This document shows, in pieces, positions 1 through 32,260 of a DNA stretch of 32,260 nucleotides (within the stretch, counting starts at the first letter, position 1; the number at the start of each line of letters is the position of its first letter). The notes beneath the pieces are model-generated. The model saw only the letters and a list, made by a program, of their open reading frames with translations. It had not been told where the DNA came from and made no database searches. The stretch lies in the NCBI GenBank assembly GCA_964421145.1, contig CAYQVM010000002.1, positions 1 to 32,260 on the forward strand. The letters run 5' to 3'. A program made the translations under genes and the position numbers. This DNA is from an uncultured Planctomycetia bacterium (GTDB taxonomy: Bacteria > Omnitrophota > Gorgyraeia > JABMQH01).

Positions 1-453
1 GCCTGTCCGGCAGGCAGGCGTATTGCGTATTGAGTTAATTTTTGCGCCCATTAGTGCTAATGGTTCTGCCACGCGTTTCATTGGCCGTTTCGAGAGCGAC
101 TTATCTCCGGTAAGCACGCACTCAAAATCCTGGCCGGCAAGTATTCCCATCAGGATCCTCATCGTCGTCCCGGAGTTGCCAAGATATAATTCTTTTTTAG
201 GTTTCTTTAAACCTTTTAGGCCTTCTCCTTCTACAATAATTTTTGGAATTTGGGATTTATCAATTCTTATTCCCATTTCTTTAAACGCATTGATGGCACA
301 GATACAATCATCTCCCATCAAAAAGTTTTTTATCTCGGTTGTGCCTTCGGCGATAGAGGATAACATTATCGCGCGCTGGGAAATGGATTTATCTCCGGGT
401 ATTTGGATGGCGCCTTCAATCTTATTTACAGGCTTTACTGTTATACTGGGCAT
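1..453 (-). CDS. aroA: 3-phosphoshikimate 1-carboxyvinyltransferase (EPSP synthase), first 151 codons; the gene continues past the left edge
   Basis: Absent from the ORF track because there is no stop in the window. My minus-strand translation from ATG at 453 reads MPSITVKPVNKIEGAIQIPGDKSISQRAIMLSSIAEGTTEIKNFLMGDDC...LYLGNSGTTMRILMGILAGQ...GDKSLSKRPMKRVAEPL. GDKSISQR, LGNSGTTMR and SLSKRPM are classic EPSPS motifs. The listed + ORF 23..463 is its antisense shadow. Confidence 0.9.
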   Translation of the reverse strand, partial: MPSITVKPVNKIEGAIQIPGDKSISQRAIMLSSIAEGTTEIKNFLMGDDCICAINAFKEMGIRIDKSQIPKIIVEGEGLKGLKKPKKELYLGNSGTTMRILMGILAGQDFECVLTGDKSLSKRPMKRVAEPLALMGAKINSIRNTPACRTG

Positions 454-466
454 TTACAGGTAGGTA

Positions 467-1321
467 TTAATTGGCGACGACTACGACTTCGTCACCTTCT
501 CTTATATCCACGTTTTTCGACTGGGGAGGAATTTTCGCGGCGGACATACTGGCATGCACCTTTTCAACTTCCAGCCGGGTTAAAAATTTGCCGTTTCTGT
601 GCACCTCCAGGTTCGTGCCGGGCCGTATGCCGGCATTTTCGCCAAGACTTACCACAACAAAATCGAATTTTTTATTAACAACTAATACTTCCCCTTTATC
701 CCGGTCGGCCTCAGCCGCGACGTTGGCGCTCGCAGATCCCGGCGCGGGTTCCTGCGCGGACTCCGCGGGAACGATTGCCACAGCCCCTCCGGCTGCCTCC
801 GGCTTCACGACTATTTTCTCAAGCTCAACCTCTTTTTTTGCCAATATATCTTTTAACTTATCTTCCAGCACCTCTTTGGCCTGCTGGATATTGAATAACT
901 GCATCTTCAATACTTCGCATTCGCTTTTTACATTGGCAAGATTAAGAGAGGCCTCTTCCTTCTGGGTCCTTATCTTCATCAGTTCGTCAACCAGCTTCTT
1001 GGATTCCCTTTTCTCGTTTTCTAACTGGGAGTATACCGATTCTCTCGATTTTTTTTCTTCGCCCAGCTGGCCCTCAAGGGATTTGGCCTTTTCCTCCAGG
1101 GTGCCCAGCTTGACCTCCAGGTCATTTTTTATCGTATTTGTTTCCTCCAGCTCCTTAGCCAACTTTACTTTTTCTTGCGTCAGGTCCTCAAGCTTTTTCT
1201 CTACCGCCACCCTTTTCTCTATCTCGCCCTGCCTCATAAAATACAAGGAGACCGTGCTGGCCAAAAAAATGGCGCTTGCGGCAAGCAGCACCATAAAAAT
1301 AGACTTGAAATTTTTTTCCAT
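467..1321 (-). CDS. Membrane-anchored coiled-coil protein of unknown function
   Basis: The 284-aa ORF has an N-terminal hydrophobic helix (IFMVLLAASAIFLASTVSLYF). About 170 aa of heptad-like E/K/L-rich sequence follows, then an Ala/Pro linker and a C-terminal beta-rich part (VLVVNKKFDFVVVSLGENAGIRPGT...). An AAGGA lies upstream of the ATG. I recognise no family. Confidence 0.7.
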   Translation of the reverse strand: MEKNFKSIFMVLLAASAIFLASTVSLYFMRQGEIEKRVAVEKKLEDLTQEKVKLAKELEETNTIKNDLEVKLGTLEEKAKSLEGQLGEEKKSRESVYSQLENEKRESKKLVDELMKIRTQKEEASLNLANVKSECEVLKMQLFNIQQAKEVLEDKLKDILAKKEVELEKIVVKPEAAGGAVAIVPAESAQEPAPGSASANVAAEADRDKGEVLVVNKKFDFVVVSLGENAGIRPGTNLEVHRNGKFLTRLEVEKVHASMSAAKIPPQSKNVDIREGDEVVVVAN

Positions 1322-1345
1322 TATTTATCCTTGGGTTATTCATAG

Positions 1346-1373
1346 ATTATATCACATGAATTTAGGATTTCAA
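1346..1373 (-). promoter_or_regulatory. Sigma70-like promoter for the coiled-coil gene and aroA
   Basis: The minus strand reads TTGAAA (1373..1368), a 16-nt spacer, then TATAAT (1351..1346), preceded by an extended -10 TG (TGATATAAT). It lies about 25 nt upstream of the ATG at 1321. Confidence 0.45.
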
Positions 1374-1374
1374 G

Positions 1375-1402
1375 TGAAATTTGCTTTGCTTTGCAAATTT
1401 CA
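1375..1402 (-). terminator. Hairpin just after the cbiO stop; possibly a weak terminator
   Basis: A perfect 10-bp inverted repeat TGAAATTTGC (1375..1384) / GCAAATTTCA (1393..1402) has an 8-nt loop and starts 2 nt after the stop at 1404..1406. The stem is AT-rich and has no clean U-tract, so its function is uncertain. Confidence 0.3.
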
Positions 1403-1403
1403 A

Positions 1404-2132
1404 TTACCGCAAACCAAGCGGTTTCTCAAGGTTGCTGGTGCGGAGAAGTTTTTCATCGCGCATAATTTTTTGTGTCTGGCCGTCGGCAGTAATCCGCCCC
1501 TGATGAAGCACAATGGTCCGCTCAGATAAATCTAGAGCCATGTCCAGGTCGTGCGTGGCGATTATTTTCGTATGCTTAAATGTCTTCAGTAATTCTATAA
1601 GCCGCCTTCGCGACCGAGGATCAAGGCTTGAGGTGGGTTCATCCATTACGAGGATATCGGGAGACATGGCAATGACCGTGGCGATAGAAACAGATCTTTT
1701 TTCCCCCTGAGAGAGTTTATACGGCGGGCGCTTAGCCAGGTGCGCCACGCCGACGGTTTCCAGCGCCTGTGCGACTACACGCCCTACCTCATCTTTTGTC
1801 AGGCCAAGATTTAGCGGCCCAAAGGCCACATCGTCAAAAACCGTCGGCATGAACAACTGGTCATCCGGATTCTGGAACACCATACCGACACTGCGGCGAA
1901 CAGCGTTCAGATTCTTTCTGGTCAGCGGATAATCTCCAATCCTGATAGTTCCCTGCGAAGCGGATAAATAGCCGTTCAAATGAAGCAAAAGCGTTGACTT
2001 GCCCGCGCCATTTTCTCCGACAAGAGCCACCGACTCTCCATGCGATATACGGAACGATACGCCTTTTAAGCCAACCGTGCCGTCCGGATACGTGTAATGA
2101 AGATCGGCCGCCTCAACAATATGGTGGCTCAT
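1404..2132 (-). CDS. cbiO: ECF/CbiO-type ABC transporter ATPase (nickel/cobalt uptake)
   Basis: Walker A is GENGAGKST, the signature is LSQGEKRSV and Walker B is ILVMDEPTSSLD. An ATGA overlap links it to the upstream T-component gene. Confidence 0.9.
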   Translation of the reverse strand: MSHHIVEAADLHYTYPDGTVGLKGVSFRISHGESVALVGENGAGKSTLLLHLNGYLSASQGTIRIGDYPLTRKNLNAVRRSVGMVFQNPDDQLFMPTVFDDVAFGPLNLGLTKDEVGRVVAQALETVGVAHLAKRPPYKLSQGEKRSVSIATVIAMSPDILVMDEPTSSLDPRSRRRLIELLKTFKHTKIIATHDLDMALDLSERTIVLHQGRITADGQTQKIMRDEKLLRTSNLEKPLGLR

Positions 2133-2941
2133 TTTAAAAGTCCCTTAATCAGCTCGCCCAACATCAGGGGAAGATTGAAGTATCTTAAAAATACAAACAG
2201 CAGCGCCCACCCAAAGATAAACACGATTTCCCTGTAACCAATTTTCATTGTCCTGCTAATACGGATGTTGCCGTCAAAGCCTCGGCAGCACATAGCGCGG
2301 TAAATTCGTTCCGCGCGATCGAGGGTGCGCAATAATAAATTGCCTACCAGTGAGACAAAAATCCTCAAATCCATTACCCCTGAATTAAACGCGCGGAATG
2401 ACCTCGCACGAACCATCCGTTCTGCCTCATCAGCCAGAACAAATATATACCTGTAAAAGAATAGAAGTTGAACTATAAACGGCTTCGGCACGCCGAATTT
2501 TGCCAGCGCCCCGCAGACAGCATTGAAACCGGTCAGGGATACTAAAATAAAAGCGGCTGTCACTGTTAATACAAAACGCAAGAGTATGGATACAAATGAA
2601 ACCCAGCCGCCGGAAACACCTATCGAACCGATCTGAATCAGTATTTCTCTGTCCACTAGGGGATTGAAGATACCGACTAATATGGCAAACGGCGAAACTA
2701 GTAATACTTTTTTCAGCAGATACCCTGTCGGCAGCCCGGCGACTGAAATCAAGACCACGGGATATATAAAAAACGGAATCAGGGCAGAAAGCGCGTATCT
2801 GTCGAATGAAACTACCGCAACGATAAACATCAAGGTAGCAACCAATTTGGCCCTCGGATCCAGGCGGTGCAACAGACTATCGCCGGCGGCCAAGGTATCC
2901 ATATATCCTATATCAAATGAATTCTTACCGATGTTATTCAT
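2129..2941 (-). CDS. cbiQ: ECF transporter transmembrane (T) component, CbiQ/NikQ
   Basis: The 270-aa polytopic protein has LHRLDPRAKL near the N-terminus. It also has the T-component Ala-Arg coupling region (ERMVRARSFRAF ... RAERIYRAM). Confidence 0.9.
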   Translation of the reverse strand: MNNIGKNSFDIGYMDTLAAGDSLLHRLDPRAKLVATLMFIVAVVSFDRYALSALIPFFIYPVVLISVAGLPTGYLLKKVLLVSPFAILVGIFNPLVDREILIQIGSIGVSGGWVSFVSILLRFVLTVTAAFILVSLTGFNAVCGALAKFGVPKPFIVQLLFFYRYIFVLADEAERMVRARSFRAFNSGVMDLRIFVSLVGNLLLRTLDRAERIYRAMCCRGFDGNIRISRTMKIGYREIVFIFGWALLFVFLRYFNLPLMLGELIKGLLK

Positions 2942-2953
2942 ACATAGTGGTTT

Positions 2954-3991
2954 TCAAGTCGCGCTTCTGCGTTTTCTGAGCCCCAGACCAATCAGGACGG
3001 CTATCAAAAGGGTCAGGGCCCCTCCGATCAACCCTGATACAGACGTTCCTGAATCAACTGTCGGCCAAGGCGTTTTTACGTCGGCTTCAGGCTCAGTTTC
3101 AGCAGGTTCGTTTTTCTTAAAACCATAGTCTGGCAAAAAAGCTGTTTTTTCCTGAATACCCGCCAAAGAAACGTGCACGCCCTCGCGGTTTTCCAGTTCT
3201 TCTTTACCGGAAGTCCTAAACATAGCCCATTCCAATCCATCCGGATTGCCTGATGCAAACCAACTTAACGCCCCTCCCGCAATCGCAGCGGCCATTACCA
3301 GGCCAAGAAGGACTTTTTTCATATCAACCGCACCGATTGGAACAGAGCGCTCTGAAGCATTTAATATCTCTGGCCGCGCTTTCCAAACAAAAGCAACCAC
3401 AGCTGCGGTAACCAGGCCTTCTACGATGCCTATTGCCAAGTGTATAGGCTGCATCAAAAGCACAAACGTACGAAACGGCAATTCCGATATTCCGGAAAAT
3501 ACTGTCTCGAGGACTACGCCAAAGGCTCCAAGCTGCAAACCTATAAGAGCCGCAACAAGAGAACCAAGCATGATCTTCTGCCCGGTGGCATCATCTCCGA
3601 CAATCTTGCGGTAGATAAGCGGATAAGCGAAAAAGCATGGGAAAAACCCAAGGTTAAATATATTACATCCCAGAGCCAGAAGCCCTCCGTCAGCGAAAAA
3701 CAATGCCTGAACTATTAGCACCGATGCCATTACAAGAAATGCCGCGCAGGGCCCCAAAAGAATCGCCAGGATCATCCCTCCGCCCAGGTGCCCGCTGGAG
3801 CCGGTAGCCGGGATGCTGAAATTAATCATTTGCGCCGCAAAAATAAAAGCGCCTAATACGCCCATGAGCGGGACCTTACGGTCATCCGCCTCCTCTTTTA
3901 CTTTCTTAGCGCTGTAGGCGATAAGTCCCGCTGTGGCCGCCCACATAGTGCCGCCAACAGCAGGGGATATTAAAGCATCAGCCATATGCAT
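2954..3991 (-). CDS. cbiM: CbiM/NikM-type metal-specific ECF S component fused to a C-terminal PDGLE domain
   Basis: The N-terminus MHMADALISPAVGG carries the Met1-His2 metal-binding start typical of CbiM/NikM. Several TM helices follow, then ...SWFASGNPDGLEWAMF (a literal PDGLE motif) and a final TM helix. An AAAGGAG RBS precedes the ATG. Confidence 0.85.
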   Translation of the reverse strand: MHMADALISPAVGGTMWAATAGLIAYSAKKVKEEADDRKVPLMGVLGAFIFAAQMINFSIPATGSSGHLGGGMILAILLGPCAAFLVMASVLIVQALFFADGGLLALGCNIFNLGFFPCFFAYPLIYRKIVGDDATGQKIMLGSLVAALIGLQLGAFGVVLETVFSGISELPFRTFVLLMQPIHLAIGIVEGLVTAAVVAFVWKARPEILNASERSVPIGAVDMKKVLLGLVMAAAIAGGALSWFASGNPDGLEWAMFRTSGKEELENREGVHVSLAGIQEKTAFLPDYGFKKNEPAETEPEADVKTPWPTVDSGTSVSGLIGGALTLLIAVLIGLGLRKRRSAT

Positions 3992-4015
3992 AGGTTTTAC
4001 TCCTTTCTTTTTGTA

Positions 4016-5368
4016 TTAAAAATCAATTTGCGCCCTCATGCCGTACACAAAAATAGAGTCCGTATCATCCGTTACATCTTTTCCGAAAGGATTCCATATA
4101 TACTGAAAATCCGGGCTGATAGATAGATGGTCGTTAAGATGCATGTTATAATAGGTCTCAAAGTGGCCCTCATTCTTTGCCCGCAGAGTTGAAGACGCCT
4201 TCTTATAATTATCAGATGGTATCGCTTCGCCTACGGCGAAGGCCAGGATGTCTTCCTTTCGCCCCCAATGGCTGCCGTCAATCTGTAAACCGGCGCTCCA
4301 TGAATGTTCAAGGCTGTATTCAAGTGAGCCAGCCGTTGTCGTGACACTTGGATTGTGCACTTTCGGGTCCTGCCATCCGTATCTGGTAAACAAGGTTATA
4401 ATCTCGTTTACCTTCTGATCAAAGCTTAACCCAAAGCCGTACGCGCCCTCTTTCTTTTTTGAAGTGTCAAGCCACTTTGTATGATAGGCATTATTGCACC
4501 ACCCATAAAAACGGTAATTGCCTTTTAAATCAAAGAATTTGGGCTTGAAGGCAATCTGGCCTATATTAAACAGGCTGTCAAAAATCCTTTCCCAGTCGCT
4601 GTCCGCGTCAAAGGCACCGTAACTTAACTCGATTATTTCCTGCGGTTCCCATGCGAGCCTGATACCGGCCGTATTATCCGGGAACTCAAGCGTCGGGCTG
4701 TTTCTGAATATCTTGCCCAAAAATTGCGTGGTCTCGTCGTTTGCCGCCTCATTGTTGTCAAAATAGGCGGTCGGATCAAGTTTCCCGAATGTAACCATGG
4801 CCTTATCATCAAACAGGCCCTGCTCATACAAAAGCTCCGAGATCCTCACGCTAATATCATTATTGGCGTCCTTGTTCACATTACTGTAGAGGGTCAGTTC
4901 ATTTTCGAGGCCCAGGCCCTGTCCCGTTTCAAGATGGGCAAAGGCCTTCCCGTTTATCTCCTCAAATTCTTTTGTGATCATAATATCCGCGGAATACGAC
5001 GCATCCGCTTTGTCTTCTTTCTTTTTCTCGGTGGCATTGGTATTATTTGTACCCTGGACCACAATCGTGGCGCCGGCCCCTACCGAGAATCCCGCCTTTT
5101 CTATGGCAGGCACCCCGACCTGGCGATGCAGTTGTTGGTCAAAATCGGCGAGCTTAGATTCGTATGAATCGATTTTTTGTTTCTGCTGGGTTATACAGGT
5201 GTTCTGTTCTCTTATGCATTTATCGCATTCCGCAAGCTTATTTTCAAGGGCCTGGACACGGGCCTCCAGTTCGGATACTTTTTCATCAAGCCCGCCTTCC
5301 GCAAAAACAGGCGAGCCCAGTAGTAAACACACAACTGTCAGAAATAAAAACACTCTGCCCAAAAACAT
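4016..5368 (-). CDS. Outer-membrane beta-barrel porin (OprB-like, tentative) with an N-terminal coiled coil
   Basis: I prefer the ATG at 5368 (MFLGRVFLFLTVVCLLLGSPVFA, a signal peptide) because GGAGG lies 7 nt upstream; the ORF track starts at 5425. A coiled-coil segment (SELEARVQALENKLAE...) follows. After it comes a long stretch with alternating hydrophobic and aromatic residues that ends ...YGMRAQIDF, with the C-terminal Phe typical of OM barrels. Confidence 0.7.
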   Translation of the reverse strand: MFLGRVFLFLTVVCLLLGSPVFAEGGLDEKVSELEARVQALENKLAECDKCIREQNTCITQQKQKIDSYESKLADFDQQLHRQVGVPAIEKAGFSVGAGATIVVQGTNNTNATEKKKEDKADASYSADIMITKEFEEINGKAFAHLETGQGLGLENELTLYSNVNKDANNDISVRISELLYEQGLFDDKAMVTFGKLDPTAYFDNNEAANDETTQFLGKIFRNSPTLEFPDNTAGIRLAWEPQEIIELSYGAFDADSDWERIFDSLFNIGQIAFKPKFFDLKGNYRFYGWCNNAYHTKWLDTSKKKEGAYGFGLSFDQKVNEIITLFTRYGWQDPKVHNPSVTTTAGSLEYSLEHSWSAGLQIDGSHWGRKEDILAFAVGEAIPSDNYKKASSTLRAKNEGHFETYYNMHLNDHLSISPDFQYIWNPFGKDVTDDTDSIFVYGMRAQIDF

Positions 5369-5434
5369 ATCCTTACCTCCTTCCATTTTTGCTACCTTTT
5401 TTAAAAAAGTGCTACCGTCACACAAAAAAAATTA

Positions 5435-5848
5435 CTAAATACCCTTCCCGGTCGTAGCCATGCTTAAGGTCCCGTATTTTACACCCTTTATACTCCTGAG
5501 CGTATCCGCCAGGCGCTGAACCTCTTTAGGGGTCCCTTTTACCGCGATGATCTCAAGGCAGTTTTCGTGGTCCAGATGAATATGCTGGGTTGACATGATT
5601 AGTTTTTGAAAATCGTGCTGCAACTCGGTAAGCTTATTGACAAGTTCTCTTTTATGGTGGTCGTAAATAAGGGTGATGGCGCCTGCCACCTCTTTATCTT
5701 CCTGCCATTCCTTTTTTATCAATTCCTGCCGTATCAAATCCCTGATAGCCTCGGAACGGTTGGTATAATTTCTCTTTTTAATAAGCTGGTCAAATTTTTC
5801 CTGAAGGTCTTTTTCTATAGATATGCCAAACCTGATAAGTCTTGCCAT
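5435..5848 (-). CDS. nikR: Nickel-responsive transcriptional regulator NikR
   Basis: The ribbon-helix-helix N-terminus is RFGISIEKDLQEKFDQLIKKRNYTNRSEAIRDLIR. The C-terminal metal-binding domain carries a His/Cys cluster (YDHHKRE...HIHLDHENCLEII). An AAGGAG RBS is present. Confidence 0.9.
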   Translation of the reverse strand: MARLIRFGISIEKDLQEKFDQLIKKRNYTNRSEAIRDLIRQELIKKEWQEDKEVAGAITLIYDHHKRELVNKLTELQHDFQKLIMSTQHIHLDHENCLEIIAVKGTPKEVQRLADTLRSIKGVKYGTLSMATTGKGI

Positions 5849-5859
5849 ATGTCTCCTTA

Positions 5860-5886
5860 GTGTTATTTTTATTATAAACGTAGCAC
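5860..5886 (-). promoter_or_regulatory. Candidate NikR operator overlapping the nikR promoter
   Basis: The sequence is GTGTTAT-N13-GTAGCAC. This is one mismatch per half-site from the GTGTTAC-N13/14-GTAACAC type of predicted NikR box, as I recall it from comparative genomics. It spans the -10 element through to the RBS of nikR. Confidence 0.5.
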
Positions 5887-5898
5887 AAAATTTGTCAA
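5871..5898 (-). promoter_or_regulatory. Consensus sigma70 promoter of the nikR-porin-cbiMQO operon
   Basis: The minus strand reads TTGACA (5898..5893), a 16-nt spacer and TATAAT (5876..5871). Both hexamers match consensus exactly, about 25 nt upstream of the nikR ATG. Confidence 0.6.
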
Positions 5899-5926
5899 GG
5901 AAAAAATTACGAGATTAAATGGTGGG

Positions 5927-6988
5927 TTAGACGATTTTCAAATCGTATTCTAGGTTGCCGAGTTTTTTCTGCGCGGCATACTTAAACATCTCGTTGTACT
6001 CGCCCCTGCCCTGCGCCTTTAGAAATATATCCTCTCCCTTATTTATCAAGTCGGCGGTCGCCTTGTCTACGCTGAGCGCATCTGTCGAGGCGAGGATCCC
6101 TAAATCCTGCGTTATGATCTGTTCATTCTTGGCTGAGATACAGTCGCATTCCTTGGTGACATCGAATATAAAATTTATGAAAAATTTATTTTTGAACCTT
6201 GAGAGTATGAATCCGGCCGTGTCCGCCATCCTCTTACAAAATATAAGCGCATCCTCTTTCCAGTTGACGCCAATTGCGTCAAACTTGCAGGCACATAGGC
6301 ATTCGCCGCAGCCTACACAAACCTTCGGGTCTATAAAGGCCTTTTCTTCTTCCCAGGATATAGCTGAAACCGGACAGATGCTTATGCAACAGCCGCAGGC
6401 CGTGCACTTTTGTACCGTGACGCACGGTTTAACTGAAGAGTGCTGGACCTGTTTCGTCGGCTTGCAGGCCATGCCCATCGCCACATTTTTTATGGCGCCG
6501 GCATAACCGGACAGGATATGCCCTGTCACGTGCGAAATCACAACAAGGCTGTCCGTCATGCCTACAAAAGACGGCGTCTTTATTTTATTGATATGGCTTG
6601 AGTGGATATGGTGTTCCTTGCCATCCTGGCCCAGCAGGCCGTCCGCCACAACAAAAGGCGCGCCTATTTTTGAATGGCCGAAACCCTTGTTATTGGCAAG
6701 CGTCAGATGGTCAACCGCGTTCTGCCTCTCTCCTTTATATATGACGTTCGTATCAAATAGAAACGGCCTGGTCTTCTTTGCCTTCAGCTCGGATACGACT
6801 ATCTTCACCAATTCCGGGCTGACATGATAGATACACTGGCTATCTCCAATAGTTATCTTTACGGGGATAATTTCGTCTTTTTTGTATCCGGAAAAAGGAT
6901 CGGCAGCTTCAATAAGCCTCTTTAAGGCCCCGGCCCTTTCCTTAACGTCCCTGCTTTTTGTCTTTGAAAAATAGACTACGCTTTTCAT
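5927..6988 (-). CDS. DUF362 domain protein with an inserted 2x[4Fe-4S] ferredoxin domain
   Basis: I prefer the start MKSVVYFSK... at 6988; the track ORF starts at 7054. Two CxxCxxCxxxCP-type motifs are present: CTACGCCISICP and CVGCGECLCAC. The overall layout is that of DUF362 Fe-S proteins. Confidence 0.8.
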   Translation of the reverse strand: MKSVVYFSKTKSRDVKERAGALKRLIEAADPFSGYKKDEIIPVKITIGDSQCIYHVSPELVKIVVSELKAKKTRPFLFDTNVIYKGERQNAVDHLTLANNKGFGHSKIGAPFVVADGLLGQDGKEHHIHSSHINKIKTPSFVGMTDSLVVISHVTGHILSGYAGAIKNVAMGMACKPTKQVQHSSVKPCVTVQKCTACGCCISICPVSAISWEEEKAFIDPKVCVGCGECLCACKFDAIGVNWKEDALIFCKRMADTAGFILSRFKNKFFINFIFDVTKECDCISAKNEQIITQDLGILASTDALSVDKATADLINKGEDIFLKAQGRGEYNEMFKYAAQKKLGNLEYDLKIV

Positions 6989-7169
6989 ATTGCCCCAGTT
7001 TTTTGAGGGCCTCAAGCACAAGTGGCTTGTTAGCCGGATTCTTGTACTGCACAAGCGCCCTCTGCATCTTTCTTTCCTTGAATGTCTTCGCTACATAGAC
7101 CCTTTTGCCCGTAAAGGGGTCCTTTTCAGTATAATACATAGCCCCCGATACAGTCAACGGCTTTACCAT
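6942..7169 (-). CDS. Small ORF resembling the DUF3362 C-terminal tail of YgiQ-type radical SAM proteins
   Basis: The 75-aa ORF contains AMYYTEKDPFTGKRVYVAKTFKERKMQRALVQYKNPANKPLVLEALKKLG. This matches my recollection of the YgiQ/UPF0313 C-terminus (MYYTG.DP...V.VAK...EK..QRALLQY..P.N...V.EAL...G). Its ATG directly abuts, in the same frame, the TAG stop of the upstream radical SAM gene. Its 3' end overlaps the next gene by 47 nt. Confidence 0.45.
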   Translation of the reverse strand: MVKPLTVSGAMYYTEKDPFTGKRVYVAKTFKERKMQRALVQYKNPANKPLVLEALKKLGQYEKRSLFFKDKKQGR

Positions 7170-8420
7170 CTATCGTCCTGATATCATTCGCCTTGAAGGG
7201 TTATAATAGCCCATCATTAAGCGGGGGAATTGTTTCTTAAGCGTTTCTATGATCTCACGCACGCCCAGCATATTGGTTCTGTCTGCATGGATCTTCAGTA
7301 TCTCAAAATATCTCACGGGATCAAAATTAAGGTTGCGCCACTGGACCATGTCTATTTTATATGAACTTACGAGTTTTTTAAAGGCCTTAAATTCATCCGC
7401 TGAATCCGTAAAACCGGGCATTGTTAAATAATTTACAGAAACAAATCGTCCTTTGGTCTTCGCGATCCGTATGGACTCCAAAACATCGCCGAAGCCATAA
7501 TCTTTAGGTTTATAATAACGCAGGTAATATTCATATCTAGCGCTGTTTAAGCTGACCCGTATGCTGTCAAGGCCGGCGTCAAATAATCTTTCAAGGATGC
7601 GCGGCCTGCTGGCATTGGTATTCATGTTGATTATCCCCTTGGCCGTCTTTTTTCTTATCAATATTATGGATCTTTCTATTGTCTCTGCACGCAATAACGG
7701 TTCCCCTTCGCACCCCTGGCCAAAACTTACAACAGGATCCGCCACCCGGCCAATATGGAATAAGGCCGCCTCGGCAACTTCCTCAGCCGTAGGGGTAAAT
7801 TTAATCCTCGGCTGGGAGGCCTTGCAGTCCCTGCCCGGCTGATATGAAATACAACCCCTACAAGAGGCGTTACAGGCCGGGGATGTCGGAAGCGGCCCTT
7901 CGTATCTGCCCAGGAAAAAATTCTGGGCGCCGGGGCAGCCATAAACCAAAGCACAGTTGACGAGATGCCCTACAAGCCTGTTTTTGGGGAATATCTTTTT
8001 TATTTTCCATATTTCCTTCTTTACCTCATTAATATTAATAAAGCGGGGATCATGGAAATGCCTGGAATCGGTTTTTATGGCGGCTGCGTAAATTTCGCCC
8101 TTATAAAAGGCGCACGCGGCGTATGAAAAAAGCGGCAGCGTGTGCGGCGAGCCTTCTTCTTTATATGCGGCGCTGTACGTAGCCGTAAAGGCAGGCGCCA
8201 CAAAAGCGGCCACGCTATAAACGCCTTCAAGAACCCTAAACTTACCGGTATTTTTATCCAGCCCGACAGCCAACCTTGAGGGCAGCATAAACAGGCGACT
8301 TCTATAAGGCAGCCTGATAAGCCCTGCCGGGTCCAGCTTAAAATACAGGCCACCCTTCATTCCGGTGGCCCCTAAGTAGGGAACATTGTATATCCTTCCC
8401 TTAAAATCCGAAACTAACAA
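7170..8420 (-). CDS. Radical SAM enzyme of unknown specificity
   Basis: A CX3CX2C cluster motif (CNASCRGC) sits after an N-terminal domain of about 180 aa. GQGCEGEPLL and a TIM-barrel-like remainder follow. The start is uncertain: TTG at 8420 has no obvious RBS, and the next in-frame ATG is at 8360. Confidence 0.8.
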   Translation of the reverse strand: MLVSDFKGRIYNVPYLGATGMKGGLYFKLDPAGLIRLPYRSRLFMLPSRLAVGLDKNTGKFRVLEGVYSVAAFVAPAFTATYSAAYKEEGSPHTLPLFSYAACAFYKGEIYAAAIKTDSRHFHDPRFININEVKKEIWKIKKIFPKNRLVGHLVNCALVYGCPGAQNFFLGRYEGPLPTSPACNASCRGCISYQPGRDCKASQPRIKFTPTAEEVAEAALFHIGRVADPVVSFGQGCEGEPLLRAETIERSIILIRKKTAKGIINMNTNASRPRILERLFDAGLDSIRVSLNSARYEYYLRYYKPKDYGFGDVLESIRIAKTKGRFVSVNYLTMPGFTDSADEFKAFKKLVSSYKIDMVQWRNLNFDPVRYFEILKIHADRTNMLGVREIIETLKKQFPRLMMGYYNPSRRMISGR

Positions 8421-8433
8421 TTGGGGAGTGTTT

Positions 8434-9069
8434 TTAATATTTGATCATCTCCTTAAGAGACTTGATAACTTTTTTATTTCTGTATTTCTTTATATCCGCT
8501 AAACTGCTGGAGCCCCCTTTGATAAATATAGCGTCCATCTTCGCCCTTCTCGCTGTCTCCAGGTCTATGTTCATGTCGCCCACAAAAACAGCGTCCTTTT
8601 TATCCACGCCAAACTTTTTCACTATCATGTTCAGGATCTTCGGCTTCGGTTTATGGCTTCTTATCTCATCGCCGCACAAGATATAATCTACCAACCGGCC
8701 CATCTTTAAAGTAGAAATAATAATATTCGTGAAGAATCGCGGCCGGTTGGAAGCTATGGCTATCTTTTTGGCGTTCTTTCTTAAAAAAACCAAAAGGCTT
8801 TTAGCGTATGGATTAAAACGCGCGTATTTCCTAAGCGACTTCTTATGATGCAGGCGGTAAATTCTGAGCGCTTCATCAATATCCTGCGATTTAAAAAAGG
8901 CCTCCATAAAGCGCCTGTCCCCCTTGCCTACGTTTCTCTTGGATTTTGCAAAGCTTACCGGGGGATATCCCAGTCTCTTCCTCGTATAGTTAAGGCTTTC
9001 CCAGATAGCCGTATAGGCATCGACAAGCGTCCCGTCCAGATCGAATATAAAAAGCTTCTTTGCCGTCAT
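8434..9069 (-). CDS. HAD-superfamily hydrolase (phosphoglycolate-phosphatase-like)
   Basis: Motif I is IFDLDGTLVD. Motif II Ser (ASN), a conserved Lys and motif IV (VFVGDMNID) are also present. Confidence 0.85.
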   Translation of the reverse strand: MTAKKLFIFDLDGTLVDAYTAIWESLNYTRKRLGYPPVSFAKSKRNVGKGDRRFMEAFFKSQDIDEALRIYRLHHKKSLRKYARFNPYAKSLLVFLRKNAKKIAIASNRPRFFTNIIISTLKMGRLVDYILCGDEIRSHKPKPKILNMIVKKFGVDKKDAVFVGDMNIDLETARRAKMDAIFIKGGSSSLADIKKYRNKKVIKSLKEMIKY

Positions 9070-9071
9070 CC

Positions 9072-9293
9072 CTATACAGCGATTACCTTCTTTACTTCCG
9101 GCACTTCCTGCCTGATTATCTTCTCAACGCCTGCCTTAAGGGTCATCTGGCTCATGGGGCAGCCCTGACAGGCGCCTGTAAGTTTCACCTTTACTATACC
9201 GTCAGGCGTAACATCTACCAGCACGATATCCCCGCCGTCTGTCTGCAGATTCGGCCTGATTTTATTTAATGCCGCTTCTATTTTCTCTCTCAT
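9072..9293 (-). CDS. NifU/Nfu C-terminal-domain Fe-S cluster carrier
   Basis: The 73-aa ORF has IRPNLQTDGGDIVLVDV...VKVKLTGACQGCPMSQMTLK, the typical Nfu CxxC motif and context. Confidence 0.85.
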   Translation of the reverse strand: MREKIEAALNKIRPNLQTDGGDIVLVDVTPDGIVKVKLTGACQGCPMSQMTLKAGVEKIIRQEVPEVKKVIAV

Positions 9294-9339
9294 TTTAACT
9301 CTCCTTTTTATCTAACAACTAATAACTATCAACTAACAA

Positions 9340-9774
9340 CTATTTTATACTATTTTTCTTATTTTTCAACCTCTTTCCTTTTATCAGCGAGTATATGCTA
9401 ACACCGCTTAATTCGGCAAATACATCCTTTTCTATCTCGGTCAGCTTCTTGTTCAACGGACAAGAATGAATATTAGGGCATATTTCTGCCTTAAAAGTGC
9501 ACTCATTTATCTTTAACGGGCCCTGAAATATCTCTATCAAGTCAATTAAAAATATCTTCTCGGGCGGTTCAACAAGTTGAAACCCGCCGCCCTTTCCTTT
9601 ATAAGATCTTATAATGCCCTTCTTGCTCAACAACTGCAATATTTTTCTTAAAAAAGGCCGCGGTATTTTCAGTTCCGCGACTATTTCTCTTGCGCAAACC
9701 TTTCTCTCCAGGCATCGTGCGCTGTAGCATAGCGCCCTTATCGCATAATCCGTATCTCTGGTTATAAGCTTCAT
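9340..9774 (-). CDS. Rrf2-family transcriptional regulator, probably Fe-S binding
   Basis: The N-terminus MKLITRDTDYAIRALCYSA is the Rrf2 winged-helix signature. The cysteine triad C-x6-C-x5-C (ECTFKAEICPNIHSCP) resembles the IscR/NsrR cluster ligands. Confidence 0.9.
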   Translation of the reverse strand: MKLITRDTDYAIRALCYSARCLERKVCAREIVAELKIPRPFLRKILQLLSKKGIIRSYKGKGGGFQLVEPPEKIFLIDLIEIFQGPLKINECTFKAEICPNIHSCPLNKKLTEIEKDVFAELSGVSIYSLIKGKRLKNKKNSIK

Positions 9775-9782
9775 TTTATCCG

Positions 9783-9813
9783 AAATGATACTATATCAGT
9801 ATCATTTTGTCAA
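9783..9813 (-). promoter_or_regulatory. Promoter with an embedded palindrome upstream of the Rrf2 gene (candidate autoregulatory operator)
   Basis: The inverted repeat AAATGATACT (9783..9792), a 5-nt spacer and AGTATCATTT (9798..9807) lie between TTGACA (9813..9808) and TATCAT (9790..9785). The -10 ends only 10 nt before the ATG, which suggests a very short or absent leader. Confidence 0.45.
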
Positions 9814-9822
9814 GAAAAAAAT

Positions 9823-10923
9823 TTAATCGAACCAGTTCTTTGTTTTTATACAAGTTCTGACCAGCATCAACATAACCGGAACTTCTATCAGAACTCCGAC
9901 AACCGTTGCCAATGAAGCCCCTGAAGATAACCCGAAAAGCATTGTCGAAGTAGCAATAGCCACTTCAAAATGGTTGCTCGCTCCGACCAATGCCGAAGGA
10001 GCGGCATCCCTATAAGACAATTTCAACCATTTAGCTAATCCGTATGAAATAGCAAAAATAAGGCATGTCTGAATAAAAAGCGGAATTGCTATCAGGAAGA
10101 TAATCTGCGGCTGATTAATAATCAGTTCGCCTTTAAATGAAAATAGCAAAATAAGGGTAAGCAACAAAGCGCATATTGAAACAGGCGTTAAATAATGCAG
10201 GAATTGTTCTTCAAACCATTTAAACCCCTTCTTGGCGATTAACCATTTTCTTGAGTAATAGCCTAAAAATAACGGCAGGCCGACATAAATAACCACTGAC
10301 AACACAATCGTCTGCCATGGAATAGGCATTTTATTTACTCCCAACAGCCATCCACCAAGCGGCGCGTAAAAAAATAACATCGTCAACGAATTGATAGCGA
10401 CCATGACCAACGTATGCCCATCGTTGCCGCGGGCTAAATGCCCCCAAATCAAAACCATTGCCGTGCAAGGCGCTATGCCAAGCAGAATACATCCTGCAAT
10501 ATAAGACCTAAACAGCTCCACTTGCGCTCCGCCCCTGACAATTTCAACTCCTGGAAGCCACCCTTTAAACAAAATCCCGAGGAAAAATGCCGCTATCGCA
10601 AGCATGGTAAAGGGCTTAATGCACCAGTTCACGATCAACGTAAGAATAACCGGCTTGGGTGTTTTGCCTGCCTTAACAACCTCGGCAAAATCAATTTTGA
10701 CCATAATGGGATACATCATAAAAAATAGGCAAATTGCGATAGGAACGGATACTTGGTATATCGACAATTGATCAAGTGTAACCGCAACTTGCGGAAATAG
10801 TTTACCCAGTAAAATCCCAAGCCCGATACACAGAATAACCCACACGGTGAGGTATTTTTCAAAAAAATTTAAACGCCGTTCTTCGTGAATAACATGATCC
10901 ATGCTTTTCTCAGTGTCTTTCAT
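9823..10923 (-). CDS. acr3: ACR3-family arsenite efflux permease
   Basis: [23 protein letters not shown] is followed by about 10 TM helices with ACR3-like sequence. I prefer the ATG at 10923 (MKDTEKS...), which forms an ATGA overlap with the DUF134 stop. The track ORF starts at 10953. Confidence 0.88.
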
Positions 10924-11225
10924 CTCTTGCTCCTGCTCGAAATCTTGCAGCAACCGCCTTCTATCCTGATGGCTTTTATATTGACTAGCCCGTCTGCGAT
11001 CTTGTTCCGGGCTGAAGAGACTATTCTCGAGAATGTCGGCCGCGATATTTTAAGCCTTTTTGCCGCGTCAACCTGCTTTAGCCCTTCCAGATCTGCCAGC
11101 CTTACCGCCTCAAATTCGTCCAGGCTCAGATATACGCCTTCCAGCTTACTTAAGGGTTTGCATTGCGGCCTGAAACAGCGCTCGGCCGGTATACATTTTA
11201 TCCATCTTGTTTTTTTCGGTCTCAT
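10920..11225 (-). CDS. DUF134 (UPF0251) predicted DNA-binding protein
   Basis: [24 protein letters not shown]...[48 protein letters not shown] shows the typical DUF134 basic/Cys N-terminus plus a sigma70-region-4-like HTH. Confidence 0.85.
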
Positions 11226-11234
11226 AGTATAATA

Positions 11235-11268
11235 AAAATAGATATGAACATTTGTTCATATCTATTTT
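11235..11268. promoter_or_regulatory. Perfect 16-bp-arm palindrome immediately upstream of the DUF134 start
   Basis: The sequence is AAAATAGATATGAACA tt TGTTCATATCTATTTT. On the minus strand a T-rich run follows it, and the DUF134 ATG comes 10 nt later. It could be an operator, or a terminator for the upstream rbr unit. Confidence 0.4.
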
Positions 11269-11291
11269 AGCAGATTATTCCCGGGTGTCAA

Positions 11292-11534
11292 TTAAATTTT
11301 GTGCTGGGCGAGATACCTGAAGGCGCTCAGCTCGGTCTTGGAGCCTTCGCCGACGGCTATAATAATCTGCTTCTCCGGCACACCCGTAACATCGCCTGCG
11401 GCAAATATACCCGGAACATTCGTCTCGTTGTGACAGTTCACCTTTATTTCTCCGGATTGGTTGATTCCAATATCTTTGACAAAATGCACATTAGGGGTAA
11501 AGCCTATCTCTACGAATAAGCCCTGAACATCCAT
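11292..11534 (-). pseudogene. C-terminal remnant of an AhpF/thioredoxin-reductase-like flavoprotein
   Basis: The 80-aa ORF GLFVEIGFTPNVHFVK...GEIKVNCHNETNVPGIFAAGDVTGVPEKQIIIAVGEGSKTELSAFRYL matches only the last ~75 residues of TrxB/AhpF, including the GIFAAGD FAD motif. The rubrerythrin stop lies 17 nt upstream, so there is no room for the missing ~230 N-terminal residues. Confidence 0.7.
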
Positions 11535-11551
11535 AGTTTCCTCTTTAACAA

Positions 11552-12151
11552 TTAATAATTTTCACAAAGTAGTTCGTAAAATGCCTGTGGATGTGCACAG
11601 GCCGGGCATTCTTCAGGGGTCTCCTTTCCCTCGTGGACATATCCGCAATTGCGACATTTCCACTTAACTACTATATCCTTTTTAAATACCTTCCCGTCTT
11701 TTATGTTCTTCAATAATTTTCGATATCTCTTCTCATGTTGTTCTTCTACCTCTGCTATTTCCTTAAATTGGCTAGTTATTTCTTCAAAACCTTCCTCGCG
11801 TGCTATTACTTGCGCTTTTTTGTAAAGCTTTGTCCATTCGAGATTTTCCCCAAGTGCAGCTGCCTCCAGGTTTGCTGCAGTATCGCCTATTATACCTGCT
11901 GGATAGGCTGCTGTAATTTCTACATCTCCACCCTCCAAAAGTTTAAAGAACCTTTTAGCATGTTCTTTTTCGTTATCAGCAGTTTCTAAAAATATTGCTG
12001 CTATTTGTTCATAGCCAGCCTTTTTTGCAACAGAGGCAAAATAGGTATATCGATTTCTTGCCTGTGATTCTCCTGCAAAAGAAGCCAGTAAGTTCTTCTC
12101 TGTTTTGGTTCCTTTTATAGATTTTTGCATGGTTTTCTCAGATTTTTTCAT
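11552..12151 (-). CDS. rbr: Rubrerythrin
   Basis: GTKTEKNLLASFAGESQARNRYTYFA and ExxH di-iron motifs (NEKEHAKRF, VEEQHEKRY) are present. The C-terminal rubredoxin-like domain has CRNCGY...CPACAHP. Confidence 0.95.
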   Translation of the reverse strand: MKKSEKTMQKSIKGTKTEKNLLASFAGESQARNRYTYFASVAKKAGYEQIAAIFLETADNEKEHAKRFFKLLEGGDVEITAAYPAGIIGDTAANLEAAALGENLEWTKLYKKAQVIAREEGFEEITSQFKEIAEVEEQHEKRYRKLLKNIKDGKVFKKDIVVKWKCRNCGYVHEGKETPEECPACAHPQAFYELLCENY

Positions 12152-12167
12152 AATTTCATCCTCTTCC

Positions 12168-12563
12168 TTATATTATTTCTATATCCTTAGAGCCCTCCCA
12201 CAAACCGTGTATATTACAGTACGAAACAGCCAGGATGGTCCCTGATTTTTCCGTCTTAAAACTTACTGTCGCTTCTGGATTAGTATAAACCGTGCTCGTA
12301 TCCGGGCCCTGGGTGGATTCTCCGTGCGCGGCAAAATCAAACATCCCTACATTATACGGAAACTTTTCGCCTCTCGGCTGAAAATAAACCGCTATCCAGC
12401 GGATATGATGTTCCGTCTTGTTGGGATGCGCTATCTGTTTGCCTACGGATACCGTAATCTTTACCGCCTCGCCTTTTTTTACGCTGGCGGGCCCGTCTAT
12501 CACCGGCACGTGTTTCTCCTGTTTCCAGTCAGCCGTCTGCACCAACGATTTTAATTCTACCAT
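12168..12563 (-). CDS. Superoxide reductase, 1Fe (neelaredoxin-type)
   Basis: EKHVPVI, KTEHHIRWI and CNIHGLWE are the His/Cys ligand motifs of the SOR centre II domain. There is no N-terminal desulforedoxin domain. Confidence 0.9.
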   Translation of the reverse strand: MVELKSLVQTADWKQEKHVPVIDGPASVKKGEAVKITVSVGKQIAHPNKTEHHIRWIAVYFQPRGEKFPYNVGMFDFAAHGESTQGPDTSTVYTNPEATVSFKTEKSGTILAVSYCNIHGLWEGSKDIEII

Positions 12564-12586
12564 AAAAACACCCCCCTCTTAAAAAA

Positions 12587-12772
12587 TCAACTCAGGATTA
12601 TAGCGGTCACAGGGCAATCCTCTGTCGCCTTCTTGCAGGTCTCTTCTGCGGCCTTCGGCACAGATGCGCCGATAACAACCGCCTTGTCCTCTTCCATCTT
12701 GAATACTTCCGGGCATGTAGAAACGCACAACTCGCATCCGATGCACAAATCCTTATCTACTTTTGCTTTCAT
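12587..12772 (-). CDS. Small single-cluster ferredoxin
   Basis: The ORF begins [29 protein letters not shown]... and ends ...CPVTAIILS, with a CxxCxxC...CP pattern. I prefer the start at 12772. The longer track ORF (to 12874) would run through the upstream gene. Confidence 0.8.
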
Positions 12773-13469
12773 TATATGATATCTCCTTCTTAAATTTACT
12801 TTTATCCGCCCCGCATATGGGGCATACCCAGTCATCCGGAAGTTTCTCAAAAGGCGTACCAGGTTTAATTCCACCTACCGGATCCCCGAGGGCAGGATCA
12901 TAGATATAATTACAAACCTCACATCTGTATTTCTGCATAACAACCTCTTCTTTCTTCGGCACCTCATCCTTAATAAACGTTGGCGCTGTCTTTGGTGTTG
13001 TGCCGCGTTTAATAAGGTGATAATAGGCGTAGGTCATGGGCGTGCCGGTCTTAAGCATTTTTAAATCAACCGCCTCGCCCAAAAAAAGCGTGTGGGTGCC
13101 GCAGTCCAGCTTTTTTGTGATCTTTACCTCTAGGAAACACACGGAATAATCCGTTACGACAGGGCAGCCGGAATCAAGGAGGATGTATTTCGTATCCTTA
13201 AATTTGTCCTCGGACCTGCCTGATTTAAAACCGAATTTACCTATGAAATTAAGCGGCGCGTCTTCGCCCAATACCGAAACACTGAAACGGCCGCTTTCCT
13301 CTATATATCCATGCGTCAGGTTCTGTTTGTTAATGCTGATAGCAATGGTCGCGGGTTCGCTCGTTATCTGGAAAACGGTGTTGGCTATCTGTCCGTTCAG
13401 CGCCTTGCCTTTATTGGAAGAAACTATATATACACCGTAACTTATGTTATACAGTACACTTAAATCCAT
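12753..13469 (-). CDS. Flavin-reductase-domain / rubredoxin fusion (high-molecular-weight rubredoxin type)
   Basis: The N-terminal flavin reductase-like domain includes YGVYIVSS...[14 protein letters not shown]. The C-terminal rubredoxin is [17 protein letters not shown]...[16 protein letters not shown]. Confidence 0.85.
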
Positions 13470-13494
13470 ATAATTTTCCTTTTCTAACAGGGGT

Positions 13495-13523
13495 ATGATA
13501 TCAAAATAGGAGGTTTATTGCAA
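13495..13523 (-). promoter_or_regulatory. Possible promoter of the oxidative-stress gene set
   Basis: The minus strand reads TTGCAA (13523..13518), a 17-nt spacer and TATCAT (13500..13495). This sits between the hydG stop and the flavin reductase-rubredoxin ATG. Confidence 0.35.
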
Positions 13524-13525
13524 CG

Positions 13526-14947
13526 CTAAAAGAAAAGGTCTCTTTTGCCTTTTTCAAGGTCTTTCAATTTTTTAAGCGTTGCCTCTTTTACGGTAGTATT
13601 CGATATTGAGCCGGCCTCTTTAGCGACAATACCTGAAATCTCGACCGACTTATCGGGGCAATAATCCAGCGCGTACTCCTTAAAGGTCAAAAGCGCATTC
13701 GGGAGGCAGAAATTATGTATGTCGCCCGGCTTTGCCAGGTCCATAAAATCTTCCCCTGTCCTGCCCACCCTGTAGCAGGCAGTGCAGAAACTTGGGATAT
13801 AACCGCGGTTAACAATATCTACGATAACCTCTCTTAAAGAGCGGCTATCGCTTAATGAAAACTGTCCGGCGCTGTCTTTCTGTGTATATCCGCCTGGATT
13901 TGTCCTTGAGCCGGCTGAGATCTGCGAAATCCCCAAATCCAGCAGTTCGTTCCTTAATGAGGCTGTTTCCCTTGTTGACAATATCACCCCGGTATATGGG
14001 ACAGATAGCCTGAGAACCGCCACAAGTTTCTTAAAATCCTCACCCGAAACAGGGCATGGCGGATTTATGGAAATGGGCGCGCCCTGGGCAGGCTCTATCC
14101 TCGGCACTGAAATCGTATGTGGCCCAACACCAAATTTCTCTTCAAGGTACCGCGCGTGAGAAAGCAGGCCCAATACCTCAAATTTGTAATCATACAGGCC
14201 GAAAAGAACCCCTATGCCAACATCATCTATGCCCGCCTCCTGGGCGATATCCATTGCGTAAAGCCTTTTATAATAATCGCTCTTGGGCCCCGCGGTATGC
14301 ATAGCTCTATAAGTTTCTTTATGATATGTCTCCTGAAATAACTGATACGTCCCTATGCCTGCTTTTTTTAATCTCCTGAATTCTTTATATTTTAACGGGG
14401 CGACATTTACATTTACGCGGCGAATTACCCCTCTCTTATTTCTTGTTTCGTAGACGGTTTTTACCGCCCTTTCAAGATAACCGATATCGGAACCCGCGCT
14501 CTCCGAGGCCACCAGAAGAAGCCGTTTGTGGCCCTGGGCCAGAAGCGCTTTGACCTCTTTCTTAATCTCGGCCGCGCTTAAGCGCTTCCTTTTAATATTT
14601 TTGTTCCGGGCCCTGAAACCGCAATATAGGCAATCATTGGCGCACTTGTTTGAAAGATATAGTGGCGCAAAAAGGACGACCCTTTTACCGTATATCAATT
14701 CCTTGATCCTGCTTGCCGCATTAAAGATCTCGATTAGGAAATCCCTGTCATCGCAATTCAGTAACAGCGCCGCCTCTTTTAATCCAAGGCCCTTCAGATC
14801 CAGCGCCTTCTTTATAATGCGCCTTGCCTTCGGCCTTGAAAATTTGGCCTCTGCGATAATATTGTGCATTGTCACTTCATCAATAAATGTTTTCACCCAG
14901 CCCCTCCTACCAACCCAATTCCCCTCCATAGGAGGGGCTGGGTTCAT
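13526..14947 (-). CDS. hydG: [FeFe]-hydrogenase maturase HydG (radical SAM tyrosine lyase)
   Basis: The radical SAM motif is CANDCLYCGF. The HydG-specific C-terminal CX2CX22C motif (CTAC + 22 aa + C in SFCTACYRVGRTGEDFMDLAKPGDIHNFC) distinguishes it from ThiH. An ATGA overlap links it to the hydE 3' part. Confidence 0.9.
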   Translation of the reverse strand: MNPAPPMEGNWVGRRGWVKTFIDEVTMHNIIAEAKFSRPKARRIIKKALDLKGLGLKEAALLLNCDDRDFLIEIFNAASRIKELIYGKRVVLFAPLYLSNKCANDCLYCGFRARNKNIKRKRLSAAEIKKEVKALLAQGHKRLLLVASESAGSDIGYLERAVKTVYETRNKRGVIRRVNVNVAPLKYKEFRRLKKAGIGTYQLFQETYHKETYRAMHTAGPKSDYYKRLYAMDIAQEAGIDDVGIGVLFGLYDYKFEVLGLLSHARYLEEKFGVGPHTISVPRIEPAQGAPISINPPCPVSGEDFKKLVAVLRLSVPYTGVILSTRETASLRNELLDLGISQISAGSRTNPGGYTQKDSAGQFSLSDSRSLREVIVDIVNRGYIPSFCTACYRVGRTGEDFMDLAKPGDIHNFCLPNALLTFKEYALDYCPDKSVEISGIVAKEAGSISNTTVKEATLKKLKDLEKGKRDLFF

Positions 14948-15444
14948 AACCCCAAATCTGTAGGCGCCCTGCCTAATTCTTTCAAAAGCGCCAACGCCTC
15001 CTCAATCTGTTTATTAACCGGCTTGTCAACATCGGCCCTGTCCTTGTATATCTCGTATTGCCGCCTGTATTTAAGCGGCGTTACATTGAGCATGAATGAA
15101 TTCGCCCCCGAAAGCAGGCCCTCCCGCCGCATCCCCGCATCAACGGTCTCAAGAGCGGTCGTAACGAGTATCTTGGCGTCCGGGACCATCAGCCTTGTAA
15201 TGGCGATGAATTTAAGCATCTCATCTTTTGAAATAATTCCGCTGTCCTTAAGCGGCGTATCCGGATGCGGTATAAACGGCCCGAAGGAATACATCTCGGC
15301 GCCGAATGATTTCGCCAACAGGATGTCTTCTACCAGATCCTCTTTCATCTGGCCTGGCAGGCCCAGGAGGTCTCCGGTGGCGATGAGATATCCCATTTCC
15401 TTAAAAAAGTTTAAATGCGCGATTCTGTCTTCAAATTTATTGCT

Positions 15445-15590
15445 AATGAAGGATGCATATCTGAATGAAATGGACAAATTACCATCACTTCTCCAGTATG
15501 TTCATTAATACTTTTGATTTCTAAACCTATCTCTTCTAATCTACTAATTGATTTTTTATAATCATCAAGAATTACTAATATAAAAATCCT
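15445..15590 (-). other. AT-rich foreign-looking patch inside hydE, carrying an alternative-frame ORF with a primase CHC2 zinc-finger-like motif
   Basis: My hand count gives 18 G+C in the 90 nt at 15501..15590, about 20%, against visibly higher G+C in the flanks. The +1 frame (ORF 15411..15608) stays open across the patch and reads ...RLEEIGLEIKSINEHTGEVMVICPFHSDMHPSLAIN. This resembles the LG.E.K...G.....CPFH.D..PSL.I start of CHC2 primase zinc fingers. Confidence 0.5.
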
Positions 15591-16005
15591 GCCCTCTCTC
15601 GCCCACACTTAAAAAAATCAAAACAGGAAAATCTCTTCTTATCTTTCTGATCAGTTCTTCAAACACATCCGTTGTATAGTAATTATCTTCGCCTGATTGA
15701 AGAACCAATGCTTTAAAGCCAAGCCCGACCGCCTCTTTTACGCTGTCCAGTATCTCCTGAGGTGTCATTCGGTATCGCGGCAAGGTCTTATTTGACTTCC
15801 TTATTCCGCAATAAAGGCAGTCGTTACCGCAAAAATTTGAAAACTCTATTATTCCGTGGATACAGCAGGAATTGCTCAGATTCTTCTGCCTGAGGGCGTT
15901 TGCGGTCTTAAAAAGAAACTCTGCCTCGTTCTTCTTGTCTATATTAAAAAGCTTAAGGGCTTTTTGACTTGTAATAGGGGCAGTTATCCTGCCATCAAAC
16001 TTACT

Positions 16006-16239
16006 CAACTGGCTGTCTATCTTTTTAAGCTCGAAAAAAAGCTCTTTCCATGCCTCAAGCGACTTGGCCGCTTCGTCCCGGCTGACTTTTTGTATTACAA
16101 AGCCGCCCTGGGCATACACATAATCACCCAATGAAAGTTCCAGAAAGTCATTTCTGGCCTTCTTTGCCTCGCCAAAATAATCTATTATGGCAAGGCCGGG
16201 TTTTATGTCTATTATCTTTCCCGGTATAGCGTAGCACAT
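16006..16239 (-). other. HypC/HupF-like domain forming the N-terminus of the HydE ORF
   Basis: MCYAIPGKIIDIKPGLAIIDYFGEAKKARNDFLELSLGDYVYAQGGFVIQKVSRDEAAKSLEAWKEL can be compared with E. coli HypC, MCIGVPGQI...A.VD..G....V.L......G.WVLVHVGFA...I...EA. The essential Cys2 is present. Confidence 0.75.
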
Positions 16240-16240
16240 T

Positions 16241-16858
16241 TTACGATTTGAGGACGGCTTCCCTGCGGCACTTCGGGCACATGACCCGGAATCTATCCGC
16301 TCGTCTTGAGTCCGGCTGCCCTTGTGGTTTTTTTGCTTTCTCGGTTTTCGGCACGAGGGATAATTTACTAAGATATGTTAAAAATACGGAGGGATTTGAA
16401 AACATAAGCGGCCCTAATCTATCCGCAACCCATAGATATTGGTCTTTCGGCACAATGATCTCGCCGCAGCACTCGCAGGCAATAAGCTCTTTTTCTATCT
16501 CCTGTTTTAGATCCTGTCTTTTTTCCGTAGTTGCCAGGTCAAACTCCCTTGTAAGCATTATCCCTTTTTCTGTAGGGCAATTCGCCTGGCACTGGCCGCA
16601 GAATATGCACAAATCCATTGTATAAATTAAGGTGCGCGCAGGCTTCCCCTTCTTAATCTCATCCTTAAAGGATAACGCGCCCGATGGGCATACCTGGGTG
16701 CACGCAGCGCAGCCTATGCAATCCTCTTCGTGAAATTCGGGCTTGCCCCTGAAGGCCTCATATGGCTCATGCGGCGCATAAGGAAACTTAGCCGTATACG
16801 GCCCTTTTATCAGCGCCTTTACCGCCTCTTTAAGTTCGCGTAGTTTCGGGTATCTCAT
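16241..16858 (-). CDS. NuoI/MbhN/HycF-like 2x[4Fe-4S] subunit of the membrane-bound hydrogenase, with a Cys-rich C-terminal extension
   Basis: CIGCAACTQVCP and CIFCGQCQANCP are the two cluster motifs. The additional C-terminal CECCGE...CPKCRRE is zinc-ribbon-like. An ATGA overlap links it to the upstream mrpG-like gene. Confidence 0.85.
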   Translation of the reverse strand: MRYPKLRELKEAVKALIKGPYTAKFPYAPHEPYEAFRGKPEFHEEDCIGCAACTQVCPSGALSFKDEIKKGKPARTLIYTMDLCIFCGQCQANCPTEKGIMLTREFDLATTEKRQDLKQEIEKELIACECCGEIIVPKDQYLWVADRLGPLMFSNPSVFLTYLSKLSLVPKTEKAKKPQGQPDSRRADRFRVMCPKCRREAVLKS

Positions 16859-17181
16859 TTTTTATCTTCCGCGTATTTATCGCAAACAGACTTGTCCCAG
16901 AGCTTAATCCCTGACTTATGCGCGCCTCTTGCCAGGGCATGCGCTGAAACGGGTGCGGTCAAAATTATAAACAGAATACAAAGAAGCGCCTTTATGCCTG
17001 CCGCGGTAAACCCTCTGGATAAAAATAGCCCAAGCAAAATACTGCACGTCCCCAAGGTCACGCATTTTGTTGAAGCCTGAAGCCGGTTGTAGACATCAGG
17101 AAGCCTAATCAATCCCAAACAGCCAAAAAAATCAAAAATTAAACCTATCCAAATAAATGCATATACGATAATTTCATTCAT
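16855..17181 (-). CDS. Mrp/Mnh antiporter subunit G homologue (MbhC-like)
   Basis: MNEIIVYAFIWIGLIFDFFGCLGLIRLPDVYNRLQASTK is the MnhG/PhaG signature. I prefer the ATG at 17181; the track ORF starts at 17262. Confidence 0.85.
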   Translation of the reverse strand: MNEIIVYAFIWIGLIFDFFGCLGLIRLPDVYNRLQASTKCVTLGTCSILLGLFLSRGFTAAGIKALLCILFIILTAPVSAHALARGAHKSGIKLWDKSVCDKYAEDKK

Positions 17182-17536
17182 CAAAGTTTCTCCCCTCAAG
17201 ATATTTGGCCAATGCCAGAGTAGAGATAAAACTCTGCAGGGCCCATGCAATGCCGATATCAATATACCAGTCCCTTCCGGTAGAAATTTCTAATATTGCG
17301 CAAAAACCCAAAACCAGGATTCCCAAAATGTCGATTGCCACCGCCCTATCAGCGGGTGTTGGGCCCTTTATGACGCGCCAAAGGCAAAATAATCCGCAAA
17401 ATAATAGTATCAGAAAACAGCGTTTCAAAAAAGATGATTGCCATTCCAATATAGAATAAAATGGGTCAAACCACGCCAGCAAAAATATGCCTATAAGTAA
17501 TACAAGCCCTAACACCCAACGCGCTCTTTTCGCCAT
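17174..17536 (-). CDS. Mrp/Mnh antiporter subunit F homologue (MbhB-like)
   Basis: The small 3-TM protein has RVIKGPTPADRAVAIDILG.... Confidence 0.8.
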   Translation of the reverse strand: MAKRARWVLGLVLLIGIFLLAWFDPFYSILEWQSSFLKRCFLILLFCGLFCLWRVIKGPTPADRAVAIDILGILVLGFCAILEISTGRDWYIDIGIAWALQSFISTLALAKYLEGRNFDE

Positions 17537-18030
17537 TACTCAAAAATCCTCTTTAATACGCCCTCAAATATCTTTACAATTAGCTCGCTTGCCTTCTGGA
17601 CATCTTTGGATTTCACATCAATCCAGTGGATGTATAAAAAACCGTTTTCCTGGTCTATGTCCACGGTCATTGTGCCGGGCGTAAGCGTGATGGAATTCGC
17701 CAGGAATGTCAAACCCGCATCGGTCTTTAATATAGTTTTAACCTTGACAATCCCCGGATTTATTGGCAAATCAGGATGAATCACGCGATAAGCGACATCT
17801 ATATTTGCCTTTATGCACTCCCAAATAAACAGGGGCACATAATACAGAAACCAAAGATAACGGCTGATATGCCTAAATATATGCGGCCTTCTCACAAATA
17901 GATCGCCGGTCATAAAAGCGATGAAACCCGCGATAAGAATCCCGACAACAAGATGCTGGAAATCCAGCGGCCAAGTCAAAAAGGCCCACACCAAAAATGC
18001 AAGTATGAACAATATGGTTTTGCTTTTCAT
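17536..18030 (-). CDS. Mrp/Mnh antiporter subunit E homologue (MbhA-like)
   Basis: Two N-terminal TM helices are followed by ...LANSITLTPGTMTVDID...LYIHWID, which is MnhE-like. Confidence 0.8.
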   Translation of the reverse strand: MKSKTILFILAFLVWAFLTWPLDFQHLVVGILIAGFIAFMTGDLFVRRPHIFRHISRYLWFLYYVPLFIWECIKANIDVAYRVIHPDLPINPGIVKVKTILKTDAGLTFLANSITLTPGTMTVDIDQENGFLYIHWIDVKSKDVQKASELIVKIFEGVLKRIFE

Positions 18031-18031
18031 C

Positions 18032-19519
18032 TTATTTTAACGCGCTAAAAATCGCCTCAGCGTAACCCTTGCCTAACAGCAAAACATTGGCTGCGGATTC
18101 AAGGAATGGCTTAAAATTTGACATAAGCAGTAAACCGCTGATTGCGCAGATAACAGCTAAAACTGTCATTGAAAATCTCATTGGCCAAGGCACCTCTTTT
18201 ATTTTTGACCATACCTCATTAATCTTGCCAAAAAAACTGAATCCGATAAATTTTAAATAATAGGCTAAGGTTATAATACTCACTAATACGGCAATCAGGG
18301 CAAATCCAAAATACCCTGCCTGCACCGCGGCGATAATTATAATCAACTTGCTAAAGAACCCGCCCAATGGCGGAATTCCGGAAATGCTCATGGACCCCAC
18401 AAGGCCGGTATAACCAGTAACTGGCAGGCGATTGTTCAGGCCCCCTAACCTCTTTAAGTCGCGGGTGCCTGTGGAATATTCAATAGCGCCTGAATTTAAG
18501 AAAAGAAGCGATTTAAAAACAGCGTGATTAAACAAGTGGAATAAGGCCCCCAAAATAGCTAAAGGCGTGGCAAGGCCTAATGCGAAAACAATATACCCTA
18601 CTTGACTAATGCTGGAATAAGCAAACATCCTTTTTATATCATGCTGGGCCAAAGCTAATATGGCGCCCACGACCATAGAGATTAGGCCTAAGACCATCAA
18701 TATAAAGAGTATCTTATTATCAACTCCTAGGATATTAAAAAAGACCCTGGCAATAGCGTATACGCCCAATGTCTTGATAAAGACCCCTGAAAGCATCGCC
18801 GAGATTGACGCCGGGGCGGATGGGTGCGCATCCGGCAGCCAGGCATGAAACGGAATAAGCGCCGCCTTTAAACCAAAACCCATTAGAAATAACACTGATA
18901 TAAATATAACCGTTAAACCTCCGCCTTTTTGAGACAGGCTTAATGAGATATCCGCCATATTCAGCGTAGAGGTATAACTGTATAATACAGCAATCCCCAG
19001 AAGCACAAAGCTGGAAGCCACCGAGCCCATAACCGCGTATTTAAACGACGCCTCCAGCTCCTCCGCTTCGGTCCCGAAGGCAACCAGGGCATAACTCGCG
19101 ATAGAGGCGATTTCTAAAAAGACAAACAGATTAAATAAATCGCCGGTAATGATTATCCCGTTCATACCTGCGAGCATCAGCATAAATAAAGTATAAAATT
19201 TACATTTATCGGTATATTTCTCCATGTAGGCTATTGAATATATCGTCACGAGAAGGCTCACTAAATTTACGGTAACAAGCATAAAGGATGTAAGGCCGTC
19301 CAAAACCATGCAGATTCCTATGGGGGGCATCCAGCCGCCTACTTTATATACTAGAACCTTATGCGCTTTAACCAGGGCAATAGAATACAATGAACATGCC
19401 AGTAAAGCGCCCGTGCCTAAATTGGCCAGGACATCGGCCATCCCCTTCGCCTTCTTTGCCAGAAGCGAAATCACGAATGCCGCACCTAAAGGAATAGCCA
19501 CAAACAATGGTAATATCAT
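18032..19519 (-). CDS. MrpD/NuoN/MbhH-like antiporter-type (proton-conducting) subunit
   Basis: The 495-aa polytopic protein has the complex I subunit 2/4/5-family core (...HAWLPDAHPSAPASISAMLSGVFIKTLGVY...FAYSSISQVGYI...FHLFNHAVFKSLLFL). Confidence 0.9.
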   Translation of the reverse strand: MILPLFVAIPLGAAFVISLLAKKAKGMADVLANLGTGALLACSLYSIALVKAHKVLVYKVGGWMPPIGICMVLDGLTSFMLVTVNLVSLLVTIYSIAYMEKYTDKCKFYTLFMLMLAGMNGIIITGDLFNLFVFLEIASIASYALVAFGTEAEELEASFKYAVMGSVASSFVLLGIAVLYSYTSTLNMADISLSLSQKGGGLTVIFISVLFLMGFGLKAALIPFHAWLPDAHPSAPASISAMLSGVFIKTLGVYAIARVFFNILGVDNKILFILMVLGLISMVVGAILALAQHDIKRMFAYSSISQVGYIVFALGLATPLAILGALFHLFNHAVFKSLLFLNSGAIEYSTGTRDLKRLGGLNNRLPVTGYTGLVGSMSISGIPPLGGFFSKLIIIIAAVQAGYFGFALIAVLVSIITLAYYLKFIGFSFFGKINEVWSKIKEVPWPMRFSMTVLAVICAISGLLLMSNFKPFLESAANVLLLGKGYAEAIFSALK

Positions 19520-19854
19520 CCGCTTAATCTCCGAATCTTGGTTATATCAAAAGTGCCGTACTTCTCATAGAGTCTTATGGCAATGGCTACAATCAATGCG
19601 GTAATCGCCAGGCCGATGACGATGGCGGTTAATACCAAGGCCTGCGGTATAGGATCTACCATATTTGAAATTGCCTGATCCTTAGCCAATATCGGCGCGC
19701 GGCCCTGATTGCGGTATCCGACCAGCACAAAAAATAGATTTACCGCGTACTCAATGATCCCCAAACCAATGACAATCTTGATAATATTTCTCTTTCTTAC
19801 GACGCAGTAAAGCCCGATGGAAAATAAGACAAGGCACAACATATATTCAATCAT
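19516..19854 (-). CDS. MrpC/MnhC/NuoK-like subunit (MbhG-like)
   Basis: The 112-aa 3-TM protein has GLGIIEYAVNLFFVL and PIPQALVLTAIVIGLA, which is MnhC-like. Confidence 0.85.
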   Translation of the reverse strand: MIEYMLCLVLFSIGLYCVVRKRNIIKIVIGLGIIEYAVNLFFVLVGYRNQGRAPILAKDQAISNMVDPIPQALVLTAIVIGLAITALIVAIAIRLYEKYGTFDITKIRRLSG

Positions 19855-20303
19855 TCGTCTTTATCCGATCCTTTAAATAATATCAACGCCGCAAAAATGG
19901 CAAACAGGCCCGCCCCCACCTTAAGAGATATAGCGATATTGCATAAGGGGATAATGCCCGCGCTGAATAAATCAAACGGCCTGCCTTTATGCGCAAAGAA
20001 ATTCAAAAAGAAACAACCCCCGCCTATTAAACCGATTAGCGCTATTGACAAAAACATAATACCGCCCAGGCTCTCCAAAATAGATGCGCCAGTTTGAGAC
20101 AATTTTTTTAACGCTGTTTCCCTGCCAAAGGCAAGCATAAGATGAATAAAAGATAGCCCGATAATTACTCCGCCAGCAAATCCGCCGCCCGGCCTAATAT
20201 GACCGTGCAAACCAATATATATGCCGTACAGGAGTATCAGCCCCACGGTAAGGCGTGTGATAGTCTTAACAATTACGGTCATTCCGGTTTCCGCGTTCTT
20301 CAT
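19851..20303 (-). CDS. MrpB/MnhB-domain subunit (MbhF-like)
   Basis: The 150-aa 4-TM protein has HGHIRPGGGFAGGVIIG, the MnhB-domain hallmark. Confidence 0.8.
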   Translation of the reverse strand: MKNAETGMTVIVKTITRLTVGLILLYGIYIGLHGHIRPGGGFAGGVIIGLSFIHLMLAFGRETALKKLSQTGASILESLGGIMFLSIALIGLIGGGCFFLNFFAHKGRPFDLFSAGIIPLCNIAISLKVGAGLFAIFAALILFKGSDKDE

Positions 20304-20818
20304 TTTTTCACTCTTCCTATTTTCCTTATCACCGCCAAGACGCCCATCACCGCAGTAAACAGGACCGTCGCCTCGCCCAAGGTATCATAACCTCTAAAAT
20401 CCAAGATTATGGCAGCGACAATATTAGCCGCGCCTGTCTTTTGCAGGCCCTGCTTAAGATAATCCTGGGCCACCCTCATAATCGGCTGGCCAAAAGGGGG
20501 CAGTTCACTGAAAGCAAAATAGCCAAACAATAAAAATAAGGCAATAAATAGCAATGTAGAAATGGTATTAAAGAACCACCTGCCGTCTGTGATCAAAGGA
20601 AGGTCCTTTTTTATAGTTGCGCGGATAAGTATAATTAGACAAAGAATTTCAACAACGAGCTGGGTTATTGCCAAATCCGGCGCCTTTAAGAGCAAAAAGG
20701 CCAAAGAAAGCCCTAGGCCAACCGCGCCCACAGCGATTACGCTTGAGAGCAGGTCTTCAATCATAACCGCTGCGACAGCGGCAGCAATCATAAACAACAT
20801 AAGTAGTTGCAGTTCCAT
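20300..20818 (-). CDS. DUF4040 (MbhD-like) fused to an MbhE / MrpA-C-terminal-like segment
   Basis: The N-terminal half ...LLKAPDLAITQLVVEI... is DUF4040-like. The C-terminal half has GAANIVAAIILDFRGYDTLGEATVLF, typical of the MrpA C-terminus and MbhE. Confidence 0.75.
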   Translation of the reverse strand: MELQLLMLFMIAAAVAAVMIEDLLSSVIAVGAVGLGLSLAFLLLKAPDLAITQLVVEILCLIILIRATIKKDLPLITDGRWFFNTISTLLFIALFLLFGYFAFSELPPFGQPIMRVAQDYLKQGLQKTGAANIVAAIILDFRGYDTLGEATVLFTAVMGVLAVIRKIGRVKK

Positions 20819-20819
20819 A

Positions 20820-22490
20820 TTACTTCCTTAGCAATACCAAAAATAACCAAATCATCCCTAAAAGCGTCCAGACCAGATACGTTGGCAAGACTCCGTTATG
20901 CAGATACCGAAAGAATCCGCCTATACCGAGCATGAGGTTCTTGCCCTGCTCATATAAGTCAAAAACACCGGCCTCTGCCTTTTTGTAAATACTGGCCAGT
21001 ATCCCGTATTCTTTTATAGTATTGTAAAACTCTGTGCCCGGCACCCTGGTTTCAGGAAGGTCCTTTGTCTCACTGCCGATATACGGGGTATCCCGCCTGA
21101 TAGCAGGTCTTATCCCTTTTAAGCTGAATATAAATACGCCAAGGAGCAGTCCGACAATAATCAACAATGTAGACAATCCCGCATACCACGTCCCGATAAA
21201 ATTTACGCCAGGGATCGCGGGAAGTATAAAATATTTAAGCGGGATTTGATACGCAAACACGCCGAATACGACGCATAGAATCGCCAACGCCGCAGGCGGT
21301 ATCCACATTGCCCAGGAAACCTCATTCTCTGGTTCTTTAGTTTTTCCGTTCTTCGGCTGACCTAAGAACGTAGCATGCATCAACTTCATAAAACTCGCCA
21401 GTGTAAGTCCTGATCCAAACATTGCCGCGGCCAAGCACACTACGGCAACTAAACTGGTGACCTGGTGACCTGGTGACCTATTGACCTGTTGTACGAGCCC
21501 CTGGTAAATCATCCATTTTGAAACAAAGCCGTTAAAAGGAGGAACGCCTGATATGGCCAAGCTTGCGATAAGCGCCACGGCATAAGTAACAGGCATTGTT
21601 TTAGACAGCCCGCCTAATTTGTCTAAATCGGTTGTGCCTGTTTTCTGCTCCACATTTCCTGAGGCCAAAAATAACGCTTGTTTATATATAGAATTATTCA
21701 GCATATGAAATATCCCGCCGGCAATACCGACGGGGTTCCCTGTGCCAATGCCTAAGACCATATAGCCCACCTGCGAAACCGCATGATAGCCAAGAAGCCT
21801 TTCCATATTGTGCTGAACCAAGGCCATCATAACTGCGGCGATTATTGTAAATGCACCAACGAGCATTAAAAATATATTCATGGCCTGATTCATTGTGAAT
21901 AAATTCAAGGACAAGCGGGCCAAAAGATAAATGCCTAATAACTTATCCAATGAAGCGAGTAGATACGCCGCAACCGGGACTGGCGCGCTCTTTGCGCAGT
22001 CGGGAACCCAGGAATGGAACGGCATCGCGCCCGCCTTTGCGAAACAGGCAATGGCTATGCATATATAAGCAACGACTGATAACCGATTGCCTGCAAGCGA
22101 TAGCTGGATCTTATCCATTTGAAAGGTGTTGGTTAAGTGATATATTATGCCTATGCCCAGAAGCATAAGGGCATCCGAGCCGCCTACAATGATAAATGTC
22201 TTTTTCGCAACCAAACTGGAATCCTCATCGCCCATCATTATTAAAAGATATAACGTAAGGCCCAAAAATCCCCAAAGTATAAGGAGTAAAATCATATTGT
22301 TGGCAAGCACCGCGAGGATTGAGGCAACTGCGGTTAATGCGATATAGGCATAATAAGAGAGGTTCCTCTCCCGTCCCCTCATAAACCCTATGGAATAGAT
22401 TAATGTCAAGGCATAAAACAGGGCTATCGCCATTATCACAAAACTATTAAGCGGGTCCAATTTAAACCACGGGTAAAGTTTCATATTCAT
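20820..22490 (-). CDS. NuoL/MrpA-N/HyfB-like antiporter-type subunit (second large pump module)
   Basis: The 556-aa polytopic protein has ...PFHSWVPDCAKSAPVPVAAYLLASLDKLLGIYLL...LGYHAVSQVGYMVLGIG...FHMLNNSIYKQALFL. Confidence 0.9.
   Translation of the reverse strand: MNMKLYPWFKLDPLNSFVIMAIALFYALTLIYSIGFMRGRERNLSYYAYIALTAVASILAVLANNMILLLILWGFLGLTLYLLIMMGDEDSSLVAKKTFIIVGGSDALMLLGIGIIYHLTNTFQMDKIQLSLAGNRLSVVAYICIAIACFAKAGAMPFHSWVPDCAKSAPVPVAAYLLASLDKLLGIYLLARLSLNLFTMNQAMNIFLMLVGAFTIIAAVMMALVQHNMERLLGYHAVSQVGYMVLGIGTGNPVGIAGGIFHMLNNSIYKQALFLASGNVEQKTGTTDLDKLGGLSKTMPVTYAVALIASLAISGVPPFNGFVSKWMIYQGLVQQVNRSPGHQVTSLVAVVCLAAAMFGSGLTLASFMKLMHATFLGQPKNGKTKEPENEVSWAMWIPPAALAILCVVFGVFAYQIPLKYFILPAIPGVNFIGTWYAGLSTLLIIVGLLLGVFIFSLKGIRPAIRRDTPYIGSETKDLPETRVPGTEFYNTIKEYGILASIYKKAEAGVFDLYEQGKNLMLGIGGFFRYLHNGVLPTYLVWTLLGMIWLFLVLLRK
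21454..21493. repeat. 8-nt tandem repeat inside the NuoL-like gene
   Basis: CTGGTGAC occurs three times perfectly (21454..21477), followed by two degenerate units, CTATTGAC and CTGTTGTA. This stretch encodes ...QQVNRSPGHQVTSLV.... Confidence 0.95.
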
Positions 22491-23692
22491 ATAGCGGGCG
22501 ATCCCTTATTTGCCCTTATATTTTCGGTTTTTTCCTGTGACAGTTTTATCAAATCCCAGCCGTCCATAATCTTCTTATCCGTATGCCTATCCAAAACCGC
22601 AAGCCTTTCGGTGCAGCAGTAACAGGGATCCACCGCGGCCAAGGTAATCGCCGCGTCCGAAATGGTGCCGCCGAGCGCGGCAACCTTATTGGAGGCAACG
22701 TTCATGTAGCTTGGCGCGCGTATCTTGTGCCTTATAGGGCGGTTCGTGCCGTCGCTCTTTACATAATGGAAGCACTCGCCCCTTGGCGCCTCAACACGCC
22801 CTATGCCTTCCCCGGGCGGTATATCCTTTACGTTCGCGTCAATATCTCCCTTGGGCATCTTATCTAAGCATTGACGAATAATACCCACAGATTCGTAAAG
22901 CTCGAGGATTCTTACCACGGTCTTGGCAAATATATCCCCGTCTTTTTTGACAATCACGCTCCATTTCACTCTATCATAGGCGCCATATGGGTCATCCCGC
23001 CGCACATCTATGTCTACGCCTGCAGCCCTGGCGGTAGGGCCTACGACACACCAGTCAATAGCCTGTTGTTTATTCAGTATGCCTATGCCCTTAAGCCGCG
23101 CCTGTATCACGGGGTCATCCATTACCGCGCCTTTAAACATATCAACAACAGGTACCAAATCATCAAGCGCCTTCCTTAATATAGGCATGTGCTCATCCTG
23201 TATATCCCGCCTGACGCCCCCAATCTTGCTCATACCGTAATGATTTCGGTTTCCGGAAATCATCTCAAACATATCCAGCACCGGCTCTCTGTAACGCCAC
23301 GCCCACATCCATACGGTGTTGTATCCGATAAAATGCCCTGCTAAACCCAACCACAACAGATGGCTGTGTATCCTCTGCAACTCGTCAACTATCGTCCTTA
23401 TGTAAAGCGCGCGTTCGGGCACGACTGTTCTTTCTCCACCCAGGATATCTTCAACGGCAAGAACGAACGCATAAGGATGGCTTGAGGAACAGATGCCGCA
23501 TATGCGCTCAACCAAAAACGGCACCTGGTCGAAATGCTTGTGTTCGGAAAGTTCCTCTATGCCGCGGTGCATATAACCGAGGACTATATCTATATCTACA
23601 ACCTTCTCGCCTTCCACATAAAGCCTGAAAAGTTCCGGCTCCTCCTGTAGGGGGTGGTATGGCCCTATTGGAATTACAACTTTATGGCTCAT
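22487..23692 (-). CDS. Group-4 [NiFe]-hydrogenase large (catalytic) subunit, NuoD/MbhL/EchE-like
   Basis: Both Ni-Fe ligand pairs are intact. The N-terminal motif is RICGICSSSH and the C-terminal motif is DPCYCCTER. The NuoD-like core includes EAPRGE. Confidence 0.92.
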   Translation of the reverse strand: MSHKVVIPIGPYHPLQEEPELFRLYVEGEKVVDIDIVLGYMHRGIEELSEHKHFDQVPFLVERICGICSSSHPYAFVLAVEDILGGERTVVPERALYIRTIVDELQRIHSHLLWLGLAGHFIGYNTVWMWAWRYREPVLDMFEMISGNRNHYGMSKIGGVRRDIQDEHMPILRKALDDLVPVVDMFKGAVMDDPVIQARLKGIGILNKQQAIDWCVVGPTARAAGVDIDVRRDDPYGAYDRVKWSVIVKKDGDIFAKTVVRILELYESVGIIRQCLDKMPKGDIDANVKDIPPGEGIGRVEAPRGECFHYVKSDGTNRPIRHKIRAPSYMNVASNKVAALGGTISDAAITLAAVDPCYCCTERLAVLDRHTDKKIMDGWDLIKLSQEKTENIRANKGSPAI

Positions 23693-24113
23693 GTTCGTGC
23701 CTCAACGGAAACTTTCCTTCCGGCCAATCCTCGGCCAGAAGCAACCGTTTTAAATCCGGATGCCCCTTGAAATTTATACCCAGCATTTCCCAAATCTCGC
23801 GCTCAATCCACTCTGCGCCCGGAAATATGGCGGCAATAGAATCTATCTCGGGATTTTTCTTATTCTTGATCAAAACGCGCGCAGAGACCATCTCGCCCGT
23901 CTTATCAAAACTAAAATGATACAGTATCTCAAGGCCTCTCGGGGTATCCTCGCCCGTAGCGATTGCGAATCTCAAATTAAGTTCCTTAAACAAAATGGTT
24001 GCTACCTCTTTTATATCCTCTGGCTTGATCGAAAAGTAAACCCTGCGAGGTGAGTGCTCGCGCCAATCGCTTATTTTATTCGCTAACTTTTTCTTGATTT
24101 CGTTCTTTATCAT
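23682..24113 (-). CDS. NuoC/MbhK-like 30-kDa subunit
   Basis: The 143-aa ORF has FPGAEWIEREIWEMLGINFKGHPDLKRLLL, the NuoC signature. Confidence 0.88.
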   Translation of the reverse strand: MIKNEIKKKLANKISDWREHSPRRVYFSIKPEDIKEVATILFKELNLRFAIATGEDTPRGLEILYHFSFDKTGEMVSARVLIKNKKNPEIDSIAAIFPGAEWIEREIWEMLGINFKGHPDLKRLLLAEDWPEGKFPLRHEHEP

Positions 24114-24115
24114 TG

Positions 24116-24544
24116 TTATTGGTTTTTATCTTGAACCTTTTTTATCAGTTTCACCACTGCGGCAATCATCGCCTCCGGCTTGGGCGGGCAGCCAGGAACA
24201 TACGCCGCTACAGGCACCACCTCGTCAACCGGGCACGGGCTGTTATATGAATCCTTAAACATAATCCTGCCGCAGGCGCAGCTGCCTATTGCCATAACTA
24301 AACAAGGCTGAGGCGCCTGGCTATACAACTTCTTTAGCCTATCTCTGGTTTTATAATTAGGCACTCCGGTAACGAGAAGCACGTCCGCATGCCTTACGCT
24401 CCCTACCAACATTATACCAAACCTTTCTACGTCATGCCGCGGAGTAAGGACATCCAATATCTCGATGTCGCAATTGTTGCAAGGCGAGCATGCCGCATGA
24501 AACACCCATAAAGATTTGGTCAGAGCCTTAAGTTTGATACTCAT
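24116..24544 (-). CDS. NuoB/MbhJ-like hydrogenase small subunit (proximal [4Fe-4S])
   Basis: The Cys ligands are present in FHAACSPCNNCDIE, GSCACGR and VPGCPPKPE. Confidence 0.9.
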   Translation of the reverse strand: MSIKLKALTKSLWVFHAACSPCNNCDIEILDVLTPRHDVERFGIMLVGSVRHADVLLVTGVPNYKTRDRLKKLYSQAPQPCLVMAIGSCACGRIMFKDSYNSPCPVDEVVPVAAYVPGCPPKPEAMIAAVVKLIKKVQDKNQ

Positions 24545-24551
24545 ATATGTT

Positions 24552-24663
24552 AAATCCGAATTACCAATGACGAATGACTAAATAATTTTCAATTCTTCAA
24601 TATCCAATTTGGAATTTGGTTATTGGAAATTAATTCGTCATTCGGATTTCGTCATTGGTCATT
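24552..24663. repeat. Structured intergenic repeat element between the NuoH-like and NuoB-like genes
   Basis: AATGAC occurs twice (24566, 24573) and its complement GTCATT three times (24637, 24651, 24658). There is a perfect 11-bp inverted repeat CCAATGACGAA (24564..24574) / TTCGTCATTGG (24648..24658). A second 10-bp pair is AAATCCGAAT (24552..24561) / ATTCGGATTT (24640..24649). The centre has reiterated AATTTGG-like units. Confidence 0.85.
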
Positions 24664-24666
24664 ACC

Positions 24667-25578
24667 TTATTGGCCTATCAACGCTAGCCCTACCGCCGCT
24701 ATGGCCAATAAGGTTACCGGCCCCCAGAAAAACTTCAGCGCCTGATCAATCCTGAGCCGCGGGTTGGTATTTTTTATCAGAATAAAAATAACTAGTATCG
24801 CTATATATTTTAGAATCAACGCCAGCGGGCCCAGGCCGCCGGCCCAGAACAAGCTTATCAAAAACAGCGGCATGATGTAAAGAAGTATCGCCTTTGTCAA
24901 TTTAAATATTGCCAGCGGCAGCCCTGAATACTCTATGAGGGCGCCCGCCATTATCTCCTGCTCTGCCTCAGATGCGTCAAACGGAACAAAACCCAACTTT
25001 GCCTGCATGCAAAATATGGCTATAATAAACGCCAGTATCCCGGACAGCGAAGAGATATTTGAGCCGAAATTCATCTGATGATTCAAAATCTCGCCTATCC
25101 GTATAGCCCCCTGTGATTTAAGTATTATCGCAATAACAGACAATATAAACGGCAACTCATACGCTAAAACCAGTTTCATCTCACGCGAGGCGCCGATAGA
25201 GGCAAGGGGGTTCCTTGAAGACGAGGCCCCAATTATTAAAGATATAGCCGGTATGACCAGAAGATATAAAACAACAATTAAATCACCTATGAAACTTCCC
25301 ATAGGCACGCGGATGGCGGCACCCAAAATCGTCGCCACCAAAATCACGCTTAACAGGCCTATATACGGAGACAATAAAAATGTCACGCCAGCGCCTTCGG
25401 GCACAATGGTCTCCTTACCCAGCAATTTTGCGATATCAACAAAATTCTGATACCATGGCGGCCCCACGCGCCACTGAATGCGCGCGGTAACCTTTCTGTC
25501 AACCCAGCCCGCCATCAACCCTACGCAAGCGGCGAATAGGAAACCAGGAAATATTAAGTAGTTAAACAGTATTTTCAT
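24667..25578 (-). CDS. NuoH/MbhM/HycD-like membrane subunit
   Basis: MKILFNYLIFPGF...DRKVTARIQWRVGPPWYQNF is the NuoH N-terminal signature. I prefer the ATG at 25578, which forms an ATGA overlap with the upstream ferredoxin gene. The track ORF starts at 25614. Confidence 0.9.
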   Translation of the reverse strand: MKILFNYLIFPGFLFAACVGLMAGWVDRKVTARIQWRVGPPWYQNFVDIAKLLGKETIVPEGAGVTFLLSPYIGLLSVILVATILGAAIRVPMGSFIGDLIVVLYLLVIPAISLIIGASSSRNPLASIGASREMKLVLAYELPFILSVIAIILKSQGAIRIGEILNHQMNFGSNISSLSGILAFIIAIFCMQAKLGFVPFDASEAEQEIMAGALIEYSGLPLAIFKLTKAILLYIMPLFLISLFWAGGLGPLALILKYIAILVIFILIKNTNPRLRIDQALKFFWGPVTLLAIAAVGLALIGQ

Positions 25579-26069
25579 GTTTTCTTCGGCGGATGAATAT
25601 CTTCCCGCGACCACTTAAGCGTCTGAACCGCCAGATTATCTCCTATGAAATATATATTTTTCTCTAGGTCCTCCTGAACCTCTTTGATATCAATTGCATT
25701 CTCTGGACAACTCTTGACGCACTTAGGTAATTTTCCAGATATCCCAACACAAAAGTCGCACCGCGAATCCAGATATGAAATAAACTCCTGGGATATTATC
25801 CCGAACGGGCACGCCACCGAACAGGACTTGCAGCTGGTGCAGCGCATCTTGTAACGTTTGATATGACCGTCCGTGGCGCGCTCAAGCGCGTTATGATAAC
25901 ACGAGTTAACGCATGGCGCCTCTTCGCAGTGGCGGCATATTGTAGCGAAAGTGGCGTATTCGCGAAGCGACGTTATGCCGTTATTCTGCGGATGATAAAA
26001 ATATTCGCAGCATACCTTGCATTCGCTACACTTGTCACAAATTTCTAAATTGACGTATAATCTTTTCAT
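25575..26069 (-). CDS. HycB/HydN-like poly-ferredoxin (multiple [4Fe-4S])
   Basis: The 164-aa ORF has four Cys clusters: CDKCSECKVCC, CRHCEEAPCVNSC, CTSCKSCSVACP and CDFC...CVKSCP. Confidence 0.85.
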   Translation of the reverse strand: MKRLYVNLEICDKCSECKVCCEYFYHPQNNGITSLREYATFATICRHCEEAPCVNSCYHNALERATDGHIKRYKMRCTSCKSCSVACPFGIISQEFISYLDSRCDFCVGISGKLPKCVKSCPENAIDIKEVQEDLEKNIYFIGDNLAVQTLKWSREDIHPPKKT

Positions 26070-26084
26070 CGCTGTTTCAGAGAT

Positions 26085-26145
26085 CAGAAGACAGATGTCA
26101 GAAGTCAGATTTTTCTGTCTTCTGTATTCTGTTTTCTGTCTTCTG
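26085..26145. repeat. Structured intergenic repeat element between the AsrB-like and HycB-like genes
   Basis: The 11-mer CAGAAGACAGA (26085..26095) has a near copy CAGAAGTCAGA (26099..26109). The exact complement TCTGTCTTCTG occurs twice (26114..26124 and 26135..26145). Together these can fold as a two-tier hairpin of about 22 bp. Confidence 0.85.
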
Positions 26146-26147
26146 TA

Positions 26148-26963
26148 CTAATCCCATATATCGTGTATATCCTTCAGTTCCTCATACGTGAACACAGGCC
26201 CGTCTTTGCACGCATAGAATTTTCCAATCCTGCAATGGCCGCATTTCCCGAGTCCGCAGGACATATTCTTTTCCATGGATAGATATATGTCGGCCGGTTT
26301 AAACCCTATCTCCAGCAATTTCAATATAACAAATTTCATCATTATCGGCGGCCCGCAAACTATAGAAACCGCGTTGTTCAATTTTACGGGTAAATCCTTT
26401 AATATGGTAGTAACCAATCCTACGTTTCCCTTCCATGCGTGATCTCCGATGTCAACGGTAGTAACCACATCCACCTTTTTCTTCCTCGCCCACTTGGGTA
26501 TCAATTCCTTGTATATAATATCGTTAGGGGTGCGCGCCCCATACCTTAACAATACCTTATTATATCTGTCTATATCTGAAAAAATGGTCAGTAATAAGGA
26601 GCGCAACGGCGCTAATCCAACACCGCCTCCTATTATCAAGACATCTTTACCGGCAAACTTATCCAGCGGATAACCCTTTCCGTAGGGGCCGCGTATGCCG
26701 ACGCTATCATTTCTCCTTATGCTATGCAGTTTGGAAGTAACATAACCTACATTCATTATCGTAATATCCATCTTCTCTTTTATATTCGGATCAGAGGAAG
26801 GGGTAAAAGGCGCCTCGCCCAAGCCGGGCACGGTCAGCTCTATAAACTGCCCTGTCTGGAATGAAAAATCTACCTTAGGCCTTAATACAAAGGTTTTTAT
26901 TGTAGGTGATTCGTCCTTTATATCTTCAATTATTGCCTCAACGGGCTGGTAAATATTTTTCAT
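26148..26963 (-). CDS. FAD/NAD(P)H-binding [2Fe-2S] oxidoreductase subunit (AsrB / sulfhydrogenase-gamma / PyrK-like)
   Basis: The ferredoxin-reductase-type fold has a GQFIEL region, then LIIGGGVGLAPL at the nucleotide-binding site. The C-terminal Cys cluster is MSCGLGKCGHC...YACKDGPVF. Confidence 0.85.
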   Translation of the reverse strand: MKNIYQPVEAIIEDIKDESPTIKTFVLRPKVDFSFQTGQFIELTVPGLGEAPFTPSSDPNIKEKMDITIMNVGYVTSKLHSIRRNDSVGIRGPYGKGYPLDKFAGKDVLIIGGGVGLAPLRSLLLTIFSDIDRYNKVLLRYGARTPNDIIYKELIPKWARKKKVDVVTTVDIGDHAWKGNVGLVTTILKDLPVKLNNAVSIVCGPPIMMKFVILKLLEIGFKPADIYLSMEKNMSCGLGKCGHCRIGKFYACKDGPVFTYEELKDIHDIWD

Positions 26964-28056
26964 CGTGAAGCCTTTTTAAAATATACCTTATATCTATTTT
27001 CCCGGGGCACACGTCAATGCACCTGCCGCAGCCGCAGCATGCCTGATAGCCCAGATTATCTATAAAGAAATCAAATTTTTTCAGATAGCGGTTCCTGAGC
27101 CGCATGTAGCGCATCTTTAAGGGGTTTGCCCCGCCCGCTACCCTGCTGAAATTTTTATACAGGCACCCGTCCCATATGCGCATCCTTTTGGCATTGTCGC
27201 CTTCCGGCTCATCATACAAAAGGAAGCAATGGCAGGTATCGCACATGAACACGCAACCGCCGCATTCAACGCAGGTCTGCATCTGTTCCTGCCATACATC
27301 GGAATTATGCCCTGCAACGACGATCTCCTTTAATTGTTCCTTCTTGGGTATCTTATGATAGGAGAGGTGGTCATCCAGCCGCTTTACCACCGACTCCCTG
27401 TTAAGTTCTTTCCTGCCGACCTGGTTTGAGGTGGCGATGGTCAATATCTCCTTTATATCTGCGATGATTTTCTTCGCCTTGTCCGTAGCTACATCCAGAA
27501 TATACCCATCGCCTATGTTGACCAGATTGAAATCAAAACCTTCGCTCGGATAAGGGTCAATATCAAATGCCCTGCAGAAACAGGCCTCTTTAAATGCCGG
27601 GCAGTCGCTTGAAATAATCAGGGTGCTTTCCCGTCTTATCTTATAAAATTGGTCCTGTTCATTCCCGCCCAAAAACACAAAATCCTGTATCTTTAATGAA
27701 AAGAGGTCACAGTTCTTAAAACCACATATAGCGACCGGTCTCTCCTTTACCTTATTAACCCCTTGGGTGGTGCCCCTGGGGTTGGAATCGGTAAAATAAT
27801 CGCATATCTCTTCCTTCGCATGAGTGAAAAATGACCTCGCGGGCTCTACGGGGTGGTACTCATTAAATACAACATCTTCTCTTTTTATTTCGGTATATTT
27901 TTTTAAGAGGTAATCATTGGTAGGCAGCAGGAATGAATGGTCGCACTTTACCTTCAGGCCCGACTTGGCCTTCACAGGGACATAAAGCTCATAATCCCTC
28001 GCGACCCGGTCGTAAAATTTAAATATATCCTGTGATTCTATGAAATATGTGTCCAT
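26938..28056 (-). CDS. Fe-S subunit (AsrA / sulfhydrogenase-beta-like)
   Basis: CPAFKEACFCRAF and CVECGGCVFMCDTCHCF are present, followed by RIWDGCLYKNFSRVAGGANP and CCGCGRCIDVCPGKIDI. This matches the layout of AsrA and hydrogenase beta subunits. Confidence 0.8.
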   Translation of the reverse strand: MDTYFIESQDIFKFYDRVARDYELYVPVKAKSGLKVKCDHSFLLPTNDYLLKKYTEIKREDVVFNEYHPVEPARSFFTHAKEEICDYFTDSNPRGTTQGVNKVKERPVAICGFKNCDLFSLKIQDFVFLGGNEQDQFYKIRRESTLIISSDCPAFKEACFCRAFDIDPYPSEGFDFNLVNIGDGYILDVATDKAKKIIADIKEILTIATSNQVGRKELNRESVVKRLDDHLSYHKIPKKEQLKEIVVAGHNSDVWQEQMQTCVECGGCVFMCDTCHCFLLYDEPEGDNAKRMRIWDGCLYKNFSRVAGGANPLKMRYMRLRNRYLKKFDFFIDNLGYQACCGCGRCIDVCPGKIDIRYILKRLHDEKYLPAR

Positions 28057-28068
28057 TAGGCCGTAACT

Positions 28069-28086
28069 TTGTGAAATTTTTCACAA
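28069..28086. promoter_or_regulatory. Rex operator
   Basis: TTGTGAA-ATTT-TTCACAA is a perfect match to the TTGTGAA-N4-TTCACAA Rex box. It lies 13 to 30 nt upstream of the first hydrogenase-operon ATG (28056), and rex is encoded immediately upstream. Confidence 0.8.
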
Positions 28087-28121
28087 TCTACCGCAAAAAT
28101 AAAAAATACTTACGTAATAAT

Positions 28122-28148
28122 ATTATATCATTCGGTATATAGTGTCAA
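28122..28148 (-). promoter_or_regulatory. Promoter of the hydrogenase operon
   Basis: The minus strand reads TTGACA (28148..28143), a 15-nt spacer and TATAAT (28127..28122) with an extended -10 TG (TGATATAAT). The Rex box lies downstream of the predicted transcription start. Confidence 0.5.
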
Positions 28149-28184
28149 GGGAAAAATCTCCCGATATGCTCCTTAAATTTCGAT

Positions 28185-28808
28185 TTATTTTTTATTTCCC
28201 AGAAAATGGGCCAGCTTTTCAAGCTCAATAGACAAATCTATGTTGATTAATTCAACAGAGGCAGGAACGCGCGGCCTTATAGGCGCGAAATTCAGTATTG
28301 ATTTTATCCCGGCCTTTATCAGGGAGTTTATCGTCTCCTGCGCCGCGTCAGCAGGCACAGTCACTATGGCCATCTGCGCGTTTTTCTTCTGGACCGTTTT
28401 CTTCAGGTCGCTGATACGGCCGACAACAATGCCCCCTATCTTTTTCCCTATCTTTTTCGGATCGCTGTCAAGCGCGGCTATTATATTAAAACCCTGCTCG
28501 TGAAAGCCTTTATATGATAAAAGCGCGGTTCCCAGATTCCCGACTCCGACCAAAACTACATTCCAAAGTTTATCTATACCTAAAATCTTGAGTATCTCTT
28601 TTTTTAGATCGCTGACAACATAGCCCCTGCCCGGCGTCCCAAACTGCCCAAAATACGTCAGGTCCCGCCTTATCTGCGCGGCGGTATAGCCGGTCAGCTC
28701 AGAAAGGGCCCGCGATGAGATAACTGCCCTCTCCTTATACGAAATAAGCGCCCTGTAATAAACCGATAACCGCGGTATGACCGAACGTGAAATCTTTGTT
28801 TTCATCAT
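28185..28808 (-). CDS. rex: Redox-sensing transcriptional repressor Rex
   Basis: IPRLSVYYRAL...SSRALSELTGYTAAQIRRDLTYFGQFGTPGRGY is the winged-helix region. The Rossmann motif VVLVGVGNLG follows. Confidence 0.93.
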   Translation of the reverse strand: MMKTKISRSVIPRLSVYYRALISYKERAVISSRALSELTGYTAAQIRRDLTYFGQFGTPGRGYVVSDLKKEILKILGIDKLWNVVLVGVGNLGTALLSYKGFHEQGFNIIAALDSDPKKIGKKIGGIVVGRISDLKKTVQKKNAQMAIVTVPADAAQETINSLIKAGIKSILNFAPIRPRVPASVELINIDLSIELEKLAHFLGNKK

Positions 28809-30532
28809 CTAATGCCCAGATTCAGCAGAACGCCCACAACAGCGCTGGAAAATATCATGATAGCCGTCGCCTTTACCAGGTCCTTAAAGCCGAGCTCCTT
28901 TAAGAAAATCGCGAAGGTGGCTATGCACGGGAATGTCATGGCAAGCAGGGTCGCCGCTATAAACAGCTGTTTGCCGCCCAGGTTCAAAGGGATAAGCATG
29001 CCGGCCGCCACATCCTTTCTGAAAAATCCTATTACGACCGCTACGATCGCCTCCTTAGGCAAACCAAACAGATTTCTCATCACGGGAGAAAAAATATTGG
29101 TCAAAATATCAAATAATTTAAAATACAAAAGTATATTTACAATCAGGACGCCTATGAGCACTACCGGCACAGCGTCTATCAGAAATCCTTTTATTCTTAA
29201 GAATAGTTTTTGAAACAAGCTCTCCAGGGGAGGCATTCTGTAAGGCGGTATCTCAACTAAGAATTCCGGGCTGAAGCCCTTAAGGGCCCTATTCAGGATA
29301 ATCCCCAATACCAGCCATACAGAAAATAAAACCAGATAAACCCCTGCCACGTAAAAACCGGAAAATTTACCCAGCAGGCCGAATATCATCGCCTGTAAAG
29401 GCACGCACGGCACGCCGATGGATATTAAGGTGGAGGCGATAAAGCGTTCGCGCTTGGATTCCAGGATACGCGTCGCCAGTATGCCGGGCACATTGCAACC
29501 AAACCCCAGAAGGACAGGAATGATCGCGAAACCGTGAAGGCCCACGCTGTGCAGCAGGTTATCCAGCAGCATCGCGAGCCGAGGCAGGAAACCTATATCT
29601 TCAAGGACGCCGAGCATAAAATAGAAAGAGATTATATACGGCAGGACCATGGCGAACTCTATGTATGGCGCGGTCGTCAATACACGAAGGCATTGCTTAA
29701 AATTTATTTTGCTGTCTATCAGCGTGCCTATAAGTAAATGGTGCCAGAATCCTTTTTCGCCAAGCGCAACACTTACCTTTTCCAGAATCGGCTGATAAAA
29801 ATTCAAAAATAAAGGGTCAAAAAATCTGTTTATAAGGAACTCACCGATAAATCTGACAATCTTAAACGAGGCACCGATAACAATGGAGGCGATCAACAAT
29901 CCTGTAAAAGGCCTGATAGAGGCGTCTTCCAGAAGCTCCCTAAGGGTATGATGCCTGTGGCTTAGCTGCTGGACAGCTTCTACGATCTTGCCGATTTCCT
30001 GCCATCTCTGCTGGCGGGTAAGTTTATGCCGCGCGGAGGGCCTGGCTTCAAGCATACGGCCTATTAGCGTCTTTACGCCCGCGCCTGTGACCGCGCAGGT
30101 TGAAATCACCGGAACGCCCAGGAGGCCCTCAAGTTTCTGTGTGTCTATGCTTATGCCCCTGTGGACCGCCTCATCGCAAATATTAAGGCAAACTATTACG
30201 GGGAACCCTTCCTCTATCAGCTGCAGCGTCAGATATAAATTCCGCTCCAGATTGGTAGAGTCCACTATATTTATTACCGCGCATTCCTGCTCGGGGCACT
30301 CCTTTAATAAGGCAACGGCCGCCTCCTCCGCCTTGGAACTCGGCTCAAGTGAATACGCGCCGGGCAGTTCCACAACTTCAAGGCTCTCCCGTCCAATCTT
30401 CAGGAAACCTCTGAGGATCTCTATTGTCGTGCCGGGATAATTAGAGGAAATTGCCTGCACGCCGGTCAGGCGTGAAAACACAACGCTTTTTCCGACATTA
30501 GGATTTCCGGCCAGAAAAATCTTTTTTATCAT
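28805..30532 (-). CDS. feoB: Ferrous iron transporter FeoB
   Basis: The N-terminal G domain (LAGNPNVGKS, DLPG-like ELPGAYSL, NICD) is followed by a polytopic membrane domain. It is 575 aa long. Confidence 0.9.
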   Translation of the reverse strand: MIKKIFLAGNPNVGKSVVFSRLTGVQAISSNYPGTTIEILRGFLKIGRESLEVVELPGAYSLEPSSKAEEAAVALLKECPEQECAVINIVDSTNLERNLYLTLQLIEEGFPVIVCLNICDEAVHRGISIDTQKLEGLLGVPVISTCAVTGAGVKTLIGRMLEARPSARHKLTRQQRWQEIGKIVEAVQQLSHRHHTLRELLEDASIRPFTGLLIASIVIGASFKIVRFIGEFLINRFFDPLFLNFYQPILEKVSVALGEKGFWHHLLIGTLIDSKINFKQCLRVLTTAPYIEFAMVLPYIISFYFMLGVLEDIGFLPRLAMLLDNLLHSVGLHGFAIIPVLLGFGCNVPGILATRILESKRERFIASTLISIGVPCVPLQAMIFGLLGKFSGFYVAGVYLVLFSVWLVLGIILNRALKGFSPEFLVEIPPYRMPPLESLFQKLFLRIKGFLIDAVPVVLIGVLIVNILLYFKLFDILTNIFSPVMRNLFGLPKEAIVAVVIGFFRKDVAAGMLIPLNLGGKQLFIAATLLAMTFPCIATFAIFLKELGFKDLVKATAIMIFSSAVVGVLLNLGIR

Positions 30533-30765
30533 TCCGTTTCCACGATTATTTTCTGGGCCATGCCATAACCCAGGGCAATAACGGCCCTGCCTACCTTGAT
30601 GGCCATAGGCCCTTTGAACACAGAATCGCTCAGCATGGTAATTTCCCTCCCGGGATATATCCCCATGCTGAGTAGGCGGTTCTGCAGGCCGGGCCCGCCT
30701 GAAACTTCCACCACCTTGCCTTTTTGTTTTGTTTTGAGCTTAACTACCGGAATTTTTTTCATCAA
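30529..30765 (-). CDS. feoA: FeoA
   Basis: The 78-aa SH3-like protein has LLSMGIYPGREITM...GPMAIKVGRAVIALGYGMAQKIIV. An ATGA overlap links it to feoB. Confidence 0.88.
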   Translation of the reverse strand: MMKKIPVVKLKTKQKGKVVEVSGGPGLQNRLLSMGIYPGREITMLSDSVFKGPMAIKVGRAVIALGYGMAQKIIVETE

Positions 30766-32260
30766 ATCTGTTCGTGATGGGCATGCGCCTATCTTTGCCG
30801 AATGCCTTAGGCGTGATTTTTATGCCGGGTGAGGCCTGACGGCGCTTGTATTCGCTTGCGTCAATCATGCGTATGACCTTTGATACAAGGGCCTTCTGGT
30901 TGGTCTTTTTTATGATTTCTTCCAAACCCTTATCCTCTTCCACGTACGCCTTGATAATCGGATCAAGTATCGCGTAGGGCGGCAGCGTATCCGTGTCTTT
31001 TTGGTTTGGTTTAAGCTCCGCTGTCGGCGGCCTTGTTAAAATGTGCCCGGGTATAATCTCTTTGTCCTTGTTCACAAATTTGGCCAGCTTATAAACCAGC
31101 GTCTTCGGCACATCCTTTATAACCGAAAAACCGCCTGCCATATCGCCGTAGAGCGTGCAATAACCGCAGGAAACTTCGCTTTTATTCCCCGTCGTCAATA
31201 CCAGATAGCCAAATTTGTTGGAAATAGCCATCAGTATGTTGCCCCTGATGCGGGCCTGAATATTTTCCTCGGCGATATTTTTCGGCTGCCCCTTGAACAC
31301 ACGGCTCAGGTCCTTAAGATATGCCTCAAATATGTTAGTTATAGGGATCTCATGCAGTTTTATCCCCATGTTTTTTACAAGCTTTAACGTATCTATCCCG
31401 CTCTCTTTGGATGTGAACATTGAAGGCATAAATACCCCGATTGTATTTTCCCGCCCGAGGGCCTCCTTCGCTATGGCTGCCGTAAGCGCGGAATCTACCC
31501 CTCCGCTCAGGCCGATGACTACTTTTTTAAAACCGTTCTTATAGACATAATCCCGCAGGCCCAATACCAGCGCCTGGTAAATCTCATCCAGCGGATCAAG
31601 CGTCTCTATATGTAAAGGAGATTTTTTACCTATATCTACAATCAGCAAATCCTCTTTAAACGCCTTTGCCTGCGCGATTAATTTTCCTTTATCATCTACA
31701 ACAAAACTCTGGCCGTCGAATACAAGCTCATCCTGCCCCCCGACCAGATTCGCGTAAGCAATAAACGTCTTATTCGCCTTTGCCTGCCTTGTTATAACTT
31801 CCTGACGCAGCTTGCCTTTGCCTGCGTAATACGGCGAGGCATTTATGGCAAAAATTATCTTTGCCCCCTTTTTTGCCTCAACTTTAACGGGCCCTTCGGC
31901 ATACCAGAGGTCCTCGCATATACTTATGCCGCAGGTTATGCCACCTATTTTAAAAACGAATGGCGCGCGGCCATCCTTAAAATAACGCTTCTCGTCAAAT
32001 ACACCGTAATTCGGCAGGCGCGTTTTGTGATAAACGCCTTTTATTTTACCATCGGCAATAAGCGCGGTTGAATTATACAGGCCCTGGTTTTCTTTGCCTA
32101 CAAAACCTATTATAGCGGTTATACCTTTTATCTTTGACGCTAGCAGGTTTACCGCTTTTAAATTCTCGCTGATAAACGAAGGCTTAAGCAGCAGGTCCTC
32201 TGGCGGATAACCGCAAACCGCAAGCTCAGGAAATATAACAATATTCGCCTGAGATCTCCT
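30740..32260 (-). CDS. nadE: Glutamine-dependent NAD+ synthetase (CN-hydrolase plus PP-loop domains); 5' end lies beyond the right edge
   Basis: The PP-loop is VIGLSGGVDSALTAAIA. The same frame stays open upstream of the track ORF to the window edge. There it reads as a nitrilase-type domain in my translation (...IVIFPELAVCGYPPEDLLLKPSF...GISICEDLWY...). Confidence 0.9.
   Translation of the reverse strand, partial: RRSQANIVIFPELAVCGYPPEDLLLKPSFISENLKAVNLLASKIKGITAIIGFVGKENQGLYNSTALIADGKIKGVYHKTRLPNYGVFDEKRYFKDGRAPFVFKIGGITCGISICEDLWYAEGPVKVEAKKGAKIIFAINASPYYAGKGKLRQEVITRQAKANKTFIAYANLVGGQDELVFDGQSFVVDDKGKLIAQAKAFKEDLLIVDIGKKSPLHIETLDPLDEIYQALVLGLRDYVYKNGFKKVVIGLSGGVDSALTAAIAKEALGRENTIGVFMPSMFTSKESGIDTLKLVKNMGIKLHEIPITNIFEAYLKDLSRVFKGQPKNIAEENIQARIRGNILMAISNKFGYLVLTTGNKSEVSCGYCTLYGDMAGGFSVIKDVPKTLVYKLAKFVNKDKEIIPGHILTRPPTAELKPNQKDTDTLPPYAILDPIIKAYVEEDKGLEEIIKKTNQKALVSKVIRMIDASEYKRRQASPGIKITPKAFGKDRRMPITNRFDEKNSGS

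Follow-up and report, generated by a model that had tools for sequence, protein, structure and literature searches.

The window analyzed in this study, a stretch of 32,260 nucleotides, contains an Mbh/Mrp-type [NiFe]-hydrogenase operon, a gene that joins a HypC/HupF domain to a HydE radical-SAM domain and, behind it, an intact hydG (Table 1). The large subunit of the hydrogenase carries both [NiFe] cysteine-ligand motifs (L1, RxCGxCxxxH, present as RICGICSSSH; L2, DPCxxCxx[HR], present as DPCYCCTER) and a C-terminal extension of approximately 38 aa. In addition to this subunit, the operon encodes the following: NuoH-like and NuoC-like proteins; a NuoB-like small subunit; two antiporter-type subunits; MbhD/E; and MnhB, C, E, F and G. 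The ligand motifs, the NuoB-like small subunit and the Mrp-type membrane subunits place the enzyme in group 4 (Mbh/Mrp type), and the preliminary description of the locus was right in regarding the maturation genes as appended to a [NiFe]-hydrogenase operon. It had also located the junctions correctly. The MbhN/NuoI-like gene stops with TAA at 16243-16241, a single spacer base follows at 16240, and the fusion begins one base past that last Mbh-type gene with ATG at 16239-16237; at the other end, the TGA stop of the fusion (14946-14944) overlaps the ATG of hydG as ATGA (14947-14944). Moreover, as had been claimed, neither HydA, HydF nor any other Hyp protein was found in the window by Pfam searches of the listed ORFs and six-frame motif scans, and HypX was likewise absent from the window. 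The remnant of a Pyr_redox_2 enzyme gene, coding for an 80-aa piece of its C-terminus, was observed at 11292-11534.

Table 1. Features of the fusion gene, hydG and the adjoining [NiFe]-hydrogenase operon in the window
Feature	Position	Strand	Basis
hydG, intact, 473 aa, tyrosine-lyase-type radical-SAM enzyme	13526..14947	-	TIGR03955, motifs
C-terminal half of HydE domain, in the frame of the N-terminal half	14944..15435	-	TIGR03956, Pfam BATS, alignments
Foreign AT-rich segment, 144 nt	15436..15579	-	Alignment boundaries, GC content, tblastn to primase
Linker helix and N-terminal half of HydE radical-SAM domain, residues 76-220	15580..16014	-	TIGR03956, alignments
HypC/HupF domain of fusion, approximately residues 1-75	16015..16239	-	PF01455, TIGR00074, PDB 2z1c
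MbhN/NuoI-like 2x[4Fe-4S] subunit, last structural gene of the Mbh/Mrp-type operon	16241..16858	-	Pfam Fer4_7, NCBIfam PRK12387/NuoI
Remainder of the Mbh/Mrp-type operon	16855..25614	-	Pfam scans
Group 4 [NiFe]-hydrogenase large subunit	22487..23692	-	Pfam Complex1_49kDa, NiFeSe_Hases

Residues 1-64 of the fusion matched the HupF_HypC family PF01455 with an E of 2e-15 and 57.1 bits (cutoff 28.5), the domain scored 50.9 bits against TIGR00074 (cutoff 48), and the solved HypC structure 2z1c was matched at E 3e-11. The HypC-like similarity, which might have collapsed in profile searches, thus holds in searches of both profiles and a structure database. The N-terminus, MCYAIPGK, retains Cys2 and Pro6 of the Fe-binding end. 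The conserved His of canonical HypC (H51 in E. coli, H45 in T. kodakarensis) is not retained; the alignment with 2z1c places a Gln at this position, and the window protein reads YAQGGF there. The HypC domain passes into HydE sequence within one ORF and with no stop between them, and the first HydE half matched positions 11-143 of TIGR03956 at 123.6 bits and contained the CX3CX2C motif as CGNDCLYCG, which bears out the earlier reading of a HypC-type domain running into HydE.

The neighboring protein had been called a bona fide HydG with a CX2CX22C motif, and this identification was supported by a score of 522.5 bits against TIGR03955 (cutoff 312), an alignment covering profile positions 11-469 of 470, and the presence of both the N-terminal CX3CX2C and the C-terminal CX2CX22C motifs. 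Both motifs were found in 54 of the 62 HydGs examined. The possibility that the protein is ThiH, raised by a ThiF gene that adjoins in four loci, was rejected because its ThiH score (305 bits) fell below the cutoff of 380, its HydG score exceeded the HydG cutoff, and the HydG-specific C-terminal motif was present.

The preliminary description had the HypC domain continuing without interruption into HydE but overlooked that the fusion gene is not intact. The ORF ends early, with a stop at 15567-15565 after 224 codons, and alignments to the fusion of locus L076 and to 392-aa homologues showed that the homology of the N-terminal HydE half breaks off at ...GERGQDFY. After codon 220, a segment of 144 nt with seven in-frame stops (TGA, TAA and TAG) and a GC content of 18-34% in 50-nt windows stands in for 93 nt, corresponding to 31 essential HydE codons ('AAMFKAGARGVLLRFETSNSGLYAKIKPGAS' in the closest relative). 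The HydE frame resumes at 15435, unchanged relative to the N-terminal half, and the C-terminal half matched positions 175-314 of TIGR03956 (109.3 bits) and Pfam BATS. With profile positions 144-174 absent, the two halves lie below the equivalog cutoff of TIGR03956 (254.6 bits). The replaced codons included the invariant RFET motif, and the window copy has thus lost the R159/E161 strand, while it keeps CX3CX2C and the equivalents of M224 and M291. The fusion copy in the window is broken and cannot work as written.

The 144-nt segment is a fragment of the 5' end of a primase gene. In translation, its +1 frame corresponds to the CHC2 zinc-finger region at the N-terminus of a DNA primase (…VICPFHSDMHPSLAI), and the tblastn matches (best E 7e-4) bore the annotations DNA primase, toprim or CHC2 zinc-finger protein. 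A peptide scan for the donor returned a sole match, a distant primase-like relative in locus L084 whose CHC2 zinc-finger N-terminus is 47% identical to the segment; an exact 32-nt pattern of the segment had no match elsewhere in the metagenome collection, and exact look-ups of the HydG and MbhN proteins of the window were likewise without a match. Other origins of the interruption were rejected as follows: stop-codon reassignment, since TGA, TAA and TAG all occur in frame; a hidden frameshift, as none of the frames yielded any vestige of the 31 lost residues in tblastn with three intact homologues; an intron, intein, riboswitch or other RNA element, as the 144 nt had no Rfam match (E ≤ 1) and folded at the level of shuffled sequence (z = 0.00); and a repeat or MITE, as blastn and a repeat search found no second copy in the contig.

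Because 31 codons were replaced by 144 nt with seven stops, the window gene is a pseudogene of recent origin or else the product of a local error in assembly. An artefact of assembly or sequencing, with the gene intact in the organism, would fit the origin of the contig in a metagenome assembly, the conservation and common frame of both HydE halves, the intact hydG and Mbh operon, a length divisible by three and the lack of a second occurrence of the segment in the metagenome collection. However, such an artefact requires two separate false joins, 144 nt apart, within one gene; the segment takes the place of homologous sequence and is not an addition to it; and the contig holds at least one further gene remnant, which fits real gene decay. 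An artefact is consequently considered rather unlikely.

Regardless of the state of this gene, the window holds one copy of a widespread and conserved two-gene module consisting of the HypC–HydE fusion and HydG. The fusion was present in 398 GTDB species genomes from many bacterial phyla and from DPANN archaea, formed more than 100 protein clusters with a typical length of 392 aa, and had a mean column identity of 63-71%. Searches of databases for such fusions and their neighbors demonstrated that three features are conserved far outside the window: the fusion itself, HydG as its neighbor, and a place at the end of [NiFe] operons. The statement that the fusion had not been described holds only roughly. 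It is common in databases, and a HydE-HypC fusion, termed unusual, has been mentioned in the [NiFe]-hydrogenase operon of Ca. Centrionella anaeramoebae (bioRxiv 10.64898/2026.04.11.717937), this 2026 preprint being the single passing mention retrieved by a literature search on HypC–HydE function or on HydG in [NiFe] maturation.

All of the 76 related fusions compared begin with MC, and 69 of them have Gln in place of the conserved HypC His, within a YAQGG motif. H51 of E. coli HypC is needed in that organism and has been implicated in Fe coordination (PMC12134894); its replacement in 69/76 fusions therefore marks a distinct HypC subtype. In the HydE domain, M224 was conserved in 73/76 fusions, and M291, R159 and E161 in 76/76. 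These four SAM/substrate residues have been linked to the binding of two Fe(I) units and their dimerization for the H-cluster, and because they are kept, there is no sign of a changed HydE reaction. Intact fusion relatives scored 248.9-288 bits against TIGR03956, straddling its cutoff; HypC, HydE and HydG each lie above or near their curated thresholds. Furthermore, an AlphaFold2 model of the whole two-domain fusion had a pLDDT of 94.7 and a pTM of 0.93, which is read as a predicted fixed orientation of the HypC and HydE domains relative to each other.

The gene neighborhoods of the fusion were compared in 82 loci, 45 of which had at least 5 kb on both flanks. A true HydG was encoded in 60/82 loci, at most 300 nt from the fusion in 52/82, and in 41 of the 45 full-flank loci. 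A [NiFe]-hydrogenase operon lay within 10 kb in 24 of the full-flank loci and was of the Mbh type in 14; the other 10 operons were 3b-like or 3c/Hdr-linked, as judged from gene content. The remaining 21 full-flank loci had no hydrogenase within 10 kb. The genes around the fusion are co-directional with gaps of a few bases, and the usual order has the structural genes first, followed by the HycI protease, in some loci a short HypA and in some HydG, with the fusion last. HydG sits inside [NiFe] operons, with the protease on one side and the fusion on the other. The fusion's own domain provides the only HypC-like N-terminal motif detected in nearly all of these loci, two such motifs being present in locus L082. 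Motifs of hypD, hypE and hypF were found in 0/82 loci within 10 kb, an absence of little weight, given that genes of operon-specific HypC paralogues such as hybG are likewise located apart from hypD.

To our knowledge, among anaerobic enzymes that produce Fe-bound CO and CN, HydG is the sole one that is well understood. In the reading that we favor, to which somewhat less than an even chance is assigned, an Fe–CO/CN unit would be made by HydG and HydE and transferred by the fused HypC domain to the large subunits of [NiFe] enzymes. The domain identities, the disruption of the window copy, the conservation and the gene neighborhoods are established here, and the passage of iron out of HydG/HydE, via HypC, to the [NiFe] large subunit is inferred from them only as a proposal. 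In the proposed sequence of events, tyrosine would be cleaved by HydG and an Fe–CO/CN unit built on the dangler iron; the HydE domain would accept the cysteine-bound organometallic iron and release it via radical chemistry; the rigidly attached HypC domain would catch, with its N-terminal Cys, an Fe(CO)x(CN)y unit; and the same domain would pass this unit on to the neighboring [NiFe] enzyme's apo large subunit, a delivery step modelled on operon-specific HypC paralogues such as E. coli HybG. At a minimum, such a route would provide the CO ligand. HydG yields an Fe(CO)2(CN) synthon, whereas the [NiFe] site needs Fe(CN)2(CO), so that a further ligand exchange or an input from HypE/F would be required.

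The main rival to this cross-over is a plain bifunctional fusion, in which a HypC/HybG-type chaperone works with HypD, HypE and HypF encoded elsewhere, HydE and HydG serve an [FeFe] hydrogenase elsewhere, no iron is handed over, and the fusion and clustering exist because hydrogenase accessory genes are co-regulated. Several observations are in line with it. In two loci (L014 and L015), the HydG-fusion pair lies 4 kb upstream of a bona fide hydF, and hydF with the start of a HydABC-type [FeFe] operon extends 4-9 kb from the pair, with no other hydE or hydG beside hydF; in a third (L051), hydA adjoins the fusion. Glycine-cleavage genes, which supply the bridging ligand of the H-cluster, occur 3-8 kb downstream in five loci. 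Moreover, Omnitrophota encode HydABC, HydF and HydG, the HydE domain is fully canonical in its active-site and Fe-binding residues, the classical CX2CX22C motif is present in HydG, and the placement of the fusion resembles that of hybG, which forms the end of the E. coli hyb operon. However, an identity of 63-71% across 398 species and two domains of life, together with a rigid interface predicted with confidence (pTM 0.93), exceeds what loose clustering would give, and HydG itself stands within [NiFe] operons in the order protease–HydG–fusion. Furthermore, [NiFe] neighbors (24/45 full-flank loci) contrast with [FeFe] or hydF genes in only 3/82 loci, canonical [FeFe] clusters of the same phylum, Omnitrophota, have an unfused HydE beside HydF, and the His needed in E. 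coli HypC is swapped for Gln. The bifunctional explanation is therefore judged possible but doubtful. The three loci with hydF or [FeFe] hydrogenase genes near the pair count against a role confined to [NiFe] enzymes; in the presence of hydF, [FeFe] maturation is probably also fed by this HydG/HydE pair, and both pathways would draw their organometallic iron from the module.

A further alternative is that the HypC domain serves [FeFe] maturation as a carrier for the HydE product that replaces or assists HydF, which would make the two genes a minimal H-cluster pathway. If true, this would matter most in small genomes lacking HydF, such as those of DPANN archaea. Fusion-HydG pairs occur in seven DPANN loci, six of them without [NiFe] genes within 10 kb, and the predicted rigid packing of the domains is compatible with a carrier. 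In addition, conventional maturases are missing from most archaea that have active [FeFe] hydrogenases, and incomplete sets occur in a few (PMC11216029). The main neighbors of the pair are nevertheless [NiFe] hydrogenases, the pair adjoins the [NiFe] protease and HypA, and hydF is present where an [FeFe] context is visible (L014 and L015). We know of no role of HypC-family proteins other than that of [NiFe] chaperones. This alternative is accordingly regarded as improbable.

The preliminary description had held that a genome with a canonical [FeFe]-hydrogenase, hydF and a full hyp set would weaken its cross-over hypothesis. This applies in part to relatives: [FeFe]-hydrogenase or hydF genes do occur near the pair in three of them, and hypD, hypE and hypF do not occur in the 82 neighborhoods. 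The hypothesis retains the HypC match, the conserved adjacency of fusion, HydG and [NiFe] operon, and the missing hypDEF neighbors, and it loses ground through the broken window copy, a fusion that is not unique, the hydF and [FeFe] genes of the relatives and the canonical HydE residues.

The source of CO for [NiFe] enzymes under anaerobic conditions is unsettled in the literature. On the favored cross-over reading, a tyrosine-based cofactor route may exist in many anaerobic bacteria and DPANN archaea, in which HydG and HypC-fused HydE build Fe–CO(/CN) and HypC inserts it; in this general form, the proposal is tentative and should be held with some skepticism. If true, the route would make the unsettled anaerobic supply of CO, and perhaps also HypD, HypE and HypF, dispensable, and [NiFe] and [FeFe] maturation would share one source of organometallic iron. 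The occurrence of HydG beside the fusion in [NiFe] operons of at least three organizations (Mbh-type, 3b-like and 3c/Hdr-linked) from many phyla makes it a concrete candidate pathway, and the structural genes, protease, HypA/B, HydG and fusion form a compact set for heterologous expression. Should the cross-over prove wrong, the fusion would still mark a tight coupling of maturation for both types of hydrogenase.

Compared with known systems, the HypC domain resembles the HypC/HybG/HupF proteins (E. coli HypC and HybG; T. kodakarensis HypC, 2z1c) in its family profiles and MC…P N-terminus, and like E. coli hybG, the fusion ends a structural operon after the protease and HypA. It differs from these chaperones in being covalently joined to a 310-aa radical-SAM enzyme, in having Gln for E. 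coli H51 and in the lack, within 10 kb in the 82 loci, of hypD, whose product is the scaffold partner of HypC. With respect to T. maritima HydE (PDB 3ciw/7o1o), intact relatives are approximately 45% identical over the whole domain (229 bits) and conserve CX3CX2C, R159, E161, M224 and M291, whereas they add the N-terminal HypC domain, lack C311, C319 and C322 of the auxiliary cluster in 76/76 fusions and have Arg for K309 in 65/76. Unlike known HydE genes, the fusion genes usually lie beside [NiFe] rather than [FeFe] genes and without hydF. The window HydG agrees with the HydG family (TIGR03955) in its full-length, equivalog-level match and both Cys motifs and departs from known HydGs in being co-transcribed with a [NiFe] operon and a HypC fusion; the HydF-adjacent HydGs retrieved from Omnitrophota form a separate clade with a variant C-terminal motif, CTAGYRC…. 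The fusion of Ca. Centrionella anaeramoebae, likened here by its description, has a matching pair of domains and a [NiFe] operon with protease, HypA and HypB; that operon is of the group 3 type, and the fusion receives one sentence there, with no analysis and with HydG unmentioned. Finally, HypX, the aerobic CO-ligand synthase of [NiFe] hydrogenases, uses formyl-THF as its substrate. On the favored reading, the module would have a like role as a dedicated accessory system giving CO to the [NiFe] Fe, although HypX differs in protein family, in substrate (formyl-THF versus tyrosine) and in oxygen regime.

In this study, all genes around the HypC–HydE fusion were found to lie in one long cluster of the window. 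The TAA of the last structural gene occupies 16243-16241 and the fusion ATG follows one base on, at 16239, as the preliminary description had reported. Residues 1-64 of the fusion matched the HypC/HupF family above curated thresholds, as well as solved HypC structures, and the HypC similarity thus survived profile comparison. Moreover, hydG was intact, overlapped the fusion gene by ATGA, carried the CX2CX22C motif and scored 522.5 bits on the HydG equivalog model, which bore out its designation as bona fide; no HydA, HydF or other Hyp protein was encoded across the whole 32 kb, as also stated earlier. The HypC ORF had further been described as continuing uninterrupted into HydE. Its frame does enter HydE radical-SAM sequence with CGNDCLYCG, but it stops after 224 codons, and the C-terminal half of HydE resumes in the same frame from 15435.

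Features of the minus-strand gene cluster around the fusion
Feature	Position	Strand	Remarks
Rex	28185-28808	minus	
Fer4_22 protein and AsrB-like FAD/NAD protein	26148-28056	minus	
Ferredoxin-like subunit	between the AsrB-like/Fer4_22 genes and the Mbh/Mrp-type operon	minus	
Complete Mbh/Mrp-type group 4 [NiFe] hydrogenase	16241-25614	minus	
[NiFe] large subunit	22487-23692	minus	both nickel-iron ligand motifs: RICGICSSSH, DPCYCCTER
Segment disrupting hydE	15436-15579	minus	144 nt; 18-34% GC (50-nt windows); seven in-frame stops, all three kinds

Alignment to the closest relative (locus L076) and to 392-aa homologues revealed that the intervening segment replaces sequence and is not merely inserted. 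The 31 codons lost (93 nt) include the invariant RFET strand carrying HydE R159 and E161, and no functional HydE can come from the window copy as written. In the +1 frame, the segment corresponds to the N-terminal CHC2 zinc-finger region of DNA primase; every tblastn match in phage and plasmid records was to a gene with a DNA primase, toprim or CHC2 zinc-finger annotation (best E 7e-4), and the segment was 47% identical to a primase-like protein of a metagenome contig. The fragment represents the 5' end of a CHC2 zinc-finger primase gene of phage or plasmid type; an RNA element and a repeat were both ruled out. Directly downstream of rubrerythrin, the match of an 80-aa ORF (11292-11534, minus strand) to Pyr_redox_2 (thioredoxin-reductase-like) was confined to the final 64 positions. 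This ORF resembles what is left of a truncated gene, which suggests that genes are decaying on the contig. Either hydE has recently become a pseudogene here or the contig is locally misassembled; the second remnant leans toward real decay.

The Fer4_22 and AsrB-like pair upstream of the Mbh-type genes is the electron-transfer module of 3b-like hydrogenases in related loci, which may point to a membrane hydrogenase linked to NAD(P)H. The large subunit extends about 38 aa beyond DPCYCCTER. In contrast to most relatives, the window encodes no HycI-type protease between MbhN and the fusion, a gap shared with L076, L010, L020 and L022. The region downstream of the hydrogenase cluster encodes NikR, a CbiM/CbiQ/ABC-ATPase transporter, probably for nickel uptake, and an OprB-type porin, and the region upstream encodes FeoB (1404-5848 and 28805-30532, respectively); therefore, metal supply genes stand on both sides of the operon.

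HypC–HydE fusions elsewhere, which the preliminary description had left to a database search, proved to be common. The HypC plus radical-SAM architecture was recovered in well over 100 protein clusters with a typical length of 392 aa, publicly named HydE or HypC-family chaperone. When a single genome of each species was scanned, 398 genomes encoded it, including Omnitrophota, Planctomycetota, Elusimicrobiota, WOR-3, Lentisphaerae, Firestonebacteria, Saganbacteria and several DPANN archaeal phyla, and mean column identity was 63-71%. Among 76 intact fusions, the radical-SAM cysteines, R159, E161 and M291 were invariant and M224 was retained in 73, K309 was Arg in 65, and the three auxiliary-cluster cysteines were absent from all. 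HydE is thought to dimerise Fe(I)(CO)2(CN)S units, which are bound by M224 and M291 (PMC11826987). Every HypC domain begins with MC, and the position aligned with His H51, which E. coli HypC requires (PMC12134894), is Gln in 69 of the 76. AlphaFold2 modelled the full two-domain protein confidently from a 102-sequence alignment (pLDDT 94.7, pTM 0.93), with a predicted long helix (residues 54-78) connecting the domains. We read this model as two domains held in a fixed mutual orientation.

To survey gene neighbourhoods, ORFs were called in 82 distinct loci, their proteins were clustered and recurrent clusters were annotated. A true HydG (>300 bits) was present in 60 loci, within 300 nt of the fusion in 52, and in 41 of the 45 loci with at least 5 kb on both sides. 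Within 10 kb of the fusion, 14 of these 45 contained an Mbh-type operon, 10 another [NiFe] hydrogenase (3b-like or 3c/Hdr-linked by gene content) and 21 no hydrogenase. Co-directional and almost abutting, the operon genes usually run from structural genes to a HycI-type protease, sometimes a short HypA, sometimes HydG, and then the fusion. Motifs of hypD, hypE and hypF were found in none of the 82 loci and hypB in two; in nearly all, the fusion's own HypC-like N-terminal motif was the sole one detected (two in L082). The HypA genes of L067 (9747-9989), L038 (4871-5128) and L079 (1324-1587) encode only 80-87 aa, matching profile positions 1-68 of 112, namely the N-terminal part without the remainder. 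Directly upstream of the fusion in L079, a group 3 [NiFe] large subunit is apparently fused to its maturation protease (4194-6026, 610 aa). A ThiF-family E1-like gene immediately precedes HydG in four loci: L008 (7577-8356), L016, L044 and L051.

Several contexts count against a hand-over between the pathways and fit a simply bifunctional fusion. Both L014 and L015 carry a bona fide hydF 4 kb downstream of the HydG-fusion pair; this hydF has HydF Pfam domains and shares 91% identity with a protein of that name. Next come NuoE- and NuoF-like genes, the usual first genes of a HydABC [FeFe] operon, and no further hydE or hydG stands beside hydF there. That the HypC domain replaces HydF seems to us quite improbable. 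In L051, the fusion adjoins a hydA in which the three H-cluster motifs are all present. Furthermore, in L018, L020, L036, L045 and L082 the stretch 3-8 kb downstream of the fusion holds the whole set of glycine-cleavage genes (GcvT, GcvH, GcvP1, GcvP2), together with a gene for a lipoate ligase and one for a radical-SAM protein. The glycine-cleavage system feeds the H-cluster bridging ligand, for which its H-protein is the known donor. The proximity could be a meaningful link or simple shared synteny. Against bifunctionality stand the three Omnitrophota [FeFe] clusters found via HydF (L085, L086 and L087), which made up the canonical comparison set and are ordered HydABC, a TM1266-like gene, ammonia-lyase, HydF and HydG: L085, the sole contig extending far enough, encodes a 332-aa HydE that is not fused and carries the auxiliary-cluster cysteines, so the same phylum also has HydE in unfused form. 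Bifunctionality without transfer is the chief competing explanation, which we hold somewhat less likely than the preferred reading. In a rough neighbour-joining distance tree, a single sub-group of fusion-adjacent HydGs clustered with the HydF-adjacent ones; the rest, including those of L014 and L015, fell in other clades. In the HydGs of L085 (11263-12759), L086 and L087, and likewise in the fusion-adjacent sub-group L065/L067/L069/L071/L080, FCTAGYRCGRTGKC…FC takes the place of the classical CX2CX22C auxiliary-cluster motif, which the remaining 54 HydGs examined all have.

Taken together, the conserved fusion, its predicted rigid interface, hydG inside [NiFe] operons, a distinctive HypC subtype and the lack of nearby hypD favour a real functional coupling, as judged from sequence and modelling. 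Organometallic iron made by HydG/HydE would reach the fusion's HypC domain, which would pass it to the [NiFe] large subunit. Where HydF is present, the HydG-fusion pair probably also does ordinary H-cluster work, because the HydE active site is canonical and hydF/[FeFe] contexts occur. For both reasons, we tentatively prefer a shared-supply version of the original cross-over idea, in which HydG-derived CO/CN-iron would be handed to a HypC-type carrier for the group 4 enzyme.

In the literature searched, no paper was found that analysed a HypC–HydE fusion or proposed HydG for [NiFe] maturation. A 2025 review, from which HydG is absent, named the anaerobic origin of the CO ligand as the most pressing open question. 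A 2024 survey of archaeal hydrogenases, silent on HypC fusions, reported that most archaea with [FeFe] enzymes lack the conventional maturases (PMC11216029).

Follow-up and report, generated by a model that had tools for sequence, protein, structure and literature searches.

An Omnitrophota hun operon encodes an Mrp-linked group-4 [NiFe] hydrogenase whose AsrAB-like module may couple it to NAD(P)H

The window, the whole 32,260-nucleotide stretch of Omnitrophota DNA that was analysed, carries on its minus strand a run of 16 tightly packed genes, reading from 28056 to 16241 behind one promoter. The names hunA–P, given to the 16-gene hun operon by Glass et al. (bioRxiv 10.1101/536078), are used here. 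Assigned by Pfam and NCBIfam profile searches, the genes are, in order, hunA (26938..28056), encoding a multi-[4Fe-4S] subunit resembling AsrA, HydB and sulfhydrogenase beta (Fer4_22); hunB (26148..26963), AsrB- and sulfhydrogenase gamma-like (FAD_binding_6, NAD_binding_1 and DHODB_Fe-S_bind); hunC (25575..26069), a HycB/CooF/HydN-like poly-[4Fe-4S] ferredoxin (Fer4_11); hunD (24667..25578), a NuoH/MbhM-like membrane subunit; hunE (24116..24544), the NuoB-like hydrogenase small subunit; hunF (23682..24113), NuoC-like; and hunG (22487..23692), the [NiFe] large subunit (NuoD/NiFeSe_Hases). There follow hunH (20820..22490), a NuoL/MrpA-like antiporter-type subunit; hunI (20300..20818), a fusion of MbhD and MbhE; hunJ (19851..20303), MnhB/MrpB-like; hunK (19516..19854), MrpC/NuoK-like; hunL (18032..19519), MrpD-like and the second antiporter-type subunit; hunM (17536..18030), MrpE-like; hunN (17174..17536), MrpF-like; hunO (16855..17181), MrpG-like; and hunP (16241..16858), a NuoI/HycF-like 2x[4Fe-4S] subunit. 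The open reading frames and profile matches bear out an earlier note on this DNA, which had listed the 16 co-directional genes in this order and described their stops and starts as mostly overlapping: neighbouring genes overlap or lie ≤2 nt apart, except at two junctions, where the gaps are 78 nt and 122 nt. The hunD start is probably the ATG at 25578, and not that of the longest open reading frame (25614), because it forms an ATGA overlap and the homologue in the related locus L001 has 306 aa; that of hunO is probably the ATG at 17181 and not 17262, since the L001 homologue has 110 aa.

The single promoter proposed ahead of the run could be recognised as a sigma-70-like element (28115..28148, minus strand), with TTGACA at 28148–28143 and two candidate −10 elements, TATAAT (28127–28122, 15-nt spacer) or TAATAT (28125–28120, 17-nt spacer). 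Downstream of the −10 element, and ahead of the hunA ATG (28056), lies a predicted Rex operator, the perfect palindrome TTGTGAAAAATTTCACAA (28069..28086), which is the sole zero-mismatch Rex-box match in the whole window. Directly upstream of hun, and co-directional with it, is rex (28185..28808, minus strand), encoding the NADH/NAD+ redox-sensing repressor (243 bits, above cutoff). With a zero-mismatch match to the operator TTGTGAAnnnnTTCACAA in its promoter region and Rex encoded alongside, hun has the attributes of a Rex regulon member, the site itself being predicted. Neither operator nor rex had figured in the earlier note. Among 63 related GTDB loci with enough upstream sequence, rex adjoins hun in 15, and Rex-like boxes occur upstream of hunA in 18 (~29%), compared with 0.7% of random windows, a ~40-fold enrichment across phyla; 19 of the 28 Rex boxes in 1.33 Mb of locus sequence lie ≤420 nt upstream of hunA. 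The closest Omnitrophota relatives, L001–L009, showed no recognisable Rex box.

No gap or terminator was found 3′ of hunP. A gene fusing a HypC domain to a HydE-like radical-SAM protein (14944..16239, minus strand) starts 1 nt after it and overlaps by 4 nt with hydG (13526..14947, minus strand; radical-SAM tyrosine lyase, 522 bits, cutoff 312), so that the transcription unit probably extends to 13526. The HydG C-terminal CX2CX22C motif is intact; the fusion gene is interrupted here, where an in-frame stretch containing 7 stop codons takes the place of ~40 codons (~15440–15564), and is intact in L004, L019, L086 and L087. Five Omnitrophota loci carry this cassette behind hun.

HunE, HunF and HunG make up the predicted hydrogenase module, whose Ni-Fe site is complete: as had been claimed, HunG keeps all four Ni-Fe cysteines (RICGICSSSH and DPCYCCTER), and the signature CGIC...CY[C/S]C was found in 82/82 relatives (CYCC in 72, CYSC in 10). 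A complex of the MBS/Mbx or Ehr hydrogenase-like kind was ruled out, since the Ni-Fe cysteines are all present and are invariant in the family. The best solved-structure match of HunG, which has a 38-aa C-terminal extension, was MbhL (290 bits; MBS was weaker, at 181 bits), and HunE has four conserved cysteines, for one [4Fe-4S] cluster. HunD and HunH–O would make up the membrane arm, with two antiporter-type subunits and the small Mrp subunits. By sequence, HunP and HunC look like counterparts of HycF and HycB, the iron-sulfur wire in formate hydrogenlyase: the best PDB match of HunP was HycF (7z0s_F, 78 bits, versus 52 bits for MbhN) and those of HunC were HycB4 of HDCR and HycB of FHL. HunP has 12 conserved cysteines, including an extra Cys4 motif (C128, C131, C194 and C197).

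Gene order identical to hunA–P, together with CGIC...CYCC in HunG, identifies the locus as an Omnitrophota member of the Hun family of 16-subunit, Mrp-linked group-4 [NiFe] hydrogenases. Glass et al. (bioRxiv 10.1101/536078) likened HunAB to AsrAB, gave the HunG signature as CGIC (L1) and CYCC (L2), and listed hosts in Atribacteria, Firmicutes, Omnitrophica, Elusimicrobia, Bacteroidetes and Kosmotoga; in their analysis HydDB placed HunG in group 4g, far from other 4g sequences, and Williams et al. also assigned Omnitrophota Mrp-linked hydrogenases to group 4g. The novelty implied by the earlier note is therefore lost, the same 16-gene operon having already been named Hun and its AsrAB-like subunits pointed out (bioRxiv 10.1101/536078). 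That note had staked its hypothesis on the large subunit falling outside any characterised subgroup with this input module; a subgroup with exactly this module has indeed been described, although it is known from genes alone. The window copy agrees with the Hun of Glass et al. in all 16 genes, in their order and in the Mrp-like membrane subunits, and shows no structural difference from it; what it adds is rex, the Rex operator and the interrupted HypC-HydE-like/HydG cassette. Relatives with ≥58% identity came from Omnitrophota, Elusimicrobiota, Bacteroidales, Cloacimonadota, Planctomycetota, WOR-3, Atribacterota and other lineages.

The AsrAB-like pair is, as proposed, the only dedicated input module: neither Fdh nor CODH was found in the window or among 10 sampled upstream neighbours of related loci, and a molybdopterin protein precedes hunC in 1/64 related loci (L074). 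When genomes were searched for the same gene order, a check that the earlier note had suggested, AsrA, AsrB and HycB preceded the hydrogenase, always in this order, in 63/63 related GTDB loci that had enough upstream sequence, spanning ~15 phyla. Moreover, the divergence of HunA and of HunB tracks that of HunG no less closely than does that of core subunits (Mantel r = 0.79 for HunA and 0.81 for HunB, compared with 0.88 for HunP and 0.67 for HunL; all p = 0.001), as would an integral module. HunA and HunB matched the beta and gamma subunits of sulfhydrogenase I (SHI; PDB 9nez_B, E = 7e-35, and 9nez_C, E = 2e-51, respectively), and 15 HunA cysteines are conserved at ≥90% in the family alignment. 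Loss of a functional nucleotide site from the AsrB-like subunit, which would have told against the note's reading, was not seen: the FAD, NAD(P) and [2Fe-2S] motifs of HunB (GEAPFTPSS, GGGxGxAP, CGPPxM and four cysteines) are ≥90% conserved across 64 HunB sequences. The PDB and NCBIfam matches of HunB are all annotated with pyridine nucleotides (NADPH-dependent SHI, NAD(P)-dependent SHII and NAD+-linked DHOD-B), and NfnA and AsrB use NAD(H). An invariant K/R at HunB position 144 does not separate NAD from NADP, as it is common to the NADPH-preferring SHI gamma subunit and to the NADH-binding NfnA of T. maritima. Motif conservation, the SHI beta/gamma matches, the HycB/HycF-like wire and the Rex operator together favour an NAD(P)(H) site in HunB.

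Parts of this arrangement recur in known systems. The ‘enigmatic’ group-4 hydrogenase of Saganbacteria RX5A (Carnevali et al. 2019, PMC6349859), whose closest relatives were placed in Omnitrophica and Zixibacteria and whose asrA-, asrB- and cooF-like genes were compared to nuoE/nuoF, shares those genes and an Mrp-Mbh-type hydrogenase with the window, but has an FdhH-like molybdopterin subunit that is absent from the window and from 63/64 related loci, L074 being the exception. Pyrococcus furiosus MBH (group 4d, PDB 6CFW) has in common with Hun the group-4 Ni-Fe site, the NuoB/C/D/H/I-like core and an Mrp-derived arm; however, its 14 subunits (MbhA–N) are encoded in a different gene order, with one large antiporter-type subunit and no HunABC, and ferredoxin docks directly on its NuoI-like subunit. 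Assignment to the group 4d Mrp-Mbh type was ruled out by the additional HunABC, the second large antiporter-type subunit and the closer match of HunP to HycF than to MbhN. A HycB-HycF-type wire joins a soluble dehydrogenase to the hydrogenase in Escherichia coli formate hydrogenlyase (group 4a, PDB 7Z0S) and occurs with a full Mrp module in Thermococcus Fdh-Mfh-Mnh (group 4b), both as in Hun, which has the AsrAB-like flavoprotein pair where these have formate dehydrogenase; a formate or CO hydrogenlyase of group 4a/4b was ruled out, no Fdh/CODH catalytic subunit being linked in the window or in the 10 upstream neighbours sampled. The beta/gamma subunits of P. furiosus SHI (group 3b, PDB 9NEZ) match HunA/HunB down to the cofactor motifs, but that heterotetrameric enzyme is soluble, its catalytic subunits belong to group 3 and it lacks a membrane arm, and group 3b was rejected for the window because only the beta/gamma subunits are homologous, the large subunit being of the NuoD/group-4 type. 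Anaerobic sulfite reductase AsrABC was likewise excluded, AsrC being absent and the AsrA and AsrB scores (112 and 227 bits) falling below their cutoffs (323 and 289). Complex I resembles Hun in combining a flavoprotein module that oxidises NAD(P)H with a chain of Fe-S clusters, a catalytic pocket of the NuoB/D kind and pumps of antiporter type, whereas the Hun input is of AsrAB rather than NuoEFG type and its acceptor would be H+ at the Ni-Fe site rather than quinone.

These features suggest that Hun may link NAD(P)H, and not ferredoxin alone, to H2 and an ion gradient, a claim that we consider evenly poised. HunAB would stand in the place of FdhH in formate hydrogenlyase, with electrons passing from NAD(P)H to the FAD and then the [2Fe-2S] cluster of HunB, through the HunA clusters to HunC, HunP and HunE, and on to the Ni-Fe site of HunG; HunC or HunP may offer ferredoxin a further point of entry. 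At standard potentials (−320 mV versus −414 mV) the transfer of electrons from NAD(P)H to H2 is endergonic (about +18 kJ/mol), so the membrane arm would let ion-motive force pull the reaction, which at very low H2 would be near equilibrium and reversible. Rex control suggests, independently, a tie to NADH status: repressed by Rex, hun would be switched on at high NADH/NAD+, which suggests that Hun serves to release electrons from pyridine nucleotides as H2. Against the NAD(P)H reading, Rex is not specific to NADH-using enzymes, since the Rex regulons of some Firmicutes also include ferredoxin-dependent hydrogenases, and a recognisable box is confined to ~29% of loci, with none in L001–L009. 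Two or three antiporter-type modules also suggest a larger free-energy span than that between NAD(P)H and H2, one better fitted by ferredoxin to H+ or ferredoxin to NAD(P)+. The fuller reading, put forward tentatively and falling somewhat short of an even chance, is that Hun couples NAD(P)H:proton oxidoreduction to ion-motive force and is thus the hydrogenase-type analogue of complex I, with an AsrAB/sulfhydrogenase-type module recruited independently of NuoEFG. In many uncultivated phyla, fermenters and syntrophs would then use it, under Rex, to dispose of electrons from NAD(P)H as H2 at the expense of membrane potential or, where H2 is very low, while conserving it.

The span of some 100–180 mV from ferredoxin to NAD(P)+, which suits a two-pump arm, also bears on a dual-substrate enzyme, HunC/HunP serving ferredoxin and HunB serving NAD(P)(H), in which both would be donors to H2, or in which an ion-pumping, Rnf-like ferredoxin:NAD(P)+ oxidoreductase would use H2 as an overflow valve. 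Both kinds of site are encoded, Rex control suits a redox-balancing valve, and the rare variant in which HunB and HunC are separated by a molybdopterin subunit shows that the wire can serve more than one partner; Mbx, too, was once proposed to be an Rnf-like ferredoxin:NAD(P)+ oxidoreductase. Nevertheless, HunB is of the non-bifurcating PyrK/AsrB/SHI-gamma type, a bifurcating flavin subunit is absent, no ferredoxin gene is linked, and the case is built by deduction throughout, making this an unlikely, if serious, contender.

Less favoured, and in our view doubtful, is ferredoxin as the only physiological donor, feeding HunABC and thence the Ni-Fe site, with H2 evolution accompanied by outward H+/Na+ pumping through the Mrp-like arm, on the pattern of Pyrococcus MBH, and with the HunB nucleotide site irrelevant or structural. 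This is the sole published functional model, in which reduced ferredoxin donates through HunABC (Glass et al., bioRxiv 10.1101/536078), and it accords with the HydDB entry for group 4g (putatively ferredoxin-coupled), with MbhL as the top structural match of HunG and with several pump modules, which suit the larger energy span from ferredoxin to H+. It leaves unexplained, however, why the HunB FAD/NAD(P) motifs should be conserved at ≥90% over ~15 phyla, and why ferredoxin should need an FNR-type flavoprotein as its acceptor, given that it could enter through the poly-ferredoxins HunC and HunP. Its premise that ferredoxin reduces an AsrAB module is also at odds with the characterised homologues, which use NAD(P)(H), and the evidence here, unlike the published model, favours an NAD(P)(H) site.

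Operation in the uptake direction, with H2 reducing NAD(P)+ and the energy conserved by ion pumping, for example in support of Wood-Ljungdahl metabolism, is improbable: electron transfer from H2 to NAD(P)+ is exergonic when H2 is high (about −18 kJ/mol, standard), but in-situ H2 is mostly too low, and derepression by Rex at high NADH would be the wrong signal for an enzyme making NAD(P)H. The pathway is reported in some Omnitrophota with this Mrp-linked hydrogenase (Williams et al.), although the window holds no Wood-Ljungdahl genes. Sulfur/polysulfide or sulfite reduction by HunAB in place of NAD(P) exchange, an activity once suggested for sulfhydrogenase beta/gamma and AsrAB, to which HunAB are homologous, is very improbable given that no AsrC or siroheme subunit occurs in the window or related loci, that HunA and HunB fall below the AsrA/AsrB equivalog cutoffs and that the Ni-Fe site is intact, unlike that of the sulfane reductase MBS.

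Hun is among the most widespread uncharacterised energy-converting hydrogenases of anoxic sediments, groundwater and digesters, and current metabolic reconstructions treat it as ferredoxin-driven. The conserved HunB motifs, the predicted Rex operator and cultured Kosmotoga, as reported hosts, offer handles on the question. If NAD(P)H proved to be the electron partner of Hun, redox balance, H2 production and syntrophy in these lineages would have to be modelled differently, and the complex I/Mbh scaffold would have acquired a pyridine-nucleotide module a second, independent time.

All sixteen hun genes are encoded on the minus strand (28056→16241), and Pfam and NCBIfam matches confirmed both the co-directional order and each of the assignments proposed in the earlier note: AsrA/HydB-like (HunA), AsrB-like with FAD, NAD(P) and [2Fe-2S] domains (HunB), HycB-like (HunC), NuoH (HunD), NuoB, NuoC and the NuoD-type [NiFe] large subunit (HunE, HunF and HunG), NuoL-like (HunH), an MbhD/E fusion, MnhB, MrpC, MrpD, MrpE, MrpF and MrpG (HunI–O), and NuoI/HycF-like (HunP). 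All four Ni-Fe cysteines are indeed intact in the large subunit (RICGICSSSH and DPCYCCTER). The genes are, as had been claimed, mostly overlapping (neighbours overlap or stand ≤2 nt apart, except for gaps of 78 nt and 122 nt), and a TTGACA/TATAAT-type promoter is present at 28148–28120. Probable starts are 25578 for the NuoH-like gene and 17181 for the MrpG-like gene. The transcription unit probably continues past the sixteenth gene, with a HypC–HydE-like gene beginning 1 nt after it, followed by hydG. No Rfam family and no tRNA was found in the window.

This operon is a further member of Hun, a known and named but uncharacterised complex. Glass et al. (bioRxiv 10.1101/536078) reported hun operons in MAGs of Atribacteria, Firmicutes, Omnitrophica, Elusimicrobia and Bacteroidetes and in Kosmotoga isolates, likening HunAB to AsrAB, assigning HunC, HunD, HunEFG and HunP to the Fe-S and hydrogenase part and describing HunH–O as Mrp-like; they regarded CGIC…CYCC in HunG as diagnostic, and HydDB places HunG in group 4g, though far from other 4g sequences. 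Every feature they listed is present in the window. A Saganbacteria relative, with asrA-, asrB- and cooF-like genes and an FdhH-like protein, has been called ‘enigmatic’ (Carnevali et al. 2019, PMC6349859), and Omnitrophota ‘Group 4g, Mrp-linked’ hydrogenases have been listed with ferredoxin as the assumed donor (Williams et al. 2021); the HydDB entry for group 4g reads ‘undetermined role’. The observation of the earlier note was borne out and its interpretation supported in part; the novelty it implied was not, the operon having already been named. Nothing on hun expression in Kosmotoga was found in the literature searched. Relatives of the window's HunG at 81–95% identity number more than 100, and where a source is named it is mostly Omnitrophica/Omnitrophota, the lineage from which the window comes.

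Scanning one genome per GTDB species recovered 80 loci whose HunG was 58–82% identical to that of the window, in Omnitrophota, Elusimicrobiota, Margulisiibacteriota, Atribacterota, Bacteroidales, Cloacimonadota, Planctomycetota, WOR-3, Latescibacterota, Kiritimatiellia, Nitrospirota, Spirochaetota and others; these, with two loci from direct look-up (82 loci), were annotated against the window proteins. AsrA-AsrB-HycB preceded NuoH-B-C-D, with the order kept, in 63/63 loci having enough upstream sequence. An AsrA hit was missing in 19 loci, 18 of which start within ~230 nt of a contig end; in the exception, locus L074, a molybdopterin-domain protein is encoded directly 5′ of hunC, an arrangement matching the variant mentioned by Glass and by Carnevali. 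A formate or CO dehydrogenase partner was sought on both sides of hun in the 63 loci; of ten ORFs sampled, the largest among those adjacent to hun or co-directional with it, all were unrelated genes or HypF. In the window and in this sample the AsrAB-like pair is the only dedicated input module, as had been supposed, a molybdopterin protein occurring only in L074. Pairwise identities of HunA and HunB tracked those of HunG (Mantel r = 0.79 and 0.81, p = 0.001) as tightly as did those of undisputed core subunits (HunP 0.88, HunC 0.71, HunL 0.67). HunAB is integral to Hun and co-inherited with it.

Elsewhere the operon varied. A PhoU-domain gene lies between hunG and hunH in two close Omnitrophota relatives (L001, 11206–11820; L002, 6808–7422), an extra (third) MrpD-like gene follows hunG in WOR-3-/Endomicrobia-type loci (L015, L068, L069, L074, L075 and L082), and in three others (L024, L048 and L072) the Mrp half stands apart or in divergent orientation.

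HunB aligned with the γ subunit of P. furiosus sulfhydrogenase I (SHI; 9nez_C) over 232 residues (E = 2e-51), and HunA matched the β subunit (9nez_B, E = 7e-35). The AsrB-like nucleotide site, whose loss would have refuted the hypothesis of the earlier note, has kept its motifs: in 64 HunB sequences the FAD motif GEAPFTPSS, RGPxG, the pyrophosphate loop GGGxGxAP, CGPPxM and the four [2Fe-2S] cysteines were each at least 90% conserved. Position 144 is an invariant K/R, aligned with an Arg of the NADPH-preferring SHI γ subunit and common to T. maritima NfnA, which binds NADH. A call between NAD and NADP from the loop after beta-2 was dropped, T. maritima NfnA also having G-A-R-T there.

There are 15 conserved Cys in HunA, at least two conserved [4Fe-4S] motifs in HunC (16 Cys in the window copy), eight Cys for two [4Fe-4S] clusters plus an additional conserved Cys4 motif in HunP, and four conserved Cys in HunE. 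Among solved structures, the best match of HunP was HycF (78 bits; MbhN gave 52) and that of HunC was HycB, from HDCR and from formate hydrogenlyase (FHL), and HunG scored higher with MbhL (290 bits) than with HycE (260) or sulfane reductase, MBS (181). Since HunA and HunB match SHI β and γ, and HunP and HunC match HycF and HycB, the soluble arm looks, from sequence, like that of FHL with a sulfhydrogenase-type NAD(P)H module in place of FdhH, set on an Mrp-type membrane arm. The extra motif of HunP (16241–16858, minus strand) is a C-terminal CxxC...CxxC extension (C128, C131, C194 and C197) whose conservation across 63 family members is 90% or more; it could be an extra metal or cluster site, or a docking element.

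Positions 28069–28086, which separate the –10 element from the hunA start codon, hold a predicted Rex operator, TTGTGAAAAATTTCACAA, the sole zero-mismatch match that the window contains; just upstream of the hunA promoter region comes a rex gene. Rex boxes (≤2 mismatches, ≤400 nt upstream of hunA) were found at 18/63 related loci, against 0.7% of random 420-nt windows, and of 28 boxes in 1.33 Mb, 19 fell in hunA-upstream windows and three more upstream of adjacent rex genes. The rex gene adjoins hun in 15/63 loci, from records labelled Clostridia, Atribacterota, Bacteroidales, Pirellulales, Sedimentisphaerales and Omnitrophota. Rex derepresses at high NADH/NAD+, so these sites would tie Hun expression to reductant excess, which favours the H2-evolving direction. 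This support is not specific. Many loci have no box, and in some Firmicutes ferredoxin-dependent hydrogenases are under Rex control as well. Directly upstream of rex, feoA and feoB could be recognised by eye from the translation (28805–30765, minus strand); the stop of feoB and the start of rex overlap, so one transcript may carry rex together with these iron uptake genes.

For electron path, direction and coupling, we infer as the most likely reading, with confidence about evenly divided, that HunB is where NAD(P)(H) is bound and that electrons would pass from it through HunA, HunC, HunP and HunE, in that order, to the Ni-Fe site. The reaction would be reversible. Since H2 formation from NAD(P)H is uphill by about +18 kJ/mol at standard potentials, the membrane arm would couple it to ion flux, with ion-motive force spent unless H2 were very low. 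A machine using both ferredoxin and NAD(P)H, or a ferredoxin:NAD(P)+ pump with H2 as a valve, is a possible but clearly less probable reading, and one that better fits the number of pump modules. Rather doubtful is the published model, in which ferredoxin is the only donor: it gives no account of the conserved flavin/NAD(P) site. An H2-uptake NAD(P)+ reductase is unlikely, given that the Rex logic speaks against it. A sulfur-compound reductase, suggested by homology of the AsrAB-like subunits, is very improbable, as there is no AsrC.

Directly downstream of hunP the window carries a HypC–HydE-like fusion gene and hydG (13526–16239, minus strand). The fusion joins a HypC domain (MCYAIPGK start, Cys2) to a HydE-like radical-SAM protein, and HydG (522 bits) has CX3CX2C and an intact C-terminal CX2CX22C. 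The fusion occurs downstream of hun in five Omnitrophota loci and is intact in the four others (L004, 7756–10803; L019, 18684–19985; L086, 7381–11176; L087, 8637–11182; coordinates are of the cassette or fusion, which in L083–L085, three further loci, lies at ~9001–11800). In L004, L086 and L087 it stands with a HydG-like gene right behind hunP, in either order; in L019 it lies ~860 nt downstream with a short ORF between, and no HydG-like gene was detected. In the window it is broken at ~15440–15564 (minus strand), where ~40 codons are replaced in-frame by an unrelated AT-rich stretch with seven stops, which could mark a pseudogene, an insertion remnant or an assembly artefact. No second copy of the stretch, as expected of a repeat or mobile element, was found in the window or the 82 loci. 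In a shifted frame it reads ...VICPFHSDMHPSLA..., which we take to resemble a CHC2 zinc-finger (primase-type) motif.

The fusion architecture was also found in Scalindua/Brocadiaceae, Nitrospirota, Saganbacteria, Margulisiibacteriota and several DPANN phyla, and in 3/3 other contexts examined (Scalindua, Aenigmarchaeota and Saganbacteria) it is followed by a HydG-like gene in a two-gene cassette, and neither HydF nor any hydrogenase gene occurs within 9 kb. No mention of HypC–HydE fusions was found in the literature searched. HypC chaperone domains serve [NiFe] maturation specifically, and Fe-bound CO and CN are products of HydG; the cassette may therefore, speculatively, give anaerobes a radical-SAM route to the Fe(CO)(CN)2 unit of [NiFe] sites. 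It occupies the place where most hun loci have a gene of ~150–160 aa right after hunP, the L001 copy of which (18185–18667) encodes a HycI-type maturation protease. No HycI homologue was found anywhere in the window, despite which HunG keeps a 38-aa C-terminal extension.

Two further minus-strand clusters were observed. Near the hydrogenase, a nickel supply cluster (1404–5848) comprises NikR (5435–5848), an OprB-type porin (4016–5425), a CbiM/NikM-PDGLE fusion (2954–3991) and, by eye only, putative CbiQ-type (2129–2941) and CbiO-type (1404–2132) ECF components. Downstream of hydG, an oxidative-stress/redox cluster (11292–13469 and 9072–9774) includes a flavin reductase-rubredoxin fusion (12753–13469) and rubrerythrin (11552–12151), both from Pfam, and, by eye, a desulfoferrodoxin-like protein (12168–12563), a small ferredoxin and a truncated 80-aa thioredoxin-reductase-like fragment (11292–11534).

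What these data add to prior work is family-wide evidence, drawn from sequence comparison, pointing to HunAB as an integral, functional NAD(P)-type module, together with the Rex link and the FHL-like wiring. The conservation of HunAB, taken with that link and that wiring, challenges the published ferredoxin-only model of Hun and makes it testable.
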